DNA of 64,000 bases, from positions 7,427 through 71,426 of the forward strand of contig JACPHA010000011.1 in NCBI GenBank assembly GCA_016188825.1. The letters run 5' to 3'. Made by a program: the position numbers and the translations under genes. Numbering within the stretch: the first letter of the stretch is position 1; the number at the start of each line of letters is the position of its first letter. The notes under the pieces were generated by a model. It ran no database searches. It saw only the letters and a program-made list of their open reading frames with translations, and was not told the DNA's origin. This DNA comes from Candidatus Pacearchaeota archaeon. GTDB taxonomy: Archaea > Nanobdellota > Nanobdellia > Pacearchaeales > GW2011-AR1. Positions 1-64,000 of this stretch are shown here, piece by piece.

Positions 1-1
1 T

Positions 2-223
2 TTTTATCCCAATAAATATGTTGTTGTTGTTTATAAGAAAGGAAACGTTGCTAATATTTCTATGAGGGGGAAAAATGTTAGAGAAATTTTGGATAAAGTC
101 TTGAAAGAAGTTGAGGGAAGCGGCGGGGGACATGAGAATGCTGTTGGAGCGAGAATAAGCACGCAGTATTTAGAAAAGTTTAAGGAGTTGTTGGAGAGGG
201 AAATTAAAGATGAAAAAAATTAG
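2..223 (+). CDS. DHH/DHHA1-family phosphoesterase (RecJ/GAN-like), C-terminal fragment; 5' end lies outside the window
   Basis: Frame open from the window edge to TAG 221-223. The translation ...EGSGGGHENAVGARIS... contains the DHHA1 GGGH motif. Confidence 0.5.
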   Translation, partial: FYPNKYVVVVYKKGNVANISMRGKNVREILDKVLKEVEGSGGGHENAVGARISTQYLEKFKELLEREIKDEKN

Positions 224-545
224 GGGAGTTAAACTTCATGTTTATGGAAGAGTTCAGGGAGTTAATTTTAGGAACAATGTTAAGAGATTTTGCGATGACG
301 GGAACATTAAGGGAAGAGTAATGAACAAGGAAGATGGTAGCGTTTTGATAATTGCACAGGCCAATCGGGAAAAATTGGAGGAATTAGAAAAATGGATTAA
401 AAGCAGTCCAGGATTTTCAAGAATTGATGAAGTAAGGATAGAGGAAAAGGGAATAAATAAGTATTGTGATTTTAGAATTGTGAGAGAGGAGCTCTATTGG
501 AAGGATAAGGAAAAGGCTTTTATTAATTTAATTCGGAAGCTTTAA
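210..545 (+). CDS. acyP: acylphosphatase
   Basis: 111 aa. N-terminal VYGRVQGVNFRN matches the acylphosphatase V-x-G-x-VQGV-x-FR signature, and the size is typical. Confidence 0.85.
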   Translation: MKKIRGVKLHVYGRVQGVNFRNNVKRFCDDGNIKGRVMNKEDGSVLIIAQANREKLEELEKWIKSSPGFSRIDEVRIEEKGINKYCDFRIVREELYWKDKEKAFINLIRKL

Positions 546-569
546 AAAACCTTTTTTTTTAGTTTTCTT

Positions 570-1262
570 ATGGATAGGAAAATACCGATACACGTTGCTA
601 TAATTCCTGACGGAAACAGAAGATGGGCGAAGGAAAAGGGATTTGAAGGAACTAAGGGGCACGAGGTATCGACAGGAAAAGACAGAACCATTGCTTTGTT
701 TGAAGAAGCAAGAAAATTAGGAGTGAAATACGTGTCAATTTGGGGCTTTTCGACTGAGAATTGGAATAGGTCAGATATGGAGAAGAGATTTCTTTTTAAG
801 CTTATTAAAGATTGGATGGAAGGCTTGAGAGATTATGCTCATGATAGTAAAATTCGGTTTAGACATTTGGGAAGAAAAGACAGGCTACCTAAACCGTTGG
901 TCGATGCAATTGTTAAATTTGAGAGAGAAACTGAAAAATACAGCGATTTTAATTTTCAATTGTGTTTGGATTACGGTGGGAGGGACGAAATCGTCAGAGC
1001 TATGCAGAAGATTATTAGAGAGGGGGGAAAAGAACCGGGCGAGGAGGAGTTTTTTAAATATTTAGATACAAAGGAAATTCCAGATCCTGATATGGTTATA
1101 AGAACAGGAGGAGAAAAAAGGCTTTCTGGATTTATGTCATTTCAATCTGCTTACGCAGAGCTTTATTTTACGGAGGTTTATTTTCCTGATTTTGGGCCTG
1201 CAGAATTAAGAAAAGCAGTTGAGGAATTTTCCAGAAGGGCTAGAAGATTTGGGGGAGATTGA
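570..1262 (+). CDS. uppS: cis-prenyltransferase (undecaprenyl diphosphate synthase family)
   Basis: 230 aa. Contains HVAIIPDGNRRWA and the C-terminal RTGGEKRLSGF / ELYF motifs typical of UPP synthases. Confidence 0.9.
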   Translation: MDRKIPIHVAIIPDGNRRWAKEKGFEGTKGHEVSTGKDRTIALFEEARKLGVKYVSIWGFSTENWNRSDMEKRFLFKLIKDWMEGLRDYAHDSKIRFRHLGRKDRLPKPLVDAIVKFERETEKYSDFNFQLCLDYGGRDEIVRAMQKIIREGGKEPGEEEFFKYLDTKEIPDPDMVIRTGGEKRLSGFMSFQSAYAELYFTEVYFPDFGPAELRKAVEEFSRRARRFGGD

Positions 1263-1456
1263 TTGGAGATGTCAAGATTTGCTTAATCTACAAATTTTTA
1301 TTGTTCGAATGAGAAAAAACATAATAAACCGAATTTCCCGTAACAAAATAATCATCGATAGTACTTGTGATGACGACTAATACTAATCAATTGAAACATT
1401 AATGCGGATTTCTGCTAATCACCAACATTTATATATTATCCAAAAGAAATTTTTGT

Positions 1457-2446
1457 ATGGAAAAGGAAAAAATAGCAAGGGAGAATTTATTGAGGAGAAG
1501 CGAAGAAATTGATGGAATTGCAATAAAAGGATACGATTTTGATAACGGTATTGATTATAAAAAAATTTTGCAGAGTTTTTCCAGCACCGGTTTTCAGGCA
1601 TCGCATTTCGGCAGGGCAATTGATATTGTAAACAGGATGATAAATGAAAAGGCATTTATATTTTTGGGATATACTTCTAACATGGTTTCTTCTGGATTGA
1701 GAGATATTTTTAGGTGGCTTGTAAAGCATAAGAAGGTTGATGTGGTTGTCACGACTGCAGGAGGTATTGAAGAGGACATAATAAAATGCTTGGGAGACTT
1801 TTATTTGGGAGATTTTAGAGCAGACGGAAAAGAATTGAGGAAAAAAGGAATAAACAGAATCGGAAATATTTATGCGCCCAACAACAGGTATGTTGAGTTT
1901 GAGAAATTTGTTCAGCCGATTTTGGAAGAGATTTGGAAAGAGCAGAAGAAAACTGGAAAAATATTTAGCGCGGGGGATTTGATATGGAAATTAGGGGAAA
2001 AGATAAATAATGAAAAAAGTATTTGTTATTGGGCTTGGAAAAATAAAATAAGGATTCATTGTCCAGCGATCACCGACGGGGCTTTGGGAGACAATATTTA
2101 TTTTGCGCAGTCTAAGCATGAAGATTTCGTTTTGGATATAGTCAAGGATAGTGTTGAATTTAACAATACGACAATTGGATTAAAAAAATCTGGAGTTATT
2201 ATACTTGGCGCGGGGATTGTGAAGCACACGGTTTTAAATGCAAACATGCTGAGAAATGGTGCAGATTATGCGGTTTATATAAACAATTCGGAAGAATTTG
2301 ACGGTAGCGACGCCGGAGCGCTACCGGAAGAGGCAGTTTCTTGGGGAAAGATATTAGGCAGTGCAGAGACTGTAAAGGTTTTTGGGGACGCGACAATTAT
2401 TTTTCCTTTGTTGGTAGCAGAGAGTTTTTCGTCGATAAAAAAATAG
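1457..2446 (+). CDS. dys: deoxyhypusine synthase
   Basis: 329 aa. Contains VVVTTAGGIEEDIIK and the SDAGALPEEAVSWGK region characteristic of DHS. Confidence 0.9.
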   Translation: MEKEKIARENLLRRSEEIDGIAIKGYDFDNGIDYKKILQSFSSTGFQASHFGRAIDIVNRMINEKAFIFLGYTSNMVSSGLRDIFRWLVKHKKVDVVVTTAGGIEEDIIKCLGDFYLGDFRADGKELRKKGINRIGNIYAPNNRYVEFEKFVQPILEEIWKEQKKTGKIFSAGDLIWKLGEKINNEKSICYWAWKNKIRIHCPAITDGALGDNIYFAQSKHEDFVLDIVKDSVEFNNTTIGLKKSGVIILGAGIVKHTVLNANMLRNGADYAVYINNSEEFDGSDAGALPEEAVSWGKILGSAETVKVFGDATIIFPLLVAESFSSIKK

Positions 2447-2504
2447 CAGGGAAAAAGCTTAAAAAGTAAAATAAATATTATTTATTAAGTCTTAGTTATA
2501 GGAA

Positions 2505-2873
2505 ATGAAAAAAGAAGAACCCGAACCCTGGGGGCAGTTAACTGCTATTGATCTGCATCATTGTGATAAAGAATTATTGCTTAATGAGAATAAGCTCTCA
2601 AAGTTTTCTCTGGCACTTTGCAAAAAAATTGGTATGAAGCCGCATGGCAAGCCGATAGTAGACAGATTTGGGAAGGATAATTTATATGGATATTCCATGA
2701 TGCAATTTATTGAGACTTCGACGATAACTGTTCATTTAGATGACAATGGAAACAGAGCATTTATTGATGTGTTCAGCTGCAAGAAATTCGACGAGAAAAT
2801 AGCTATTGATTTCGCAAAGGAATTTTTCAAGGCAAATAAGGCAAAGCATCAGACGCTGTATAGAGGGTGTTGA
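2505..2873 (+). CDS. speH: S-adenosylmethionine decarboxylase proenzyme-like (SpeH/class 1 pyruvoyl enzyme)
   Basis: 122 aa and colinear with SpeH. CDKELL and FIETSTITVH align with ESH-x-TIHT; FIDVFSC aligns with IDLFTCG. The cleavage site reads E-T-S instead of E-S. Confidence 0.55.
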   Translation: MKKEEPEPWGQLTAIDLHHCDKELLLNENKLSKFSLALCKKIGMKPHGKPIVDRFGKDNLYGYSMMQFIETSTITVHLDDNGNRAFIDVFSCKKFDEKIAIDFAKEFFKANKAKHQTLYRGC

Positions 2874-2936
2874 GTTGACAATTTTGAGGAAGAGGTTTAG
2901 AGGAGTTTTTTTGCCGTTTTTGAGAATATCATTTAT

Positions 2937-2957
2937 ATTCGCCCCCGACAACAATCG
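2937..2957 (+). repeat. ATTCG-poly(C) motif, copy R1
   Basis: ATTCGCCCCCGACAACAATCG, 64 nt downstream of the speH stop. Member of the 7-copy same-strand family. Confidence 0.7.
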
Positions 2958-3121
2958 TGAGGAGAGAAAAGAATAAGAATTTAACTCGGTTTGCGTTGAA
3001 AACGTTTGGGATTGACAAATTTTGAAAACAGTATAATTTAAATATTTGATAAATTTTAGACTGTCTGAAAAAGAATATTGGGTTTCCTAGGGAGAAAATA
3101 GTTAGAATGTTGAAGGAGTAA

Positions 3122-3352
3122 AAAATAAAAAAAGCGGGAATTTTTGGTAGCTATGCTCGTGGAGAACAAAAGAAAGATAGTGATATTGACATACTTATAG
3201 AAGTTCCAAAAAAATTTAGTTTACTTGATTTAATTGCTCTTGAAAGGCAACTGAAAATAGTTTTGAGAAGAAAGGTGGATTTATTAACTTATAGAGACAT
3301 TAGTCCGCTTCTAAAAAAGATTATTTTAGATGAAGAGGTTCGAATAATATGA
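3122..3352 (+). pseudogene. minimal nucleotidyltransferase (MNT-type antitoxin), decayed
   Basis: Translation is KKAGIFGSYARGEQKKDSDIDILIEV... (GS-x9-DxD NTase motif). It is preceded in frame by TAA (3119-3121). The upstream ...REKIVRMLKE looks like its N-terminus. No usable start codon. Confidence 0.55.
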
Positions 3353-3441
3353 TTCAAGAATCTTTAATATTCTTAAAACACGTTTTAGAAGCGATAGAAA
3401 CCGCGGCAAAACGAAACATTTATAAATCTGTGTTACATTAA
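3349..3441 (+). pseudogene. HEPN (DUF86-type) toxin remnant, 30 codons only
   Basis: ATGA overlap with the NTase stop, the typical MNT/DUF86 arrangement. MIQESLIFLKHVLEAIETAAK resembles a DUF86 N-terminus, but the frame stops after 30 aa. Confidence 0.4.
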
Positions 3442-3495
3442 TATAACATATAATTAAATGTATGTTATTTATAGATGACATAAATATGGTATAAA

Positions 3496-4746
3496 ATGAA
3501 TAGAGAGATAGTTCAGAATTATATTAGAAAAGCGAATCCTTGGTGGCATGAGGGGAAAGAGTTTGAAATGGGTGTAAAGTACAAAGAAAGGGAGACATAT
3601 AACGAAATTATGAAGTTTTTTTCAGCAAGGCAAGTAATCGCTCTGACTGGTTTAAGAAGGGTTGGAAAAACCACTATTATGGTTAAAATTATAAAACAAG
3701 CTCTGGAAAAAAAAACAAAAAAGGAAAATATTTTTTATTTTTCTTTCGATGAGTTTTCTGAAATCAGGATAATGGATTTGGCAGAGATATATGAGAATAT
3801 TTTCGGAAAAATACGAAAATCAGATAAGTATTTTATGTTCTTCGATGAAATTCAGAAAGTAAAAAACTGGAGTGAACAACTGAAGGTTGTTTATGACTTG
3901 TATCCAAATATAAAATTTGTAATCTCCGGCTCGGAATCTTTGTTCATTAGAAAAAAATCAAGAGAGAGTTTAGCCGGAAGAATTTATGAGTTCAAAATAA
4001 GTCCGCTTAGTTTTGCAGAATTTTTGGAATTTAAGGACGTGAAAGTCAGGAACATTTTCTTGCAGAAGGAAGAAATAATGAGCGGCTTTAAACAATTTTT
4101 AATGATTAACGGCTTTCCTGAGATAGTCAATTCCAATGCTGAGGAAGCAAAAAGGTATATAAAAGAGGGAATCATAGAAAAAATCCTTTACAGAGACTTG
4201 GTTGAGGTTTTTGATGTTAAAAATCCAGCCCTAATAAAATCAATTTTTAATGTAATATACAACGAACCAGGGCAAATAATAGAAATTCAAGAATTGTCAA
4301 AGGAACTTGGAGTTTCTAGACAAACTTTATCCATATATTTAGAATATTTAGAGGAATCTTTTTTAATAAAAAAACTTTATAATTTTTCGAAAAATGCAAG
4401 AAAAACAGAGAGAAGATTGAAAAGATATTATTCTAGTTTAATTAATCCCTTATTGATAGAGTCCAATTTTTCTAAAGTATTTGAGCAATTTTTAGTGATA
4501 CAATTAGACGCAGAGTTTTTTTGGAGAGATGTATTCAAAAACGAGGTTGATATTGTTAAAACAGATATTTTGACTGCAATTGAAGTTAAATCTGGGGAAA
4601 TAAAAATGAGAGATTTAGAATCTTTAAAAAGATTTATAGAAAAGTTTAAGCCAAAAAAAGCCTGCGTTTTGTCATATGATATTGAGAAGGAAATAGAGAA
4701 AATCAAGATAATTCCTTTTTATAAGTATCTTTTAGGCAAACATTAA
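3496..4746 (+). CDS. COG1373-type AAA+ ATPase (AAA_14 + DUF4143 architecture), paralog 1
   Basis: 416 aa. N-terminal NPWW, Walker A GLRRVGKTT, Walker B FFDEIQ. Paralogous to 12182-13447. Confidence 0.8.
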   Translation: MNREIVQNYIRKANPWWHEGKEFEMGVKYKERETYNEIMKFFSARQVIALTGLRRVGKTTIMVKIIKQALEKKTKKENIFYFSFDEFSEIRIMDLAEIYENIFGKIRKSDKYFMFFDEIQKVKNWSEQLKVVYDLYPNIKFVISGSESLFIRKKSRESLAGRIYEFKISPLSFAEFLEFKDVKVRNIFLQKEEIMSGFKQFLMINGFPEIVNSNAEEAKRYIKEGIIEKILYRDLVEVFDVKNPALIKSIFNVIYNEPGQIIEIQELSKELGVSRQTLSIYLEYLEESFLIKKLYNFSKNARKTERRLKRYYSSLINPLLIESNFSKVFEQFLVIQLDAEFFWRDVFKNEVDIVKTDILTAIEVKSGEIKMRDLESLKRFIEKFKPKKACVLSYDIEKEIEKIKIIPFYKYLLGKH

Positions 4747-4783
4747 GTTCGTTCAGTTATGGAAATGGTTGTTGTGATTGCTA

Positions 4784-4812
4784 ATTTCGCCCCCCTCCCC
4801 GAAATAACAAGA
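4784..4812 (+). repeat. ATTCG-poly(C) motif, copy R2
   Basis: ATTTCGCCCCCCTCCCCGAAATAACAAGA. Flanks are also shared: the upstream side with R5, the downstream side with R4 and R6. Confidence 0.75.
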
Positions 4813-4853
4813 ATAACAGGAAGAAATAAAAAGCAAGAAAACGATAGTAAGGA

Positions 4854-5018
4854 ATGAAAAAAGAGGTTAATTATTTTTTTGTAGTTGTTCTGACAGCGTT
4901 GGTTGTTTTGGTTTTAGTTGGGAGTTATGGTTACTTTATAACTAATTCTAAAGATGAGAGTTTTTTTCTTTCGCCTGTTTTGAAGAGGTTTGTCAGGGGC
5001 GATTTTTTGATGGTTTAG
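4854..5018 (+). CDS. small membrane protein, truncated paralog of 14383-14730
   Basis: 54 aa, MKKEVNYFFVVVLTALVVLVLVGSY... Roughly 90% nt identity by eye over the first ~75 nt to the start of 14383-14730. Confidence 0.4.
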   Translation: MKKEVNYFFVVVLTALVVLVLVGSYGYFITNSKDESFFLSPVLKRFVRGDFLMV

Positions 5019-5052
5019 GAATGTTTTTATAGGATTTTTGTTTTTAGTTAGC

Positions 5053-6408
5053 ATGAATGAAATTCAAGGCATGATTGGTTTGGAGATACATGTTTATTTA
5101 ATTACGAGAGAAAAATTGTTTTGCAGATGCAAGGCAGTGAGGGAAAAGGGTTTGAGGGCAAACAGTTATATCTGCCCGATATGCACAGGAATGCCTGGAG
5201 CAAAACCGATGCTGCCGAATAAGACAGCAGTTGAAAAGGCAGTTCAAGTTGGATTGATGTTAAACTGCAGGATAAATAAGAAATTGGTTTGGCAGAGGAA
5301 ACATTATGACTGGCCTGATTTGCCAAAGGGTTTTCAAAGCACATTGTCTGGAGCAAGGGCATTTCCCGTAGGACTGAATGGAGAATTTTTTGGAATCATA
5401 GTGAGAAGCGTACATTTAGAGGAAGATCCTGCTGCATGGGATCCTGAAACAGGAAGGGTTGATTATAATAGGTCCGGATTTCCTCTAATTGAAATTATTA
5501 CAGAGCCTGATTTTTCAACTTCAGAAGAAGTTATTGATTGGCTGAAGAAGTTATTTCACAATTTAGATTATTTAAGAGCGGTTGCCTCTGATGCTGGCTT
5601 GAAAGCAGATGTTAATGTCAACTTGCCTAAAAAGACAGAGAGAGTCGAGGTTAAGAATGTTAATTCTATTGAAAATATCGGGAAAGCTATTGATTATGAA
5701 TTGGAGAGGCAGTTTAAAGAGGGAAGTGAGAGAGAGACTAGGAGATTTGACGAGGCTAAGGAAAAGACATTTAAGATGAGAGAGAAGGAAGAGGAGCAAG
5801 ATTATAGGTTTATCTCTGATCCTGATTTGCAGCCGATAATTCTTGATGATAACTTTATTTCTGAAATGAAGAAATTAATTCCAGAGTCTCCAGAGAAGAA
5901 GCTTGAGAAGCTGATTAGAAAATATAAAATAGGAAAGGCAGATGCAGAAGTGCTTGCTAAGAATTTGGATATTGTTGAATTTTTTGAAAAGGTTGCTGAA
6001 AAAGTAGAGCCGAAATTTGCTTTGTATTGGGTAACTGTTGAGCTGTTGAGGCATTTGAATTATAATAAGAAAAAATTATCAGGGCTTGACATAAAAGTTG
6101 AGCATTTTGTTGAGCTTTTGAATTTTGTCAAGAGTGGAAAAATCACAGAGCTACAAGGAAAAGAAATTTTGAATAAGTTTTATCCTAAGAGTTTTTCACC
6201 AAGGGGAATTGAAGGAAAGATAAGCAGTTCAAGCGAGCTGGAAAAAGTCTGCAGAGAAATTATGAAAAAGAACAAGGAAGCAGTTGAGAAATATAAGGAA
6301 GGCGATATTAAGGTATTAAACTTTTTGATTGGAGAGGTTATGAAGAAAACGCAGAAGAGGGCTGATTTTAGGGTTGTTAAGGAGATACTTGAGAGATTGA
6401 TGAAGTAA
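5053..6408 (+). CDS. gatB: aspartyl/glutamyl-tRNA amidotransferase subunit B
   Basis: Motifs GLEIHV, RKHYDWPDLPKGFQ, HLEEDPA, VDYNRSGFPLIEIITEPD, DYRF-x-SDPDL and a YqeY-like tail (LIGEVMKKT). ATG 5053 preferred over TTG 5038. Confidence 0.85.
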   Translation: MNEIQGMIGLEIHVYLITREKLFCRCKAVREKGLRANSYICPICTGMPGAKPMLPNKTAVEKAVQVGLMLNCRINKKLVWQRKHYDWPDLPKGFQSTLSGARAFPVGLNGEFFGIIVRSVHLEEDPAAWDPETGRVDYNRSGFPLIEIITEPDFSTSEEVIDWLKKLFHNLDYLRAVASDAGLKADVNVNLPKKTERVEVKNVNSIENIGKAIDYELERQFKEGSERETRRFDEAKEKTFKMREKEEEQDYRFISDPDLQPIILDDNFISEMKKLIPESPEKKLEKLIRKYKIGKADAEVLAKNLDIVEFFEKVAEKVEPKFALYWVTVELLRHLNYNKKKLSGLDIKVEHFVELLNFVKSGKITELQGKEILNKFYPKSFSPRGIEGKISSSSELEKVCREIMKKNKEAVEKYKEGDIKVLNFLIGEVMKKTQKRADFRVVKEILERLMK

Positions 6409-6462
6409 ACATATGTTTTTTGGAGTAACAATGTTTATAAGATACTAAATTTGCTAAATTTT

Positions 6463-7185
6463 ATGGGAAGAAATTTATTGTTGATAAGCAATTCCACTCT
6501 TCATGGCAGCGGTTATTTAGATCATTGTGAATCTGAGATAAAAAGTTTTCTTAATGACAAAGATGTTGAAAGTGTTCTTTTCATTCCTTATGCTAGACCT
6601 AGTGGAAAAACTTATGATGAATATACAGGAATTGCTAAGGAAAGGTTTCAAAGAATGGGTTTTGATTTAGTCGGGATTCAAGAACGCGTTGATTCAGATG
6701 ATGCTGTTAGAAATGCAGAAGCAATATTTATCGGCGGAGGTAATACTTTTGTTCTTCTTGATTCATTATATGGAGTAGATATTATACCTATAATTAAAGC
6801 AAGAGTTAGAAATGGAATGCCATATATTGGAACAAGTGCTGGAGCAAATGTTGCTGGAAGAACGATAATGACTACAAACGATATGCCCATTATTTATCCT
6901 CCTTGTTTTGACGCAATGGGTTTGATTCCATTTAATATAAATCCTCATTATATAGATTCTGATCCTAATTCTAAACATATGGGAGAAACGAGAGAAACGA
7001 GAATAAGAGAGTATCATGTTTTCAATGATAACACTGTTGTTGGATTGAGAGAGGGAGCAATGTTGCATGTTAAAAATAATGAAGCAACTCTTAAGGGTAG
7101 TACTGGCGCAAGAATATTCAGAAAAGGAAAAGAACCAACAGAATACCGGCCAGGAGAATCTTTGGATTTCTTGTTGACAAACTGA
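6463..7185 (+). CDS. pepE: dipeptidase E (peptidase S51)
   Basis: Contains LLLISNS, FIGGGNTFVLL and GTSAGANV (Ser nucleophile context). ATG 6463 lies downstream of TTG 6451. Confidence 0.8.
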   Translation: MGRNLLLISNSTLHGSGYLDHCESEIKSFLNDKDVESVLFIPYARPSGKTYDEYTGIAKERFQRMGFDLVGIQERVDSDDAVRNAEAIFIGGGNTFVLLDSLYGVDIIPIIKARVRNGMPYIGTSAGANVAGRTIMTTNDMPIIYPPCFDAMGLIPFNINPHYIDSDPNSKHMGETRETRIREYHVFNDNTVVGLREGAMLHVKNNEATLKGSTGARIFRKGKEPTEYRPGESLDFLLTN

Positions 7186-7227
7186 CTTGAGCAAAAAATT
7201 ATTAAATATATACTTTTTAGAAGTTTT

Positions 7228-7932
7228 ATGAGAGAATTTAGAAACAAAGCAGATGCGAGAGAAGGCAGGGAACCAGATGCGGATTTTGAGTTGTTTTACA
7301 AACTGTCAAGTTTGTATAATGCAATGACTTTTTCAGTGGTTGCACCCGTTGTTGTTGAATCCGGATTGGCTATTAAAAAAAAGGTTTCAAGAAATTCTTC
7401 TTTTGGTTATATTTTTTATGATTGCTTAGATGACGAAGAGAGAGGTTTGGAGATAGTAAGAGGAAGAAAAATTGCCGAAAGAGATGTTCAAGAACATTTC
7501 ATATTATGTGAAAAAATTAATGGGGTTTTTTATGAGATTAAGGACAGGGCTAACGAAAATAATAGAGAGGAAGTTACGGATTTAAGTAGAAAATTAGGAG
7601 AGGAGGTTATGAAATATGCTAAATTAGTTTTAAATCATGGAGAAACACTCGGAGACGAAAAAGCATTTTTGTTATATCCTGTTTGTGTCGTAGGACATTA
7701 TTTTTTTGTGAAGGGTTATAATGTCAAGCGAGAGAAAAAATTTAACGAGGAAGGAAGTTTTCAAGGCTTACAAGAAGAAGTTAGAGATATTTTCTCTGTT
7801 TTAGACAGTTTTGTTTCAGGCAAAGGTGAAGTAGCGAGAGTTGAGATAAATGATTCTGATTTGGAAGACAGAAATTCTTCTCTTGAACAATTATTAGATA
7901 TAAACAGAGGACTATGGGAAAGAATTAAATGA
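7228..7932 (+). CDS. hypothetical protein
   Basis: 234-aa ORF with no competing ORF on either strand. No motif recognised. Confidence 0.5.
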   Translation: MREFRNKADAREGREPDADFELFYKLSSLYNAMTFSVVAPVVVESGLAIKKKVSRNSSFGYIFYDCLDDEERGLEIVRGRKIAERDVQEHFILCEKINGVFYEIKDRANENNREEVTDLSRKLGEEVMKYAKLVLNHGETLGDEKAFLLYPVCVVGHYFFVKGYNVKREKKFNEEGSFQGLQEEVRDIFSVLDSFVSGKGEVARVEINDSDLEDRNSSLEQLLDINRGLWERIK

Positions 7933-7989
7933 TTTTACTTGAGTTGTTGAATTAGCAAAGTTTATAATTTTGTTTTTTGATATAGACTA

Positions 7990-8835
7990 ATGGTAACTCT
8001 TCCCGTTATTGGCTCTTTTTTAGAAGCTGCCGGAATGATTATTGAGAAAAAAATTTTGGGAAAGAGGAATATTAATTTTAAAAATTATACGGTTTATGAA
8101 TTTTTGGCAATCTTGGTTGTGATGCTCCCCATTATTTATTTTTTTTGGAGGATTGATAAGGAGGCTTTTATTTTTGGAAAACTTGCAGTTTTTATTTTGG
8201 TTGTTATTTTTTCTGTAATGGCAAATTTATTGATTTTTTATTCTTTGAAGAGAGAACATATCACAGAATTTGAGCCTGTTTGGTTGATGCAGCCATTTTT
8301 TACAATAATTCTTGCATTTATTTTTTATGAGAGCGAGAGAAATTTTTTTGGATTAGGACTTGCTTTGACGGCGAGCATTACGCTTGTTGCGAGCCATGTG
8401 AAGAAGCATCATTTTACTTTTGATAGATATATTCTCGCAGCTTTTTTAGGAAGTTTTTGTTTTTCTGTCGAGCTTGTCCTTTCGAGACTAATTCTTGATT
8501 ATTATTCTCCGTTCAGCTTGTATTTTTTACGGAGTTCATTTATTTTTTTAATAACATTTATAATTTTCAGACCGAGCTTTAAGCCTGTAATCAGAGAAAA
8601 GAAAATTGGTGCGATGATTTTATTTGTCGGTTTGATTTGGGTTTTTTACAGAGTAATTATTTATTATGGTTATCTTGCTTTTGGGATTATTTTTACAACA
8701 ACCATTTTTATACTTTCACCGGTTTTTATTTTTTTATTTGCAACTTTTTACCTGAAAGAGAAACCAACTTTAAGGTACATAATTTCAACTTTGATAATGG
8801 TAATCTGCGTTGTTCTGGCTATTTTGCTTAGATGA
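7990..8835 (+). CDS. EamA/DMT-superfamily membrane transporter
   Basis: 281 aa with about 10 hydrophobic segments in two similar halves, typical of EamA-domain permeases. Confidence 0.6.
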   Translation: MVTLPVIGSFLEAAGMIIEKKILGKRNINFKNYTVYEFLAILVVMLPIIYFFWRIDKEAFIFGKLAVFILVVIFSVMANLLIFYSLKREHITEFEPVWLMQPFFTIILAFIFYESERNFFGLGLALTASITLVASHVKKHHFTFDRYILAAFLGSFCFSVELVLSRLILDYYSPFSLYFLRSSFIFLITFIIFRPSFKPVIREKKIGAMILFVGLIWVFYRVIIYYGYLAFGIIFTTTIFILSPVFIFLFATFYLKEKPTLRYIISTLIMVICVVLAILLR

Positions 8836-8879
8836 CGTGGGAAAAGATTTATTAGCTTATTTTAGTCATTTCTTTTGTC

Positions 8880-8950
8880 AGGCTCGTAAGTTAATGGATA
8901 GACTTCCCGGCTTCGGACCGGGCAATGGGGGTTCGATTCCCCCCGAGCCT
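8880..8950 (+). tRNA. tRNA-Arg (anticodon TCG)
   Basis: Acceptor AGGCTCG/CGAGCCT, anticodon stem CCCGG/CCGGG with loop CTTCGGA, T-arm GGGGG-TTCGATT-CCCCC. No encoded CCA. Confidence 0.85.
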
Positions 8951-8996
8951 ATTTTTTAAGAGATAGATTTAATAAAGTTATTTATTTTATAGAGAA

Positions 8997-10457
8997 ATGA
9001 AAAATAAGGAAAATAAGGGCAGAGATGGGAAGGGAATAACTGCTGAAAAAGACGATTTTTCAAAATGGTTTGCCGAATTAATAATAAAAGCAGAGCTTGC
9101 GGATTATACTGCTGTTTCCGGAACGATTGTTTTTAGGCCAGCCTCTTATGCAATATGGGAGAAAATTAAGGAAGAGATTGACAAGAGATTTAAAAAATTA
9201 GGAATAAAGAATTGTTATTTTCCTTTACTGATTCCTGAAAAGAGTTTTATGAGAGAACAGGAGCATGTTAAGGGATTTAAGCCAGAGGTTGCGTGGGTTA
9301 CGTACGCAGGAGATTCAAAATTAAGCGAGAGGTTTGCCGTGAGGCCTACCTCAGAGGCAATAATGTATGAGTCTTATGCAAAATGGATAAGAAGCTGGAG
9401 GGATTTGCCTTTGAAATTGAATCAGTGGAATAATGTTTTAAGGTGGGAGTTTAAACATCCCGTGCCTTTTTTGAGAACGCGAGAATTTTTATGGAACGAA
9501 GGGCATACTGTTTATGCAACTAAAGAGGATGCGGAAAAGGAAGGGGGGGAGATAATTGGAGTTTATAGTGAAATTTGCAGAGATTATCTTGCTTTGCCCT
9601 CTTTGATTGGGAAAAAATCAGACAAGGAAAAATTCGCAGGAGCAGAGCATACGATATCAATGGAATTTTATATGCCAAATGGGAAATGTGTTCAGGGACC
9701 AGATTTTCATCATGACGGGCAGAATTTTGCTAAGGCGTATGGGATAAAATTTTTGGATAGAGATGGAAAAGAAAAATTTGCCTATCAGAATACTTTTGCG
9801 ATTTCTACAAGAATGCTTGGAGTTATGTTTGCAATTCATTCGGATTCTAGAGGTTTGATTTTGCCACCGCGAGCTGCTCCAAATAAGATTGTGATTGTGC
9901 CTATTTTATTTGATGATTCAAAGGAAAAAGTAGCGGGAAAAGCAAGGGAGATTGAAAAAACATTGAAAGAATTTAGTCCTATTTTAGATATGAGGGAAGA
10001 ATACAAGCCGGGGTTTAAGTTTAATGAGTGGGAAATGAAGGGAATTCCGTTGAGAATTGAAATTGGACCAAAGGAGCTGGATAAGGAGAGTGTTGTGATT
10101 GTTAGAAGGGATAATGGAAAAAAGGAGAATGTAAAGATAAGAAAATTAAAAGAAGAGGTTGATAGAGTTTTGGAAGAGATACAGAAGAATTTATTTGCAA
10201 GAGCTGAAAAATTGCTTAAAGATAATATTGTTAAAGTCAGAAATGTTAATGAATTGAAAAAAGCGGTTGAAAATAAGAAAATTGCTTTTGTGCCTTTGTG
10301 CGATAAAAGAGGCTGTGAAGATAATTTGAAGTTTGAGACAATTGGAGCAAAGGTTCTGAATATTCCTGATGAACAGCCTTGGGGGACTGGGAAAAACAGC
10401 TGTGTGATATGTGGGGAAGAAGCAGAGTATTTTGCGTATGTTGGGAAAAGCTACTAA
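8997..10457 (+). CDS. proS: prolyl-tRNA synthetase, archaeal/eukaryotic type
   Basis: 486 aa with class II motifs (FRPTSE-like AVRPTSE, RTREFLWNEGH). The Cys-containing C-terminal domain ends in Tyr, as in archaeal-type ProRS. Confidence 0.9.
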   Translation: MKNKENKGRDGKGITAEKDDFSKWFAELIIKAELADYTAVSGTIVFRPASYAIWEKIKEEIDKRFKKLGIKNCYFPLLIPEKSFMREQEHVKGFKPEVAWVTYAGDSKLSERFAVRPTSEAIMYESYAKWIRSWRDLPLKLNQWNNVLRWEFKHPVPFLRTREFLWNEGHTVYATKEDAEKEGGEIIGVYSEICRDYLALPSLIGKKSDKEKFAGAEHTISMEFYMPNGKCVQGPDFHHDGQNFAKAYGIKFLDRDGKEKFAYQNTFAISTRMLGVMFAIHSDSRGLILPPRAAPNKIVIVPILFDDSKEKVAGKAREIEKTLKEFSPILDMREEYKPGFKFNEWEMKGIPLRIEIGPKELDKESVVIVRRDNGKKENVKIRKLKEEVDRVLEEIQKNLFARAEKLLKDNIVKVRNVNELKKAVENKKIAFVPLCDKRGCEDNLKFETIGAKVLNIPDEQPWGTGKNSCVICGEEAEYFAYVGKSY

Positions 10458-10610
10458 CTTTTTCAGAGTCCTCGAAAATAAAATTTCTTCGAATATTTGG
10501 GAGAGTTATTAGTGAAGACGTCGAATGACCTATATTTTTTAAGAAATTTAATTACCTATAACAAGACGCCATTTTATTATATTACATATTTTTGATGAAT
10601 TATCAACGAT

Positions 10611-10712
10611 ATTATTAATTATAGTCTAGGACATTAATAATTTTCTGTTTTGTCATAGACTATCAAGGGAAAGTCATAAAATTTTGTTCAATTATTTATG
10701 ACTTTCACTATA
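10611..10712 (-). repeat. palindromic MITE-like repeat, family B copy B4 (inverted relative to the others)
   Basis: ATAGTCTAGGACA-18 nt-GTCATAGACTAT hairpin plus flank. The reverse complement aligns with 39621-39720. Confidence 0.7.
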
Positions 10713-10892
10713 CCTAATTTTATTATTATCGCGCCCTTTTTATTAATAAAAAAGAAAGGCATATTTTTAGGGTTTTTCAAAACTCTCTAGAATTTAAAAT
10801 TTTAAATTCTTAGATTATAATATTCCTTATCATTGCCTATAAATATAGAACACAATAGTAAGATTTTTAAATAGGTGAAAAATCCTTTTCAG

Positions 10893-11282
10893 ATGAGAAA
10901 ATTATTTAGTAGGGGTTTGAGAAAGGGTATTTTGACATTAGGAGTGGTTGCTTCTTCTATAGGTTATGGTTGCTGGAGAAATAATGATGGTAGGGAAGAT
11001 GTTGATAATGGAATTGAGATAGATAATCGTGAGGATTGCGAATCTGCGAATGGAGTTTGGAAAAGATGGGGGTTACTGCCTGTTGAAAGTTGCAATATAA
11101 GGGCAAATGATTTTGGAGAAAGATGTTATAACTCTTCAGAATGCGAGGGTTTGTGTTTGCTTGAGAGATGTCTTGATGATGAGTGCAGAGAAAGTATTGG
11201 AGCATGCTCAGAATTTAGAAGAGTTTATGGGTGTTTTGCAACAAGAGAAGAAGATGGGATTTATCATGTTTGTGTTGATTGA
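10893..11282 (+). CDS. Cys-rich secreted or membrane-anchored small protein
   Basis: N-terminal hydrophobic segment (GILTLGVVASSIGYGC) followed by 10 Cys in ~90 aa. ATG 10893 lies downstream of GTG 10875. Confidence 0.5.
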   Translation: MRKLFSRGLRKGILTLGVVASSIGYGCWRNNDGREDVDNGIEIDNREDCESANGVWKRWGLLPVESCNIRANDFGERCYNSSECEGLCLLERCLDDECRESIGACSEFRRVYGCFATREEDGIYHVCVD

Positions 11283-11292
11283 TTTTTTCTAA

Positions 11293-11313
11293 ATTCGTCC
11301 CCTAGATAACAAC
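11293..11313 (+). repeat. ATTCG-poly(C) motif, copy R3 (one C to T change)
   Basis: ATTCGTCCCCTAGATAACAAC, 11 nt after the stop of 10893-11282. A vestigial ATGAAAAAGATGG start follows at 11358. Confidence 0.6.
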
Positions 11314-11462
11314 TGGATGCATAGAAATTTATAAAAATCAAGAAATCCATGTTAAAAAATGAAAAAGATGGTTTCTAAGGTTAGAATTATTTACGGAAAT
11401 GTTTTGATTGTCTTAATGTTTGTTTTTCTTGGAGTGATTTTTGAGTTTGCGTTTGAGTGAAC

Positions 11463-11756
11463 TTATTTTAATTTCTGCCTTAAATTATGAAGTCTCTTTA
11501 AATATTCTTTGTAGGCTTTGTCGTGCGGACCAATTGTGAGAAGCCAAATTGTATTGCTTTCAACATAGTAGACCAGTCTTATACTTCTAGTTATTTCTTC
11601 TCTATAACAATTTTCTCCTCCGCTTAGATGTTTTAATCTCAAAGGATTTTGTTTTATCTTTTCTTTTTTCTTATAGAATATTTCGATATGCTTTTTGTCT
11701 AGTTTATCTAAATCTCGCAAGAAGTCAGGATGAAGTTTTATTATCCATTCTATCAA
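11463..11756 (-). CDS. RelE/ParE-family toxin
   Basis: 97 aa. The DFLRDLDKLDKK...IKQNP...RLVYYVESNTIWLLTIGPHDKAY pattern is typical of RelE/ParE. It overlaps the upstream antitoxin gene. Confidence 0.75.
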   Translation of the reverse strand: MIEWIIKLHPDFLRDLDKLDKKHIEIFYKKKEKIKQNPLRLKHLSGGENCYREEITRSIRLVYYVESNTIWLLTIGPHDKAYKEYLKRLHNLRQKLK

Positions 11757-11952
11757 TTTTTATACCTCTTATTCTAAGATAATTATCAAGCTCTTCTTCC
11801 GACGTACTAATTGAAGGATTTGTTTTAATATCGACTAGTCTTTTTTTAGCAATCTCATCTTGGTTTAAAAGTGAGGCCACGTCTTCTATAAGTACTTCTA
11901 CATCAAACAATACTTTGTTCAATTTATCTGCCGGGATTGTTATCAATGCCAT
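11725..11952 (-). CDS. antitoxin partner of the RelE/ParE toxin
   Basis: 75-aa ORF immediately upstream of the toxin and overlapping it. Confidence 0.55.
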   Translation of the reverse strand: MALITIPADKLNKVLFDVEVLIEDVASLLNQDEIAKKRLVDIKTNPSISTSEEELDNYLRIRGIKIDRMDNKTSS

Positions 11953-12010
11953 AATTTTTTAGAACAAAACAAGTTTAAATAGTTAATGTTTACTGATTTT
12001 ATTTTTCTGA

Positions 12011-12035
12011 ATTCGCCCCCCCGGTAACATCAAGA
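12011..12035 (+). repeat. ATTCG-poly(C) motif, copy R4
   Basis: ATTCGCCCCCCCGGTAACATCAAGA. The downstream ~55 nt is shared with R2 and R6 and ends in ATGAAAAAGAGGG. Confidence 0.75.
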
Positions 12036-12181
12036 AAACAGAAGAAACAAAAAGCGAGAAAACGATGTTATGGAATGAAAAAGAGGGTTTTGGAAACGGA
12101 TAAAATTCGTTCTGGGTCCTATAAAAACTTGACCTCTATAATAACCAAAAAGTTTAAAAACTTGACCTTTCTAGTCATCAA

Positions 12182-13447
12182 ATGGAAATAGAAGATTTTA
12201 ATCCATGGTGGAAAATAGGAACAATAAGCGAGGAATACAAGAAGCTTAAAAAAAGAAAACTTTTTTATGAAGTAAAAAAATATGTTAAAGACAAACAAAT
12301 AATTGTCGTTACGGGATTAAGAAGAACAGGAAAAACAGTATTGCTTTATCATTTAATAGAGGATTTAATTGAAAAAGAAGTTAAACCTCAAAACGTTACT
12401 TATTTTAATTTTGATCTTTCGATAAAGACTCTTGAAGAAATCTTCGAGAATTACAAAAAAATTAACGATATTGATTACAAAAAAGAAAAGATTTACGTTT
12501 TCTTTGATGAAATACAAAAATTAGATGACTGGCAGAATAAAATAAAGATTTTTTATGACAATTATCAAAATATTAAATTCTTTGTTTCGGGCTCTAGCGG
12601 CCTTTTCATAGAGAAAAAAACAAAAGAAAGTCTTGCAGGAAGAAGTTTTAGTTTCAGGCTTTTTCCATTAAAATTTTTAGAATATTTGGAGTTGAGGGGA
12701 AAGGAGGATATTTCTTATAAACCTCTTTTATTCAAAGAAGAAATAAAAAAAGAAATTGAGCATTATATCAAAAGCGGCGGATTTCCGGAGCTTATTGCAG
12801 AAAAAGACGATGTAAAGATAAAGAGATATGTTAAAGAATTAATAATAGACAAAATTGTTTATATAGATATCCCCAAAGTTTTTGAAATAGATGAGCCGGA
12901 GCTTTTGCAAAGACTTATTTCAATTATATCCTCTTCGCCAGGTTTAACTATCGACTATGATGGCCTTGCTAGTGACTTGGGCAGAAATAGAAAAACAATT
13001 TCTAATTATTTATCTTATCTTGAAAACTCTTTTATTATAAAGAAACTATATAACTTTAGTAAAAATTTACTAACAAGCGAGAAAAAGAAAAAAAGATTTT
13101 ATCCTTCAACAACCGCTCTTTCTTTTTTATTTAATGCAGAAAGAGGCAGGATAATTGAGAACGTTATTTTGCAAAATTCTGAAATTGATTATTTTTATAG
13201 GAAAGGAGATAAAGAAATAGATTTCATTTATAATAAAGACAAGAAAACTTTTTTATTAGAGTCAAAATTCAGAAAGGAATTCAACAAAGAAATAAAACAA
13301 AGCATGCTCTATTTTATGAAAAAATTCAAGACAGATAGTGGTATTATAATAACAGAAGATTATGAGGCAGAAGAAAAAGCAGAATGGTTTGGAAAAAAGG
13401 CAAAAATTAAGTTTGTTCCGTTATGGAAATGGCTGTTGCAATTTTAA
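12182..13447 (+). CDS. COG1373-type AAA+ ATPase (AAA_14 + DUF4143 architecture), paralog 2
   Basis: 421 aa. NPWW, Walker A GLRRTGKTV, Walker B FFDEIQ, C-terminal KFVPLWKWLLQF. Confidence 0.8.
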   Translation: MEIEDFNPWWKIGTISEEYKKLKKRKLFYEVKKYVKDKQIIVVTGLRRTGKTVLLYHLIEDLIEKEVKPQNVTYFNFDLSIKTLEEIFENYKKINDIDYKKEKIYVFFDEIQKLDDWQNKIKIFYDNYQNIKFFVSGSSGLFIEKKTKESLAGRSFSFRLFPLKFLEYLELRGKEDISYKPLLFKEEIKKEIEHYIKSGGFPELIAEKDDVKIKRYVKELIIDKIVYIDIPKVFEIDEPELLQRLISIISSSPGLTIDYDGLASDLGRNRKTISNYLSYLENSFIIKKLYNFSKNLLTSEKKKKRFYPSTTALSFLFNAERGRIIENVILQNSEIDYFYRKGDKEIDFIYNKDKKTFLLESKFRKEFNKEIKQSMLYFMKKFKTDSGIIITEDYEAEEKAEWFGKKAKIKFVPLWKWLLQF

Positions 13448-13475
13448 ATTCGCCCCCACCCTCGAAATAACAAGG
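13448..13475 (+). repeat. ATTCG-poly(C) motif, copy R5
   Basis: ATTCGCCCCCACCCTCGAAATAACAAGG, starting directly after the ATPase stop codon. Confidence 0.75.
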
Positions 13476-13618
13476 CACATAAAAGAATATAAAAACCTCT
13501 GAGAACTTAAATTGTCAAGAGCGACGTAAAGTTAAAGTTGTGTGAACCATATGCAGACTTAGTTACTAAGAGTGAAAGGATAAGAAAGTTTTTTATATAT
13601 TAATTTGTTTATGCAGTT

Positions 13619-13993
13619 ATGAAAGATGAAGCAGGCAAATGGCTAAAACAGGCAAAAGCAGACTTAAGGACAGCCAGAAATAGTCTTAAAAGCAAAGACT
13701 TTTATGCCTCTGTTTTCTGGTCTCAGCAGGCTGTTGAAAAAAGTTTGAAGGCAGTAATTATAGAAAAAATCGGAGAACTTATTAAAATTCATGATTTAGT
13801 CATTTTAGGAAGGAAATCTGCTATTCCTGATAAGCTCTCAATTGATTGCGAGAGACTTTCCAAAATTTATATAGACTCGCGATATGGGGTTATAGACAAT
13901 GAAATTCCTGCTGAGAAATTTGGCAAAAAAGAAGCAGATGAATTTTTGAAAATAGCAAGGAGTATTTTAAAATGGTGCGAAAAAGAGATTTAG
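13619..13993 (+). CDS. HEPN-domain protein
   Basis: 124 aa. WLKQAKADLRTARNSL...FWSQQAVEKSLKA...IHDL... matches the classical HEPN fold pattern. Overlaps the following NTase gene. Confidence 0.75.
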   Translation: MKDEAGKWLKQAKADLRTARNSLKSKDFYASVFWSQQAVEKSLKAVIIEKIGELIKIHDLVILGRKSAIPDKLSIDCERLSKIYIDSRYGVIDNEIPAEKFGKKEADEFLKIARSILKWCEKEI

Positions 13994-14289
13994 AAATTGT
14001 AAGAGAGTTCAAGGAAAAGTTATCAAGAAAAATACCTGTAAAAAAAGTTATTTTATTTGGCAGCCGTGTCAAAGGAGAGATTCATAAATGGAGCGATTTT
14101 GATATTGTCGTTGTCAGCGATAAATTCAGGGGAGAGAAATCCTATCAAAGAGGAATTGGGTTTTACAGCTATTGGAAAGAAGATTATCCTGTTGATTTCT
14201 TATGCTACACGCCGGAAGAGTTTGAGAGATTAAGGAAAAAGATAACCATAGTTAGAGAAGCGGTTAAAGAGGGAATTGTTATTGAATAA
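13972..14289 (+). CDS. nucleotidyltransferase (MNT-type) partner of the HEPN protein
   Basis: 105 aa. LFGSRVKGEIHKWSDFDIVVV carries the GS-x9-11-DxD pol-beta NTase motif. Confidence 0.8.
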   Translation: MVRKRDLEIVREFKEKLSRKIPVKKVILFGSRVKGEIHKWSDFDIVVVSDKFRGEKSYQRGIGFYSYWKEDYPVDFLCYTPEEFERLRKKITIVREAVKEGIVIE

Positions 14290-14312
14290 TAAAGCAGGCG
14301 GTTTTTTCCTAC

Positions 14313-14340
14313 ATTCGCCCCCCCCCCCGATAATGACAAG
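14313..14340 (+). repeat. ATTCG-poly(C) motif, copy R6 (C11 tract)
   Basis: ATTCG + 11 C (14318-14328) + GATAATGACAAG. Confidence 0.75.
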
Positions 14341-14382
14341 AAGAAGAGAAAGAGATATAAAGCTTTTTGACGGTTTAATGGA

Positions 14383-14730
14383 ATGAAAGAAGAGGTTAAT
14401 TATTTTTTTGTGGTTGTTCTGATAGCTTTAGTTGTTTTGGTTTTGCTAGGGAGTTATTTGACAGGGCAGGGGATTTTTGATTTTTTAAGAGAAGGAAGAC
14501 TTTCACCGTTAAGAACAGAATTAGCTTCTCAAGAATTGGATGAAATAAAACAAGCTAAAGAAAAAATAGCAGAAAGTAGTGAACACGATTTCTCTACAAT
14601 GTACAATCTTCTTGGAAAAAATAAGAATAAAAAAGATAAAATATTAAAAATATGCGGCGAGTTTGATCCTATTTATTGCTTAAAAAAGGCTTCACAGCAA
14701 AATCCTGATTTAAGAGGCGAAATTTGTTAA
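14383..14730 (+). CDS. membrane-anchored hypothetical protein (full-length version of 4854-5018)
   Basis: 115 aa. N-terminal TM segment MKEEVNYFFVVVLIALVVLVLLGSY followed by a charged soluble part. Confidence 0.55.
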   Translation: MKEEVNYFFVVVLIALVVLVLLGSYLTGQGIFDFLREGRLSPLRTELASQELDEIKQAKEKIAESSEHDFSTMYNLLGKNKNKKDKILKICGEFDPIYCLKKASQQNPDLRGEIC

Positions 14731-14881
14731 TTATGGGTTAGCTAAAAAAGTAGTTAATGGCGGGTTATAATTAATTAGCATCTATAGACGATAAAATAAC
14801 TGGATTTGTAATTCCATCACCCGCAGGCTTAACAGAACCTTATTCAACAATCTTTTTATATTAGGTTTTTCTTGAGTGTAA

Positions 14882-16213
14882 ATGGCAAACTTGAAATTTG
14901 GACCAGGGGATTATGTAAAGTTAAGACTTGCGCTTGAGGAAATAGAGGGAAGGGTTTTGGAAAGCCCAGATAACGGCGTGATTTTATTAAAATTGAATTC
15001 AGGATATAATATTGGGATTTCTAAGGATAATATTCTCGGGGCGAGAGTTATAAGAAAGTTCAAAGAGGAAAAGGAAAAATTTGAATTACCGCTTACAAAA
15101 AGTTTGCCGAGTCCAAAGAATATGAAATTCTCCGGCCTTGAAAGTTCGACGAAAAGAAAAGACGAACTTCCAAGCATTGGAATGGTTGTGACAGGAGGCA
15201 CAATTGCGAGCAAGGTTGATGCGAAAACCGGGGGCGTAAAACCAGTGGTTGATATTGGTGAATTTGCGAAGTTTTACCCTGAGATGTTTAAGATTGTGAA
15301 TGTGAAAAAAATAGACGAGCCCTTTATGTTGGATTCTTCTCAGATGAACTATGAGCATTGGTTTAAGATTGCAGAGAGTGTTAAGAAAATGCTGGATGAT
15401 AATGAAATTAGTGGTGTTATTGTGACGCATGGAACTGATACTTTGCACTATACTGCAGCGGCTTTGTCGTTTTTCTTAAGGAATTTGAACAAACCTGTTG
15501 TTCTGACATTTAGCCAGAGGAGTGGTGATAGGGCAAGCAGTGATGCGAATTTAAATTTGCATTGCGCTGCACGAGTCGCTATTTCTGATTTAGCAGAGGT
15601 TGTTTTAGTGGGGCACGGAAGCACAAATGATGATTTTTGCTATGCGATGAGAGGAACTAAAGTCAGGAAAATGCATAGCTCGAGAAGAGATGCTTTTAAA
15701 CCTATTAACATAAATCTCATTGCAAAAGTCTGGCCGGATAGAGTAGAATTTATTTCTCAGCATAGAGCAAGAAATAAAGAAAAAGTAGAGTTGGATTTAA
15801 ACTATACAGACAAAGTTGCTTTAGTTAAGTTTTATCCAGGACAGGACCCGTCAATTCTTGATTTCTATGCTTTAAAATATAAAGGGATTGTTATTGAAGG
15901 AGTTGGATTGGGGCATGTTGGAACGAGTGGTGTGCATCATAACTGGATTCCGAAATTAAAAAAGCACGTCAGAAATGGTTTTGTTGTTTGCATGATATCT
16001 CAAACAATTTTTGGCAAGGTAGATGAGTATGTTTATCATGTTGGCAGGGAGTTAAGAGATGCAGGAGTTATATTCTTGGATGACATGCTTTCTGAAACAG
16101 CATGGATAAAGTTAGGATGGGTTCTTGGGCATTATGGCTGGAAGAAAAATATAAAGGAAAAAATGCTTGAAAATTTTGCGGGAGAGATAAATGGGAGACT
16201 TGGGATTGAATAA
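14882..16213 (+). CDS. gatD: Glu-tRNA(Gln) amidotransferase subunit D
   Basis: 443 aa. GatD-specific N-terminal domain (GDYVKL...LKLNSGYNIGI) plus an asparaginase core (VVTGGTIAS, VTHGTDTL). Confidence 0.9.
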   Translation: MANLKFGPGDYVKLRLALEEIEGRVLESPDNGVILLKLNSGYNIGISKDNILGARVIRKFKEEKEKFELPLTKSLPSPKNMKFSGLESSTKRKDELPSIGMVVTGGTIASKVDAKTGGVKPVVDIGEFAKFYPEMFKIVNVKKIDEPFMLDSSQMNYEHWFKIAESVKKMLDDNEISGVIVTHGTDTLHYTAAALSFFLRNLNKPVVLTFSQRSGDRASSDANLNLHCAARVAISDLAEVVLVGHGSTNDDFCYAMRGTKVRKMHSSRRDAFKPININLIAKVWPDRVEFISQHRARNKEKVELDLNYTDKVALVKFYPGQDPSILDFYALKYKGIVIEGVGLGHVGTSGVHHNWIPKLKKHVRNGFVVCMISQTIFGKVDEYVYHVGRELRDAGVIFLDDMLSETAWIKLGWVLGHYGWKKNIKEKMLENFAGEINGRLGIE

Positions 16214-16291
16214 GGAAAGGGAGAAAGGATGTAGTAACTTCATGATGGTCACAATAGAAAGTTTTAAATATGGATATTTATTTAAAAAAGG

Positions 16292-17080
16292 ATGGTAGTT
16301 TCACAAGAATTAGCGGATGAGATAGAAGCCAAAAGGTACAAAATAACTGGGAATCCTGATTATTTTTTAAAGAGATCTAGGATGCTTGAGAGACATCTTA
16401 GGAGAATTTGTGATATATACTCTTTTTGGATTGAGCATCCGGATCTTAGAGGCGAACTTTTGAGGCAACACCATTTGTATGAAGGAGAGCAGTTAAAAGA
16501 AGCAGTTGTTTATGGATTAAATGGTATAAGAAACGCATGGAAATATTTGAGTCAAGCAACTTCCGGACAAAATTTTATCTCTGTTATTGATTCAGATTTG
16601 ATAATTGAAACTGGCAGAAAAGTTTGTCCTTTAGAAAATGAGAAAGGTTTTAGAGAGGACAAAAAAACTTTGAATTTTCCAGATTATACTCCTCCCAATC
16701 CTGCAAAAGTACAAGAATTAGTGGCTAAATTTTGTGATGATTTAAAAAGAAGCGATTTATGGCCCGTTGAAACAGCGGTTCTTACTCATTTGACAATTGC
16801 CGGAATTCAACCATTCAGAGAAGGAAATAAGAGAACCGCGCGCTTATTGCAAGACAGAATCCTTAATGATTATGGACTTCCTCCCGCAGTAATCCCTGCA
16901 GGTGAAAGAAGGGTTTACTTTGCTTTATTAGACAAGGGTTTAGTTGGATTAAAAAATAATGATCTTAGCGCACAGAGACCATTCTTTGATTATATTGCAG
17001 GAAAAGTTAATAGTGCTTTAGATGAAATTCTTGACGATTTGAATCCTTATAAGAATGGTAAGAAAAACAGGAAACACTAA
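16292..17080 (+). CDS. Fic/DOC-family protein with a degenerate active-site motif
   Basis: 262 aa. QPFREGNKRTAR (16808-16843) aligns with the Fic motif HPFx[DE]GNGRxxR. Confidence 0.7.
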   Translation: MVVSQELADEIEAKRYKITGNPDYFLKRSRMLERHLRRICDIYSFWIEHPDLRGELLRQHHLYEGEQLKEAVVYGLNGIRNAWKYLSQATSGQNFISVIDSDLIIETGRKVCPLENEKGFREDKKTLNFPDYTPPNPAKVQELVAKFCDDLKRSDLWPVETAVLTHLTIAGIQPFREGNKRTARLLQDRILNDYGLPPAVIPAGERRVYFALLDKGLVGLKNNDLSAQRPFFDYIAGKVNSALDEILDDLNPYKNGKKNRKH

Positions 17081-17442
17081 AATTCCTCTTCCAAATCTTT
17101 AGTAAGGCCGAGTTTTTTTATCTGATTGATTTCTCCGCCACGGTATTGGTAAACAATGTCTGCTTTGTCGTCGTTGTCTGGCCATGGTTCAATCATGACA
17201 AAGTCTTTTGGGCGGAGCCAGAATTTTCTGCTGAACCTTCCCGGAACACGGCAATTACGAATTTTTTTGTCTGTTGCCTTTACTGACATTCTGCTGCCGC
17301 CGAGCCTTTGCAGAACAACACCTATTAATTGCCCACGACGAGGCATTCTTGCTCTTGTGACCACTTCTTCTACATGGGTTTCTTTAGTTTCATTAACTTT
17401 ATTTTCTTCTTTTATTTCTTTGAAATCTCCGAAGTCTTCCAT
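17077..17442 (-). CDS. eif1a: translation initiation factor aIF-1A
   Basis: 121 aa with an S1-like OB core: GQLIGVVLQRLGGSRMSVKATDKKIRNCRVPGRF...WLRPKDFVMIEPW. Confidence 0.9.
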   Translation of the reverse strand: MEDFGDFKEIKEENKVNETKETHVEEVVTRARMPRRGQLIGVVLQRLGGSRMSVKATDKKIRNCRVPGRFSRKFWLRPKDFVMIEPWPDNDDKADIVYQYRGGEINQIKKLGLTKDLEEEF

Positions 17443-17511
17443 TTTAATTAATTATCAGATAATAAAAAAGGGATTTAAAAATGTTTATGATGTTTTGTTT
17501 AATAATTATAA

Positions 17512-17720
17512 TGAAAGACAAAAGTCTTTTCCTAATACGTCAACGACAATATAAGAATTAAAAAATTCTCAATCCTTCGCTCTTTACAGAGCTGCAGGAA
17601 ACGGAGAAATATAGCAGAAGACAAAATATATTGAGCGGCTTTTTGTTCTTCCGCTAATAATCTAAGACAAATTCTGCTAAATTATCAATGTCTTAGATTA
17701 TATTAATGTTGTTGACTATA
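17512..17720 (+). repeat. palindromic MITE-like repeat, family B copy B1 (longest, composite)
   Basis: The left arm is shared with 31986-32085 and the core with 50051-50148. Outer inverted repeat GTCAACGACAAT / AATGTTGTTGAC. Confidence 0.7.
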
Positions 17721-17849
17721 ATACGAAGGATATTGATAAAATAGTCTATTAACAAAACTTTACAAGATTATACTGCAATATTTTTTACTATTAATTTATC
17801 TTGATTAGAAAAACTCAAGACTTAAATATATTGTTTTATTTTTAATAGA

Positions 17850-18362
17850 ATGATAAAGGCAAGGCTTTTTGGAGATAAAATTTCTTCGAATTCAGAGGAA
17901 GCGTTTACAATGTACGAGAAAACACGATGGGGAGAGAAGAAGGAAGGAATCATAGAATATACTGGAGTCGAGGCTCTTTTTTTAGTTTCAGAGAAAAAGA
18001 TGGAAATCTTTTTAGGAAAGAAGGAAATTAATTACGAGGGTTTGATGAAAAAATTGAAGAAGAATGATAAAAAAATTGAGACGAAGTTTATAGTTTTTTC
18101 TGACTTGAGAAGAAAGGGATACATAGTAAAAACTGCTTTGAAGTTTGGCGCAGAGTTTAGGATTTATGAGAAGGGAGTCAAGCCAGGAGAGGATCATGCA
18201 AAATGGATTTTGTATTGTGTCAAAGAGTCAGAGCATTTAAACTGGCATGATTTTGTTGCGAAAAACAGGGTTGCGCATTCGACGAAAAAGAATTTATTGC
18301 TGGGGATCGTTGATGAAGAGGGGGATGTTACTTATTATGAAGTTGGATGGGCGAGGCCTTGA
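17850..18362 (+). CDS. endA: tRNA-splicing endonuclease
   Basis: 170 aa. C-terminal catalytic domain RRKGYIVKTALKFGAEFRIYEKG...HAKWIL...VAHSTKKNLLLGIVD. Confidence 0.85.
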   Translation: MIKARLFGDKISSNSEEAFTMYEKTRWGEKKEGIIEYTGVEALFLVSEKKMEIFLGKKEINYEGLMKKLKKNDKKIETKFIVFSDLRRKGYIVKTALKFGAEFRIYEKGVKPGEDHAKWILYCVKESEHLNWHDFVAKNRVAHSTKKNLLLGIVDEEGDVTYYEVGWARP

Positions 18363-18814
18363 AACATAAAAAAGAATTTTTAAAGGCATATTCCTTTTGT
18401 TTAGTGATGAAAGAGGTGTACTGGGTTGGGGAGGCATGGATTAGTTATAATGGTAAAGAAAGAGAGATTGGAAGGCTTGAGATGCTTTATGAGATTGAAA
18501 GAGGTACAATTATAATTTTGCCTTTTTATAGATATAAAAAAGAGGTTTTTGAGAAAAATCATCCTTTAAGAGTTTGGGTAATGAAAGATGTTTTAGAGGC
18601 AATAAGAGAAGCTCCAACGATAGAAGTAAAAGAGAAAGATTTTAGAGATAGACCTTACAATGAGCTTAATAAATGGAAAGGGGGGATAAAGCGTTGTGTT
18701 TTAGCAGTTAAGTTGGACATGGCACAGGAAGAATTTGAGAGGTATTTGAATAGTGAAGATGATTTTGAGGAATTTGAAAGAAAACATCTTAGAGTTTACA
18801 GGGAAGCATCATAA
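18347..18814 (+). CDS. hypothetical protein (start uncertain; ATG 18407 is an alternative)
   Basis: 155-aa ORF overlapping the end of endA. No motif recognised. Confidence 0.4.
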   Translation: MGEALKHKKEFLKAYSFCLVMKEVYWVGEAWISYNGKEREIGRLEMLYEIERGTIIILPFYRYKKEVFEKNHPLRVWVMKDVLEAIREAPTIEVKEKDFRDRPYNELNKWKGGIKRCVLAVKLDMAQEEFERYLNSEDDFEEFERKHLRVYREAS

Positions 18815-18845
18815 TGTTTATAACATTACTTTGTTTTTATGAATC

Positions 18846-19775
18846 ATGGTTGATTTAAACAAGGCAAATTATACAAAAGAGAGAATTTTGTCGATAATGA
18901 AATATCGTGGGCCTGTTTTACCGGTTCAGGTTTCTAAGGAGATAAGCATGCAACCTTTGTTTGCTTCTGCTTTTTTATCAGAACTTGTGGCAGAAGGGCA
19001 AGTGAAAATAAGCAATATGAGAGTCGGGGGATCGCCGCTGTATTATTTGCCAGGACAAGAATCAATGTTAGAGAATTTTATTGAGTATTTGAATCAGAGA
19101 GAGAAAGAGGCTTTTTTGCTGTTGAAGAATTCAAAATTTTTAGAGGATGAGGCGCAGACGCCAGTGATAAGGGTGGCATTGAGGGCGATAAAGGATTTTG
19201 CTTTTCCTGTCAGGGCAAGAGTGAATGGTGATACTAAACTGTTCTGGAAGTTTTTTGCTTTTTCTGATGAAGAAATTGTTAAGATGATTGATGACAGTCT
19301 GGCTAAGAAGAAAGAGCCGGAATTAAAAGAAGAGATTAAAAAGGGCAAAAAGAAACATGAAATTCAGAAGAGATTAAGAAAAGATGAGAATGGAGTTGAG
19401 GAAAGAATTGAAGGTGTTGAGATTGCCGAGCTAAAAAAAGAAAAGAAATCGAAATTATTGGAGAGCAAGTTTACAAAAGACATTAAGGATTATTTGATTG
19501 CGAGGGATATTGAGATTCTTGAGATTTTATCAGAGAGCAAGAAGGCGATTGAGGCAAGAGTTAGGGTTGATAGTTTATTTGGAAAGCAGGAATATTATTT
19601 AATCGCTAAGGACAAGAAGAGCATTACAGACGAGGAATTGTTTATTGCTTTGCAGAAGGCACATGCGAAAAAAATGCCCTCTTTGGTAATGGCTCCCGGA
19701 GAACTTAACAAGAAGGCGAAGGAGGAAATTAAAGAGTGGAATAATCTTGTTAAGTTTGAGAAATTGAAGCTTTAG
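18846..19775 (+). CDS. winged-helix-like protein with a Lys/Glu-rich linker
   Basis: 309 aa. The N-terminal ~70 aa look like a wHTH (ILSIMKYRGPVLPVQVSKEISMQP...LVAEGQVKI). The linker is charged. Confidence 0.45.
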   Translation: MVDLNKANYTKERILSIMKYRGPVLPVQVSKEISMQPLFASAFLSELVAEGQVKISNMRVGGSPLYYLPGQESMLENFIEYLNQREKEAFLLLKNSKFLEDEAQTPVIRVALRAIKDFAFPVRARVNGDTKLFWKFFAFSDEEIVKMIDDSLAKKKEPELKEEIKKGKKKHEIQKRLRKDENGVEERIEGVEIAELKKEKKSKLLESKFTKDIKDYLIARDIEILEILSESKKAIEARVRVDSLFGKQEYYLIAKDKKSITDEELFIALQKAHAKKMPSLVMAPGELNKKAKEEIKEWNNLVKFEKLKL

Positions 19776-19840
19776 GTAAGAAGGATATAAGCTACGAATA
19801 TATAGTATGGGATGAACGAATTAGCCGCTTAATAATTTAT

Positions 19841-19964
19841 TCAAGGAACTTGACAGAAGTTCCTTGAACATGTCAAGAATTTCCAATTCTTGAGCACACC
19901 CAAGAATTTAATTGTCGGAATTCTTGGTGTCCAAAAGTCCAAACACACACAAGGACTTTTTGAT
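19841..19964 (+). repeat. multi-hairpin intergenic repeat, family A copy A1
   Basis: Four hairpins: CAAGGAACTT/AAGTTCCTTG, CAAGAATT/AATTCTTG, CCAAGAATT/GAATTCTTGG, AAAAGTCC/GGACTTTT. Ends in TTTTTGAT. Confidence 0.8.
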
Positions 19965-20055
19965 TGTTAATATTTTGTGGAGTTGCTATAAATTCCTATG
20001 GACTAATTTTTCTAATTGCAGAAAACTTTAAATAAGTAAGTTTTGATTGATAAAA

Positions 20056-20268
20056 ATGGGGAGAGTAAAATCATTGATGATAAAGCGAGTTGCCAATGAG
20101 CTGATGGACGAGACGGTAGAATTTAGTGATAGCTTTGAAACTAACAAAAAGCTTTTAAAGAATGCTTTTCAATATAAATCAACTAGGAACAAGATTGCGG
20201 GCTACATGGCGCGACTTGTCAAAAAGCAAAAACTCAAGCAAGATACACCAAGAACCATGACTGAATAA
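20056..20268 (+). CDS. rps17e: 30S ribosomal protein S17e
   Basis: MGRVKSLMIKRVANELM...FSDSFETNKK matches the eS17 N-terminus. The ATG at 20056 lies inside the longer tracked ORF. Confidence 0.85.
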   Translation: MGRVKSLMIKRVANELMDETVEFSDSFETNKKLLKNAFQYKSTRNKIAGYMARLVKKQKLKQDTPRTMTE

Positions 20269-20269
20269 T

Positions 20270-20590
20270 ATGGAACAAAAAGCAAACGAAAATTTACAAA
20301 AAGAGAACAGGAGCGGGAATGACAATATTGTTTTCATTGGAAACAAGCCGTTGGTTAATTATATAAGAGGGGTTATCATGCAGTTCTTGAAGAAAGAGGC
20401 TTCCGAAGTTGTTATAAGGTCAAGGGGAAAATTTATTTCGAAGGCAGTTGATGTTGCAGAGGTTTCTAGAAGGTCTTTAGACGACAAGAAACCAGTGAAG
20501 ATAAAGGCAATAAACATCGGCAGCGAAAGTTTTGAGGCAGAAGGAAAGAGGACAAATATTTCAACAATGGACATTGTTTTGGGGAGTTGA
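20270..20590 (+). CDS. albA: DNA/RNA-binding protein Alba
   Basis: 106 aa. NIVFIGNKP...YIRGVIMQF...VVIRSRGKFISKAVDVAEV...INIGSE pattern. Confidence 0.85.
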   Translation: MEQKANENLQKENRSGNDNIVFIGNKPLVNYIRGVIMQFLKKEASEVVIRSRGKFISKAVDVAEVSRRSLDDKKPVKIKAINIGSESFEAEGKRTNISTMDIVLGS

Positions 20591-20716
20591 ATCATAACCC
20601 CTAGCTTATCCGAGACAATTGCTCAATTCTTTTTTTCATAATAGGGTTTTGAGAGATGATAACTTTATAGCATATGGAGGCGTAAGATTTATGAGTTTGC
20701 TTTGTATTCTGGAATT

Positions 20717-21010
20717 ATGAAGCAGATTATTTATTATCTTATCGCCGGAACAAAAGGAGGCGAAACAAGAGCGAAAGTTATTGATGCAATAAAGAAAAAA
20801 CCGCAAAATGCTTATCGGCTGGCTAAAAAATTAAAGTATGATTACAAGACAGTGCAGCATCATCTTGATATTTTAATTGACAATGGCATATTGGAAAAAA
20901 AGGGAGCTTACGGGGGAGTCTATTTTATTTCTCATTTAATGGAAGAGAATATGGCTATTTTCAATGAAATTTGGAAGAAACTTGGGAAGAATTCTGGAAA
21001 ATCTATTTAA
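20717..21010 (+). CDS. ArsR-like winged-helix transcriptional regulator
   Basis: RAKVIDAIKKKPQNAYRLAKKLKYDYKTVQHHLDILIDNGILEKK is a typical ArsR/wHTH recognition region. Confidence 0.7.
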   Translation: MKQIIYYLIAGTKGGETRAKVIDAIKKKPQNAYRLAKKLKYDYKTVQHHLDILIDNGILEKKGAYGGVYFISHLMEENMAIFNEIWKKLGKNSGKSI

Positions 21011-21060
21011 TATGATTTTTATTTTTAATAGCATCAAACTGAAAGGAGGTAAAAATAAAT

Positions 21061-21357
21061 ATGAGGTCTTCAATCATCGGTTTTTTTGTGATTGCCTTGA
21101 CTGTCTTTAGCATGCTGATTGTTAGTGCAGACCCAGTAGAAAAAACAGAAGGATTTGTATGCCCTGTTTTTAATTCCAATTCTGCTGTTGGTGAGCACAA
21201 TCCAAATGCTGTTCAGATTGGGCAAGGAGATTATAGTGTTATCGGCCCCGATGTCAGTGTTCCAGTTCATGCAACCAATGGAGACGGAGCAGGAACGCCA
21301 GGAGGCGAGCATTCTTCTCCTGGAGACAGCGACTATAGTGCGGCCTGGAGCGGCTAA
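21061..21357 (+). CDS. small secreted protein
   Basis: 98 aa with a signal-peptide-like N-terminus (IIGFFVIALTVFSMLIVSADP). Strong GGAGGT Shine-Dalgarno 8 nt upstream. Higher GC than the surroundings. Confidence 0.55.
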   Translation: MRSSIIGFFVIALTVFSMLIVSADPVEKTEGFVCPVFNSNSAVGEHNPNAVQIGQGDYSVIGPDVSVPVHATNGDGAGTPGGEHSSPGDSDYSAAWSG

Positions 21358-21368
21358 TAAGAAAAAAA

Positions 21369-21396
21369 TTTTTTTTATTTTTCTTTTTCGTTTTTT
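21369..21396 (+). terminator. oligo-T tract, putative archaeal intrinsic terminator
   Basis: TTTTTTTTATTTTTCTTTTTCGTTTTTT lies directly after the stop of 21061-21357. Confidence 0.4.
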
Positions 21397-21436
21397 CAAA
21401 AAATATAAATAGGCAGACAAATGCTTAGAATAGAAA

Positions 21437-21721
21437 ATGGCAGTAATGATGACGATATCGATAATAATCTCGTTGATTAACATAATCTTGATTCTATTGC
21501 TCCTTTATGTTTATGGAAAAAATTTTGTGAGAATGAGGTCAGGATTTACAGCAGGGCTTTTTATTTTTGGACTCTTGTTTTTGATTCATAATATTTTGTA
21601 TTTGTATTTTATTATTTCAATGATGTCATATTATTCCGAAAATGCCCAGATTTTTGGGTTTGTTTTTAATTTATTGCAGGCTTTCGCGTTTTTTGTTTTG
21701 AATATAATTACTTGGAAGTAA
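21437..21721 (+). CDS. small integral membrane protein (3 TM segments)
   Basis: 94 aa, almost entirely hydrophobic segments. Confidence 0.5.
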   Translation: MAVMMTISIIISLINIILILLLLYVYGKNFVRMRSGFTAGLFIFGLLFLIHNILYLYFIISMMSYYSENAQIFGFVFNLLQAFAFFVLNIITWK

Positions 21722-21737
21722 ACTCTGATTTATTCTA

Positions 21738-21986
21738 TTAATTTTTCTTTTTTTCAACTGTTTTTAAAATTCTGTCAATTTTTTCTTCTATTCTGACAAC
21801 GTCGTTTTTGAGGGTATAGACCATTTTTAGCCTTTTGTGGTTTATTATCCAATTTATTATATGCAGAATAAGCCAGATTATTATTATGATTCCTATTGCC
21901 TGTAGCCAGAGGCCTATTTTTCCAACTAAGGCTAAGAGATCTGTGCCGGCAACAAAAGGCCCTGGGACAACTTCTTCGATAGCCAT
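21738..21986 (-). CDS. small membrane protein
   Basis: 82 aa with one or two TM segments (LWLQAIGIIIIIWLILHIINWII) and a charged C-terminus. Confidence 0.45.
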   Translation of the reverse strand: MAIEEVVPGPFVAGTDLLALVGKIGLWLQAIGIIIIIWLILHIINWIINHKRLKMVYTLKNDVVRIEEKIDRILKTVEKKKN

Positions 21987-22053
21987 TTTCTCTTTGTTTG
22001 TAATAAACAGAATAACAGCATACTTAAAAACCCTTTTAATTTTTCTTCTTTGA

Positions 22054-22127
22054 GGCTCTGTAGCTCAGATGGTTAGAGCGCCGCTCTCATGAGGCGGAGG
22101 TCGGGAGTTCAATTCTCCCCGGAGCCA
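22054..22127 (+). tRNA. tRNA-Met (anticodon CAT; could instead be the CAT-type tRNA-Ile2)
   Basis: Acceptor GGCTCTG/CGGAGCC, D-arm GCTCAGATGGTTAGAGC, anticodon loop CTCATGA, T-arm GGGAG-TTCAATT-CTCCC. Confidence 0.85.
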
Positions 22128-22365
22128 TTTTTATTCTATGCATAAAATGGCATCAATTATTTTAAATTTGATATTACCTCTTAATTCGTGAGTATTTGCC
22201 CATCTTGCATAAGCATACCAACCCTGATAACGGCCTCCCGGCTTTCTTTATGTCTTAAACTAATGAATAACGCCTCTTTGCTTTGGCAAAGGGATGAATT
22301 GCACAATGAATTAATTTCAAATATAGAAATGATACCTTTTTAAAGCGAATATTTTTTGTTTTTTC

Positions 22366-23577
22366 ATGCAAGAAAGAATAGAAGAGAAATCCTTTCCAAA
22401 TAATTTAGAAGATAGATTGGCAATTATAGCGAACGCCCTAAACACAGAGTTTAAGTCAGCTATTTTATTGCATTTGGATGATACTCCAAGAGAAGCTCCT
22501 GAAATCAGAGTAAAAGTCAGAGAAACTATTGGAAGAGGATATTTGCCATCCAAATCAACCTTCGGAACTTACGGAGATACTTTGCATGAAATTGCTTTAG
22601 TTGCAAAGAAAACAATAACAAGAGACACTGGAGAAGTAGAGTATATCGGCTACAGTTTAACAGAGGCAGGAAAAACATATGGCCTGCCGTGCGCTGTTTT
22701 AAGTCTAAGATATGCTGTTGATAATAATATTAGCATGTTTCAAATTTTAGGTTCTACCGCATCTCCAGGAGAGAGCAGAGCCCCCTATAATAGAATCAGA
22801 ATTTTGAGAGAGTTAAGAAATTCTGAAGAATTAAGAGAAATAGATTTAAAAGAAGCTTTAGATTTATACGGATACACGGTAAGAAATCATTTAGATGGTT
22901 TAGTAAAAATTGGATTTGTTGAATTTGATTCAGTCGGAGCAAAAACAAAAGGAAAATATAAATTTCAATGGATAAAAAGTAAACCTCTTGATAAAGTAGA
23001 AGCTGTTAGACATCATACTACTTTAACAAGAAGAGTTGCAGAGTGTTTAGCTAATAATGATAAGGCTTTTGATTATAATGAATTAAGCAAGGTTTTGAGA
23101 TGTGGCAATGTGCAAAATATTTCTACTGTTCTTTGTGGTTTGGAAAGACAAGGTCGCGTGATAAGAATTTTTCCATGGAAAGCAGGAGAGTTAATGTCAA
23201 AAGTAAGAATTTTGGACAATGGAAGAAAATTTCATGATGAATTGTATTTGCCCTTAACAGGGCTTTTATCTGATAGTTCATTAGAAGTTTCTAGACAGGA
23301 GCAAGAAACTTTTAGAGAATCTCAAGAGTATGCAAATTATATCAGAAGAGGAATTGAATTATACAGAAGAGTTTCTCCCAACATCAATAAAAAATCTCCT
23401 GAAGAAAGAATAGAAGAAATTAAGGCTTTGTTAAGAAATAAACCTGGAATGACATCAAGAAAAATTGCTGATATTTTAGGAATTTCCTGGATGAGGATTA
23501 CTAAATATCTTAGTCAATTAAGCAAAGAAATAAGAATAGAAGAAGAAGGTAATGAAGTTAGATATTTTTCAGGGTGA
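22366..23577 (+). CDS. hypothetical protein with several winged-helix-like repeats
   Basis: 403 aa with at least three wHTH-like stretches, for example PGMTSRKIADILGISWMRITKYLSQL and YNELSKVLRCGNVQNISTVLCGLERQGRV. Confidence 0.45.
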   Translation: MQERIEEKSFPNNLEDRLAIIANALNTEFKSAILLHLDDTPREAPEIRVKVRETIGRGYLPSKSTFGTYGDTLHEIALVAKKTITRDTGEVEYIGYSLTEAGKTYGLPCAVLSLRYAVDNNISMFQILGSTASPGESRAPYNRIRILRELRNSEELREIDLKEALDLYGYTVRNHLDGLVKIGFVEFDSVGAKTKGKYKFQWIKSKPLDKVEAVRHHTTLTRRVAECLANNDKAFDYNELSKVLRCGNVQNISTVLCGLERQGRVIRIFPWKAGELMSKVRILDNGRKFHDELYLPLTGLLSDSSLEVSRQEQETFRESQEYANYIRRGIELYRRVSPNINKKSPEERIEEIKALLRNKPGMTSRKIADILGISWMRITKYLSQLSKEIRIEEEGNEVRYFSG

Positions 23578-23594
23578 GCTGTTAGGATTTTGTA

Positions 23595-23948
23595 TCATTC
23601 AATTACTTTAATGCCATCGCCTTCTTTTCTTGGAACTATGTGCAGATGGGCATGCTTTACAACCTGCCCTGCGGGCTCAAGGTTATTCATTAAAATGTTA
23701 AAGCCGTCGCCGAATTTTTTTTCCAGCAAGAAAGAGGAAACTTCCTTTGTGAACTGTAAAAGTTCTTCTCCAAGCTTGTTTGGCAAATCCAATAAAGTGA
23801 CAAAATGTTTTTTTGGAATGATTAATGTATGCCCTTGGGTTTTTGGATGCGCATCATAGACTGCAAAAAAGTTATTTGATTCTTTTATTCTTTCTGTGCT
23901 TATTTCTCCCCTGGATATTTTGCAGAATATGCAATCTTGTTTTTGCAT
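23595..23948 (-). CDS. HIT-family (histidine triad) nucleotide hydrolase/transferase
   Basis: 117 aa. CIFCKI N-terminus and HAHLHIVPR histidine triad. Confidence 0.9.
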   Translation of the reverse strand: MQKQDCIFCKISRGEISTERIKESNNFFAVYDAHPKTQGHTLIIPKKHFVTLLDLPNKLGEELLQFTKEVSSFLLEKKFGDGFNILMNNLEPAGQVVKHAHLHIVPRKEGDGIKVIE

Positions 23949-24086
23949 TTTTTTATGAAGAACGGGGGATATTTAAAGGTTTTTTAGTGAATGGCTTTGT
24001 TAAATAAGCAGTTTTTATAAAAAAGTTATTTTAGTTAATTATTTAAGAATACAAATTTTATTTTCTATGATGAAAAAATTAGATTT

Positions 24087-24251
24087 ATGGGAAATGTAGC
24101 GTATATTCTATGGATTTTATATAATGGAATTGATGAAGGATTTAAAGACATTGGAATTGTGCAAATAGTCTCGCTTATTGGATTGTTAATCTTGTTAGCT
24201 TTAAACATATTCCTTCTTTGTAATTCTGTTAAAAAAGTAAAAAGGAATTAG
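24087..24251 (+). CDS. possible small membrane protein
   Basis: 54-aa ORF (MGNVAYILWILYNG...LIGLLILLALNIFLL), below the ORF-track cutoff. Family A copy A2 starts 34 nt after its stop. Confidence 0.25.
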   Translation: MGNVAYILWILYNGIDEGFKDIGIVQIVSLIGLLILLALNIFLLCNSVKKVKRN

Positions 24252-24284
24252 GACTTATTTAATAAAGCCTTAGTGAATTTTTGT

Positions 24285-24347
24285 TATGTCAAGAATTTCC
24301 AATTCTTGAGCGTGCAAAAGTCCAAATACACACAAGGACTTTTTGAT
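24285..24347 (+). repeat. multi-hairpin intergenic repeat, family A copy A2 (short form)
   Basis: TATGTCAAGAATTTCCAATTCTTGAGC...AAAAGTCCAAATACACACAAGGACTTTTTGAT. Lacks the middle hairpin. Confidence 0.8.
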
Positions 24348-24378
24348 TAATAGTCTTTAGAAAAAAATTAGAAAAAAA

Positions 24379-25200
24379 TCAGTTGACATGAAGTTCCTTG
24401 AAAATTCCGGTGTAGAAACTTTCTCTTAGAATATCGCGGTTAACTTCTTCTTTTCTGAAGCTGAGAGAAAAGAATTTTCTCCAGAAAGAACTTTGCTCTT
24501 TGCTTAATGTTAGTGCTGCTCCGAGCCTGTTGATTTCTTTTGCGAAAGAAGAGTTGTTTTTGTAAATTGAAATTGGGATGCGTGTGAATACGGATTTCGT
24601 TGCATACTTGTCATCTGGAATCATGGCCATAACAGGGATGTTTAGAGATTCTTCCATTTCATCTAGAGTTAATTCGTATTTTGGATCTCTGATTTTGTTT
24701 ATTATGATTCCTGCAATCGGCCTGCCTCTTTGTTTTGCCAATTTTGCTGCTTTTAGTGTGCAACTTAATGTGGGATAATCAGGAGTTGAAACGACAAATA
24801 AGGCATCAGACGCGAGCATTGTTGAAAGCATTTCTTCGTTTAGGCTTGGCGAGGAATCAAGAATGATGAAATCATAGTTATTTTTTATTTTTCCAATTGC
24901 TTCTTTTAGTTTTCCATAGTTTAATTTTTTATTATATACGTAATCTCCGGGAATTACGTCAACACTAAATTTTTTATGTATCGCGTTTTGAATTTTTATT
25001 TTGTTATCTAGAACATGATGGATAGTTTTATCTGGGCTTATTATGTCCATGTGCAATCCAAGGTTCGGAGCGGAGTAATTTGTGTCAACTAGGAGAACTT
25101 TTTTGCTGTAGTTGTTTGCCAAATCAGAGGCAAGCGAAGCAGAAATTGTAGTTTTGCCCACACCCCCCTTTATGGCAACAATGCCGATTGTTTTAGCCAT
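24379..25200 (-). CDS. MinD/ParA/Mrp-family P-loop ATPase
   Basis: MAKTIGIVAIKGGVGKTTI deviant Walker A and DSSPS Walker B region. The ATG at 25200 is preferred over the longer tracked ORF. Confidence 0.8.
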   Translation of the reverse strand: MAKTIGIVAIKGGVGKTTISASLASDLANNYSKKVLLVDTNYSAPNLGLHMDIISPDKTIHHVLDNKIKIQNAIHKKFSVDVIPGDYVYNKKLNYGKLKEAIGKIKNNYDFIILDSSPSLNEEMLSTMLASDALFVVSTPDYPTLSCTLKAAKLAKQRGRPIAGIIINKIRDPKYELTLDEMEESLNIPVMAMIPDDKYATKSVFTRIPISIYKNNSSFAKEINRLGAALTLSKEQSSFWRKFFSLSFRKEEVNRDILRESFYTGIFKELHVN

Positions 25201-25392
25201 CTCAATTATAGAAAACTGGTATTTAAAAGACTTTCGAAATTTGATTTTGAAAATCAAGTATTAGTATTTGCAATAAAATAGTGTTTTTATTAATTTTTAT
25301 CTTGCTAAATTAATTGTTAACGATAAATTAAATATTTATTAAGGCTAATTAGGTTAATAATGTGATGAAAAATAGACAAAACACCAATTACT

Positions 25393-26019
25393 TCATAATT
25401 TTCCTTCTGCAACAATTAAAGCATGAAATTCATTGAATAATTTGTAATTTAGAGGAAGATTGATATGAAAGAAATTCTGCCATGAATCATAATCTGGAAA
25501 ATTAATTTTTAGAAGAGAAGAAAAAAGGCGTTTTGTGTATGTATCAACGATAAAAATTGGTTTTTTGCAGGCATAAAGCAGGATTGAGTCTGCTGTTTCT
25601 TTTCCAATTCCCCAGACACTTAATAGTTTTTCTCTTAATTTATTATAGTCTTTTTCTTTTTGTAAATAATTTTTGTTTTGCAAATAGAAATTTGAAAATT
25701 CTTTTAGCTTTCTTGCTTTTTGGTTATGATAACCTGAGCTTATAATTAATTTAGATAATTTATGATGGGAGATATCTAATAGAGATTTTGGAGTGACGAG
25801 ATTTTTTTTGGACAATAGATAAATGGCTTTTTCGGCATTTTTCCAAGAAGTGTTTTGCGTTAGAATCGCCCCGATCATGATTTCAAAAGACTGCTTTTCA
25901 TTTTTTGGAAAATCATAATTTTTAGGATGATATTTGCCTTTAATCGGCCACCATCCTTGATAAGAATATTTTTTTAATAATTCGTCGTAAATTTTAATTA
26001 GAGATTTTTGTTTTTGCAT
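25393..26019 (-). CDS. HhH-GPD superfamily DNA glycosylase (endonuclease III-related)
   Basis: 208 aa. GAILTQNTSWKNAEKA and WGIGKETADSILLYA (HhH-GPD). No C-terminal Fe-S Cys cluster. Confidence 0.75.
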   Translation of the reverse strand: MQKQKSLIKIYDELLKKYSYQGWWPIKGKYHPKNYDFPKNEKQSFEIMIGAILTQNTSWKNAEKAIYLLSKKNLVTPKSLLDISHHKLSKLIISSGYHNQKARKLKEFSNFYLQNKNYLQKEKDYNKLREKLLSVWGIGKETADSILLYACKKPIFIVDTYTKRLFSSLLKINFPDYDSWQNFFHINLPLNYKLFNEFHALIVAEGKL

Positions 26020-26031
26020 TGTTGGTTATTT

Positions 26032-26442
26032 TTAGTGAAACTTTTTTCTAAAAGCAATATATACTCTTCCTTTTTTATATCCTAAATTCTTAAATAATCC
26101 AACCTGATTTTTGTTATCATATAGATCAATTGTTTTTAGTTTCTTACTTTTAACAAAATTCTCAAATTCTTTTACGAGAGAACGACCTATACCCCTACTT
26201 CTAAATTTATTTTTTACTGCAATTCCTAATAAATCAGCCCATTTTTCTTTGACATTATAAGTACCAAAACAAACACCGATAATTTTTTTATTTTCTTCTG
26301 CTACTAATAAAATCCCTTTTTTGATAATTCTTTTATAATATTGTAATGAAAACGTTTCTTTTGTTGTGTCTATTTCTTCAAAAGAATCAACGAATTTCTT
26401 AATTTGAAGAACTTCTGATTTTTTAGCCAAGCGTATTGTCAT
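26032..26442 (-). CDS. GNAT-family N-acetyltransferase
   Basis: 136 aa. The acetyl-CoA motif A region is VKNKFRSRGIGRSLV. Confidence 0.8.
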   Translation of the reverse strand: MTIRLAKKSEVLQIKKFVDSFEEIDTTKETFSLQYYKRIIKKGILLVAEENKKIIGVCFGTYNVKEKWADLLGIAVKNKFRSRGIGRSLVKEFENFVKSKKLKTIDLYDNKNQVGLFKNLGYKKGRVYIAFRKKFH

Positions 26443-26532
26443 AATTTAAATTAATGATTTAATCTTATAAATTTTTGTAATCTTAAGATTAATCACAATA
26501 AAGCTTATAACTTAAACATTAAGGATATTTTT

Positions 26533-26808
26533 ATGTTGGTAAAGATACTTGGGGGAATTGATTTTGCAGCAGCAATTGCTTTCTTAATGCTGATTTTCGG
26601 GTTGGAGGTTTTTACTCCGTTTCTTTTATTTTGTGCAGGATTATTATTATTGAAAGGAATGTTTATTTTTACCGGAGATGTTTTGAGTTTTGTTGACGTT
26701 TTTTCAAGTTCAATGCTTTTTCTGTCCTTGCTTTTTAGCCTTCCTGTAATTTTGCTTTGGATTCCTGCATTTTTTCTTTTATCGAAAGGAATTGTGAGTT
26801 TTATTTGA
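26533..26808 (+). CDS. small integral membrane protein
   Basis: 91 aa with 3 TM-like segments. Preferred over the overlapping 121-aa minus-strand ORF, which is Lys/Asn-rich with no motif. Confidence 0.45.
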   Translation: MLVKILGGIDFAAAIAFLMLIFGLEVFTPFLLFCAGLLLLKGMFIFTGDVLSFVDVFSSSMLFLSLLFSLPVILLWIPAFFLLSKGIVSFI

Positions 26809-26835
26809 TTGTTTTTCATTGCACTCAACAGCAAA

Positions 26836-26906
26836 TGGACCTGCCGAGAATTGAACTCGGATCTCGACAATGCGAATGTCGCATTCTACCGTTATACTAC
26901 AGGCCC
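26836..26906 (-). tRNA. tRNA-Ala (anticodon CGC)
   Basis: The reverse complement gives GGGCCTG...CAGGTCC-A with a G3:U70 pair, anticodon stem CGACA/TGTCG with loop TTCGCAT, and T-arm CCGAG-TTCAATT-CTCGG. Confidence 0.8.
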
Positions 26907-26921
26907 CCGCATTTTTGACAA

Positions 26922-26993
26922 TGGACCTGTCGGGAATTGAACCCGAATCACACGAATGCCATTCGTGCATAATAACCATTATACTACAGGCCC
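26922..26993 (-). tRNA. tRNA-Ala (anticodon GGC)
   Basis: Same acceptor with G3:U70, anticodon stem CACGA/TCGTG with loop ATGGCAT, T-arm TCGGG-TTCAATT-CCCGA. Tandem with the previous tRNA. Confidence 0.8.
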
Positions 26994-27052
26994 CTTTAAT
27001 TAGGGGATAAATTGGTTATAAAAACTTTCTTAGGAGAAAAAACCAGGGAGAT

Positions 27053-27799
27053 TTATTCAAGAAACAACAAGGCAAACATTATTAAAATTCCTGCGAGGAA
27101 GCAGAGAAGCTGGATAAATGATTTTTTTAAGTTTGTTTCTTTATGCAGTTCTGGAATTAAATCAGAGCCAGCTATATAGATGAAACCGCCGGCGGCAATC
27201 GGGAGGAGAATTAATTGCAGGTTTTCTATTGTGCCATTGAGCCATAACGCGATTAATGTGCCGAGAACGGCAGAGAGGGCTGTTATGAAATTTAATGTAA
27301 GAGCTTTTGATTTTGTGAAACCTGCGTGAAGCAAGACACCGAAATCTCCGATTTCTTGCGGGATTTCGTGCAAGACTACAGCAAGAGCTGTGGCAAGACC
27401 GACAGGGATGCTGGCAATATAGCTTGCTGCTATGATTAAGCCATCAATGAAATTATGCAGAGCATCGCCGAAGAGGTTTGTGTAGGCAAATGAATGAATG
27501 TGGTCTTTTGTTATGGGCATATGACAGTGCTGCCAGTGAATAATTTTTTCAAGGACAAAGAAAATTACTATGCCCGATAACAAAAGGATTGAAGAATTTG
27601 TTGAAAACGAATTTTCTGAAAGTTCGGGAAGTAGATGAATGAAAACATCGCCGAACAAAGCGCCTGCTGAAAAACTGATTAAATAAATTAGAATTTTTTT
27701 CAATTTTGCTGCTTTTATTGAAATGGTAAAAATTCCAGCGAGGGAAATCAGGCTAACTAGGAGAACACTAAGCAAAGAATATAATAAAATGTGAGCCAT
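27053..27799 (-). CDS. zupT: ZIP-family divalent metal (zinc) transporter
   Basis: 248 aa, multi-TM. HNFIDGL and HEIPQEIGDFGVL signature helices. Confidence 0.85.
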   Translation of the reverse strand: MAHILLYSLLSVLLVSLISLAGIFTISIKAAKLKKILIYLISFSAGALFGDVFIHLLPELSENSFSTNSSILLLSGIVIFFVLEKIIHWQHCHMPITKDHIHSFAYTNLFGDALHNFIDGLIIAASYIASIPVGLATALAVVLHEIPQEIGDFGVLLHAGFTKSKALTLNFITALSAVLGTLIALWLNGTIENLQLILLPIAAGGFIYIAGSDLIPELHKETNLKKSFIQLLCFLAGILIMFALLFLE

Positions 27800-27834
27800 T
27801 CGTCGTTTAGGAAAAAATGGTATTTAAAGTTAAT

Positions 27835-28098
27835 TTAATGTCTTTTTCTGCTTTTGTTAAGCCCATGGGGGTTGTAGAGTTTTACAGCTATGAAGTAGAC
27901 TAATGCACCAAGGATGCTTAATAAAACAATTACTAAAATCCATACTATTTTTTCGGTGTCGTCGCGGAAATCACGCTGGGCGCAGTCGACTATCATCCAA
28001 ATCCAGAATGCAAAAAGGGCGATTACCGCCATGAAAACTGCTGTTATGAAGATTGCCATGAACGGGAAGAATATAATAGATTCTAATCCTGCTGCCAT
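27835..28098 (-). CDS. PLDc_N-domain small membrane protein
   Basis: 87 aa. The pattern WMIVDCAQRDF...KIVWILVIVLLSILGALVYF is typical of the PLD-nuclease N-terminal domain family. Confidence 0.65.
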   Translation of the reverse strand: MAAGLESIIFFPFMAIFITAVFMAVIALFAFWIWMIVDCAQRDFRDDTEKIVWILVIVLLSILGALVYFIAVKLYNPHGLNKSRKRH

Positions 28099-28172
28099 TT
28101 TTTTAGGAAGAGAAAGGATTATTTAAAGCTGGCGTTTGCATATAAATATAAAAATGCTAGAAAGTAAATATA

Positions 28173-28478
28173 ATGATGGTTGTCAAAATAGATTATGTCA
28201 AGAATTTCCAATTCTTGAGCACACCCAAGAATTTAATTGTCAGAATTCTTGGTGTCCAAAAGTCCAAACACACACAAGGACTTTTTGATGATATTTGCAT
28301 ATGGGGTAAGGGAAAAAGAGAGAGCAGTTACGCTTGTCGAGAAGAAGAGGGTTGTGTTGGCGTCTGCCTGACTAAGGCCCCGTACAGAAATGATAAAATC
28401 GAGATTGTAGAAGAGCTTTGCACTGACTGCAGAGCATGCGTTGACAGATGCGATCTTGGGGCATTGATAATAAAATAA
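28173..28478 (+). CDS. Cys-rich ferredoxin-like small protein; N-terminal third is encoded by repeat copy A3
   Basis: The C-terminal CTDCRACVDRC is a CxxCxxCxxxC 4Fe-4S motif. The only in-frame start codons lie upstream of the repeat. Confidence 0.35.
   Translation: MMVVKIDYVKNFQFLSTPKNLIVRILGVQKSKHTQGLFDDICIWGKGKRESSYACREEEGCVGVCLTKAPYRNDKIEIVEELCTDCRACVDRCDLGALIIK
28194..28289 (+). repeat. multi-hairpin intergenic repeat, family A copy A3
   Basis: Near-identical to 19871-19964 (three hairpins). Confidence 0.8.
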
Positions 28479-28501
28479 GAAAAAAATTCAATTTTAGAAC
28501 G

Positions 28502-29968
28502 TTATTTCACTCTTGTCTTGACGAGCTTTCCGAGTGAAAGAAGGCTTTCGCCTTTTATGACTTGATTTATTATATTTTTTATTTGTGAAATTTGAACTCT
28601 GACTTGCTCGGTTGTATCGCGGTCGCGAATTGTTATTGTTTTGTCTTTTACTGTCTGCTCGTCAATTGTTATGCACATTGGTGTCCCTATTTCGTCGTTT
28701 CGAGAATACCTGCGGCCGATGCTTCCTGAATCATCGTGGATGACATTAAAATCTTCTTTTAGTTCTTTCACAAGTTTTTCTGCAATCTCTATCATTTTTT
28801 CATTTTTTACTATTGGAAAAACTGCCGCCTTTATCGGCGCGAGGAAAGCAGGCAGCTTTAAAACAACATTTTCTCTTTTTTTGTCATAGTTATATGATTC
28901 GCATAGAAGAGCGAGGAAAATTCTTTCTATTCCAAAAGTAGGTTCAATGACCCTTGGAACTATTCTTTTTTTTGTTTTTTCGTCAAAAATAGAGAGATTT
29001 TCTCCTGATTCTTTCATATGCTGTGTTAAATCAAACTGGCCACGATTTGCGTTACCTGCTATTTCTTTGCTGCCGAATGGATATTCGTAGTCAAGGTCAA
29101 ATGTTGCGGATGAGTAATGACTTAGCTCTGATTTTGTATGCTCGCGGATTTTTATTTTGTTTGAAATTCCTAGGCTGGAAAACCAGAGTAATTGTTCAGA
29201 GAGCCAGTAGGCATGCCACTCATCAAGCTTTTTTTCATTTGCCATTTCACCGATTGTGGTTTCTCTTATTGTTTCTTTCTTTTTTTGTGGGGTTTTAGCG
29301 TCGAGAAGACGGACTTTTATTTTTTTATGCTTTTCATCTAGCAATGGACAGTTTTTTTCTTCTGGGCGTATGAAGAATTCGAATTCTGCTATTGTGAATT
29401 CTCTGCTTCTGAATAAAAAATCACGAGGAGCTATTTCGTTTCTGAAGCATTTCCCTATTTGCGCTATGCCGAATGGAAGTCCCATGCGCGAGGTTTCCTG
29501 CACAAGGCGGAAATCTGTAAACATGCCTTGTGCGTTTTCTCCGCGCAGATAAGATTCTGTCGGGCTTAAAGCTCCCACTTGCGTTTTGAACATTAAGCTG
29601 AATTCTCCAAGGCTTTGATATTCACCGCCGCACCCGCATTTTACTTTTCCGAAGTCTGATTTGTCTATTTTTGTTGCTTTTTTGCACCTTTTGCATATTA
29701 CTGCGAGGTCATTGAAACTTGCCAAATGCCCTGATGCTTTCCATATTCTTGGATGAGATATGATTGAGTTTTCAATGCCGACAATATTATCTTTCTGCTG
29801 AACAAAGAATTTCCAGAAGCTGTTTTTTATATTATTATATAGTTCTACTCCTAATGGACCGAAGTCCCAGAAGCCGGAAAAGCCACCATAGATTTCGCTC
29901 GACCTGAATACAAAGCCCTTGCGCTTGCAGAAAGTGGCAAGCTCGTCAATTGTTAATTTTTCAGCCAT
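28502..29968 (-). CDS. glyS: glycyl-tRNA synthetase (archaeal/eukaryotic alpha2 type)
   Basis: 488 aa. GKCFRNEIAPR (motif 2 region), EPTFGIERI, and a C-terminal anticodon-binding domain. Confidence 0.9.
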   Translation of the reverse strand: MAEKLTIDELATFCKRKGFVFRSSEIYGGFSGFWDFGPLGVELYNNIKNSFWKFFVQQKDNIVGIENSIISHPRIWKASGHLASFNDLAVICKRCKKATKIDKSDFGKVKCGCGGEYQSLGEFSLMFKTQVGALSPTESYLRGENAQGMFTDFRLVQETSRMGLPFGIAQIGKCFRNEIAPRDFLFRSREFTIAEFEFFIRPEEKNCPLLDEKHKKIKVRLLDAKTPQKKKETIRETTIGEMANEKKLDEWHAYWLSEQLLWFSSLGISNKIKIREHTKSELSHYSSATFDLDYEYPFGSKEIAGNANRGQFDLTQHMKESGENLSIFDEKTKKRIVPRVIEPTFGIERIFLALLCESYNYDKKRENVVLKLPAFLAPIKAAVFPIVKNEKMIEIAEKLVKELKEDFNVIHDDSGSIGRRYSRNDEIGTPMCITIDEQTVKDKTITIRDRDTTEQVRVQISQIKNIINQVIKGESLLSLGKLVKTRVK

Positions 29969-30063
29969 TGTAAAAAATAGGAAAAAGGATATTTAAATTG
30001 TTTCGTGATGTTAATTCGAGTTGTAAGCCTTACAACAAGGGGTTTTTTCGTAGTGATGTAAAA

Positions 30064-30279
30064 ATGTTAAGATTTAAGGTTTGTTTTTATTTTTCTCTTT
30101 ATCATCTTCGTCGCTATCTGGGTGGAATTATTTTTATTTGTATTGGTATATTGGTTTGGAAGAAAGTTGCACCAATGAAAAGAGAATCAAAATTAGAATC
30201 TTTGCCTATGGTGGAAAAGAGCCGGTCAGATTTTTATGACAGAGTAATTGATCATCACTCAAAATTAAATCATCGATAG
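30064..30279 (+). CDS. possible small membrane protein
   Basis: 71 aa from ATG 30064 with one TM-like segment. Repeat A4 starts 2 nt after its stop. Confidence 0.25.
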   Translation: MLRFKVCFYFSLYHLRRYLGGIIFICIGILVWKKVAPMKRESKLESLPMVEKSRSDFYDRVIDHHSKLNHR

Positions 30280-30280
30280 T

Positions 30281-30396
30281 TATGCCAAGAATTTTTAATT
30301 CTTGAGCATCCAAACATAAAGCAACCTTCGGTTCTTTGTGCTTCAAAGTTCAAAGAACTTTGAAGAGTCCCAAACAACACACAAGGACTTTTTGAT
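30281..30396 (+). repeat. multi-hairpin intergenic repeat, family A copy A4 (variant middle hairpins)
   Basis: TATGCCAAGAATTTTTAATTCTTGAGC ... CTTCAAAGTTC-AAA-GAACTTTGAAG ... AGTCC-CAAACAACACACAA-GGACTTTTTGAT. Confidence 0.75.
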
Positions 30397-30505
30397 TTGT
30401 CGACAGTTGCAGGCAATCAAGTGCATTTTTTCGTTTAATTATTAAAAAATTATTAATGTTTAAATATGAAAATCAAATTTTGTTTGGCTGGAAATAAAAA
30501 AGAAA

Positions 30506-30646
30506 TTAGCCGCCCATTCTGCAGATAGTTGTACCGCAATGAGGGCATTTGCCCTTTGCGATTTTCGTTCCCCTTTTTGTCGTCGATATTTTAGGGTTTT
30601 GCATTTCTCTCATTGTTTTGCATTTCACACAATATCCCTGCGTCAT
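30506..30646 (-). CDS. small zinc-ribbon protein (DUF5679-like)
   Basis: 46 aa, MTQGYCVKCKTMREMQNPKISTTKRGTKIAKGKCPHCGTTICRMGG, with two CxxC pairs. GGAGG lies 7 nt upstream. Below the ORF-track cutoff. Confidence 0.6.
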   Translation of the reverse strand: MTQGYCVKCKTMREMQNPKISTTKRGTKIAKGKCPHCGTTICRMGG

Positions 30647-30721
30647 ATTTCCTCCTTTGCTTTTAGATTTTAAACTAAGAAAATATAGGCTTATAAATGT
30701 TTGTTTGATGTTAAGTCCTGT

Positions 30722-31582
30722 TTATAACTTAACATAAAGATTACTTGGATAATCTTTAATTCCCCTATGAAATCTTTTATCATTAAACCAAACCCTCCAT
30801 TCTTCTAATTTTCCGTCAATCCAATGTTTGAACTTACTTAACAAATTGACAAATTCTTCCACTAAATTTCTAATCGTCCTCTCAACTTTACCCTTATCTT
30901 GAGGATAATATGGGCGGGCAAATAGTGGATTAATTTTGTTTTCTATGCACCATTCTTTCCACTTTTCTCTGAGTTGTCCGCCATTATCAGCTAAAATATT
31001 TTCTGGCTTTATATTTAACTTCTGTAAAACAGAAGTTAATTCATCGGTTGTTGGACAATGATCAAATAGATTTAAACCTATAATAAATCTAGAATAATCA
31101 TCAATACAAACAAAAATATAATATTTCTTTCCTTCAAATTTAAATTCTTTCAAGTCAACTTGCCATAATTCATTTGCATATTTTGCTCGAAAAAACTTCC
31201 ACGTTTTTATCTTATTTTGATAACCACTAATTTTGTGTTTCTTTAGAATATTATTTATTGATGTTCTCGATAAATAAAAGTTTTGAACATAAACTTCCAT
31301 CTCCTTTAGCATAAAATCTGGAAGATTCATTAATCCCTGTTGAATTCTTGCTGTTCCCCATTTAAATGTTAATCTCATAAACAGAATCGCTATTTCAATT
31401 TCAACAGTTATTTTACTTTGTTTATTTCTAGGTAAATCTTCGAAATTTGAGTTTAGAGTTTCTGAACTCCAATACCATGTTGTTGTTCTGCTCACCCCAA
31501 ATACTTTGGCAACAACATTTATAGAGTTGCCATTCTTTATTGATTTGGTCATGAGCTTTCGTTCTTCTGGACTTAGTCTCAT
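30722..31582 (-). CDS. DDE transposase, integrase-core (rve) type, IS481-like
   Basis: N-terminal HTH (NVVAKVFGVSRTTTWYW). The catalytic region is WQVDLKEF...CIDDYSRF...ADNGGQL...YYPQDKGKVER. Confidence 0.8.
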   Translation of the reverse strand: MRLSPEERKLMTKSIKNGNSINVVAKVFGVSRTTTWYWSSETLNSNFEDLPRNKQSKITVEIEIAILFMRLTFKWGTARIQQGLMNLPDFMLKEMEVYVQNFYLSRTSINNILKKHKISGYQNKIKTWKFFRAKYANELWQVDLKEFKFEGKKYYIFVCIDDYSRFIIGLNLFDHCPTTDELTSVLQKLNIKPENILADNGGQLREKWKEWCIENKINPLFARPYYPQDKGKVERTIRNLVEEFVNLLSKFKHWIDGKLEEWRVWFNDKRFHRGIKDYPSNLYVKL

Positions 31583-31611
31583 GTACTTGGGCGGACAACC
31601 GCCCACCTCTT

Positions 31612-31770
31612 TTATTTGTTTAATATCACCAAGTAAACATCTCTTCCGAGGTATTCTTTAGGACAATTTACTTTTGCACTATTTCCAACAGGAACTACCT
31701 TTCTCTTTACAAAGCCTTCTATTTCTGTCAGTATTAGCTTAGTTTTCTTCTCTATTTTTACCTTACTCAT
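31612..31770 (-). CDS. DUF2080-like transposon-encoded small protein (AbrB/SpoVT-like)
   Basis: 52 aa, MSKVKIEKKTKLILTEIEGFVKRKVVPVGNSAKVNCPKEYLGRDVYLVILNK, directly upstream of the transposase. Confidence 0.55.
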   Translation of the reverse strand: MSKVKIEKKTKLILTEIEGFVKRKVVPVGNSAKVNCPKEYLGRDVYLVILNK

Positions 31771-31985
31771 GGAGTCGAGGAAAATTCAGTGCATCACTCG
31801 GCTTTATTCAAGTTGAAGTTGCAAACAACTATATAAGAAATCAGGACAGACATCACGGAACTGTTTGGATAATAGAATAGACGTCGGAAGCCGCACTCCG
31901 CCGAAGGCGGAAGGACAAACCTTTAGGGTGCGGAGGACATCACCTAATTTTTTGGGCTTGTTTGAGAGCTTTGAAAAACTTATAG

Positions 31986-32104
31986 TGAAAGACAAAGGTC
32001 TTTCCCTAACACATCAATGACAATATAAGAATTAAAAAATCCTTAATCCTTCGCTCTTTGCAGAGCTGCAGGAAACTGGGAAAAATTAATGTCATTGATT
32101 ATAG
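31986..32104 (+). repeat. palindromic MITE-like repeat, family B copy B2 (internally deleted form)
   Basis: About 90 nt aligns with 17512-17605. Inverted termini ATCAATGACAAT / TAATGTCATTGAT. Ends 8 nt from tRNA-Cys. Confidence 0.7.
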
Positions 32105-32111
32105 AGGAAAA

Positions 32112-32184
32112 AGCGCGGACCAGGAATCGAACCTGGGAGAAGTCGGGCTGCAGCCGACCGCAGTAACCACTGTGCCATCCGCGC
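32112..32184 (-). tRNA. tRNA-Cys (anticodon GCA)
   Basis: The reverse complement gives GCGCGGA...TCCGCGC-T (U73 discriminator), anticodon stem GTCGG/CCGAC with loop CTGCAGC, and T-arm CCAGG-TTCGATT-CCTGG. Confidence 0.85.
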
Positions 32185-32245
32185 TTACTTTTTATAAAAA
32201 CAGAAGATGCGCACATTTTTTAAACCTATTTGTATTTTATTAATC

Positions 32246-32647
32246 ATGGTCGTAGAGAGCAAGTTTATAATTCTGCCATTAACCGGAGCGATAATAGGAT
32301 ATGTTACTAATTGGGTTGCTATAAAGATGCTCTTTTGGCCGCGAAAAAAAATTTTTGGAATACAAGGTTTAGTTCCGAAGAGAAAAGAAGAAATTGCTGC
32401 GAGAATCGGAAAATCTTCCTTGTATTTTTTGCCGGAAGGAGTTGATAGGTTGACAAAATTGCCTTTTATCGGAAAAAGAGTTTCTTCTTATATCGAGTCA
32501 GGAGTGCATAAAAAGGCAAGGAGCCTTAACGACAAGAGGCTGCAGAAAATAATTGAAGAGACCGCGAGAAGAGAATTTTGGTTTATAGAAGTTTCCGGAG
32601 GTGTTTTGGGTTTTATAATTGGTTTGGTTCAGGCTCTGGCTGTTTAG
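32246..32647 (+). CDS. DUF445-family membrane protein
   Basis: LPLTGAIIGYVTNWVAIKMLFWPRKK...GLVPKRKEEIA matches the DUF445 N-terminal signature. ATG 32246 preferred. Confidence 0.6.
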   Translation: MVVESKFIILPLTGAIIGYVTNWVAIKMLFWPRKKIFGIQGLVPKRKEEIAARIGKSSLYFLPEGVDRLTKLPFIGKRVSSYIESGVHKKARSLNDKRLQKIIEETARREFWFIEVSGGVLGFIIGLVQALAV

Positions 32648-32649
32648 GA

Positions 32650-32665
32650 AACGCCCCCGATAGTG
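32650..32665 (+). repeat. degenerate ATTCG-poly(C)-like motif, copy R7
   Basis: AACGCCCCCGATAGTG starts 3 nt after the DUF445 stop and lies next to tRNA-Arg(TCT). Weakest member of the family. Confidence 0.35.
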
Positions 32666-32721
32666 CTAAAAATTCTTGCGAATTCTGGTTCTAGGAGTCC
32701 AGGGTTCAGCGTCGGAGCTAA

Positions 32722-32796
32722 CGCTCCCGATAGGATTTGAACCTATGACCCTCTGCTTAGAAGGCAGATGCTCTATCCGGGCTGAGCTACGGGAGC
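32722..32796 (-). tRNA. tRNA-Arg (anticodon TCT)
   Basis: The reverse complement gives GCTCCCG...CGGGAGC-G, D-arm GCTCAGCCCGGATAGAGC, anticodon stem TCTGC/GCAGA with loop CTTCTAA, and T-arm ATAGG-TTCAAAT-CCTAT. Confidence 0.85.
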
Positions 32797-32876
32797 TTAG
32801 ATAAAAAATCAGAAATCAGTTTATAAAACTAACGACTTAGAGAAAGTTTTATAAATCATCTTTTTGAGGATTAGGT

Positions 32877-33131
32877 ATGAATATTGAAATTGTCAAGCAG
32901 GACAAGAATGAAGTTGAAGTCAAACTTGACAGCATCACAGTTGCTGAGATTTTAAGGGTTTATTTGAACGAGCATGGCGTTGATTTTGCTGCATGGAGGA
33001 GAGAGCATCCGGACAAACCGATAATTATGAGAATTCAGAGTGATAAGTCAGTTAAGAAGGAAGTCAGCGAGGCTGTTTCTGCTATAAAAAAGGATTTGGA
33101 CAAAGTAAGCGGACTAGCAAGAAATAGATAG
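32877..33131 (+). CDS. rpoL: DNA-directed RNA polymerase subunit L (Rpo11)
   Basis: 84 aa. NEVEVKLDSITVAEILRVYL...VDFAAWRREHPDKPIIMRIQ matches the RpoL/Rpb11 fold pattern. Confidence 0.8.
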   Translation: MNIEIVKQDKNEVEVKLDSITVAEILRVYLNEHGVDFAAWRREHPDKPIIMRIQSDKSVKKEVSEAVSAIKKDLDKVSGLARNR

Positions 33132-33180
33132 ATTTAAGAAAGATAAATACTAAGAATATAAATAAAAAGGAGGTTGAAAT

Positions 33181-33369
33181 ATGATGTGTAAAAGCTGGTG
33201 CGAACTAGTCATCGCTATTGTGATTTTGATATTCGCATTGTTTTTGTGGACTTGGGCCTACACGCAGTGGGTAATTGTTATAGCAGCAATTGTATTGGCA
33301 ATTCATTCGTTTACTTGCAAGAAGTGCTTTGTAGGCATGCACCACACAATGCCTGGAAGGAAAAGGTAA
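33181..33369 (+). CDS. small membrane protein
   Basis: 62 aa with two TM segments. AGGAGGT Shine-Dalgarno 7 nt upstream. Confidence 0.5.
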   Translation: MMCKSWCELVIAIVILIFALFLWTWAYTQWVIVIAAIVLAIHSFTCKKCFVGMHHTMPGRKR

Positions 33370-33482
33370 ATAATAATTTTTATTTTTTATAGTTTTTATA
33401 ATTTCGTTGGTAGAGTTATGTAAAGAAGAAGAGATCTGAGGAAAAGCCATATTCTTAAATAATATGATTTTTTAGGTTTAAT

Positions 33483-34178
33483 ATGGTTAAAATATCTGCG
33501 GGGAGTTATGATTTGAACAAATGGCTTTTCGGAGGTTATGAGAGTGATGTTGTGAGTGTGATTTATGGCGGTTCTGGAACAGGAAAGACAAATTTTTGTT
33601 TGTTGGTTGCGGTTTCTTTAGCTAAAAAGGATAAGAAGGTCATTTTTATTGATAGCGAGGGCGGTTTTAGTGTCGAGAGAGTTAAACAGATGGTTTTGGG
33701 CAAAACCGCGGATTACGAAAATGTTTTGAAGAATATTTTTCTTTTAAAGCCAACAAACTTTAACGAGCAGAAAAAAGTTTTTGACAAGCTGTTAAGCTAT
33801 TTGAAAGATGAAGTTGACTTGGTTGTTGTTGATGGCATGACTGCTTTGTACAGAATTGATTTTGCAATTGCGCGCGAGAAGGGAAATGGAGAGATGCAGA
33901 AGATAAATTCAGAGCTGGCGAGGCAGATAAAAACTCTGGCGGAGACTGCGCGGAAAAGAGAGATTCCGATTATTTTGACTAATCAGGTTTATAGGTGGGA
34001 GGACAGCGATAAAATGGTCGGAGGAGATATTTTGAAATATTGGGCTAAGTGCTGGATTGAGCTTGTGAACGAGAATGGCAAGAGAACAGCGCATTTGAGG
34101 AAGCACAGGAGTCTGCCGGAGAAGAGCTTGAATTTTCAGATAACAAACGAGGGAATTAGGAAGAGGGGGTGGATTTGA
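33483..34178 (+). CDS. radB: DNA repair and recombination protein RadB
   Basis: 231 aa. GGYESDVVSVIYGGSGTGKTNFCL Walker A and VVVDGMTALYR Walker B. Size fits RadB rather than RadA. Confidence 0.8.
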   Translation: MVKISAGSYDLNKWLFGGYESDVVSVIYGGSGTGKTNFCLLVAVSLAKKDKKVIFIDSEGGFSVERVKQMVLGKTADYENVLKNIFLLKPTNFNEQKKVFDKLLSYLKDEVDLVVVDGMTALYRIDFAIAREKGNGEMQKINSELARQIKTLAETARKREIPIILTNQVYRWEDSDKMVGGDILKYWAKCWIELVNENGKRTAHLRKHRSLPEKSLNFQITNEGIRKRGWI

Positions 34179-34524
34179 AAGGTTTTAGCCTATTTATTTT
34201 ATTTCCTCTCATAATTACCAAAGTGCCTTCTCCAGTATCTTCTATGACATATTCTCCTTGCTTTATTTTTTCAAAAATTTCTTTACTCATTCTAATTTTA
34301 TAATTTTGACTATCATATTGGGCGCCAATTTTAGAATTATTATAATTACCGGTTTCGAGTATTACTTTAGTGTCAGTTATTACATACGTATCAGATAAAT
34401 TGTCTGGGACTTCTCCCAATTTACATTCTATTGCCGAATCTGGTTTTTTTTTTTTTTTTTCGAAATCAGTATTACTTATTAGGACAGATAATGTTTCTGT
34501 TGAAGGAATTCTGTAGGCAATCAT
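34156..34524 (-). CDS. hypothetical protein containing an A17 coding homopolymer
   Basis: 122-aa ORF that overlaps radB convergently by 23 nt. It contains FEKKKKKPD, encoded by the T17 run at 34444-34460 (plus strand). Confidence 0.4.
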   Translation of the reverse strand: MIAYRIPSTETLSVLISNTDFEKKKKKPDSAIECKLGEVPDNLSDTYVITDTKVILETGNYNNSKIGAQYDSQNYKIRMSKEIFEKIKQGEYVIEDTGEGTLVIMRGNKINRLKPFKSTPSS

Positions 34525-34596
34525 ATTTTGATGTTATTGAAATAGTTTAAAAAGATTATTAAGGTTCACTATATTATTATTGGTGAGTGAGAGAAT

Positions 34597-34854
34597 ATGA
34601 AAATAGAAAAGAAAACTTGGCCTGAGCAATTTGATGCAATTTCCAGAGGTGAAAAAAGATTTGATGTGCGTCTTGCCGATTTTGATTGTGAAGTCGGAGA
34701 TACATTGGTGCTTTGGGAATGGAATCCTCAAACAAAAAGATATACTAGCAGAGCAGTTGAGAAAAAAATAAAGTATGTATTAAAAACAAGAGAAGCAAAG
34801 TTTTGGAAAGAGGAAGATGTTCAAAAGCATGGATTTCAGATAATTGGATTTTAA
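34597..34854 (+). CDS. ASCH/PUA-like DUF3850-family protein
   Basis: 85 aa. WPEQFDAISRGEKRFDVRLADFDCEVGDTLVLWEW matches the DUF3850 pattern. Confidence 0.6.
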   Translation: MKIEKKTWPEQFDAISRGEKRFDVRLADFDCEVGDTLVLWEWNPQTKRYTSRAVEKKIKYVLKTREAKFWKEEDVQKHGFQIIGF

Positions 34855-34888
34855 AAACAATTAAATATCTTTGTTTCTTTTTGCAGAA

Positions 34889-36643
34889 ATGAGAGAGATG
34901 TTTTATTCGGAGTTTGTGGAAGTTTATGAGAAATTATATGGAACTAGCAAGCGATTGGAGAAAGAGGCAATTTTGGCAGAGTTTTTGAATAAGCTGGAGA
35001 AGAAAGGAGATAGTGAGTGGATTTATTTGTTGAGGGGAAAGGTTTTTCCCGATTATGATGAGAGAGAGTTTGGAATTTCAGGACAGCTTGTGATAAAGAC
35101 GATTGCTTCTGCTTTTGGAATTAAGGAAGAACAAATTTTGAGTATGTATCGGGAGATTGGAGACTTGGGAGAGATTGCTGAAGAATTTTCCGGAAAGAAA
35201 AGGCAGGCGAAATTGTTTGGGGGAAGGCTAACTGTCAGCAAAGTTTTTGGGAATTTGAGAAAGATTGTTGATATTGAGGGCAAGGGAGCAGTTGGAAAAA
35301 AAGTTGAATTGATAGCGGAATTGCTTGGAATTGCAGAAAGCGGAGAAGCAAAGTATATAGTCAGAACGTTATTGAGTGATTTGAGAGTTGGTGTTGCTGA
35401 TGGCATTTTGAGAGATGCCCTTGCTTCTGCATTTTTTGAAGATAGAGTAGAGGTTAAGGAGTTAATTGGTAGGGCATATGATATTTGCAATGATTTTGCA
35501 GAGGTTTTTGAGGCTGCGAAAAAGGGCAGGAAGGAATTGGAAAAAATTGAAATTGTTCCAGGAAAACCCATGAACGTTATGCTTGCTGTTAAGGTTGATG
35601 ACATTGGAGAGGCTTTTGAAGCGTGCGGAAAGCCGGCAGCGATTGAGCACAAGTATGATGGATTCAGGGTTATGATAAGCAAGAAAAAAGAGGAGATAAA
35701 ATTGTTTACTAGAAGATTAGAAAATGTTACAAAACAGTTTCCTGATGTTGTCGAGGCCGTGAAAAAAAATGTTAAGGGAGAAAGTTTTATTTTGGATTCT
35801 GAAGTGGTTGGTTTTAATCCAGGGACAAAGAAATATCTGCCATTTGAGGCGATAAGTCAGAGAATAAAGAGAAAATATGATATTGACAAGCTGAAAAAGG
35901 AATTGCCAGTTGAAGTGAATGTTTTTGATGTTATTTATTATAATGGAAAAAATTTGATGAGTTCACCTTTTAGAGAAAGAAGAAAAATTCTTGAAAGAAT
36001 TGTTAAAAATGCAGAGCTGAAAATCAGAAGCGCAAGGCAGATAATTACAGATAGCGAGGATAAGGCAATGGAGTTTTACCAAGAGGCTTTGAAAATCGGG
36101 GAGGAAGGGATAATGGTGAAGAATTTAGATGCACCGTATCAGCAAGGAAGAAGAGTTGGGTTTATGGTTAAGCTAAAACCAGTTGCTAACGATTTTGATT
36201 TGGTAATTGTCGGAGCGGAATATGGCTCTGGAAAAAGAGCGGGATGGCTGACGAGTTATATTGTGGCATGCAGAGACAACGACAAACTTTTGGAAATAGG
36301 GAAAGTGTCCTCGGGGTTGAAGGAGAAAAGTCCAGCAGACAGGAAATCCGCTGGCCCTGAAATTCCACATAAAATTTCAGGCAAGGAAGGCACGAGTTAT
36401 GACGAGATGACAAAATTACTAAAAATACTAATTAAAGAAGAGGAGGGGAAAATCGTGAAAGTAAAACCAGAGATAGTTGTTTCCGTGACATATCAGAACA
36501 TACAGAAAAGTCCAAGCTATAGTTCAGGATATGCATTGAGATTTCCGAGGATTACAAGATACAGGCCTGATAGAAGCGTAAAAGATATTGCGTCATTGAG
36601 CGAGATTGAAAGGGAAGTAGGAAAAAGGGGGAGGAAGAGGTAG
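34889..36643 (+). CDS. lig: ATP-dependent DNA ligase
   Basis: AIEHKYDGFRV contains the KxDG adenylation motif, and EGIMVKNL and KLKP are also present. Start at ATG 34889 or 34898. Confidence 0.9.
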   Translation: MREMFYSEFVEVYEKLYGTSKRLEKEAILAEFLNKLEKKGDSEWIYLLRGKVFPDYDEREFGISGQLVIKTIASAFGIKEEQILSMYREIGDLGEIAEEFSGKKRQAKLFGGRLTVSKVFGNLRKIVDIEGKGAVGKKVELIAELLGIAESGEAKYIVRTLLSDLRVGVADGILRDALASAFFEDRVEVKELIGRAYDICNDFAEVFEAAKKGRKELEKIEIVPGKPMNVMLAVKVDDIGEAFEACGKPAAIEHKYDGFRVMISKKKEEIKLFTRRLENVTKQFPDVVEAVKKNVKGESFILDSEVVGFNPGTKKYLPFEAISQRIKRKYDIDKLKKELPVEVNVFDVIYYNGKNLMSSPFRERRKILERIVKNAELKIRSARQIITDSEDKAMEFYQEALKIGEEGIMVKNLDAPYQQGRRVGFMVKLKPVANDFDLVIVGAEYGSGKRAGWLTSYIVACRDNDKLLEIGKVSSGLKEKSPADRKSAGPEIPHKISGKEGTSYDEMTKLLKILIKEEEGKIVKVKPEIVVSVTYQNIQKSPSYSSGYALRFPRITRYRPDRSVKDIASLSEIEREVGKRGRKR

Positions 36644-36960
36644 AAATTTTAGAAATCTAAAGCTGACGTGAAAATAAGAAAGTTGTCAAAACCCGCACAA
36701 CTTTTAACAAATTATTAATACAGAGAATTGCCTAGGATATGTCTCATGTTTTTTGCAATTCTCTGTCTGTACGATTGCAAATAAATGTCATATAAGCTAT
36801 GCAATTGTCCATAACTGACCTTATAAATATAATAAATTTGGTTTTTAGGAATTAATGTCCGATAATTACACGAAATCTAAACTTATTTTTTAAGACACAT
36901 TAATGCATTACTATTTTAATAGTTCTGATTGATGCCGAAATGCCTCAGTCGCCAATTAGA

Positions 36961-37542
36961 TTATATATCATCAGCAATTTCAATGTCTTTGCCGACGAGG
37001 TCTTCTTCAGATTTGGCAGTTTTGAATTTTGATTTTTCCAATTGCTCCTGTTTTTCATTTTCTTTTGCTTTTTCTATCATTTCTTTTACTGACTGGCCGA
37101 AATCTTTTTGGTCTTTTCTTAAGTTAATTCCAAGGGCTTGCTGGACTTTGTTGAGCAAGATAAAATCAGGAGAAGGCAGGACACCAAATTCTAGCATTTG
37201 GAGCGAGCTTTCAGGCTCATTTATCATTTTAGCAAATTGCTTTCTTGTTAAGCCGCGGTTGCGCCTTGCAAATTTTATCTGCCAGTTAAAGTTATCAACA
37301 AGTTCAGAGACAACCTGTTTTTCTTTCCAGCCAGCGGGTTTTCTTAAATATTGGAGAGGTTTTATTTTTTCTTCTTGTTTTTGAGTTTTTGAAGGGGAAT
37401 ACACTTTTTCTAATTTTTTTTGAAATTCTTCGTGAGTTTGTCTTCTAAGAATTGGCAGGCCCTCACTTCTTGCATAGGATTCTGAAACCCTTACTATTTT
37501 TCCGTGTGATATCGCTTCTACGATGTTTTCTACAGCATCCAT
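36961..37542 (-). CDS. XRE/Cro-type HTH protein, MBF1-like
   Basis: 193 aa. ARRNRGLTRKQFAKMINEPESSLQMLEFG is an MBF1-type HTH. The usual N-terminal zinc ribbon is absent. Confidence 0.5.
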   Translation of the reverse strand: MDAVENIVEAISHGKIVRVSESYARSEGLPILRRQTHEEFQKKLEKVYSPSKTQKQEEKIKPLQYLRKPAGWKEKQVVSELVDNFNWQIKFARRNRGLTRKQFAKMINEPESSLQMLEFGVLPSPDFILLNKVQQALGINLRKDQKDFGQSVKEMIEKAKENEKQEQLEKSKFKTAKSEEDLVGKDIEIADDI

Positions 37543-37601
37543 GGAAAATCATTTATTTAGGGATTTATATTTTTTGTGGGGGTGGGAAATATGCTTTTTG
37601 C

Positions 37602-37922
37602 TCAAGAGATTTTTTGCAATCCCAATTCTTTTTTAATTTTTAGAAGGTATTTTTCTAGATCATTATAATCTCTTTTCCTATCAAGTAAACAAACTAAAAC
37701 AATATTTGGTTCTAAGATAACATAAATTAATCTGGTCTCTTTTTGCTGAATGGAAAATCTTATTCTGAATACTTTAGAGTATTGCTTTGAATGTATTCTT
37801 TTATACCTATAAGGATTTTCTTTAATTAACCTTATTTTGTCATATATAACTCGTTTTGATTTTTCATCTAGTTGAGAAATCTGTTCTTGAAAAAATTTCA
37901 ATGCTTTTATGTCATAATTCAT
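37602..37922 (-). CDS. RelE/ParE-family toxin
   Basis: 106 aa. ...IKENPYRYKRI...KVFRIRF...TRLIYVILEPNIVLVCLLDRKRDY. ATGA overlap with the upstream antitoxin gene. Confidence 0.7.
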   Translation of the reverse strand: MNYDIKALKFFQEQISQLDEKSKRVIYDKIRLIKENPYRYKRIHSKQYSKVFRIRFSIQQKETRLIYVILEPNIVLVCLLDRKRDYNDLEKYLLKIKKELGLQKIS

Positions 37923-38176
37923 CCTAGCAATGTTTTGTTAATCTCGTCTTCTAAAATAATAGCTTTTTTCTTGATGGACAATTCTATCAATGAGTCTATA
38001 AGCTCAATTTCTTTTTCTGTGAAACTTTCATCAAACTCATTATTTTCAAATACTTTTTCTCTTAAACTTTCAGCAGCCAATTCTTGAACATTTCTGTAAC
38101 CGTAATTCCTTGCATAATCTTCAACAGCTTTCAGTAAATTCTTCGGCAACTTCAAGTTTATTTGCTCTGTTTCCAT
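37919..38176 (-). CDS. ribbon-helix-helix antitoxin
   Basis: 85 aa. INLKLPKNLLKAVEDYARNYGYRNVQELAAESLREKV is an RHH (CopG-like) N-terminus. Confidence 0.65.
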   Translation of the reverse strand: METEQINLKLPKNLLKAVEDYARNYGYRNVQELAAESLREKVFENNEFDESFTEKEIELIDSLIELSIKKKAIILEDEINKTLLG

Positions 38177-38257
38177 GATATCTATAGGTATCTTTAGATA
38201 TTTAAACTTTTCTTTTGCTTTGAATAGATTTTTAAAAACAGATTTGATAATAATTAA

Positions 38258-38479
38258 ATGAAATTAATTTCTGTTGTAATGCCTGCTTTAAATGAGGAAG
38301 AGGGCATCGTCGAAACAATCAAATCAATACCAAAGGAAAAACTAATGAAAGCAGGTTATAAGGTTGAAACTTTGGTTGTGGATGGTGGGAGTAAAGATAA
38401 AACAAGAGAATTGGCCGGAAGTGTGGGAGCAAGAGTAATTAATTCAGAAAGAGGTTATGGTAGACAATATAAAAAATGA
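38258..38479 (+). pseudogene. family-2 glycosyltransferase, N-terminal 73-codon fragment
   Basis: ISVVMPALNEEEGI...LVVDGGSKDKTRELA is a GT2 (DPM1-like) N-terminus. It ends prematurely at TGA 38477-38479. Confidence 0.6.
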
Positions 38480-38742
38480 TTTCAAGTTGTAAGGCATTAC
38501 GGAGTTTATTCAAAGAAGAAATATGTGAAGAAGAAAATTCAGAAAGACAGACAGGAAATTATACAAAATTATTCTGGCATTAAATGCCCAAATTGCGGAG
38601 AAAGAGCAAGTATAGTTTTCATTTGGAAACCTAATGAGGGAGACAAACCTCCTCCTGAGAAGATATTTGGGAGCAAAATAAGTGACTGGGTTAGTTAGAA
38701 CTCTGCCCGAAGGGCATTATCTTAACAGAGTAAACTATTTTT

Positions 38743-39414
38743 TCAGCTTCCATTTTTTAATATGTCTTCGATTTCACCGCGAGAGAGGAATTTTTCATAA
38801 GTTTTATTTTCGCTTACTAGAAATGGGACGGATTTTATTTGATATTGTTTTCTTAATTTAGTTATGGCTTGGCTTTCTGCATTTATATCAAAAGAGAATA
38901 TTTTTACATTTTCTGGATTTCTGTTATAAACTGTGTCAAGTGCATAGCCTTGTAACGCGCTTAGTTTTTTATCACCAAGCAAATCATCCTTTTTATTTGT
39001 GTAGAAGAAAAGGATTATTTTCCAATCTTCATAACCACATTCTTCTCTTATTTTTTTTATAATTTCTATTACTTTGAATTGCATTTCATTATAAAGTTTT
39101 TTTTGTTCGGTAATTCTTGGATCGTCTTTTCCTAATCTTGTTTCTAGTTTTGCTAGAACATTACCAACTTCAACTTTTTCTTTCCAGACTTCGTCCCAAG
39201 TCAGATTGCAATAGTCTGTGCTTTCATTGAGACTTTTGGTTTTTGCTTGAAAAAGATCGAAGAAGGCAGAGACTTGCTTTTGCGAGCTTTCAACTATTTC
39301 TAGGCGTGTGTAAGCAAGATATTTTCCAATAGAAAACCCTAGAAGAAAAACTGCTGTAGTTAGCACTATTGCAGTTATAAATATCGGCGCATTTATTTTT
39401 CTTTTTAGTTTCAT
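38743..39414 (-). CDS. membrane-anchored hypothetical protein (possibly thioredoxin-fold)
   Basis: 223 aa with an N-terminal TM segment (APIFITAIVLTTAVFLLGFSIG). No catalytic motif recognised. Confidence 0.45.
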   Translation of the reverse strand: MKLKRKINAPIFITAIVLTTAVFLLGFSIGKYLAYTRLEIVESSQKQVSAFFDLFQAKTKSLNESTDYCNLTWDEVWKEKVEVGNVLAKLETRLGKDDPRITEQKKLYNEMQFKVIEIIKKIREECGYEDWKIILFFYTNKKDDLLGDKKLSALQGYALDTVYNRNPENVKIFSFDINAESQAITKLRKQYQIKSVPFLVSENKTYEKFLSRGEIEDILKNGS

Positions 39415-39620
39415 GTTTTCTGTTTTTATTAAAATTAGATAATATTAGTGATATTTAAATAGATTATCGTGAATTCTGGTAATTTGGATAAATTTTTGTC
39501 CAGAATTCCCGTGAGGGATAATTCTCCAAAAACTACCCAAATCAAAATAATTATCCATAGTTATGTTGAAAGATTATGATAAATATTTGGGATTAATTTA
39601 TTGATTGCTGATAAATTAAC

Positions 39621-39720
39621 GATTATAGTGAAAAACATAAATAATTGAACGAAACAGTATGTTTTTCCCTTGATAGTCTGTGACAAATTTGTTCAATTAT
39701 TAAAGTCCCAGATTATATTA
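39621..39720 (+). repeat. palindromic MITE-like repeat, family B copy B5
   Basis: Aligns with 50051-50148 and with the reverse complement of 10611-10712. Core GATAGTCTGTGACA-loop-GTCCCAGATTATA. Confidence 0.7.
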
Positions 39721-39749
39721 ATTTTTTCATTGAAATTTTCTAGCAGGGA

Positions 39750-40967
39750 TTACCATTTTGGTTTTTTTCCGGTGAGGAAATAGGCAAAAGTTAAAACATA
39801 AGTAAATGCGAGAATCCAGAGATAGATTGTTATAGTAAGGAAATAGTCTTTCAATGTTATTTTTTCTTTAAATTCCGACTTTGTTATGAATAAGATTATT
39901 GTGCCGATGAATACTGCTATGAACATTAGAATTATTCTTAATTCTGTGCTGGCGATGAAAAGTCTTTCTAAATCTGGAGAAAAAGAAGGAATCCAGCCGG
40001 CGAGAAGCCAGGTTATTCTGTTATATACCCAAGATGAAAGCATGTAAATTCCTAGTAAGAAGGCTATTGAAACAATAAAAATACTCACAAGGCCAAATGG
40101 GAGAATGAAAATTCCTAAATCACCATAAAGAGAATTGAAAAATAATTTCCTGTATTTTTTGTAATTATAAAACGTTCCATAAGCCCAGCGCCTCCTTTGT
40201 CTGATTAGTGAATGTAGATTGTCTGGAACAACTGTTAGTGCATAGGAGTGTGCTTCATAGCCCATATTATAGTGGTTACTTTGGATTCTTAGACCCATTT
40301 CGAAATCTTCAGTTAAATTATTTTTTTCAAAGTAGCCATGTTTGTCAAAGAATTTTTTTCTATATATGGTGAACGCAGGGGCTACAGGGAGGGAGCTTAA
40401 TTTGCTTGTAATCATACGATAAAAGCCTGCGAGAGTGTATTCGACATACTGCATTCTTTCAATTAATTTTTTATTATTAAGAGGTTTTAGTCTTGATGTA
40501 ACGGCCATTGTTGCAGAATCTGAAAACAAGGAAACAGATTTTTCAAGCAAGTCCTGTTTAATTAGCGTATCTGAATCCAAAACTACTAAAAAAGGAGTTT
40601 TTACTTTTTTTATTCCGAAGTTTACTGCCTCTGCTTTGCCGCCATTTGTTTTGTTAAACACTTGGACTCTGGAATATTTTTTTTCTAGCGATTTAGCTAC
40701 TTTAAGAGTATTGTCTGTCGAGCCATCATTGACAACTATTATATTAATTTTTTCTTTATCGTATTTTGCATTTTTTATTGAGCGAATTGTTTTTTCCAAG
40801 ACATTTGCGCAGTTATATGCAGGAATAACAAATGTTATTTTATGATAAGCTAATTTTATGTTTGTAGGAAGAGATCTTTGTTTTATGTAAAAAATTAAAA
40901 AGAAGAAAGCTATAGCAAACTCAATGAAGAATATTGTGTAGATTATTGACAAGGTTATATCAGCCAT
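39750..40967 (-). CDS. processive family-2 glycosyltransferase (membrane-embedded, chitin/cellulose/PNAG-synthase-like)
   Basis: VIPAYNCANVLEKTI, VVNDGSTDNT, VVLDSDT and QRRRWAYG (the Q-x-x-RW motif), with TM helices at both ends. ATG 40967 preferred. Confidence 0.8.
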   Translation of the reverse strand: MADITLSIIYTIFFIEFAIAFFFLIFYIKQRSLPTNIKLAYHKITFVIPAYNCANVLEKTIRSIKNAKYDKEKINIIVVNDGSTDNTLKVAKSLEKKYSRVQVFNKTNGGKAEAVNFGIKKVKTPFLVVLDSDTLIKQDLLEKSVSLFSDSATMAVTSRLKPLNNKKLIERMQYVEYTLAGFYRMITSKLSSLPVAPAFTIYRKKFFDKHGYFEKNNLTEDFEMGLRIQSNHYNMGYEAHSYALTVVPDNLHSLIRQRRRWAYGTFYNYKKYRKLFFNSLYGDLGIFILPFGLVSIFIVSIAFLLGIYMLSSWVYNRITWLLAGWIPSFSPDLERLFIASTELRIILMFIAVFIGTIILFITKSEFKEKITLKDYFLTITIYLWILAFTYVLTFAYFLTGKKPKW

Positions 40968-41511
40968 TTTGTTTTTCCTGTTGATTCTGTTCTTGCAATT
41001 TTTCTCCTTGTGCAAGATGGAAATATTCATAGAAGCTTTCAGACAGCGAGAGGATTGCTGTATGCCCGGCCTTTTTTTTATTTAGCAAGCCAATCTCAAC
41101 AAATTTTTTTATGTGGTCATATGCTTTGTTGCCGCGAATTTTTACTACAACAGATTGTTTCATTGGTTGTTTATAGGCTATCATCGCAAGTGTCTCCTGC
41201 TCTGCTTTGCTGAATTCTGAAGAGCCGGTTGCAAGCCGGTTTACTATCCAGGTGTAATTTTCGGAAACATCCATTTTCCACATGTTGTCTTTTTGCGTTA
41301 TTATTATTCCTGAATCTTTGTATTTATCCTGTAAGTCAAATAGGATTTTTTTCAATAAAATCGGGTTTACATCTGTAAGGGAAATTAATTCTTGAAGAGA
41401 CATGAAGCGGCCGGCTATGAACAGGACAGCTTCGACTTTTTTCGTGTTTTCTGCCTCTATTTCTGTGTCGAGCTCTTGAATGCTTTTTTCGCTTATATTT
41501 TTCATTGACAT
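40960..41511 (-). CDS. scpB: segregation and condensation protein B
   Basis: 183 aa. VEAVLFIAGRFMSLQELI and a second wHTH with ...AGHTAILSLSESFYEYFHL, typical of ScpB. Confidence 0.7.
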   Translation of the reverse strand: MSMKNISEKSIQELDTEIEAENTKKVEAVLFIAGRFMSLQELISLTDVNPILLKKILFDLQDKYKDSGIIITQKDNMWKMDVSENYTWIVNRLATGSSEFSKAEQETLAMIAYKQPMKQSVVVKIRGNKAYDHIKKFVEIGLLNKKKAGHTAILSLSESFYEYFHLAQGEKLQEQNQQEKQNG

Positions 41512-41624
41512 TTTTCTTTTTTAATTAATTACAGTTAAAGAATAGGAGTTTTAAATATTATTGCAGAGAGCCGAATGCTTTGCCGAAGAAAGATTTATAT
41601 ACTATAGCTATATATATTATTGTT

Positions 41625-41849
41625 ATGGAAACAACAATACAAGTTAGTAGAGAACTTTTAGAAGCCCTGAAAAAAAGAAAATTGGTGGAGAAGGAGAGTT
41701 ACGAGAGAGTTATTTGGGATTTAGTTGAGGATACAATGGAATTATCAGAAGAAACGAAAAAAGAGATTACCGAAGCGCGCGCAGAGATCAAATCAGGAAA
41801 GGTTCATCGCTGGGTAGACATAAAAAAGGAGTTGAAATTGGATGTATGA
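41625..41849 (+). CDS. antitoxin partner of the RelE/ParE toxin
   Basis: METTIQVSRELLEALKKRK... Overlaps the toxin start by 8 nt. Confidence 0.55.
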   Translation: METTIQVSRELLEALKKRKLVEKESYERVIWDLVEDTMELSEETKKEITEARAEIKSGKVHRWVDIKKELKLDV

Positions 41850-42099
41850 AATTATTTTTACAGATAAGGCAAAAAGGCAATTTCTTAAATTAGAAAAAAA
41901 GTACCAAGAAAGAATAGGAGCAGTTTTGGAAAGAATTAAAATAAGGCCAGAACATTTTGTCGAAAAAATTGTAGGAGATCTCGGATATAAATTAAGAGTA
42001 GGAGATTACAGGCTAATTTTAGATATTGATAAAAATAAGCTTTTAATTTTGATTCTTAAAGTCGGACACAGAAAAAATATATACAAAAACCAAATTTAA
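41842..42099 (+). CDS. RelE/ParE-family toxin
   Basis: 85 aa. YEIIFTDKAKRQFLKLEKKYQERI...LRVGDYRLILDIDKNKLLILILKVGHRKNIY. Confidence 0.8.
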   Translation: MYEIIFTDKAKRQFLKLEKKYQERIGAVLERIKIRPEHFVEKIVGDLGYKLRVGDYRLILDIDKNKLLILILKVGHRKNIYKNQI

Positions 42100-42116
42100 T
42101 ATTTATTTTTTAGAAA

Positions 42117-42707
42117 TCATTCCAGCAAAACAATCAGAAGGCCCTCGATGACTGCCGCGATGAGCAAAAGAGGAATTATGAGCATGAGAAAGGCATTCAT
42201 CGAATTGTAAAATCTTTTTTTGAATTCTTGTGTTTTGTTTGGGTTTTTTGAGAAAATGTAGAAGCCGAGTTTCATGCCGAGGCCGAATGAAATGAAAATT
42301 GCGGGGAGCTCAAAAATTCCGTGAGGAAGGAGTCGCCACCATGATGTAAAGCCCGCTATTTCGTATGTTTTATTGAGGACAAAACCGATGACAACACCGT
42401 TTGCTAATGCTGTTGCAATTGGAAAAATTCCGAGAAAAATGCCGAGCAGGACAGAAAACAAAGCACTTTGCAAGTTATTTTGCAGTATAAAGAAAATCAT
42501 TTCAATCGCGTTTAAATCTTTTGTTTGCGAAATCAATTCTCTGATGTATTTTTCTATCTGCAGGGCAAATTGGTCGCTGAAAATAAAACCAATCATTGCG
42601 CTGAAAATGAAAATGAAAATTGAGAAATAAATTAAATTGGAGCAGGATTTTATGTAGGAAACTGCTTCTTTGAACTGATGTTTTGCGTTTAAATGGTTTT
42701 TTTTCAT
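42117..42707 (-). CDS. SpoIIM-family (DUF95) membrane protein
   Basis: 196 aa. NNLQSALFSVLLGIFLGIFPIATALANGVVIGF and HGIFELPAIFIS patterns. Confidence 0.65.
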   Translation of the reverse strand: MKKNHLNAKHQFKEAVSYIKSCSNLIYFSIFIFIFSAMIGFIFSDQFALQIEKYIRELISQTKDLNAIEMIFFILQNNLQSALFSVLLGIFLGIFPIATALANGVVIGFVLNKTYEIAGFTSWWRLLPHGIFELPAIFISFGLGMKLGFYIFSKNPNKTQEFKKRFYNSMNAFLMLIIPLLLIAAVIEGLLIVLLE

Positions 42708-42844
42708 TTTTGGATTTTATTGAGTAAATTGAACGTTATTAGTATTAAAATAGTTTGATTGATATTGATGGCATCTTAGAAGATGATTTAATAGGCTTTT
42801 CATATTATTTTTAGACAAATATACTTTTTAACTCTATCTGAAAA

Positions 42845-43549
42845 TTACCTGAAAAATTTTTGAAGACGCGCTACTTTTTTTCTGTATTTTATTTTTAGAT
42901 AAAGTCCATAAAGGAAACCGACGAGGAAACCGCCGAAATGTGCGACATTGCCAATTGGCCAGTTAAATACTATGCTTAAAATCCACATTGTTATCATGAC
43001 TAAAGGAACCATTATGTACGCTGGAAGAGAAAAGAAAGGCAGAAACAAAATCATGAATTTGATTTTTGGCAAGAGAGTAACGTAGAGACCAGCTATTGCA
43101 AAAATTGCTCCAGAGGCGCCGACCATGAATACGTCAGGGGCGCCGAAGATTCTGGAGCCGAGTTCAGAAGAGCCGAAATAGTATGAGAGCAGAACTGAAA
43201 TAAGGCCAGCGAATAAACCAGCAGAAAGATAAAACCAGACAAACCTTTTTCTGCCAATTATTTTTTCACACAAACCGCCGAGAGAAAAGAGAACAAACAT
43301 ATTTATTAATAAGTGGGCGGGACTGCCATGGGCGAACATATGGGACAGAATCGTCCAGAGGTATTTGCCTTGCATTATGTTTTCGGGTTTTAGTGCGAGA
43401 TAATTGATATAATCTTCTGAAATGCGAATCAAGATAAATGTGAAAAGGGAAAATACGACACTAAGAATTATCAGCCAAGTTACGACGGAAAACTTTGCAA
43501 TTCTTTCTGATAGAGCCGGCTTGCGCCTTGAGTAGTTATGACTATTCAT
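42845..43549 (-). CDS. rhomboid-family intramembrane serine protease
   Basis: HMFAHGSPAHLLINMF, GASGAIFA (catalytic Ser) and the AHFGGFLVG (His) motifs. Confidence 0.9.
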   Translation of the reverse strand: MNSHNYSRRKPALSERIAKFSVVTWLIILSVVFSLFTFILIRISEDYINYLALKPENIMQGKYLWTILSHMFAHGSPAHLLINMFVLFSLGGLCEKIIGRKRFVWFYLSAGLFAGLISVLLSYYFGSSELGSRIFGAPDVFMVGASGAIFAIAGLYVTLLPKIKFMILFLPFFSLPAYIMVPLVMITMWILSIVFNWPIGNVAHFGGFLVGFLYGLYLKIKYRKKVARLQKFFR

Positions 43550-44331
43550 TTCTTTTTACGCCTCTTTTTTCTTTTTCTGAAGAATTTTTTTGCAAATTTG
43601 GAAAATCTTTTTTTAACTTTAATTTTTTTTCTTGCCTTAGTTATTTTTTTAGAATGTTTTGGTTTATTTTTTATTTTTTTATTTAATTTTACTTTTTCCC
43701 TTTTCCTCTGCCTTTTTCTTTTTTTTCTTTCAAGTTCTTTCTGTCTTTGTTCTTCTTTAATTCTTTTTTCTTTGGCTTTCAGCTCTTTTGATTCAATCAT
43801 TTTGATTTCTGCGCCAATCAAAGACAAAATATTTTCAAGTTTGCTGATTTCTGATTTTATCTTTTCTATTGTTTCTGTATTATCTTTTATCTCAAGAGTT
43901 TCGCCGCATTCAGGGCAAGTATAATTATGAAGCAGAGCATCTTCCTCGTTAAATTCGGAATCGCAATTTTTACAATAGTAGAAGCGCGTTCTCTGCCAGT
44001 CGTTTATCTGATTCTGGTGTTTTTCAATTTCTTTTTTTATTTTTCCTTCATATTTTTGAAGACTTTTTTTTATGTTCAGCGTCCAGAAGTACGTATACCA
44101 GCCACCTTTTTTCTTATCTTTTTTTCTGACAAAACCCACAACTCCTTCTTCTCCTAACTTGTATAAGATATTTCTGGTTTGGTTTATTGTCAAGCCCAGT
44201 TTTTTTGCTATGAGAAATTCATTGACATTATTTTTTTTGTAAAGCAAGTCAACTAATTTTTCCGAAACCTGTCCGGAAAGCTCTATTATTATTTTCTTTA
44301 GAAGTTTTTGGAGGTTGATTTCGGCTTTCAT
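43546..44331 (-). CDS. tfe: transcription factor E (TFE/TFIIE-alpha homolog) with a long basic C-terminal tail
   Basis: N-terminal wHTH (FLIAKKLGLTINQTRNILYKL), zinc ribbon CKNC...CPEC, then about 85 aa of K/R-rich sequence. Confidence 0.8.
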   Translation of the reverse strand: MKAEINLQKLLKKIIIELSGQVSEKLVDLLYKKNNVNEFLIAKKLGLTINQTRNILYKLGEEGVVGFVRKKDKKKGGWYTYFWTLNIKKSLQKYEGKIKKEIEKHQNQINDWQRTRFYYCKNCDSEFNEEDALLHNYTCPECGETLEIKDNTETIEKIKSEISKLENILSLIGAEIKMIESKELKAKEKRIKEEQRQKELERKKRKRQRKREKVKLNKKIKNKPKHSKKITKARKKIKVKKRFSKFAKKFFRKRKKRRKKK

Positions 44332-44474
44332 TGATATCTTTAAAAAACCCGCATTAAAAATCTTTCTGTTTTTTTTGCTATGTTTTTGTTAATAGTATTT
44401 TATCGTCGTCACGATTTTGTATTAATTTTATAGTTAATATAAATATATAAAAGGAGAGTTAGAAATTTAGATAT

Positions 44475-45035
44475 ATGTTCTTTGGAAAAAAAAGAGATGA
44501 GAAGGGTCTTCCTGATTTGCCGATGCCGAAAACTCCTTTTGATAGGGATTTGAGCATGCAGAGAGAAGAAGTTAATTCTCTGCCTTCATTTCCTGATTCG
44601 CCGTCTCATAACAGGTTTTCGGAAGCAGCCATAAAAGATGCGGTGAATGCGGAAGAAGAGGTAGAAGATTCAGAGAATTGGAAGCAGGGAGCGGACGATA
44701 TGGAAAAGAAAGGAAAATTGGTAGAGGTTGATGACGCTGATGAGCGTGATTTGACAGAAACCATGGAAGAACCAAGGAGAGTGCCCAGCAGATATTCAAG
44801 GGGGACCGTTGGCGGAGAAGCAGATGTTTTTGTTAGAATTGATAAATTTCATTCTGCAAGAAGAGCTTTGCATGAGGTCAGGAGCAAATTGAGAGAGATT
44901 GACGAAACTATCAAGAGAATTAGGGATATTAGGATTAGAGAAGAACAGGAGCTTGCGGGATGGGAGAAAGATTTGGGCAATGTTAAGGCACGGATGAGGG
45001 ATGTTACAGAAAATATTTTTGAAAAAATAGCGTGA
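44475..45035 (+). CDS. hypothetical protein (acidic N-terminus, coiled-coil C-terminus)
   Basis: 186-aa ORF. No motif recognised. Confidence 0.45.
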   Translation: MFFGKKRDEKGLPDLPMPKTPFDRDLSMQREEVNSLPSFPDSPSHNRFSEAAIKDAVNAEEEVEDSENWKQGADDMEKKGKLVEVDDADERDLTETMEEPRRVPSRYSRGTVGGEADVFVRIDKFHSARRALHEVRSKLREIDETIKRIRDIRIREEQELAGWEKDLGNVKARMRDVTENIFEKIA

Positions 45036-45036
45036 A

Positions 45037-45393
45037 ATGACTTCAGAATATGTTAGAGTTTCTGCATCGGAAAAAGCTTTTGGGCATACCGGGCTTCTAA
45101 ACGGACAGCTTGAGCTGTTGGATATAATGAAGAAAGTCAGAAATTATCGGACAGTTAGGAATGAAGAGCTTATGCTTAAAATTGTTTTGAAGGCAAAGAT
45201 AGGAGAACTTCTCGAGGCTATTGAAAAACTTGAAAAAACACTTCCTGAGAGTTATTTTAAAGCTGAAGTGCCTAAGGCAAAAAAAGAGAGGATGAGCGCA
45301 GAGAATAGAAAGGAGCTTGAAGAACTTGGATTGCAAGGGGAAATAGACGAGATAAGGAGAAAGTTGGATAGATTGCAGAGTGGCAGATGGTAG
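45037..45393 (+). CDS. hypothetical coiled-coil protein
   Basis: 118-aa ORF starting 2 nt after the previous stop, so probably co-transcribed with it. Confidence 0.45.
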   Translation: MTSEYVRVSASEKAFGHTGLLNGQLELLDIMKKVRNYRTVRNEELMLKIVLKAKIGELLEAIEKLEKTLPESYFKAEVPKAKKERMSAENRKELEELGLQGEIDEIRRKLDRLQSGRW

Positions 45394-45538
45394 TTGTTTG
45401 CTTAATTTTTCTAAATTTGTTTTTATAGATAATTCGGATAATTGAATTATAAATTTGTTCCGAATTCTCTAATAGGACAATTCGCAGAAAAGTGATATAA
45501 TCAAACGAATTGTCCATAAAAATTATCTTTTGCGCCGT

Positions 45539-46213
45539 TTACTTGAAAATCTTTAATTTTAATAAACGAAACTTGACTCCTAAAAATATTAAGAGACTCA
45601 TATTTTTCATATTAGTTCCGGCAGTTTGCCAATCCTTAACAGACTCTGTTGGGTAGATAAGATTTAAAATGTTAAGAGCCAGATTATCTCTTATCATATA
45701 AAGAGTAAAAAGCTCTAGTGCTATTGCTAAAGTTGCCGTCAGCCAAGGAGGTAATTTACGGGCAAGAATAAATCCAAGGCCCATTGAAAACACATCAAAA
45801 ACTGAATTAATGATGCTGTCCCCATAATAATCAAGAGCAAAAGTAGCGGTTCTGTATCTGTTTATTATAAACGGAGAGTTTTCAAAAACTTCCCATGAAG
45901 TTTCTATCAAAAGAGCAAATAAAAATCTTGTTTTTACAGGCAAACGCTTGGCCACCGACCTTAATAAAAAATAATAAAACATGCCATGGATAATATGGGA
46001 AAAACTATACCAGTCAAACAAATGCTGCGAATTTCCAGGCCCATTTACATTATTATACCAAAACAGAACATAATTGCATTTGCATATGACAAGCCTTCCC
46101 ATTAAATACTCAATAAGTCCCATAGCTAGAATTATTAAAACTGCAACCAAAATTAAAACCCATAAATGGTTGTCGTAATATTTCTTTAAATTATCTACGC
46201 TCTTTTTTAGGTT
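45539..46213 (-). CDS. DUF2585/UPF0314-like membrane protein (start uncertain)
   Basis: The WYSFSHIIHGMFYYF pattern and several TM segments. The start was trimmed so the gene does not overlap alaS. Confidence 0.5.
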   Translation of the reverse strand, partial: NLKKSVDNLKKYYDNHLWVLILVAVLIILAMGLIEYLMGRLVICKCNYVLFWYNNVNGPGNSQHLFDWYSFSHIIHGMFYYFLLRSVAKRLPVKTRFLFALLIETSWEVFENSPFIINRYRTATFALDYYGDSIINSVFDVFSMGLGFILARKLPPWLTATLAIALELFTLYMIRDNLALNILNLIYPTESVKDWQTAGTNMKNMSLLIFLGVKFRLLKLKIFK

Positions 46214-46353
46214 CATGAGTAACACAATATTCATTGATTTATATATTTTTAATACCGGTGATTTGATACATGTATCCCCGAGGCGCATGTCTATGCGCAA
46301 CATAACCGAATATTCTGGGGAATCTTTATATATCATTTTAGTTTTGTTTATGA

Positions 46354-48501
46354 ATGAGAATAAAGACGAGAGAGGAGCTGGTAAAAGCATATATTGAATT
46401 TTTCAAGGAAAAGGGGCATAAGGAAGTTCCTTCAGCATCGCTGATTCCTGAAAATGACCCGACTGTTTTGTTCACAACTGCGGGGATGCAACCGCTTTCT
46501 CCTTATCTAATTGGGGAAAAACATCCGCTTGGTGAAAAACTGGTTAGTGTGCAGAAGTGCATCAGGACACAAGATATTGACGAGGTTGGAGACGAATTCC
46601 ATCATACTTTTTTTGAAATGCTTGGAAATTGGTCTTTTGGAGATTATTTTAAGAAGGAAGCCATTGAATATAGTTTTGAATTTTTGACTCGCGTCTTGAA
46701 AATTCCATTTGAGAAGATTGCAGTCAGTGTTTTTTCAGGAGACAAAGACTCCCAGCAAGATATTGATTCTGCTTTGATTTGGAAATCTCTTGGAATTTCT
46801 GAAAAGAGAATTGCTTATTTGCCAAAGAAAAATAATTGGTGGGGGCCTGTTGGCAAGACAGGGGTGTGCGGGCCCGACACAGAAATGTTTTATTGGAGCG
46901 GAGAGGGGAAGGTGCCAGAGAAATTTGACCATGAAGACAAGAGATGGGTTGAAATTTGGAATGATGTTTTTATGCACTATAACAAAACTCAGATAAAACT
47001 AATCTTGGTAGATGCGATAAATTGTTTAATTGATAAGGAAAATGGACTTAATAGAGAATTAGCTGAAATTTTAAAAAATAAAAATAAAAAAATAATAGTT
47101 GTGACAAATGCCGACATTAAAGAGATAAAGTCAAAATTAAATGGTTATGATTTTGAAGTATTTAGTTTAATGAAAAATCCTGACAAATCTAACCCTGATT
47201 ATTTTAGAGAATTTTTGAAAAGATATAATTTAAAGAAAGAAGAGATTATTTATTTTGATCACAAAGAAGAAAATGTTAAATCTGCAAAGCAAGTTGGGAT
47301 AGTTTCTGAAATTTATAAGAACAATAAACAAATTAAAGATTTTATAGAAAAGAATTCATACAGATATGAAACATTGAAACAAAAAAACGTTGATACTGGA
47401 ATGGGTGTTGAGAGAACCATAGCAGTGCTAAATGGTTTCGGTGATAATTACTTGACAACAATATTTGAGCCGATAATCAGAGAGTTAACAATAATTTCCG
47501 GGAAGAGATATGAGGCAGAGAATAAAAAAGCGATGAGAATAATTGCAGACCATTTGCGGGCGGCCACGTTTATTCTTGGAGATGAGAGAGGAGTGAAACC
47601 GAGCAATGTTGAGCAAGGATATGTTTTGAGAAGGCTGGTAAGAAGAGCAATAAGATATGCTAGAATTTTGGGCATAAAAGAAAAATTCACAAAAAATGTT
47701 GCAGAGGTTGTGATTTTGTTATATGATGATTATCCTGAATTGAAAAAAAACAAGGAGTTTATTTTGAGCGAGTTGGGAAGAGAAGAAGGAAGGTTTATGA
47801 TGACAATTGTCAAAGGATTGAAAAAATTTGAAGAGATAATTGGAAATTCACATAAGATAATTTCAGGAAAGGACGCGTTTTTGCTTTTTCAGAGCTATGG
47901 GTTTCCGATTGAGATGACAGTTGAGCTGGCTCGAGAGAAAAAATTTGAGGTTGATGTTGTTAGTTACGACGAGGAATACAAGAAACATCAGGAGCTGAGC
48001 AGAACATTGTCTGCCGGAGTTTTTAAATCAGGGTTGGCCGATGATTCTGAAAAAACAACAAGATTGCATACAGTGACACATCTGCTAAATGAGGCTTTAA
48101 AAGTTGTTCTCAATGATAGAAATATAAAGCAGAGGGGCTCGAACATAACGCCGGAAAGATTGAGGTTTGATTTTAATTTTAATAGGAAATTGACAAAAGA
48201 GGAGCTGGAAGAAATTGAGAAGCTTGTGAATAAAAAAATAAAAGAAGGGCTGAACGTTGTTAGAAAGGAAATGCCTTTGAAAGAAGCTATTAAATTTGGC
48301 GCGCAATCAGAGTTTGGCGCAAAATATCCTGATGTTGTTTCTGTTTATATTATAAAAGATTCCAAAGATCATAGAGGATGGTTCAGTTGTGAGATTTGTA
48401 CTGGACCGCATGTTAAAAATACAAATGAAATAGGAAATTTTAGAATAATCAAAGAAGAAAGCGTTGCTGCGGGAATAAGGAGGATAAAGGCGGTGGTTTA
48501 A
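46354..48501 (+). CDS. alaS: alanyl-tRNA synthetase with an inserted HAD-like domain and no C-Ala domain
   Basis: FTTAGMQP, HHTFFEMLGNWSFGDYFK, WNDVFMHYN ... VDTGMGVER, editing-domain HTVTHLL and CTGPHV. 715 aa. Confidence 0.9.
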   Translation: MRIKTREELVKAYIEFFKEKGHKEVPSASLIPENDPTVLFTTAGMQPLSPYLIGEKHPLGEKLVSVQKCIRTQDIDEVGDEFHHTFFEMLGNWSFGDYFKKEAIEYSFEFLTRVLKIPFEKIAVSVFSGDKDSQQDIDSALIWKSLGISEKRIAYLPKKNNWWGPVGKTGVCGPDTEMFYWSGEGKVPEKFDHEDKRWVEIWNDVFMHYNKTQIKLILVDAINCLIDKENGLNRELAEILKNKNKKIIVVTNADIKEIKSKLNGYDFEVFSLMKNPDKSNPDYFREFLKRYNLKKEEIIYFDHKEENVKSAKQVGIVSEIYKNNKQIKDFIEKNSYRYETLKQKNVDTGMGVERTIAVLNGFGDNYLTTIFEPIIRELTIISGKRYEAENKKAMRIIADHLRAATFILGDERGVKPSNVEQGYVLRRLVRRAIRYARILGIKEKFTKNVAEVVILLYDDYPELKKNKEFILSELGREEGRFMMTIVKGLKKFEEIIGNSHKIISGKDAFLLFQSYGFPIEMTVELAREKKFEVDVVSYDEEYKKHQELSRTLSAGVFKSGLADDSEKTTRLHTVTHLLNEALKVVLNDRNIKQRGSNITPERLRFDFNFNRKLTKEELEEIEKLVNKKIKEGLNVVRKEMPLKEAIKFGAQSEFGAKYPDVVSVYIIKDSKDHRGWFSCEICTGPHVKNTNEIGNFRIIKEESVAAGIRRIKAVV

Positions 48502-48553
48502 TAAGGAAAGATTAATGTTGATGGCTATAGCTTATAACTTCTGGAGAATTCAA

Positions 48554-48898
48554 TTATTCCAAACCCAAGCTAATTTTCATTGCCAAATCAACCTTTTCCA
48601 TGATCTCGATGCCCAAAGAAGAAATCTTTTTTCTTATCCTTAATTTATCAATTGTTTTTATTTGATTTAACAAAATAGTAGAATTTCTATCCAAATTTGA
48701 ATCTGTCTTAAATAAAAAAACATTCGTTGGATATTCTTTTTTATAAAATTTAGATGTTATTGGGGCGACAATTGTCGTTGGAGAATACTTATTATAAATA
48801 TTATTCTGTACAACTAGTGCAGGTCTAATTCCCCCTTGTTCGCTATCTTTAACTGGCTCAAAATCGACAAGAACAATATCTCCTCTTTTAATCTCCAT
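48554..48898 (-). CDS. MazF/PemK-family toxin
   Basis: IKRGDIVLVDFEPVKDSEQGGIRPALVVQNN...TIVAPITS. ATG 48898 overlaps the antitoxin end by 11 nt. Confidence 0.85.
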   Translation of the reverse strand: MEIKRGDIVLVDFEPVKDSEQGGIRPALVVQNNIYNKYSPTTIVAPITSKFYKKEYPTNVFLFKTDSNLDRNSTILLNQIKTIDKLRIRKKISSLGIEIMEKVDLAMKISLGLE

Positions 48899-49091
48899 CT
48901 TTCCATTCCCAGTCAAAATCTTCGTCAATAGCTTGAAACTCCTTTGTTATCTTTAAACTTTCTTCTGCTGTCTCTTTAGCCCCTTCTATCATTAAATCAA
49001 TATGTCTTCTTTTTTGCTCTTCAACCTGCTTCATAATTTTTACAATAATATCTTCATAAGTTTCTTTGCTAGTTTCTTTCATTCTATCCAA
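48888..49091 (-). CDS. antitoxin partner of MazF (N-terminus possibly longer)
   Basis: 67-aa ORF with a TTG start. The upstream in-frame codons read TIYIQLNKNVKKSL (an RHH-like strand) but have no canonical start. Confidence 0.5.
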   Translation of the reverse strand: MDRMKETSKETYEDIIVKIMKQVEEQKRRHIDLMIEGAKETAEESLKITKEFQAIDEDFDWEWKDGD

Positions 49092-49137
49092 GGATTTTTT
49101 TACATTTTTATTAAGCTGAATGTAAATTGTTGGATGA

Positions 49138-49530
49138 CTAAGAATTCAACCTCACAACACCATTTTCTTTTTTTATTAAGTTTGTTCCTTTAATAATGTC
49201 GCCGGTGATGTTTTGGACAGGATAGGCTGCCGCGTACTCATTGTTTAAAGTACGGATGTAAATTAAATTTTGGGTTATGTTGACTTCGTATTGCATGCCG
49301 GAAATTCTTTCAGGCACAAAAAACTGGCGTTGATAGCCATCGGTTGCTTTTGATGCAAGATCGATTTCGTTTTTTATATCATTTGCTGTTTTTTGAAATG
49401 CGTAATTTCTTTTCTGGATTGTTTTATCTGCAATGTCCTGCTGGAAGACAAAAAGAATGGTTAAGAAAAAAAACAAAACGCCGCCGATTAAAATCATGAA
49501 CTCAATTGCTGATTGGGATTTTTTTTTCAT
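49138..49530 (-). CDS. type IV pilin-like protein (class III signal peptide)
   Basis: MKKKSQSAIEFMILIGGVLFFFL: a basic stretch, then the QSAIEF processing-site pattern, then a hydrophobic helix. Confidence 0.7.
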   Translation of the reverse strand: MKKKSQSAIEFMILIGGVLFFFLTILFVFQQDIADKTIQKRNYAFQKTANDIKNEIDLASKATDGYQRQFFVPERISGMQYEVNITQNLIYIRTLNNEYAAAYPVQNITGDIIKGTNLIKKENGVVRLNS

Positions 49531-49535
49531 GTTGA

Positions 49536-49958
49536 TTAAACCAGTGTTAATTCTACGCGTTCAGGATTAGATTTTATTTCAAGCTTTATTTTTTTTACTC
49601 CGGGAGTTGGAGTAATCGTGCCTTGAATCGGAACATTGCTAGAATAAGCAATTACAGATGTTCCAGAACTTGTTGAGACGTTAAATATTATGTCTTTGTT
49701 TTGTATCGTGACTGCTTGAACTCCTTCAGGAAGATAAGCAGAGATTGTTGTCCTTGAGGGTTCTCCAGAATAGTAGATTCTTTCTGCAGAAGAAGTTATT
49801 TTTTTTGCAAATTGCTCGAGCTGGGAGAATTTTATTGAATCTTTTATTTCTGCTGAATAAAATAGTGCAATGCCTAAAATAGACAGAGCTACAAAAGTTA
49901 CGAAAGAAATTACGATCAAGTATTCTACACTGATTTGACCTCTTTTTTTATCAAGCAT
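49536..49958 (-). CDS. type IV pilin-like protein (class III signal peptide)
   Basis: MLDKKRGQISVEYLIVISFVTFVAL is a class III signal peptide pattern. Confidence 0.7.
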   Translation of the reverse strand: MLDKKRGQISVEYLIVISFVTFVALSILGIALFYSAEIKDSIKFSQLEQFAKKITSSAERIYYSGEPSRTTISAYLPEGVQAVTIQNKDIIFNVSTSSGTSVIAYSSNVPIQGTITPTPGVKKIKLEIKSNPERVELTLV

Positions 49959-50050
49959 TTTGACTATTTTTTAGGATTAATATTAGGAAATTTATAAGAT
50001 ATATAAATATTGACAAAAGGAGAGCTAATTCTATTATCTATTTTATTATC

Positions 50051-50148
50051 GAATTATAGCAGATGACAAAATATTTTGAGCAGTTTTTTGTTCATCCGAT
50101 TGATAGTCAAGACATAAATTGCTCAATTAATAATGTCATTGACTATAG
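50051..50148 (+). repeat. palindromic MITE-like repeat, family B copy B3
   Basis: GAATTATAGCAGATGACAAAATATTTTGAGCAG...GATAGTCAAGACA-19 nt-TGTCATTGACTATAG. Aligns with 17604-17700. Confidence 0.7.
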
Positions 50149-50340
50149 TAATAATTATTATAGATTTTATTAATAATCAAATATTTTTATTTTTCCATTA
50201 TTAAATTTTTAGATGCAGAGAATTCTTTCAGAATTTCTGTCTAGTCAATTCTTAAAATACTGCCTCTAAAAAAAGAATTGCCCACAGTTAAGATTTTAAA
50301 GGGAAATTGATTTATAAAGACAGGAATATAATTCAGTAAG

Positions 50341-50910
50341 ATGGATGATTTTAATAATGTAAATAGGATAAGAAATAGGGTGAAAGTTTTGTGGGGATTT
50401 TTGTTTTTTATTTTAGCTCTGTCTATTTTACATTCTGCTTGGCACATATATTATTTTGATGCCTCTGTTTCTGATATTTTTGGAAAGGGAATTTCCGGAC
50501 TTTTGATTGGGAAAGCAGATGTTGGAGAGGAAATTAAAAATTTTGTATATGGAGAATCAGTGTCGAAAATTTTTGTTTTGGCGGAATGGATTTTGATATT
50601 TTTAGCGATTTTGTTATTGTATATAGAGAGGAAAATGGGCCACAAGAAGGAGCTTTTTGTTATAGGAAATGATTTAAGGAACAACATAAGGAGATCTGGG
50701 ACTGCGACTGATTTAGATGTTTTGTATGATTTGCTTAAAGAAAGAAAACGCTTGAGCATTTCTGCGATTGCCAGAGCGTTTAATGTCAGTAGAGATTTGG
50801 TTATGGAATGGGGAAAGATATTTCAATCTAAGGAGATTGCAGAGATAGAATATCCGTTGTTTGGACAGCCAGAAATTGTTTTTAATGAAAAAGATTATAA
50901 AAAGAAATAA
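50341..50910 (+). CDS. membrane protein with a C-terminal wHTH-like domain
   Basis: 189 aa with two TM segments, then LDVLYDLLKERKRLSISAIARAFNVSRDLVMEW. Confidence 0.5.
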   Translation: MDDFNNVNRIRNRVKVLWGFLFFILALSILHSAWHIYYFDASVSDIFGKGISGLLIGKADVGEEIKNFVYGESVSKIFVLAEWILIFLAILLLYIERKMGHKKELFVIGNDLRNNIRRSGTATDLDVLYDLLKERKRLSISAIARAFNVSRDLVMEWGKIFQSKEIAEIEYPLFGQPEIVFNEKDYKKK

Positions 50911-50923
50911 AAGTAAATAGAAC

Positions 50924-52963
50924 ATGAAAAAAAGAGGTAAAGCAGAGCATAAAGAAGAGAAAAAAGCAAAACCCGAAAAAAGAATCGAAGACAGAAAGTT
51001 AAGAGCGGAAACAAAGAAAATTTTGCAGAAATTAACTTTTGATTTTGGAAAAGCCGATAAGGAATTTTTTCAAGATAAAACTACTGTGAAAGAGGAAGAA
51101 GAAAAAACACCGACGCCGGAATTAAAAAATGAGACAGAGAGCAAGGCTGAAGAAGGCATGCAGGAACAAGCGGCGCAGATTGAGCCAAAGGATCTCGAAA
51201 GAAAACAAATAAATGAGGGTTATTCAAAGTTCCCGATTAAAAAAGAAGAACCAGAGTTAATTAATAGGATTGTTGGAAAAACTGAAGGGGAAAAAGCTGA
51301 AAAATTTGAAGAATTAGAAGAAGGAGAAAAGGGAGAAGGAATTTTTGAGGAGGAAGGTGAAGAGGATAATTTTGAAACTGAGAGAGCTGAAATAGAGAGG
51401 AAACTTGAGGCAGTTAAGAAAGGAGAAAAAGAGACTAAAGTTATAGAGCTGAGACATCCTGCCTACAAAGGAAAGGCCAAGGTTCTGGAGGTTTATGAAA
51501 TTGACGTTGATGGAGCGAAAGTAAAGGTTGAGATAACAAAAGACCAGATGGGCACCAATTATAATCTGCATATACCAAGAGTAAGCCCCGCCACGGCGGC
51601 GCTGCTCGAAGAAATTAGGAATGAGCTCATAAGTGCGACGACGATAAGCATGAAAGAGCTTGTTGATCCGGATTCTTTTTCTTTTTTGAAGAAGAGGTTT
51701 ATTGAAGATGCGAGAAAAGTTTTGAAAGAGAAGCTTCCTAATTTAGAGAGAGTCCCTGAAAATTTTCTTGTTGGAATCTTAATACAGGAAATGCTTGGCT
51801 TGGGAAAAATAGAATTTTTGATAGAGGACCCGAATCTTGAAGAGATTGTAATTCCGTCGGCGAAAGAATACATAAGAGTTTACAGCAAAAAATATGGCTG
51901 GCTTTTAACAAATGTAAAAGTGGAAAGGGAGGAGGAGATAGTTAATTATTCTAATATAATAGCGAGGAGAGTTGGGAGGCAGATAACTGTTTTGAATCCT
52001 TTGCTTGATGCGCATTTGGTTACAGGAGACAGGATTAACGCAGTTTTGTATCCGATAGATACCAAAGGAAACACGATAACAGTCAGAAAATTTGCGAGAG
52101 ATCCCTTTACGATAATTGATTTTATTAATAACAATACTTGCAACCCGGAAATTTCTGCGCTGCTTTGGCTTGCGATAGAGTTTGAGATGAATATACTGAT
52201 TTCCGGCGGAACAGGTTCTGGAAAAACTTCTTTTTTAAATGCGTGCCTTCCGTTTATACCGCCGAACCACAGAATTATCAGTATTGAAGATACGAGGGAG
52301 CTTGTGCTGCCTGAATTTTTGTACTGGACTCCTCTTGTAACAAGAACTGCAAACCCTGAAGGAAAGGGAGAAGTCAGCATGCTTGATTTGCTTATTAATT
52401 CATTAAGAATGAGGCCTGATAGAATTGTCCTCGGGGAAATGAGAAGGCAACAGGAAGCAATGGTTTTGTTTGAGGCAATGCATACAGGACATTCTGTTTA
52501 TGCCACTGTGCACGCAGATACCGCTGCTGAAACTATTTCAAGACTTGTTAATCCTCCACTGAATGTTCCTCCGAATTTATTGAGGGCGGTTAATTTGAAT
52601 GTTGTTATGTTCAGAGACAGGAGGAGGGGCATAAGGAGAGTATTACAGATTGCAGAGCTAGAGGCATCAAAGGGAGGAGCGCAGGCAAATATTTTATATA
52701 GGTGGAGTCCAGAGTTGGATAAGATAATCAAGCACAGCGAGAGCTTCAGATTTTTTGAAGATGTTAGCAGGCACACGGGAATGTCACAGGCAGAGATTAA
52801 AAAGGACATAGAAGAAAAAATAAAAATTTTGTCCTGGCTTGTTGCTCACAGTGTCAGAGACATGGAATCGTTCGGCAATGTGATGAATTTGTATTATAAG
52901 AATAAAGAATTTCTTTTGCGCGCAATAAATAGAGGAAACAAGAGCGCAATTCTTGGGAAATAA
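50924..52963 (+). CDS. type II/IV secretion-family ATPase (FlaI/PilB/TadA-like) with an N-terminal Glu/Lys-rich extension of about 200 aa
   Basis: Walker A ISGGTGSGKTSFLN, IISIEDTREL, RMRPDRIVLGEMR, TGHSVYATVHA. Confidence 0.9.
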   Translation: MKKRGKAEHKEEKKAKPEKRIEDRKLRAETKKILQKLTFDFGKADKEFFQDKTTVKEEEEKTPTPELKNETESKAEEGMQEQAAQIEPKDLERKQINEGYSKFPIKKEEPELINRIVGKTEGEKAEKFEELEEGEKGEGIFEEEGEEDNFETERAEIERKLEAVKKGEKETKVIELRHPAYKGKAKVLEVYEIDVDGAKVKVEITKDQMGTNYNLHIPRVSPATAALLEEIRNELISATTISMKELVDPDSFSFLKKRFIEDARKVLKEKLPNLERVPENFLVGILIQEMLGLGKIEFLIEDPNLEEIVIPSAKEYIRVYSKKYGWLLTNVKVEREEEIVNYSNIIARRVGRQITVLNPLLDAHLVTGDRINAVLYPIDTKGNTITVRKFARDPFTIIDFINNNTCNPEISALLWLAIEFEMNILISGGTGSGKTSFLNACLPFIPPNHRIISIEDTRELVLPEFLYWTPLVTRTANPEGKGEVSMLDLLINSLRMRPDRIVLGEMRRQQEAMVLFEAMHTGHSVYATVHADTAAETISRLVNPPLNVPPNLLRAVNLNVVMFRDRRRGIRRVLQIAELEASKGGAQANILYRWSPELDKIIKHSESFRFFEDVSRHTGMSQAEIKKDIEEKIKILSWLVAHSVRDMESFGNVMNLYYKNKEFLLRAINRGNKSAILGK

Positions 52964-52964
52964 A

Positions 52965-53846
52965 ATGGAGTTCAAGATACCTTTTACAATATCTTCACTT
53001 GACAGGCTGAAAAAAAGAGCGCAGTATTTTAAGAAATACATAAGATACAGAAAAGATTCACGGCTTCAGAAGTATCTGGAGAATTGTGATGTTACCATAA
53101 CAAGAGAAGAATATCTTTCGATATGCCTAAAGGGTTTTTTTATTTCTCTTTTGGTTTTGTTTCTGTTGTCTTCGACAATTCTTGTTCTATTGAGCATTAG
53201 CAAAGCCATTTTGTTTTCTTCAGGCTTGTCAGTTGTTTTTTCGTCTTTTATTTTATTCACCCGAATAATTTATCCTAAAATTTTCAGCGCGAGAAAAGAG
53301 AGAGAAATAGAGAGAAATTTAATTTCTGCTTTGCAGGATATTCTTGTTCAGCTAAATTCCGGAGTGCCTTTGTTCAGCATAATGGTAAATATTTCTTCTT
53401 CTGATTACGGCGCTTTGAGCAAGGAATTTAAGAAAGTTGTTAAGAAGATTAATGCGGGACTGCCTCAGATTGATGTTCTCGAAGAAATAGGAGAGAAAAA
53501 TCCGTCTATTTACTTTAGAAGAACGCTTTGGCAAATAAGCAATGGATTGAGAGCGGGAAGCGACATTTCTATTATTATAAGAGAGAACATAAAGACATTA
53601 AATGAAGAGCAGCTGATTCAATTGCAGAATTACGGAAATAAATTAAATCCATTAGTAATGTTTTACATGCTCATATCGATTATAATCCCTGCGCTTTCGA
53701 TAACTTTTTTGACTGTTGTTTCTTCTCTTGTTAATCTAAACAGTTTTCTTACAACTTTGATGTTCATAGCTTTGTTTGTTTTTGTTATTTTAATTCAGAT
53801 TATGTTTTTAGGAATAATTAAATCGGCAAGGCCTAATTTGTTGTAA
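52965..53846 (+). CDS. pilus/archaellum platform protein, single T2SSF domain (TadB/TadC/FlaJ-like), first of two
   Basis: 293 aa. ALQDILVQLNSGVPLFSIMVNIS...EFKKVVKKINAGLPQIDVLEEIG flanked by TM helices. Confidence 0.75.
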   Translation: MEFKIPFTISSLDRLKKRAQYFKKYIRYRKDSRLQKYLENCDVTITREEYLSICLKGFFISLLVLFLLSSTILVLLSISKAILFSSGLSVVFSSFILFTRIIYPKIFSARKEREIERNLISALQDILVQLNSGVPLFSIMVNISSSDYGALSKEFKKVVKKINAGLPQIDVLEEIGEKNPSIYFRRTLWQISNGLRAGSDISIIIRENIKTLNEEQLIQLQNYGNKLNPLVMFYMLISIIIPALSITFLTVVSSLVNLNSFLTTLMFIALFVFVILIQIMFLGIIKSARPNLL

Positions 53847-53847
53847 A

Positions 53848-54801
53848 ATGAAAAAAGAAATAATAAAAAAGAGCGAAACAAAAACTCTGCAGAAAAAGAA
53901 AACTAAGGAAAAAGGGTTTGGCAGGAGAAAAGAGTTTTTGATCGCAGTTATTGCAGGATTGTTAGTTTCAACGCTTTTTGCTATTTTCACCAAAAGCTTT
54001 TTGAAAACAGTGATTTCATTTTTTGCTTTTTTTGTTTTATTTGTTTTTTATTTTATTGTCAAAGCCAGATTGAAGAAAAATGCCGAGATTAGAAGGATGG
54101 AAGAGGTTTTTCCTGATCTTATTGAACTTATGGCTTCTAATCTTAGAGCGGGAATGACAACTGACAGGGCGCTATTGTTAAGCTCGAGGAAAGAATTTGC
54201 TCCCTTGGATAAGGAGATACTTCAGGTAGGGAAAGATATTGTAACGGGAAAGGAAATGACCCGCGCTTTAGAAGAAATGGCCATAAGAATTAATTCTGAA
54301 AAAATTAAGAAAACAGTTTTACTTATAAACTCCGGAATTAGGGCGGGCGGAAATTTATCTGTTTTGCTGGAAGAGACCGCTATCAATATGAGGGAGAAGG
54401 AATTTGTTGAAAAAAGGGCGGCATCAAATGTTTTAATGTATGTCATTTTTATTTTCTTTGCGGTTTCAGTTGGGGCGCCAATTTTGTTTGGGCTTTCTTC
54501 TGTGCTTGTGGAAATTCTTACAAATGTTCTTGCGAATGTTGAACTGCCGAGCGGGCAGGGAAATGTAAATGTGCCTTTCACGTTGACAAAGGTAGGCATT
54601 TCTGTTAACTTTATTGTTTATTTTTCAGCTCTTTTTATTATCATTACAGACGTTTTAGCTTCTTTGGTTTTGGGACTGGTGAGAAGCGGCAATGAAAAAG
54701 ACGGCCTGAAATACACTTTGATTTTGATTTTAATCAGCATTAGTGTTTTTTTCGCCACAAGAGGCATCCTTTTAAATTATTTCAGTGACTTTTTTCGATG
54801 A
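53848..54801 (+). CDS. pilus/archaellum platform protein, single T2SSF domain, second of two
   Basis: 317 aa. FPDLIELMASNLRAGMTTDRALLL...IVTGKEMTRALEEMA flanked by TM helices. Starts 2 nt after the previous stop. Confidence 0.75.
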   Translation: MKKEIIKKSETKTLQKKKTKEKGFGRRKEFLIAVIAGLLVSTLFAIFTKSFLKTVISFFAFFVLFVFYFIVKARLKKNAEIRRMEEVFPDLIELMASNLRAGMTTDRALLLSSRKEFAPLDKEILQVGKDIVTGKEMTRALEEMAIRINSEKIKKTVLLINSGIRAGGNLSVLLEETAINMREKEFVEKRAASNVLMYVIFIFFAVSVGAPILFGLSSVLVEILTNVLANVELPSGQGNVNVPFTLTKVGISVNFIVYFSALFIIITDVLASLVLGLVRSGNEKDGLKYTLILILISISVFFATRGILLNYFSDFFR

Positions 54802-54851
54802 GGATGGCAAAGAAAGCGCCCAGTTAAGTTTTTATATGCTTTTTGTTTTAT

Positions 54852-54984
54852 TATGTCAAGGAACTTGACAGGTTCCTTGAGCACGAGAGAATTGCTGGCA
54901 ATTACAATTCTCTGTGCAGAAAATTCCTGACGTGAAGGAATTTTCTTGCATCCAAAAGTCCCAAACACCCAAGGACTTTTTGAT
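54852..54984 (+). repeat. multi-hairpin intergenic repeat, family A copy A5 (four hairpins, variant middle)
   Basis: CAAGGAAC/GTTCCTTG, AGAGAATTG/CAATTCTCT, GAAAATTCC/GGAATTTTC, AAAAGTCC/GGACTTTT. Ends TTTTTGAT. Confidence 0.75.
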
Positions 54985-55006
54985 AATAATTGTTAAAGAG
55001 ATTATA

Positions 55007-55948
55007 ATGGCAAAGAAAATTAAAAAGAGCAAGAAAAAGAGAGTGAAGAAAACTATGCACAAGATAGTTCATTCTAAGCACAAAATCAAACACTCGATTA
55101 AACATAAAATCAAGCGCGCAGTTAAGCATCATAAAAAGATGCATAAGATGCATGTGAAAGATGCGAGACATAAAAAGCACGGAGGACACGGCAGACAAAG
55201 GCGTGCGGGACGCAGATTAATCAATTTGGTTCCGAGGAAGAAGAAAAAATTGATAAGAGTGCCTCTAGGAATACCTAATTTTGATAAATTAATTCAGGGA
55301 GGTTTTGAAAAAAACACCACTAACTTGCTTGTCGGAGGTTCTGGAAGCGGAAAGACAATTTTTGCAGCGCAGTTTTTAGTCAGTGGAATGAAGAAAGGAG
55401 AGAAATGTCTATATGTAACATTTGAAGAGAAGAAGGAGCAGTTTTATGAAAACATGAAAGAGTTTGGCTGGGATTTGGAAGAATATGAGAAAAAAGGTTT
55501 GTTTACTTTTTTGGAGTACACGCCGATACAGGTTAAGACAATGTTAGAGGAAGGCGGGGGCTCTATAGAAAGCATTATTTTAAAAAAGAAGATAGACAGG
55601 ATGGTTTTTGACAGCATAACTTCTTTTGCTTTGCTTTTTGAGGACGAACTGTCGAAGAGAGAAGCGGCTTTGGCTTTGTTTGGGTTGATTCGGGGATGGA
55701 ATTGCACCGCTTTGCTTACTCTGGAAGAAGAGCCATTGGCGCGCGATAAAGCTACTTCAAGCGCGCTGGAGTTTGAGTCTGATTCAATTATAATTTTATA
55801 TTTTGTTAGGCAAAGAGGAGAAAGAGAAAGATATGTAGAGGTTATGAAGATGAGAGGAACAAAACATTCGGAAAAGGTTTATGCTTTTGAAATCGGCAAG
55901 GGAGGAATTATTATAAAAAGACCTGTCTCTAAATTTATTCCAGGATGA
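55007..55948 (+). CDS. KaiC/RecA-superfamily single-domain ATPase (FlaH/ArlH-like) with a His/Lys-rich N-terminal region
   Basis: GIPNFDKLIQGGFEKNTTNLLVGGSGSGKTIFAAQF Walker A and MVFDSITS Walker B. The first ~70 aa are K/H-rich. ATG 55007 preferred. Confidence 0.75.
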   Translation: MAKKIKKSKKKRVKKTMHKIVHSKHKIKHSIKHKIKRAVKHHKKMHKMHVKDARHKKHGGHGRQRRAGRRLINLVPRKKKKLIRVPLGIPNFDKLIQGGFEKNTTNLLVGGSGSGKTIFAAQFLVSGMKKGEKCLYVTFEEKKEQFYENMKEFGWDLEEYEKKGLFTFLEYTPIQVKTMLEEGGGSIESIILKKKIDRMVFDSITSFALLFEDELSKREAALALFGLIRGWNCTALLTLEEEPLARDKATSSALEFESDSIIILYFVRQRGERERYVEVMKMRGTKHSEKVYAFEIGKGGIIIKRPVSKFIPG

Positions 55949-56041
55949 TTTTTTTAAGTTGAGAATTTATAAACTATGAATTATACTATTTTATGTATGA
56001 ATTATTCAAAGTTCTCTATAAACAAGAGGCAATTTAGAAAT

Positions 56042-56524
56042 ATGAAAAAGGCGCAGGCGTGGGGATTTGATTTGTTGATTGGCGGAACGATATTTTTAGG
56101 AGCAATAATCTTTTTTTATTTGTTTACTTATAATTATCCGTCAAGCGGAGAGGAAACTTTTGATATTTTGATTTACGAGGCAGGATTGGTGAGTGATAGT
56201 TTGTTGTCAGAAGGTTATCCAGTTGATTGGAATGAAACAAATGTTGTTAGAATTGGAATTTTAAGCCAGAATAAAATTGATAGTAATAAATTGGAAAAAT
56301 TTTATAATTTGACTAACACAAGTAGTGGATATGCAAAATCGAAAAGTGCTTTTAATGTGAGGAATGATTATTTTGTTAATTTATCAGAACCAACATCGGT
56401 TGGCGGAGTGCAAGTTACAGGAATAGGGAGGTTGAATGATGGGGCTGAAAACCTTATTAAGAGAGAAAGATTTACGATTTATAATAATAAACCTGTGACA
56501 ATGTATGTTTACATGTCGAAATAA
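56042..56524 (+). CDS. pilin-like protein (class III signal peptide-like N-terminus)
   Basis: MKKAQAWGFDLLIGGTIFLGAIIFFYLF. ATG 56042 lies within the longer tracked ORF. Confidence 0.55.
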   Translation: MKKAQAWGFDLLIGGTIFLGAIIFFYLFTYNYPSSGEETFDILIYEAGLVSDSLLSEGYPVDWNETNVVRIGILSQNKIDSNKLEKFYNLTNTSSGYAKSKSAFNVRNDYFVNLSEPTSVGGVQVTGIGRLNDGAENLIKRERFTIYNNKPVTMYVYMSK

Positions 56525-56590
56525 AATTGGCAAGAGTATGTAAATATCTAAAAATGGATAAAAAAGTCGAGGTTTTTACCAGAGGTAAAA

Positions 56591-59245
56591 ATGGATAAAA
56601 AAAGAGGGATTTTTTTCAGCGCAGATGCTTTGGTAGCGGTGATTATAATCATGTTTGTTATTTTTGTTGCTTATCCTATTTTTAAAACTGTAAAACCAGA
56701 AACAGAATTGCAGAATGATATTATTGTGAGTTTGTCTACTTTGAAGATAGGGGACATGTATGCGAGCAACAGTTATGTGCAGGCGCTTTTAGACAGCGGG
56801 ATAATTAAAGATACAAATAAACCCTTGCTTGAACAGATTGGGGAATTTTATGTTACTAATTTTTCTATGGCGCAGAAACTTGGAGAGGAATTTTTGAAAG
56901 ACTTGAATACCAAGAGGAACATAGGGATTTTTTACGGTGGTAGGTTAATAGCTTCTAAAAATTCTACTTCCTATGAAAATGCATCAAATGTTGAAGTAGC
57001 TAGACAATTAATAAGTGGAATCAGAGAAGGAAATAGCACAACAGGGTTTTCTGCGAGGGCTTTTCTTGCAAAAAGCTTGCAGAACAAATATTTTTATTTT
57101 GGAGGTTATGTTGGAGACGGGAACATAACTTTGAGAGCAGATTATAAAGGAAATATAACCGGAGCCGAGCTGGAGACAGCAATTAACGATAATTTTGATG
57201 TTTATGTTAATGGCAAATATGCCGGTTCTTTTTTGAAATCAGCAAATGAATTTACGCCGCAGAAATATTCTTTGCCTACTGGAAACTTTAGTTCTGGAGA
57301 GAATTATATTGATATTTTTGGAAATAATTTGTATATAGCTGGTGGATTTTTGAAGATAACTTATGCCAGCGATGCAGAGTTTGAGCAGGCAACAAGATAT
57401 TATTTTCCAGGTGTTGACGGAGTTGTCAATGTTTATGATGGCTTTTATCTGCCAAATATAAATACGATGAACATACTTTTGCATTTCAATGCAAGCCATC
57501 AGGTGTTTTTAACTATTGGAAATATAACAGTCTTTAATGAAACAGTTGCAGGAGAGGCAACAAGAACAGTTTCTGATGCAGAGCTTTCTTCGAAACTTGA
57601 CTATGGCTCAACAAGCGGGAAGAATGTTCCTGTCAGATTTGGAATAAGAGAGCTTGTGGAAACTTTGGGCGGAGGAAATGCAGATGTCATTTTGATTACT
57701 GATTATTCTGGAAGCATGAAGAAGGCGATAAATGATGACCTATCACAAGGGAATGCTAATTTTGATTGCGCAAATCTTGAAGCCAATCCGAATGCGCAAA
57801 AAGCAAGACTGGCAGAATGCCTGGATTTTCTTTTTGTTGATATAATTATGAATAACAACAATAACAGAATCTGGCCAGTTTACTTGCATTCAGATGCTGT
57901 TGGAGCTTATACGGGCAATGCTTCCGATCCTGTTGCTGTAAAAAACTATATAGATAACAATCCTCCTGGAAACCCCAAAGATAAAACTTGTTTGGCTTGT
58001 GTTTTGAACAAGGGTTATGATATTTTGAAAAGTAATACAAATTCAAGCCAACCAGCAAGAAAAAGATTCATAATTTTGATGACTGATGGAGTGCCAACGC
58101 ACTGCGCTTCCGGTTCTTGCGCAAGCAATTCTTCTGTTTATGGAACGAAATATTGTGACGGCTATTGTGATTTTCAGGGAGGGCAGCAAGAATCTTGTAT
58201 TACTCAGGGATGTGATGATGCTTTGTGCGACAATGCCGTGCAGAACACAATTTATTCCGCGAACAGAAGCACAATTGATTTAAACGCTGTTATTTACACG
58301 ATTGGCTTTGGGCTTGTTGGAACTAATTGCAACAAGGCAAATTCGACGCTTACCGACGTAGCAACGATTGGAAACGGAGAGTATTTTTACAGTTCAAACG
58401 TGAGCGAGCTGAAATTAATTTACGAAAACATTGCAAAAGAAATTTTAAGGGTTTCTTTCAGGGACCAGACGGCAAATCTGACAGGGGCGAATTTCTTTTC
58501 AAGGCTGTATGCGGATTCTTATATTGAATTTAATTACATAAAAGAACAGATTCCATTGGGAGTTATTTTGACTTTGGAGCAGAATTTTAATGATAGTTAT
58601 CATGGGAACTTTTCAATTCCTCCTAATTCCAGTCTGGTTGAGGCAAAGGCGGTTTCATATTCAGGATATAGATGGACAGATTATGCTTCCTTAAATGGAA
58701 TAAAGTTTTACAACTTGACAGAATATATAAAGAAATATTTGGAGTTAGGAGACCCTTTTGTTTTTACACTGCCAAAGAATTTGATTCAGAGTAATAATAC
58801 AGTTAGAATAACAACTGGAAGCTCGCCGGGAAACACAACTTTTGGTTCAGTGAGCAATAAAATTATTTATACCGTTGTCAAGAACACAACTTCTTTCGCG
58901 ACTGGAAATGAAAGCACTGGCGGAATTTTCGCTTTTGCGGAAGGCTGTGAATGGAATGTAACTTTTGAAGATGGGATAACTGACATAATTCCAATGCCTG
59001 CTTTTTATAGCAATGGAAATTCATGCACTTATGACGGGAGTGATTGCGACGCCGACGGAACTCCATGTGATATTAATGACGCTTTGCAAGTTGCTGCCAA
59101 TAATTTATTGAAAGTTCTTGATTTTGATTCTGATGGTAAGGTAGATGTGAAATTTTCTGAGCAGAATTTGCAAGTTGCTGGGGAGACGATAACAGGCATT
59201 CCATTTGCTTGGAGCACGGAGGTTCAAGTCATAGTATGGGATTAA
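56591..59245 (+). CDS. large pilin-like surface protein with a von Willebrand factor A domain
   Basis: 884 aa. N-terminus MDKKRGIFFSADALVAVIIIMFVIF, MIDAS DYSGS (57701-57715), ILMTDGVPT, a Cys-rich segment and many N-x-S/T sites. Confidence 0.7.
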   Translation: MDKKRGIFFSADALVAVIIIMFVIFVAYPIFKTVKPETELQNDIIVSLSTLKIGDMYASNSYVQALLDSGIIKDTNKPLLEQIGEFYVTNFSMAQKLGEEFLKDLNTKRNIGIFYGGRLIASKNSTSYENASNVEVARQLISGIREGNSTTGFSARAFLAKSLQNKYFYFGGYVGDGNITLRADYKGNITGAELETAINDNFDVYVNGKYAGSFLKSANEFTPQKYSLPTGNFSSGENYIDIFGNNLYIAGGFLKITYASDAEFEQATRYYFPGVDGVVNVYDGFYLPNINTMNILLHFNASHQVFLTIGNITVFNETVAGEATRTVSDAELSSKLDYGSTSGKNVPVRFGIRELVETLGGGNADVILITDYSGSMKKAINDDLSQGNANFDCANLEANPNAQKARLAECLDFLFVDIIMNNNNNRIWPVYLHSDAVGAYTGNASDPVAVKNYIDNNPPGNPKDKTCLACVLNKGYDILKSNTNSSQPARKRFIILMTDGVPTHCASGSCASNSSVYGTKYCDGYCDFQGGQQESCITQGCDDALCDNAVQNTIYSANRSTIDLNAVIYTIGFGLVGTNCNKANSTLTDVATIGNGEYFYSSNVSELKLIYENIAKEILRVSFRDQTANLTGANFFSRLYADSYIEFNYIKEQIPLGVILTLEQNFNDSYHGNFSIPPNSSLVEAKAVSYSGYRWTDYASLNGIKFYNLTEYIKKYLELGDPFVFTLPKNLIQSNNTVRITTGSSPGNTTFGSVSNKIIYTVVKNTTSFATGNESTGGIFAFAEGCEWNVTFEDGITDIIPMPAFYSNGNSCTYDGSDCDADGTPCDINDALQVAANNLLKVLDFDSDGKVDVKFSEQNLQVAGETITGIPFAWSTEVQVIVWD

Positions 59246-60195
59246 TAAATGCAGGCATTAAAATAAGAAACAAAAAAGGAATTTTTTTTACAATGATGGC
59301 AATCTTGATAATTTCTCTGTTTGTTTTGTCTTATACTTTTTACAATGAGATAAAAGAGGACAAATCAGTAAACAACAGAGTGAATACAATGAATAATTTT
59401 CTTTTTTCGGTTGAAAAGGACTTGGAGAGACAGATGTATATTTTTGGTTTTAGAACTATTTTTTTGATTGAGAAGAAAATTGTTGAGACAGGAACTTACA
59501 GGACAAATATAAATCAGACATTCCACGAGGCTTTTTTCAACGGGACCATTTATGGAGAGGCACAGGCATTATTGAATGACGCAAAGTTTTCACATTTTAA
59601 TAATACTATAAATAACAATGCTAAAAAAATAAATGTTGATATAATTTTTTCTGACCCCAAAGTTGAAGTCACGCAGGATGATCCCTGGCATATCAAGGTT
59701 ACATTGATTGCGGACCTGGAGATGAGTGATATTGGAGGTGTTGCTTTATGGAAAAAGACAGAGAAAATTTCAGGGAGAATATCTGTTGAAAATTTTGAAG
59801 ACCCAATTTATTATACAATTACGAGCGGCAGAGCGAGCAACAAAATTACAAGAACACCATATACAGATTTTAGTGTCATTGCTGATTTTTCCGAGCATGC
59901 AACCAACTCTTATTACAAAGCAGACAGTGATGCGCCGAGTTTTCTTGACAGGCTTGCGGGGAACATAACTATTGCGAATCCGCAGGGAATTGAATCAATT
60001 GTTAATTTACAGAAATTGTCGCAGCAGGGTGTTTCTGTGCAAGAAAAATCTACGATTGACCATATTTATTTTTCTTCTGATAATCCAAGTTTTGGTTGTG
60101 TTAATGGAATGCCGTCGTGGTTTAGGATTGACGACACACATGCTGATAAATATAACGTAACTGTTGGGGGTTGTTCTGGCGGATTGTTTGAATGA
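59236..60195 (+). CDS. pilin-like protein (class III signal peptide-like N-terminus)
   Basis: MGLINAGIKIRNKKGIFFTMMAILIISLFVL has the same KKGIFF pattern as 56591. Overlaps the previous stop by 10 nt. Confidence 0.55.
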   Translation: MGLINAGIKIRNKKGIFFTMMAILIISLFVLSYTFYNEIKEDKSVNNRVNTMNNFLFSVEKDLERQMYIFGFRTIFLIEKKIVETGTYRTNINQTFHEAFFNGTIYGEAQALLNDAKFSHFNNTINNNAKKINVDIIFSDPKVEVTQDDPWHIKVTLIADLEMSDIGGVALWKKTEKISGRISVENFEDPIYYTITSGRASNKITRTPYTDFSVIADFSEHATNSYYKADSDAPSFLDRLAGNITIANPQGIESIVNLQKLSQQGVSVQEKSTIDHIYFSSDNPSFGCVNGMPSWFRIDDTHADKYNVTVGGCSGGLFE

Positions 60196-60385
60196 TATAT
60201 AGAGAATTTTTTAAAATATAACTAAGGATAATAGGTTTTTCACTAACTTTGCATTTCCTCTATTGACAGTCAAAGCCAAAAGGTAAATTATTAATGTTTC
60301 TTACTATAAACATAATTAAATAAATATTTTCAATTATAGATATTAGAAAATTAAGAACAAATTAAATTGACGAAAAAAGGGAATA

Positions 60386-60393
60386 TTTATAAA
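60386..60393 (+). promoter_or_regulatory. candidate TATA box for the pilin gene
   Basis: TTTATAAA lies 60 nt upstream of ATG 60453. The predicted transcript would have a ~35-nt leader containing the Shine-Dalgarno sequence. Confidence 0.3.
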
Positions 60394-60440
60394 CTATATT
60401 ATTTTAATAAATATATTAAATTATTTTTGGAAAAAGAAAA

Positions 60441-60447
60441 AGGAGGT
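60441..60447 (+). promoter_or_regulatory. Shine-Dalgarno sequence of the pilin gene
   Basis: AGGAGGT lies 5 nt upstream of ATG 60453. The same GGAGGT element precedes 21061 and 33181. Confidence 0.6.
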
Positions 60448-60452
60448 AAAAA

Positions 60453-60938
60453 ATGCACAGGAAAGGTCAAGCAGCTATGGAGTTTTTGATGACTTACGGC
60501 TGGGCTATTTTAGCGGCGATAATTGCCATCGGAGTGCTTGCATATTTCGGGGTCTTCAATCCGAGCAGATTGGCAGGATCTGCGGGAGTCTTGAATGCAC
60601 CAATGAATGTTGATGAATTTAATATACTGGCTGATGATTCATCATGCTCTGGCGGTACGGATTGCATGAACCTTATTATTACACAAAATTCTGGACAAGC
60701 GCTTAATGTGACATCTACTAATATAACTTTAACAAGTGGCGGTTCTGGGAGTTGCTCTGATACGATTTTGTTGCCATCAGCGTGGTCATCTGGAAGTAAA
60801 CAGACTTTCCTCTTTGAATGCGGTAATTCTTTTGAAAATGGAGCTTCAATAGCGGGTAACATCGAAATAAAGTACACCGTAACAGGGAGCGATTTAGTAC
60901 AAACCTCAACCGGCAATATCAGAGGGGTTGCTCAATAA
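60453..60938 (+). CDS. type IV pilin (class III signal peptide), candidate major pilin
   Basis: MHRKGQAAMEFLMTYGWAILAAIIAIGVLAYF is a canonical archaeal prepilin N-terminus. Strong Shine-Dalgarno and a Ser/Thr/Gly-rich body. Confidence 0.8.
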   Translation: MHRKGQAAMEFLMTYGWAILAAIIAIGVLAYFGVFNPSRLAGSAGVLNAPMNVDEFNILADDSSCSGGTDCMNLIITQNSGQALNVTSTNITLTSGGSGSCSDTILLPSAWSSGSKQTFLFECGNSFENGASIAGNIEIKYTVTGSDLVQTSTGNIRGVAQ

Positions 60939-60981
60939 ATTTATTTTTTATTTTTGTTTTCTAGGGAAAGAAATTTAAGAA

Positions 60982-61245
60982 TTAAATTTCCCAGTTAGTT
61001 TCTTGTTTTTTGTCTTTTAATTTTTCCAAAGCGAATGAAATATCTTCCTTTTTCAGAGTTTTCCTACCTCTTATTGTCATTTCATCTTTCAAGATTAACA
61101 TTAAGTTTTTTAGCTTTTCTTCCAAGTTTTTTTCTAAATAGACGAGAGCATTTGGATTTACTCTTTTAATTCCATTTTCTTTAAGCTTTTTTATTAAGTT
61201 TTTTCTTTTAATTAATGTATTTACTTTTTTATTACTTTTTTTCAT
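60982..61245 (-). CDS. histone-fold protein with a Lys-rich N-terminal tail
   Basis: 87 aa. GIKRVNPNALVYLEKNLEEKLKNLMLILKDEMTIRGRKTLKKEDISFAL aligns with HMf-type GAERVS...AGRKTIKAEDIELA. Confidence 0.65.
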   Translation of the reverse strand: MKKSNKKVNTLIKRKNLIKKLKENGIKRVNPNALVYLEKNLEEKLKNLMLILKDEMTIRGRKTLKKEDISFALEKLKDKKQETNWEI

Positions 61246-61251
61246 TTTTTG

Positions 61252-61788
61252 CTAATGTATTAATATATACAATTTTTGAAATTTTACTTTAAAATTCAAG
61301 AAAAACTGCTCGAAAATATAATCGTTTTCGATAGGAGAAACAAATATTTGGTTGGCAAGCCATTTCCCGCCCCTTTCTTTTACCATTCCAATCTCTTGAT
61401 TTTTTCCTCTTAATACATTTACGATTTTAACTTTATTTGATGGTTTCAGGGTTGTTAAATCGTACTTAAAAAGACATTTATTTTCAAATTTATAAGTTTC
61501 TGCAAAAGACATTTCTTTTTTTATACTATAACCTTCTCTAAACAGAGCATTAATGATAGAGGGAGGATTAACAAAAAAATCTTCAGGCGACAACAGACTT
61601 ACGTGGAATCCTTCAATGTTTTTAAATTTTTCAGGATTTTTTGTTATTATTGCTATGTCAATGTCTTTGTGAGTTGATTTGCCTTTTATCATAGATCCAA
61701 ATAGGATAATATCCAAAATATCTTTATCTTTCAAAATACCTTTTAGTTTACTTTTTATTTCTGATATAATTTTTAAGTTCATGGGCAT
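61252..61788 (-). CDS. nucleotidyltransferase-domain protein (partner of the upstream HEPN gene)
   Basis: 178 aa. ILFGSMIKGKSTHKDIDIAII carries the GS-x9-DxD NTase motif. Confidence 0.75.
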   Translation of the reverse strand: MPMNLKIISEIKSKLKGILKDKDILDIILFGSMIKGKSTHKDIDIAIITKNPEKFKNIEGFHVSLLSPEDFFVNPPSIINALFREGYSIKKEMSFAETYKFENKCLFKYDLTTLKPSNKVKIVNVLRGKNQEIGMVKERGGKWLANQIFVSPIENDYIFEQFFLNFKVKFQKLYILIH

Positions 61789-62080
61789 AACTTTTCAGTT
61801 TTTCTGCGTCCTCCTTTTTAAGACGCAGATTATAAGATTTTGTGTATAATTGGAAGAACCCAGATACTTTATTATAAATTTCAATAAAATATTTTTGTAA
61901 TAGAGAAAATCTTTCACTATGATTTTTCGGAATTATTTTTATTTCATTATAAATAAAATAATCGCATAATATTACAATTGCTTTAAAAAAGTCACTAACA
62001 GCAACATTAAATCTTTCTTTTTTTATATTTTCTTCTCCAGACAGTAAAAATTCTTCAGCATTTTTTAATAACTCTTCCAT
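61748..62080 (-). CDS. HEPN-domain protein
   Basis: 110 aa. AEEFLLSGEENIKKERFNVAVSDFFKAIVILCDY...PKNHSERFSLL is a HEPN-like pattern. Overlaps the NTase gene. Confidence 0.6.
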   Translation of the reverse strand: MEELLKNAEEFLLSGEENIKKERFNVAVSDFFKAIVILCDYFIYNEIKIIPKNHSERFSLLQKYFIEIYNKVSGFFQLYTKSYNLRLKKEDAEKLKSYAHELKNYIRNKK

Positions 62081-62193
62081 TAATTAATTATAGTATCTAT
62101 AACTTTTTAAATATTTTGGTTAATGCATTAATATTTGTAATATTCGCACAAAATAGAAAATTCAGAAAGAAATTTAAATAGATTTCTTTATAG

Positions 62194-62538
62194 ATGAAGA
62201 TGGAAGATGAGAAAATATCTTTAGAGGAATTTAAAAAACTGGATTTGAGAGTTGGGAGGATTTTAGATTTGAAAGAGCATCCGAATGCAGAAAAGCTTTA
62301 TGTTCTGAAAGTTGATTTTGGAAGTGAAGAAAGAACAATTGTTGCAGGTTTGAGGAAGTGTTATTCTATTTCGGAGCTGAAAGGAAAACAGGCAGTTTTT
62401 GTTTTTAATTTAGAGCCAGCAATGTTGAGGGGAATTAAAAGCGACGGGATGATTTTGGCTGCGAGCAATGAGAATAAGAGTGAGGTTGTTTTTATTGAGC
62501 CTGAAAAAGAAATTGGAGAGGGGAGCAAAATAAGTTAA
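62194..62538 (+). CDS. tRNA-binding domain protein (Trbp111/CsaA/EMAPII-like OB fold)
   Basis: 114 aa. FKKLDLRVGRILDLKEHPNAEKLYVLKVDFGSEERTIVAGL. Confidence 0.85.
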   Translation: MKMEDEKISLEEFKKLDLRVGRILDLKEHPNAEKLYVLKVDFGSEERTIVAGLRKCYSISELKGKQAVFVFNLEPAMLRGIKSDGMILAASNENKSEVVFIEPEKEIGEGSKIS

Positions 62539-62578
62539 GAAACACAAGATTTATATAGATATAGATATAACTATATAC

Positions 62579-62779
62579 ATGGAAACGACGATTGCTGTTA
62601 AATCAAGCACAGCCCAAGTGTTATTAAGGCTGAAAGAAAAATTGAGGGCTAAAAGTGTAGATGAAGCCATAGTGAAAATTTTACAAAAGACAGAAAAAAT
62701 TTCTCTATCAAGATTTGGTTCTAATCCTAAATTAAGGAGTTTTACAGAGAAAGAGAGGGCGAAATTTCATGAGTTATGA
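62579..62779 (+). CDS. VapB-type antitoxin
   Basis: 66-aa ORF overlapping the following PIN gene by 11 nt. Confidence 0.55.
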   Translation: METTIAVKSSTAQVLLRLKEKLRAKSVDEAIVKILQKTEKISLSRFGSNPKLRSFTEKERAKFHEL

Positions 62780-63149
62780 ATATGTTATAGATTCTTATGC
62801 ATGGGTTGAGTATTTTAGAGGAAGTGAAAAGGGTGCGAAAGCCAAGGAGTTTATAGAAAGTGGGAAGGCAGCAACTTCTTCTGTAACCATAGCAGAACTT
62901 TCGGAGAAATATGAAAGAGAAAGTAAAGAATTTGAGGAAGATTTTAATTTTATAATTTTACAGACAAAAATAGTTAACTTAGATATGGGACTAGCAAGAA
63001 AATCCGGAAAAATAAATTTTGAGAATAAGAAAATAATAAAAAATTGGGGCATGGCAGACTCTATAATTTTAGCTGCGGCAAATTTATTTGGGGCGAGAGT
63101 TGTAACAGGAGATGAACACTTTAGAAATCTTAATTCAATTATGATTTAG
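62769..63149 (+). CDS. vapC: PIN-domain toxin (VapC)
   Basis: 126 aa. YVIDSYAWVEYF (first acidic residue), SVTIAELS, MADSIILAAA, VVTGDEHF. Confidence 0.8.
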   Translation: MSYEYVIDSYAWVEYFRGSEKGAKAKEFIESGKAATSSVTIAELSEKYERESKEFEEDFNFIILQTKIVNLDMGLARKSGKINFENKKIIKNWGMADSIILAAANLFGARVVTGDEHFRNLNSIMI

Positions 63150-63356
63150 ACAACGAATAGAAAGAGTTATAACAGACCAATTTAATCTCTCGGCTCTTTA
63201 TTGATCCGCTAACTCCGAGAATCTCTGATTCTCGGGGCGCTCAAGAACCCGCAGTCCGTAAGGGTTCTTGACGTAGTCAACCAACAAAAACAACCGAAGA
63301 ATTTGGTTGGTTTACTATACAGAAATGTTTAAATAGTATAATTATATTGTTTATAC

Positions 63357-63581
63357 ATGATAGAAATTAAAACAAGATTGAGGAGATGGGGAAATTCATT
63401 CGGTGTGGTTTTGCCTATGAAAGCAATTGAAAACGAGAAAGTTAGCGAAGGAGAAGAAGTCGTAATACTCATGAAAAGGAAGAAAAATAATGTTTTAAGA
63501 GAAACATTTGGAACGCTTAGGTTTAGAAAGTCTACTGACCAAATGATGCGAGAGATAGACGAAGAAATTTATGATGACTAA
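63357..63581 (+). CDS. AbrB/SpoVT-type antitoxin
   Basis: 74 aa. TRLRRWGNSFGVVLPMKAIENEKVSEGEEVVI is a swapped-hairpin AbrB/MazE-like motif. Confidence 0.7.
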   Translation: MIEIKTRLRRWGNSFGVVLPMKAIENEKVSEGEEVVILMKRKKNNVLRETFGTLRFRKSTDQMMREIDEEIYDD

Positions 63582-63948
63582 AACGGACGAAGCTTATGTT
63601 TTTGATACATATGCCATTTTGGAAATAATTAAAGGAAGCAAGAATTATGAGCCATATCTTGATTGCAACATAATTATTAATGATTTTATTTTTGCTGAAC
63701 TTTGTTATAAGTTATTCAGAGAAAGCCCGGAGAAGGCAAATTATTATATTGGAAAATATAGTCTTTTTATTATTCACGCATCTCCACAAGTTATTAAAGA
63801 AGCAATGAATTTTAGGGCCAAGAATAAAAATAAGAATTATTCTATGACAGATTGTATTTCTTATTTAATGGCCAAGAGCGCAGGCATAAGATTTCTTACA
63901 GGAGACAGAGGATTTCAAAATTTGGAGGATGTAGAATTGGTTAGGTAA
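63571..63948 (+). CDS. vapC: PIN-domain toxin (VapC)
   Basis: 125 aa. YVFDTYAILEIIKG, FIFAELCY, MTDCISYLMA, FLTGDRGF. Overlaps the antitoxin by 11 nt. Confidence 0.75.
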   Translation: MMTKTDEAYVFDTYAILEIIKGSKNYEPYLDCNIIINDFIFAELCYKLFRESPEKANYYIGKYSLFIIHASPQVIKEAMNFRAKNKNKNYSMTDCISYLMAKSAGIRFLTGDRGFQNLEDVELVR

Positions 63949-64000
63949 ATATTAGGTTTAATATCTCCTTAATAAAAAATCAAAGAAACTGATTTTTTCA

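What the first reader, a model, noticed from the sequence alone, without database searches (positions are those of the whole stretch)
46990..47358. AlaRS catalytic core interrupted in frame by a ~120-aa HAD-like domain
In AlaRS enzymes the segment between WN-x-VFMQ(Y/F)N and (I/V)DTGMG-x-ER is about 20 residues; E. coli has [32 protein letters not shown]. Here WNDVFMHYN (aa 202-210) and VDTGMGVER (aa 346-354) are separated by about 135 residues. The extra residues resemble a haloacid dehalogenase fold. IKLILVDAINCLID matches HAD motif I (hhhhDxDxT), but the second Asp is Ile. KIIVVTNA matches motif II. KNPDKSNPDYFREFLKRYNLKKEEIIYFDHKEENVKSAKQVGI matches motifs III/IV, with DH in place of GD. 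The frame is continuous and both flanks are canonical, so this is not an assembly join between two genes. I am not aware of a described AlaRS carrying such an insert. The degenerate catalytic residues suggest a structural or binding role rather than phosphatase activity.
Basis: partly seen in the sequence, partly recalled or inferred. Interest (0 to 1): 0.68.

Follow-up and report, generated by a model that had tools for sequence, protein, structure and literature searches.

The report
Mobile mini-HAD domain inside AlaRS
The alanyl-tRNA synthetase of this Pacearchaeota archaeon really carries a compact, cap-less HAD-type domain spliced in frame into a hairpin of its catalytic core. This domain behaves as a cassette that has been gained, lost and swapped among related AlaRS genes, and it also turns up in other synthetases and housekeeping proteins of ultra-small archaea and bacteria.

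Summary
ORF 46354-48501 encodes a 715-aa short-form AlaRS. Aa 213-337 (nt 46990-47364) replace the 4-residue turn of a catalytic-core hairpin with a 125-aa domain. Pfam, NCBIfam, AlphaFold and Foldseek all assign this domain to the HAD fold, without a cap.

It is not an artefact. Fifty-four of the 120 closest homologues, from independent assemblies, carry the insert at the same site. The other 66 have a 13-14-aa hairpin. Both forms sit in the same syntenic locus.

The insert's history is decoupled from that of the host gene.
- Parsimony needs 22-30 gains or losses.
- One fully supported clade holds two insert types plus empty alleles.
- In one pair the insert has pS 0.31, while the flanking AlaRS is saturated at 0.74. 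This indicates recent transfer of the cassette alone.
- Omega is 0.13, so the insert is under purifying selection.

The same module exists as free-standing 125-aa genes. It is also embedded in ValRS, LeuRS, LysRS, GyrA, uL22 and an SNF2 helicase.

The nucleophile Asp, Lys and Asp-His are conserved everywhere, but Asp+2 never is. The pocket therefore looks functional rather than degenerate. Its substrate is unknown. No description was found in the searchable literature.

The parts
46354..48501 (+). Alanine--tRNA ligase gene. It encodes a 715-aa short bacterial-type form without a C-Ala domain and is the only AlaRS in the window.
   Evidence: ORF. NCBIfam NF002436 scores 760 bits (cut-off 529) and TIGR00344 scores 546 bits (cut-off 457); Pfam finds tRNA-synt_2c plus tRNA_SAD. 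phmmer of the core against all window ORFs finds only this ORF.
46354..46989 (+). N-terminal part of the class II catalytic core (aa 1-212). It ends with the strand VEIWNDVFMHYNKT. N203 and V205 are invariant and align to the WN-x-V motif of the A. aeolicus structure.
   Evidence: Invariant columns. Aligns to 1RIQ residues 6-205. Model strand E198-213.
46990..47364 (+). The insert, aa 213-337: a cap-less HAD-fold module with 5 strands and 5 helices. It replaces the 4-residue turn of the hairpin.
   Evidence: The HMM built from 51 inserts matches aa 214-336 at 172 bits.
47011..47025 (+). HAD motif I, D220-A-I222-N-C224. The nucleophile Asp is invariant. The acid/base Asp+2 is replaced by Ile (Ile, Val or Met throughout the family).
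47104..47109 (+). HAD motif II, T251-N252. The Thr is present here and in 'A-type' inserts but is Val in 'G-type' inserts. The Asn is at least 90% conserved.
47185..47187 (+). HAD motif III lysine, K278.
   Evidence: At least 90% conserved in the inserts and invariant in 32 free-standing homologues.
47257..47274 (+). HAD motif IV, D302-H303-K-E-E-N307. The family hallmark is [DE]-H...N.
47365..47415 (+). Return strand of the hairpin and class II motif 3 (YETLKQKNVDTGMGVER, aa 338-354). D347, G349, G351 and R354 are invariant.
   Evidence: Model strand E336-351.
48067..48411 (+). Editing-domain zinc/catalytic motifs are intact. H572-x3-H576 lies at 48067-48081 and C682-x3-H686 at 48397-48411.
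   Evidence: Invariant columns H572, H576, C682, H686. tRNA_SAD scores 54 bits. AlaXM-like match at aa 567-713.
40963..45393 (.). Conserved syntenic neighbourhood of the AlaRS gene: ScpB, SpoIIM, rhomboid and TFIIE-alpha on the minus strand, then two small unknown ORFs on the plus strand. It is shared by insert-bearing and insert-less loci.

Best explanation
The gene is the organism's working alanyl-tRNA synthetase. A 125-aa cap-less HAD-family module is nested at the tip of the long beta-hairpin that lies between the WN-x-VFM strand and motif 3 of the class II core.

Shown:
- The hairpin strands simply extend, and the module folds as an independent Rossmannoid domain.
- All AlaRS catalytic and editing residues are intact.
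- The module is a discrete genetic cassette. Orthologous AlaRS genes at the same chromosomal locus either lack it or carry one of at least two sequence types. Its phylogeny is uncoupled from that of the host gene.
- In at least one case the cassette, with no more than about 10 flanking codons on either side, moved recently between AlaRS genes whose own synonymous sites are saturated.
- It is kept under purifying selection.
- It belongs to a family that also exists as free-standing ~125-aa genes in Nanoarchaeia and CPR-like bacteria. The family is also fused to or nested in ValRS, LeuRS, LysRS, GyrA, uL22 and an SNF2 helicase. One free-standing copy overlaps the stop codon of a GlyRS gene.

Inferred:
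- Spread occurs by short-patch recombination or gene conversion. It would use the two ultra-conserved AlaRS motifs that flank the permissive hairpin as homology arms.
- The conserved pocket (Asp nucleophile, Lys, Asp/Glu-His, Asn, no Asp+2) still binds, and probably turns over, a phosphorylated small ligand with a good leaving group. Candidates are pyrophosphate, an acyl- or nucleotidyl-phosphate, or a nucleotide. The invariant His next to motif IV would stand in for the missing Asp+2.
- The module therefore acts as an accessory activity tethered to aminoacylation enzymes, not as part of alanine activation itself.
For: Reality and anatomy.

Orthology and synteny of both forms. No second close copy was seen in any of the 80 species-representative genomes or in the window.

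Decoupled history:
- Spearman correlation of insert identity against core identity is 0.03-0.06, whereas two core segments correlate at 0.57.
- Fitch parsimony needs 27 changes (bootstraps 22-30), against 38 +/- 2.7 for shuffled labels. Seven sister groups that mix states have 89-100% bootstrap.
- The clade {P0119, P0076 empty; P0008, P0020 A-type; P0028 G-type} has 100% support.

Cassette transfer, P0006 versus P0086: the insert is 88% identical at the protein level, the core 62%. Insert pS is 0.31-0.32, core pS is 0.74-0.76. The high-identity tract runs from about W210 to about P352.

Selection: omega 0.13. Pocket residues are invariant or at least 90% conserved.

Free-standing genes and other hosts.
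Against: - No biochemical data exist. The ligand and any catalysis are inferred only from residue conservation.
- Motif II Thr is lost in half of the inserts, and Asp+2 is absent from the whole family. Both argue against an ordinary phosphomonoesterase.
- One lineage (P0040) carries a decayed copy lacking K and D-H. The host can therefore live with a dead module.
- Unsaturated synonymous evidence for recent transfer rests on a single pair. All other pairs are saturated.
- The trees are neighbour-joining trees on a star-like radiation.
- Neighbourhoods of free-standing copies are heterogeneous, and only one group sits next to an aaRS.
- Several other-host examples are single contigs: GyrA P0178, ValRS P0163 and P0173, uL22 P0126.
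Confidence: 0.5

Rival explanations
1. The module is a non-catalytic structural or docking domain. It would be a pseudo-enzyme that provides an extra surface. That surface might bind tRNA or the ribosome, or form homotypic contacts that assemble synthetases. It might also compensate for the missing C-Ala dimerisation and tRNA-binding domain of this short-form AlaRS.
For: - Asp+2 is absent everywhere, and motif II Thr is absent in G-type inserts.
- The AlaRS lacks C-Ala.
- The module recurs on proteins that bind nucleic acids or belong to the translation apparatus: AlaRS, ValRS, LeuRS, LysRS, uL22, GyrA and SNF2.
- Cap-less (C0) HADs typically face macromolecular substrates (established knowledge, Burroughs et al. 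2006).
- Eukaryotic synthetases use degenerate GST-fold domains in an analogous way (established knowledge).
Against: - A purely structural role does not explain invariance of the buried nucleophile Asp. It also does not explain the at least 90% conservation of Lys, Asp-His and Asn in every context, including free-standing genes.
- Most closely related AlaRS do well without the module. It therefore does not compensate for a general defect of the short form.
- It also occurs on a flavin reductase and a VTT membrane protein.
Confidence: 0.25
2. The module is a selfish or neutral in-frame passenger. It lands in permissive loops next to ultra-conserved sequence of essential genes. It persists because imprecise deletion would be lethal, and it spreads by recombination. 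It would give no benefit to the host, by analogy with Rickettsia palindromic elements or with inteins that do not splice.
For: - The presence/absence pattern is patchy, with more than 20 changes.
- Two cassette types occupy the identical site within one tight clade.
- The cassette transfers with very short flanks.
- There is a decayed copy in P0040.
- G+C is lower than in the host gene.
- Hosts are essential genes, and the sites lie next to very conserved motifs.
Against: - No mobility enzyme, terminal repeats or target duplication were seen at the junctions.
- Omega of 0.13 and conservation specifically of HAD pocket residues go beyond what staying folded would require.
- The family has many free-standing chromosomal genes in ordinary operons. 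This fits a normal enzyme family that is repeatedly fused.
Confidence: 0.2
3. The insert is removed before the enzyme functions, either as an intein (protein splicing) or as an archaeal bulge-helix-bulge intron (RNA splicing). The mature AlaRS would then be canonical.
For: Like inteins, the insert sits in a conserved region of an essential gene and is sporadically distributed.
Against: - There is no Hint or intein hit in Pfam or NCBIfam.
- The junction residues are variable. There is no Cys/Ser/Thr at the first insert position or the +1 position, and no His-Asn at the end.
- The domain is a complete HAD fold, and its termini continue the host hairpin at pLDDT above 90.
- BHB-like motifs at the junctions are not more frequent than in shuffled sequence: 13 against 8.7 +/- 6.2.
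- The module is also a terminal fusion on LysRS and uL22, where splicing makes no sense.
Confidence: 0.03
4. The insert is an assembly or binning chimera that joins a HAD gene into an AlaRS gene.
For: There is a G+C dip across the insert. Read coverage could not be checked.
Against: - The same architecture occurs in 54 distinct proteins from NCBI, JGI, ENA and Logan assemblies, and in 6 species-representative genomes.
- The frame is continuous, and the two halves of the AlaRS core are each incomplete without the other.
- Some proteins recur on several independent contigs.
Confidence: 0.01

Closest known systems
Lineage-specific insertion domains between motifs 2 and 3 of class II synthetases. 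Examples are the bacterial ProRS INS editing domain and the bacterial AspRS GAD insertion domain. NCBIfam also has NF040702, 'isoleucine--tRNA ligase, N-acetyltransferase domain-containing'.
   Same: A whole folded domain is nested in frame in the catalytic core of an aaRS, and the core motifs stay intact. The site lies between class II motifs 2 and 3. An enzyme-like fold is grafted onto a synthetase.
   Different: - The fold is HAD, which was not found described for any aaRS in the searches made.
- The insert is not fixed in a lineage. It is polymorphic among close orthologues and exchanged as a cassette.
- The same module also occurs in class I synthetases, LysRS, GyrA and uL22, and as free-standing genes.
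HAD superfamily, subfamily IA variant 3 (TIGR01509). Characterised relatives include E. coli YihX and the N-terminal phosphatase of soluble epoxide hydrolase. The 137-aa cap-less protein 2PR7 of Corynebacterium glutamicum is also close.
   Same: - Rossmannoid core, nucleophile Asp, motif III Lys, and a motif IV of the 'DD/E' type.
- Scores are above the Pfam and TIGR01509 cut-offs.
- Foldseek TM values are 0.6-0.77, with the best whole-chain match to 2PR7.
   Different: - There is no C1 cap. Only about 30 residues and a single helix lie between motifs I and II.
- Asp+2 is always hydrophobic.
- Motif II Thr is dispensable.
- A conserved His follows the motif IV acid.
- No member is characterised.
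Inteins, and in-frame selfish DNA such as Rickettsia palindromic elements.
   Same: - Sporadic presence at one precise site in a conserved region of an essential gene.
- Recurrent occupation of the same site.
- Lateral movement with very short co-transferred flanks.
- In-frame translation within a surface loop, as for RPEs.
   Different: - There is no Hint domain, no splicing residues, no homing endonuclease, and no palindromic or repeat structure.
- The element encodes a conserved enzyme-family fold that also has ordinary free-standing genes.
Short-form AlaRS lacking C-Ala (NCBIfam NF002436 / PRK01584), found in DPANN, CPR and some Bacilli.
   Same: The host protein is a full-score member at 760 bits (cut-off 529). 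It has the same domain order and the same 16-17-residue VFM-to-DTG segment in the ancestral state.
   Different: It carries 121 extra residues at the hairpin tip.

Membership tests
Alanine--tRNA ligase (class II, short form NF002436) | Whole-protein score above the curated equivalog cut-off | tested here: met
   NF002436 scores 760.2 bits against a cut-off of 529. TIGR00344 scores 546.1 bits against 457.
Alanine--tRNA ligase (class II, short form NF002436) | Catalytic-core residues conserved (Arg of motif 2, WN-x-V strand, D-x-G-x-G-x-E-R of motif 3) | tested here: met
   R71, N203, V205, D347, G349, G351 and R354 are invariant in 75 sequences with and without the insert. The protein aligns to 1RIQ across both halves.
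Alanine--tRNA ligase (class II, short form NF002436) | Editing domain with HxxxH and CxxxH zinc motifs | tested here: met
   H572, H576, C682 and H686 are invariant. tRNA_SAD scores 54 bits.
Alanine--tRNA ligase (class II, short form NF002436) | Aminoacylation activity, and being the only AlaRS of the cell | not testable with these tools
   No second AlaRS is present in the 64-kb window. None of the 80 species-representative genomes returned appears twice in the list. Whole genomes could not be scanned, and no activity data exist.
HAD superfamily | Rossmannoid alpha/beta core fold | tested here: met
   The insert model has pLDDT 95.9 with 5 strands and 5 helices. Foldseek gives probability 1.0 and TM 0.58-0.77 to HAD structures. 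Pfam PF00702 scores 33.6 bits, above the 26.4 cut-off.
HAD superfamily | Motif I nucleophile Asp at the end of strand 1 | tested here: met
   D220 is invariant in 51 inserts and at least 90% conserved in free-standing homologues.
HAD superfamily | Motif I second Asp (Asp+2, general acid/base of phosphatases and mutases) | tested here: not met
   The window has I222. The position is Ile, Val or Met in all inserts and in free-standing and other-host homologues.
HAD superfamily | Motif II Ser/Thr | tested here: inconclusive
   T251 is present here and in A-type inserts and most free-standing proteins. It is Val in G-type inserts. The neighbouring N252 is at least 90% conserved.
HAD superfamily | Motif III Lys and motif IV acidic residue(s) | tested here: met
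   K278 and D302 are at least 90% conserved. The Lys is invariant in free-standing proteins. Motif IV is [DE]-H.
HAD superfamily | Mg2+-dependent phosphoryl transfer activity | not testable with these tools
Activity is inferred only from conservation and omega 0.13.
HAD subfamily IA (C1 cap) | Helical C1 cap inserted between motifs I and II | tested here: not met
   There are 30 residues between D220 and T251. The models show only a short hairpin and one helix. Profile matches cover only the part from about profile position 55-105 onwards, although the TIGR01509 score exceeds its cut-off.
Intein | Hint fold; Cys/Ser at insert position 1; His-Asn at the insert end; Cys/Ser/Thr at +1 | tested here: not met
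   No Hint or intein family was hit. The junction residues are variable and non-nucleophilic.
Archaeal BHB intron in mRNA | Bulge-helix-bulge motif formed by the two junctions | tested here: not met
   There are 13 relaxed BHB-like candidates against 8.7 +/- 6.2 in shuffled junctions. Only one has a length that is a multiple of three. The search was crude.
Homing-type mobile element | Element-encoded endonuclease, or recurrent site-specific insertion with co-conversion of flanks | tested here: inconclusive
   Recurrent occupation of one site and a transfer tract with about 10 or fewer flanking codons are seen. No nuclease domain was found in the element or in its conserved neighbours.

The most novel reading that the evidence does not exclude
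The mini-HAD module is a new kind of mobile protein-domain cassette. It is an in-frame, non-splicing element that repeatedly homes, through short conserved flanks, into permissive loops of essential information-processing genes of ultra-small archaea (DPANN) and bacteria (CPR). Known hosts are AlaRS, ValRS, LeuRS, LysRS, GyrA and uL22. It keeps its own conserved phospho-ligand pocket. It would be one member of a wider set of small 'house-cleaning' domains (GNAT, NUDIX, Ham1, serine hydrolase) that colonise synthetases in these lineages.
Probability: 0.3. Interest if true: 0.85.

Novelty: new variant of a known kind. Interest (0 to 1): 0.72.

Why it matters
Aminoacyl-tRNA synthetases are among the most conserved proteins known. 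Their accessory domains are usually fixed, lineage-defining features with editing or tRNA-binding roles. Here an enzyme-family domain behaves as a presence/absence polymorphism in the catalytic core of an essential gene, and it moves as a unit between diverged alleles. If this holds, it gives a tractable natural example of how domain insertions arise and spread. It also points to an uncharacterised HAD subfamily that is functionally tied to aminoacylation in organisms with minimal genomes. There is a practical consequence too. NCBI names these AlaRS genes 'HAD-IA family hydrolase', so AlaRS can appear to be missing in metabolic or completeness surveys of DPANN genomes.

Tried and rejected
- Junction DNA of the close INS/empty pair P0027/P0111 and of the window showed no direct repeats or target duplication. 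Third-position identity was too saturated (50-80%) to map co-conversion tracts.
- Synonymous divergence across ten insert-bearing genes was saturated for every pair except L087/L088. Only one pair therefore gives a clean transfer signal.
- A search for a bulge-helix-bulge intron at the junctions found nothing above shuffled controls.
- The intein hypothesis was rejected on motifs and profile searches.
- An HMM search of the whole window for further copies of the module found only the AlaRS copy. The other synthetases in the window, ProRS at 8976-10454 and a class IIa enzyme at 28505-29992, lack it.
- Neighbourhoods of five free-standing homologue groups were read for functional clues. They are heterogeneous. 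Only P0314 lies next to an aaRS, overlapping the stop codon of a GlyRS gene.
- The module tree built from 122 sequences is too poorly resolved (most nodes below 50% bootstrap) to say whether the free-standing genes P0122, P0123 and P0128 gave rise to the G-type AlaRS inserts or the reverse.
- Seven literature searches and reads found no description.
- The position of the HAD pocket relative to the tRNA and the active site could not be computed, because model coordinates are not exposed.
Full report
**What is in the window.** A single ORF, 46354..48501 on the plus strand, encodes 715 aa. It is a full-score member of the short-form alanine--tRNA ligase family: NF002436 scores 760 bits against a cut-off of 529, and TIGR00344 scores 546 bits. 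Pfam finds tRNA-synt_2c plus tRNA_SAD and no C-Ala domain. All profile matches to AlaRS are split into two stretches. Against the A. aeolicus structure 1RIQ the query aligns as 7-213 and 341-550 to chain residues 6-205 and 212-426. No solved AlaRS has anything at this position. The intervening residues (aa 213-337, nt 46990-47364) score above the curated cut-offs of Pfam Hydrolase (33.6 against 26.4), HAD_2 (28.0 against 23.8) and TIGR01509 HAD-IA-v3 (38.5 against 29.4). G+C falls to 0.24 in the insert, against 0.36-0.40 in the flanks.

**Structure.** The full protein was modelled with AlphaFold2 from a 75-sequence alignment and reached pLDDT 90.5, with 91-97 across the insert. The host strands E198-213 and E336-351 form one long hairpin, and the insert is a separate alpha/beta unit at its tip. 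The insert alone gives pLDDT 95.9, with five strands and five helices. Foldseek against the PDB returns only HAD-fold proteins at probability 1.0. These include the soluble epoxide hydrolase phosphatase domain, YihX and BT2542. The best whole-chain match is the uncharacterised 137-aa cap-less protein 2PR7, with TM 0.77. Only about 30 residues and one helix separate motif I from motif II. The C1 cap that defines subfamily IA is therefore absent, even though the sequence descends from IA-like ancestors.

**It is real and recurrent.** The exact protein is in NCBI on a 157-kb Pacearchaeota contig, where it is named 'HAD-IA family hydrolase'. Among the 120 best homologues the interval between N210 and V346 is strictly bimodal: 13-14 residues in 66 proteins and 133-150 in 54. 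In species-representative genomes, both flanking motifs could be located in 73 of the 80 loci returned. The VFM-to-DTG segment is 16-17 residues in 67 of these loci, spanning DPANN, CPR and Bacilli. It is 138-144 residues in six Pacearchaeota, 'Woesearchaeota' or Nanoarchaeia MAGs. The short hairpin is therefore ancestral and the insert derived. It replaces just the 'KDGK'-type turn. Catalytic residues (R71, N203, V205, D347, G349, G351, R354) and editing-site residues (H572, H576, C682, H686) are invariant across both forms. Both forms lie in the same neighbourhood, ScpB-SpoIIM-rhomboid-TFIIE-two small ORFs-AlaRS. They are therefore orthologues at one locus. No genome among the 80 returned appears twice, and the window has one AlaRS.

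**The insert has its own history.**
- In a core-only tree, insert-bearing and insert-less proteins are interleaved.
- Mean core identity is 0.67 (INS-INS), 0.72 (empty-empty) and 0.69 (INS-empty).
- Many insert-bearing proteins have an insert-less nearest neighbour. P0027/P0111 share 88% core identity, P0008/P0119 85% and P0017/P0084 81%.
- Pairwise identity in the insert does not correlate with identity in any core segment (Spearman -0.004 to 0.06). Two C-terminal core segments correlate at 0.57.
- Fitch parsimony on a bootstrapped NJ tree of 115 sequences needs 27 changes of state (22-30 in replicates), against 38 +/- 2.7 for shuffled labels. Seven sister groups that mix states have 89-100% support.
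- The inserts fall into two sequence types, 'D-A...VVTNA...NPDKSNP' and 'D-G...LVVNGF...KKDNPEYF'. Core identity is the same within and between types: 0.665, 0.681 and 0.672.
- One 100%-supported clade contains two empty alleles, two A-type inserts and one G-type insert. This requires at least two acquisitions, or a replacement, at exactly the same site.

**Direct evidence for cassette transfer.** P0006 and P0086 have inserts that are 88% identical, in cores that are 62% identical. In the codon alignment of L087 against L088, nucleotide identity is 86-92% inside the insert and 53-76% outside. Third-position identity is 67-87% inside and 30-60% outside. The high-identity tract runs from about the WNDVFM codons to three codons past the insert. 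Beyond that point almost every synonymous site differs, even in the invariant DTGMGVER motif. Nei-Gojobori estimates for the tract are pS 0.32, pN 0.05 and omega 0.13. The cores have pS 0.75-0.76, which is saturated. The identity is about 90%, not 100%, and P0086 recurs in two independent assemblies. An assembly chimera is therefore unlikely. Other pairs are saturated throughout and so uninformative. No repeats or target duplications mark the junctions. My inference is short-patch recombination that uses the two ultra-conserved flanking motifs.

**The module family.** A profile of 51 inserts was searched against 1.84 billion representative proteins. It finds 118 proteins at E<=1e-10.
- Many are free-standing proteins of 123-135 aa that cover the whole module. 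P0122 is a genuine gene, lying in an inositol-monophosphatase / DUF59 operon on four contigs.
- P0314, named 'HAD family hydrolase [Candidatus Nanoarchaeia archaeon]', is found on dozens of contigs. It overlaps by one base the stop codon of a glycine--tRNA ligase gene.
- The same module is nested in or fused to several other proteins:
  - ValRS (P0143, P0163, P0173);
  - LeuRS (P0147, P0179 and cluster mates, P0207);
  - the C-terminus of LysRS (P0180, P0274);
  - GyrA, where it splits the DNA_topoisoIV domain (P0178);
  - the N-terminus of uL22 (P0126);
  - an SNF2 helicase (P0204);
  - a flavin reductase (45-member cluster);
  - a VTT membrane protein.
- Several of these synthetases also carry GNAT, NUDIX, Ham1 or serine-hydrolase domains. 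NCBIfam already has a model for an IleRS with a GNAT domain.
- Many homologues show W where Gly is expected, for example GyrA 'DWQGNFWSIDGDG'. I read this as code-25 (UGA=Gly) CPR bacteria translated with the wrong table. This is my inference and was not tested.
- Some other-host cases rest on single contigs.

**Is the pocket dead?** D220 is invariant. N252, K278, D302, H303 and N307 are at least 90% conserved in the inserts. The signature D-x-hydrophobic, K, [DE]-H is shared by free-standing and other-host copies. Asp+2 is never present, and motif II Thr is lost in G-type inserts. This is a conserved variant active site, not random decay. Genuine decay is visible for comparison in P0040, whose insert is 13-19% identical to the others and has lost K and D-H. 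HAD members without Asp+2 include P-type ATPases, phosphonatase and dehalogenases. They use substrates with good leaving groups or a different general base (established knowledge). I therefore infer binding, and probably turnover, of a phospho-anhydride or acyl-phosphate-type ligand, with H303 as the candidate base. The repeated linkage to five different synthetases suggests a ligand connected with aminoacylation, such as PPi, AMP or other nucleotides, Ap4A or adenylates. This is inference only.

**Alternatives.** A purely structural or docking role remains possible, but it does not explain the conservation of the pocket. A selfish or neutral passenger fits the patchiness, the recurrent site use, the short transfer tract and the decayed copy. 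It fits less well with the many ordinary free-standing genes and with pocket-specific constraint. Intein and BHB-intron readings are rejected. Assembly chimera is rejected.

**Novelty and verdict.** Domain insertions between motifs 2 and 3 of class II synthetases are a known kind (ProRS INS, AspRS GAD). The seven literature queries found no description of a HAD-fold insert in AlaRS, of its polymorphic cassette-like behaviour, or of the wider mini-HAD family on synthetases, gyrase and uL22. I rate it a new variant of a known kind, with a substantial chance that the mobility aspect is something more unusual.

Noticed in passing
window 46951-46974 and 47389-47406; homologues P0005, P0008, P0009, P0013, P0019, P0020, P0023, P0027, P0028, P0037, P0038, P0073, P0076, P0092, P0096, P0104, P0108, P0111, P0119; loci L003, L004, L010, L011, L018, L019, L036, L040, L046: A subset of these AlaRS genes, both with and without the insert, shows co-varying changes in two active-site motifs. 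EIWNDVFM becomes EIGNDV(L/I/F)M, and VDTGMG becomes (V/I)DFGGG. This looks like a compensatory Trp/Met-to-Gly/Phe swap. It is scattered over the core tree. The window itself has the canonical W/TGMG form.
   Followed up: partly
NCBI records of P0001, P0013, P0043: NCBI's annotation names the insert-bearing AlaRS 'HAD-IA family hydrolase', or 'alanine--tRNA ligase-related protein' for P0017. AlaRS would therefore look absent in annotation-based surveys of these genomes.
   Followed up: partly
P0147, P0163, P0173, P0179, P0207: Bacterial-type LeuRS and ValRS of 1250-1350 aa carry several nested enzyme domains in one polypeptide, in addition to the mini-HAD. These are GNAT acetyltransferase, NUDIX, Ham1/ITPase and a Ser_hydrolase domain. 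A Ser_hydrolase gene also lies just upstream of the GlyRS-miniHAD pair in L090-L095.
   Followed up: partly
L090-L095, 1367-3378: A free-standing 125-aa mini-HAD gene (P0314, Nanoarchaeia) starts on the last base of a glycine--tRNA ligase gene (ends at 3001, starts at 3001). This suggests translational coupling, or a fusion/fission intermediate.
   Followed up: partly
window 48554-49091 (minus strand); L086 2182-2568; L087 7645-8291; L088 2516-2722: A PemK/MazF toxin gene (112 bits) with an overlapping small upstream ORF, probably the antitoxin, lies immediately downstream of the AlaRS. Other toxin-antitoxin genes (PIN, HEPN/NTP_transf_2, MazE) occupy the equivalent position in related loci.
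   Followed up: no
P0040 (NCBI 'hypothetical protein D6817_03115'): One AlaRS carries a strongly decayed copy of the insert. It is 13-19% identical to the others and has lost the motif III Lys and the motif IV D-H, but it is still in frame and of the same length.
   Followed up: partly
loci L007-L080: The short, C-Ala-less, bacterial-type AlaRS is shared by DPANN archaea, CPR bacteria and some Bacilli/Erysipelotrichaceae. The window protein scores only 213 bits on the archaeal AlaRS model, whose cut-off is 745. This suggests inter-domain transfer of the gene.
   Followed up: no
window 49138-49958 (minus strand) and 50921-52960 (plus strand): There are two small proteins with class III (archaeal pilin-like) signal peptides, and a T2SSE-family secretion/pilus ATPase nearby.
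   Followed up: no
window 3484-4743 and 12158-13444; L087 6236-7519: Two paralogous AAA_14/DUF4143 ATPase genes lie in the window. A homologue sits next to the AlaRS in a related locus.
   Followed up: no
window 45539-46390 (minus strand): A DUF2585 membrane-protein gene (230 bits) lies between the conserved upstream ORFs and the AlaRS in this genome. It is absent at this position in L085 and L087. Its stop-to-stop frame overlaps the AlaRS start by about 35 nt.
   Followed up: no

Follow-up and report, generated by a model that had tools for sequence, protein, structure and literature searches.

A conserved gene cluster for a probable non-archaellar type IV pilus, with a KaiC-family ATPase and a pilin-anchored vWA adhesin candidate, in a Pacearchaeota genome

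Results

Eleven genes at positions 49138-60938 of the window, a stretch of 64,000 nucleotides from a Candidatus Pacearchaeota genome, most probably encode an archaeal type IV pilus of the non-archaellar kind, most likely an adhesive one. The assignment draws on family membership, sequence motifs, predicted folds and the conservation and synteny of the genes, from which a composition of the filament can be proposed. An ORF check of the window recovered all eleven genes where the original prediction had placed them (Table 1), and profile searches bore out the main families of the type IV pilus-like locus that it had described: one T2SSE ATPase, two single-domain T2SSF genes and one KaiC-family ATPase. 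Six of the products (a1, a2, P, p160, p884 and p319) have class III signal-type N-termini, and one of these, p884, is a vWA protein. The components by which the type IV filament superfamily is recognised, namely an ATPase, a platform, class III pilins and an A24 peptidase, are all present in the genome.

The same 11-gene order was found in ~45 other genomes, labelled Pacearchaeota or Woesearchaeota, and is also kept within the same genus; such recurrence places the locus far beyond chance. Pilin a1 is syntenic in ~39 loci and p160 is conserved in 45. The source genome is reduced (~1 Mb, in an assembly that is 83% complete) and has three pilus-like loci, the present one and two further ones, among which the roles could be split differently. 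The gene cluster itself is complete and well conserved, and it illustrates well a pilus type known from DPANN before.

Table 1. Features of the pilus locus, in window coordinates (a slash within an N-terminal motif precedes residue +1)
Feature	Coordinates	Strand	Description
Pilin a1	49138..49530	-	130 aa; class III signal KKKS/QSAIEF; weak DUF7266 match
Pilin a2	49536..49958	-	140 aa; class III signal KRG/QISVEY
Small membrane protein (TM-wHTH)	50341..50910	+	two predicted TM helices, short GISGxSIG outer loop
Pilus assembly ATPase	50924..52963	+	T2SSE/VirB11 superfamily, archaeal FlaI/GspE2 type
TadC1	52965..53846	+	single T2SSF domain; PF00482, 54 bits
TadC2	53848..54801	+	single T2SSF domain; PF00482, 54.5 bits
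Array of four hairpins	54850..54995	+	copy of the window's intergenic repeat family, repeat families D2/D4
KaiC-family ATPase	55007..55948	+	single domain, CI-like; PF06745, 202 bits (cut-off 26.6)
p160	56042..56524	+	minor pilin-like; N-terminus KKA/QAWGFD
p884	56591..59245	+	pilin-anchored vWA adhesin (candidate); class III-type N-terminus, vWA with MIDAS
p319	59236..60195	+	minor pilin-like; N-terminus NKKG/IFFT
Pilin P	60453..60938	+	161 aa; N-terminus RKG/QAAMEFLMTYGWAIL

The assembly ATPase matches PF00437 with 120 bits (cut-off 24.9) and carries a Glu/Lys-rich N-terminal extension of ~200 aa. Its top NCBIfam match is the FlaI model NF058587, although the score of 277.7 bits lies well under the cut-off of 550, so that it does not qualify as an ArlI/FlaI equivalog. 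Nor is it of the TadA/CpaF type, since with the bacterial Tad model TIGR03819 it scores 182 bits where 373 are required, and it reaches only 136 of the 1000 bits set for the bindosome ATPase model. Among PDB chains the A. fulgidus GspE2 (2OAP, 225 bits) ranks above FlaI (193) and CpaF (166), and there is a weak PilB3_C match. Homologues of more than 70% identity number in the thousands in MAGs labelled Nanoarchaeota or Pacearchaeota. The gene of the TM-wHTH protein always lies immediately upstream of the ATPase gene. An alignment of 31 orthologues shows the C-terminal, cytoplasmic winged-helix-like domain of this protein to be conserved; its HTH matches in Pfam are weak, and a profile comparison links it only weakly to 2D1H, a wHTH regulator (E 0.054).

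The two platform proteins correspond to the halves of a fused FlaJ/TadC. TadC1, the N-terminal half, aligns to residues 20-284 of the 586-aa TadC of L096, and TadC2, the C-terminal half, to residues 319-582 of the same protein and to positions 184-464 of the ArlJ model. A start of TadC1 at the ATG at 52965 is supported by its orthologues, most of which are 293 aa long.

The class III-like N-termini that had been pointed out in the locus proved to be conserved, with the motifs of all six proteins retained in 26-41 orthologues (38 each for a1 and a2). The three small pilins share K-[GAS]/Q..xE and p884 and p319 share K[RK]G/xFF[ST]; Gln occupies +1 in a1, a2, P, p160 and their orthologues, and a hydrophobic helix follows the motif in all six proteins and in their orthologues. 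For a2 there is also a weak match to PF04021, Class_IIIsignal (E 0.0076). In P, conservation among 33 orthologues reaches at least 80% at nearly every one of the first 22 mature positions, and the gene has its own strong Shine-Dalgarno sequence, as originally noted (GGAGGT, 7 nt upstream of the ATG at 60453). P is a candidate for the major pilin. The absence of a prepilin peptidase noted in the original prediction holds for the window, where none was found; in the genome, an A24 prepilin peptidase is encoded on another contig (C14:70259-71206; PF01478, 50.5-53.8 bits, cut-off 26.5). This enzyme matches only the generic A24 model, together with a weak FlaK match. The reported lack of archaellum-specific genes agrees with a search of the 83%-complete genome for archaellin PF01917, which gave no match at E <= 1.

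The ATPase downstream of the platform genes had been described as KaiC/FlaH-like, and of this the first half stands. It belongs to the KaiC family and scores 150 bits with TIGR03880 (KaiC_arch_3) but only 51.7 with the ArlH model NF052589 (cut-off 215); in the PDB it is matched best by KaiC domains and by PH0186, with no FlaH chain among the matches at E <= 1e-5. Assignment as an ArlH/FlaH orthologue was rejected on these grounds. It is not a circadian KaiC proper either, having one domain rather than two in tandem. In an alignment of 31 orthologues the Walker A Lys (K116), the FEE pair (F139-E140-E141), the Walker B Asp (D202) and the KMRG motif are invariant or nearly so, and as judged from these sequences the catalytic residues are intact. 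At the positions aligned with the CII phosphosites S431/T432 the protein has E255 and F256, as in the CI domain, and the Lys/His-rich N-terminal tail is variable.

TadC2 and KaiC are separated by 23-66 bp in 34 of 44 orthologous loci. In a sample of 300 genomes of the phylum, 41 have an ATPase at least 55% identical to the present one; a KaiC homologue lies at most 10 kb away in 29 of these, and in 10 the two genes are on separate contigs. The linkage survives rearrangement of the remaining locus across many families, and in some families other genes, such as a P-type ATPase, stand between TadC2 and KaiC. Only one of the three pilus-like loci of the genome, the present one, carries a KaiC gene. 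A hairpin repeat copy predicted between TadC2 and KaiC was indeed found between 54801 and 55007. This array (MFE -63 kcal/mol, z -5.7) is a secondary insertion and not a part of the machine.

The 884 aa of p884 comprise a beta-rich N-terminal module, the vWA domain, a Cys-rich insert and C-terminal beta domains. By sequence alone the vWA matches are weak, and the CglB model matches with E 4.6e-6. The AF2 model (pLDDT 79.9) has a vWA fold, for which the top Foldseek match is the PilB minor pilin of S. sanguinis (7BA2/7B7P, E 2e-9), followed by SpaC, PitA, TRAP and VWF A1. The MIDAS motif is DYSGS at 371-375 (DxSxS), with D371, S373, G374 and S375 conserved in at least 90% of the sequences. A pilin-type N-terminus, a vWA fold and an intact MIDAS are thus combined in one protein, as in a vWA modular pilin, and with this predicted structure p884 is a strong adhesin candidate. 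Its PilB-like fold and preserved MIDAS support an adhesive pilus.

The flanking p160 and p319 form with p884 a block that travels as one evolutionary unit. In the p160 model (pLDDT 93.5) a long, kinked helix at the N-terminus leads through a helical linker to a beta-sheet at the C-terminus, a pilin-like order of secondary structure; the model gave no significant fold match in the PDB, whether to FlaF/FlaG or to any beta-sandwich stator. The globular part of p319 is conserved among 35 aligned orthologues and returned no Pfam, NCBIfam or PDB match; its gene always follows that of p884. Profile searches assigned neither protein to the ArlF or ArlG family.

Discussion

The components of the locus suggest how the filament might be built. 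The six class III proteins (a1, a2, P, p160, p319 and p884) would be inserted in the membrane and trimmed in trans by the single A24 peptidase of the genome, encoded on contig C14. TadC1 and TadC2, as the two halves of a FlaJ/TadC, would jointly form the membrane platform, on which a hexameric FlaI/GspE2-type ATPase would power assembly of a filament, probably from P and/or a1 and a2. The p160-p884-p319 module most likely forms a priming or tip complex that displays the MIDAS vWA domain as an adhesin, and we infer a position at the tip of the filament. By analogy with ArlH and ArlI, KaiC most likely binds the assembly ATPase or sends it a signal, and would gate assembly through ATP binding and hydrolysis. 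The TM-wHTH protein may be a conserved accessory or regulatory partner.

One may speculate, tentatively and with considerable doubt, that in this DPANN lineage the single-domain, catalytically intact KaiC is a constant third part of the motor on its cytoplasmic side, an equivalent of ArlH that arose or was retained outside the archaellum. According to this speculation, its ATP cycling could make the single ATPase alternate between extension and retraction, the locus having no PilT-like ATPase, or could set the moment at which the pilus is deployed on contact with a host, and the TM-wHTH protein would tether it to the membrane.

In a different view, the locus would encode a rotary motility organelle resembling an archaellum, or a hybrid between pilus and archaellum, in which KaiC would act as ArlH and p160 and p319 as ArlF/ArlG-like stators. 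The FlaI model is indeed the best NCBIfam match of the ATPase, KaiC is encoded inside the operon, like arlH in arl operons, and the N-termini of p160 and p319 form membrane helices like those of ArlF/G. However, both diagnostic models are missed by a wide margin (FlaI 278 bits of 550, ArlH 52 of 215), GspE2 outranks FlaI in the PDB, no archaellin was detected in the 83%-complete genome, the p160 model shows no stator fold, and the filament candidates are Q(+1) pilins of 130-161 aa. KaiC, moreover, keeps its catalytic Glu pair, whereas ArlH, according to a review, does not hydrolyse ATP. An organelle of either sort is highly improbable.

It is also quite unlikely that the filament serves mainly in competence-type uptake of DNA or nutrients, or as a secretion pseudopilus, with adhesion not its main role. 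In favour of this reading, DPANN papers hypothesise an import of DNA or nutrients by way of such pili (PMC9563170), and the organism has a reduced genome. Against it, the conserved proteins include a single large effector, a vWA/MIDAS module with pilus adhesins as its nearest structures, the locus encodes neither a DNA-binding pilin nor a ComEC-like channel nor a solute-binding protein, and the bindosome ATPase model is far from matched. Uptake and adhesion are not mutually exclusive. As for KaiC and the wHTH membrane protein, they could simply lie beside the pilus genes and act more generally in signalling or transcription, as KaiC-like ATPases are general archaeal signalling proteins and as the intervening genes and separate contigs seen in some genomes would allow. 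We regard this as unlikely given the co-oriented, closely spaced genes in most loci, a linkage that outlasts locus rearrangement across many families, and the restriction of KaiC to one of the three pilus-like loci. An adhesive pilus with KaiC as one of its parts is preferred.

The original prediction proposed a candidate attachment organelle, which the presence of the p884 adhesin candidate makes a reasonable proposal. The partner bound may be a host cell, which sequence does not distinguish from a surface, DNA or a nutrient. DPANN need contact with host cells, pili-like appendages have been observed on ultrasmall groundwater episymbionts, and the molecules of contact are mostly unknown. The locus supplies concrete and widely conserved candidates for these, in the form of a pilin-anchored vWA/MIDAS adhesin and two partner minor pilins, and offers a tractable question in the control of a type IV filament motor by a KaiC-type ATPase.

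The gene set had been taken as atypical and KaiC as a partner established for archaella; neither view survives comparison with the literature. For non-archaellar pili, KaiC-family ATPases have been described in operons of clades 2 and 4B, and paired tadC genes in these clades as well as in clade 1 (Makarova et al. 2016, PMC4858521). Tad-like clusters of DPANN have kaiC and no peptidase (Xie et al. 2022, PMC9563170), and two pilus loci are conserved across cluster-2 DPANN, Pacearchaeota included (Hamm et al. 2024, PMC11291902). The locus largely matches a described type that includes KaiC, leaving little of the novelty first proposed. It is a known pilus type of DPANN and not a new machine; with the design published in outline and recurring in many genomes, the window adds detail and no new principle.

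Of the systems to which single parts can be likened, the bacterial Tad (type IVc) pilus also has two single-domain platform proteins, TadB and TadC, but its ATPase is of a type whose model the present one does not reach. ArlH (FlaH) shares with KaiC a single RecA/KaiC-like domain beside a FlaI-family ATPase and platform genes, and serves as a model for the action of KaiC on the motor ATPase; KaiC differs in failing the ArlH models, in being nearer to KaiC CI and PH0186 and in keeping the Glu-Glu pair. S. sanguinis PilB has, like p884, a pilin-type N-terminus fused to a MIDAS vWA, and CpaL/TadG-type vWA proteins and PilY1 of bacterial pili may also be likened to it. Compared with PilB, p884 is twice as long, has additional beta-rich and Cys-rich modules, is only ~14% identical in sequence and belongs to an archaeal system with archaeal-type peptidase processing.

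Among whole loci, the Epd pilus of Methanococcus maripaludis (clade 1) likewise has its platform encoded by two separate TadC-like genes, along with several minor pilins, adhesin candidates of large size that bear a class III signal, and Gln +1 pilins of the DUF361/Class_IIIsignal type. The present locus differs in having KaiC and small pilins of 130-161 aa rather than ~70 aa, and a Pfam search of its ORFs found no EppA, FleN/MinD or DUF2341. Loci 1 and 2 of Hamm et al. and the Nanohaloarchaeota clusters of Xie et al. come from the same superphylum and share a CpaF/TadA-type ATPase, TadC, pilin/FlaF-like genes and a P-loop NTPase, the latter clusters also kaiC and the lack of a peptidase; the 'NTPhyd' of these papers may be the KaiC orthologue. 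Those accounts stress coiled-coil proteins or lack a gene-by-gene description of the vWA module. The KaiC-linked euryarchaeal pili of clades 2 and 4B, such as the PilB3-PilC3 type of Haloferax volcanii, combine a T2SSE ATPase with tadC, often in two copies, and a KaiC-family gene in or beside the operon, as found here, with pilins partly nearby and the peptidase in trans; in the PDB the present ATPase is nearest to the non-archaellar GspE2 of A. fulgidus, and it has a weak PilB3_C match. Relative to these pili, the present pilins have Gln +1 and Glu +5 in place of a PilA-type N-terminus, and the locus adds the conserved p160-vWA-p319 module and the TM-wHTH gene.

Results

The window is part of contig C19 in a genome of 1.0 Mb (20 contigs, 83% complete). 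In a homologue search, close homologues of the window's proteins carried the labels Nanoarchaeota, Pacearchaeota or Woesearchaeota, which places the organism among the DPANN archaea. ORF calls recovered every gene named in the original prediction, the Shine-Dalgarno sequence before pilin P was confirmed, and profile searches gave the family matches listed in the table. An Rfam search of the window returned tRNAs and no other RNA family, and counts from a promoter and terminator scan of the window, made with bacterial models that are uninformative for an archaeon, were not above those of shuffles.

Coordinates of the pilus-like locus and associated features. Positions without a prefix refer to the window; C8 and C14 are other contigs of the same genome, and L numbers are related loci from other genomes.
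Feature	Coordinates	Assignment
41-nt AT-rich motif	17670-17710, 39685-39725, 50115-50155	three copies
Other repeat-family members	19870-19975, 24312-24358, 28195-28300	intergenic
231-aa ORF	33483-34178	weak KaiC Pfam match, 36 bits
Upstream flank gene pair	48554-49091	PemK/MazF-like
ORF of the pilin pair	49536-49958	weak Class_IIIsignal match
ATPase	50924-52963	T2SSE; Glu/Lys tail, 50924-51523
TadC1	52965-53846	single T2SSF domain
TadC2	53848-54801	single T2SSF domain
Hairpin array	54850-54995	four consecutive hairpins between TadC2 and KaiC; MFE -63 kcal/mol, z -5.7
KaiC	55007-55948	PF06745, 202 bits; Lys/His tail, 55007-55240
p160	56042-56524	minor pilin-like
p884	56591-59245	weak vWA matches
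p319	59236-60195	minor pilin-like
Pilin P	60453	
Histone-fold gene	60982-61245	
Downstream flank gene pair	61252-62080	nucleotidyltransferase/HEPN-like
Pilus-like locus	C8:65992-74651	FlaI-like ATPase (396 bits), two single-domain TadC genes, RGLSPVIATMLLV-type pilins
Pilus-like locus	C14:57828-71206	distant T2SSE ATPase, about nine tandem KKAQ-type pilin genes, A24 peptidase
A24 prepilin peptidase	C14:70259-71206	beside KKAQ-type pilin genes
896-aa gene	L027:6714-9404, L028:6763-9453	between TadC2 and KaiC
wHTH protein of another family	L031:3576-4427	Lys/His tail
Fused TadC locus	L096:1028-11922	Thermoplasmatota MAG

The order of the eleven genes is repeated in at least 10 genomes of the same genus and in about 45 of 58 loci from named MAGs. 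Module A comprises the divergent pilin pair, the TM-wHTH protein (H), the ATPase (E), the two TadC proteins (F1, F2) and KaiC (K), arranged a1< a2< H> E> F1> F2> K>, and module B is p160> p884> p319> (P>). About nine loci (L060, L068, L070, L072, L073, L080, L083, L086, L089) carry module B as a single block in reverse orientation beyond the pilin pair, which shows that the locus evolves in two modules. Elsewhere in the order, other families keep H-E-F1-F2 with a nearby KaiC and place the minor pilins upstream; two of their loci carry an 896-aa gene whose N-terminal sequence looks like that of a P-type cation ATPase. Judged from translations alone, the small gene pairs on both flanks of the window locus resemble toxin-antitoxin modules, and one neighbouring gene appears to encode a histone fold.

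A fused 586-aa TadC from a Thermoplasmatota MAG aligns with TadC1 over its N-terminal half and with TadC2 over its C-terminal half. In that MAG the fused gene and a pilus ATPase lie less than 5 kb from a two-domain 807-aa KaiC and a 310-aa KaiC, showing that the KaiC-pilus linkage extends beyond DPANN. The C-terminal domain of the TM-wHTH protein, about 60 aa long, is conserved (TDLDxLYxxLKEKK...EW.KILE...Y.P.FGEPE), and the wHTH similarity of this protein is marginal in both Pfam and a profile search against PDB sequences.

Walker A, the F-E-E catalytic pair, Walker B and KMRG of KaiC are conserved in the orthologue alignment, and the residues aligned to the CII phosphosites are E-F, as in a CI domain. 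The basic N-terminal tail of KaiC ranges from 0 to about 130 residues among orthologues and is not conserved in sequence. Charged low-complexity tails also occur on other cytoplasmic parts, namely the ATPase and, in other families, the wHTH protein, and their length varies widely between orthologues. The 231-aa ORF was considered as a second pilus KaiC and rejected, its translation appearing by eye to be that of a RadB-like recombinase paralogue. Within its own genome KaiC occurs at the window locus and not at the two other pilus-like loci.

The TadC2-KaiC gap measures 23-66 bp in 34 of 44 loci, from which it follows that KaiC belongs ancestrally to the ATPase operon. The gap in the window is 205 bp and contains a four-hairpin copy of an intergenic repeat family; since most orthologous loci have only the short spacer, this array is a secondary insertion. 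A few relatives carry different structured inserts of 200-470 bp at the same spot. The pilin pair and the ATPase operon diverge from a region that holds one copy of the 41-nt motif, which may serve as a common promoter or regulatory element.

The N-terminal motifs of the six pilin-like proteins are kept across 26-41 orthologues, reading [KR]-[GAS]|Q-x-x-x-E in the three small pilins (a1, a2 and P), KKA|QAWGFD in p160 and K-[RK]-G|x-F-F-[ST] in p884 and p319. The confident p160 model (pLDDT 93.5) starts with a long, kinked helix, which a helical linker joins to a sheet at the C-terminus, and this predicted order of elements is pilin-like; a Foldseek search of the PDB gave it no significant match, FlaF and FlaG included. 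Profile searches against PDB sequences matched neither p160 nor p319, and hhalign found no relation between the two outside the N-terminus. The p319 protein is conserved among orthologues, and profile searches matched it to no known family or structure. The best match of the p884 model (pLDDT 80) is PilB of Streptococcus sanguinis, a modular minor pilin bearing a vWA domain (E 2e-9); after it rank sortase-pilus tip adhesins with vWA and classical vWA domains. At least 90% of sequences keep the MIDAS motif of p884, DxSxS.

Discussion

An adhesive type IV pilus is the best reading of this locus. The top model score of the ATPase is to FlaI, which might suggest an archaellum-like machine or a pilus/archaellum hybrid; at 278 bits this is far under the cut-off of 550, and in the PDB the match to Archaeoglobus fulgidus GspE2, a non-archaellar protein, is closer than those to FlaI or CpaF. 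The ATPase at C8 is more FlaI-like. KaiC reaches 52 bits for ArlH against a cut-off of 215 and 150 bits for KaiC_arch_3; no FlaH chain is among its PDB matches, which are KaiC domains and Pyrococcus PH0186. No archaellin was found in the 83%-complete genome, and we reject the hybrid and regard any archaellum-like machine as highly improbable.

It is rather unlikely that KaiC is a mere neighbour of the pilus genes, given its ancestral place in the operon. In a phylum sample of 300 genomes, 41 encode an ATPase that shares 55% identity or more with that of the window; by our count, a KaiC homologue lies within 10 kb of it in 29, the two are on separate contigs in 10, and a KaiC match is absent from 2. 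A filament mainly for uptake or secretion is improbable beside the vWA-bearing p884.

The families, synteny, motifs and predicted folds are established here; for the adhesive pilus we infer how the components may interact, what the filament may contain and that it may bind hosts. The genome's only A24 prepilin peptidase would act in trans, and the split platform and the ATPase would assemble the filament. The p160-p884-p319 set would form a tip or priming complex displaying the vWA adhesin, and KaiC, on the model of the ArlH-ArlI pair, would regulate or partner the ATPase in an ATP-dependent manner. The original prediction of a KaiC-containing pilus locus, possibly for host attachment, was accurate as an observation, and its interpretation is borne out in part: attachment is plausible, and the gene set, there taken as atypical, belongs to an already known kind of pilus.

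DPANN Tad-like clusters with kaiC and without a peptidase have been described (Xie et al. 2022, PMC9563170). Two pilus loci are conserved across cluster-2 DPANN, Pacearchaeota included (Hamm et al. 2024, PMC11291902), and the supplements of that study do not indicate whether 'NTPhyd' is KaiC. Pili-like appendages joining ultrasmall cells to hosts have been imaged (He et al. 2021). The points of interest here are the putative vWA pilin-adhesin module and a KaiC fixed in the operon with its catalytic residues intact. Among archaeal pili, operons of clades 2 and 4B include KaiC-family ATPases, several clades have a pair of tadC genes, and large adhesins with class III signals are described together with minor pilins (Makarova et al. 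2016, PMC4858521). Like clade 1 pili, the locus has Gln +1 pilins, several minor pilins and a large adhesin, and like clade 2 pili it has KaiC and a GspE2-like ATPase, so that it combines clade 1-like and clade 2-like traits.
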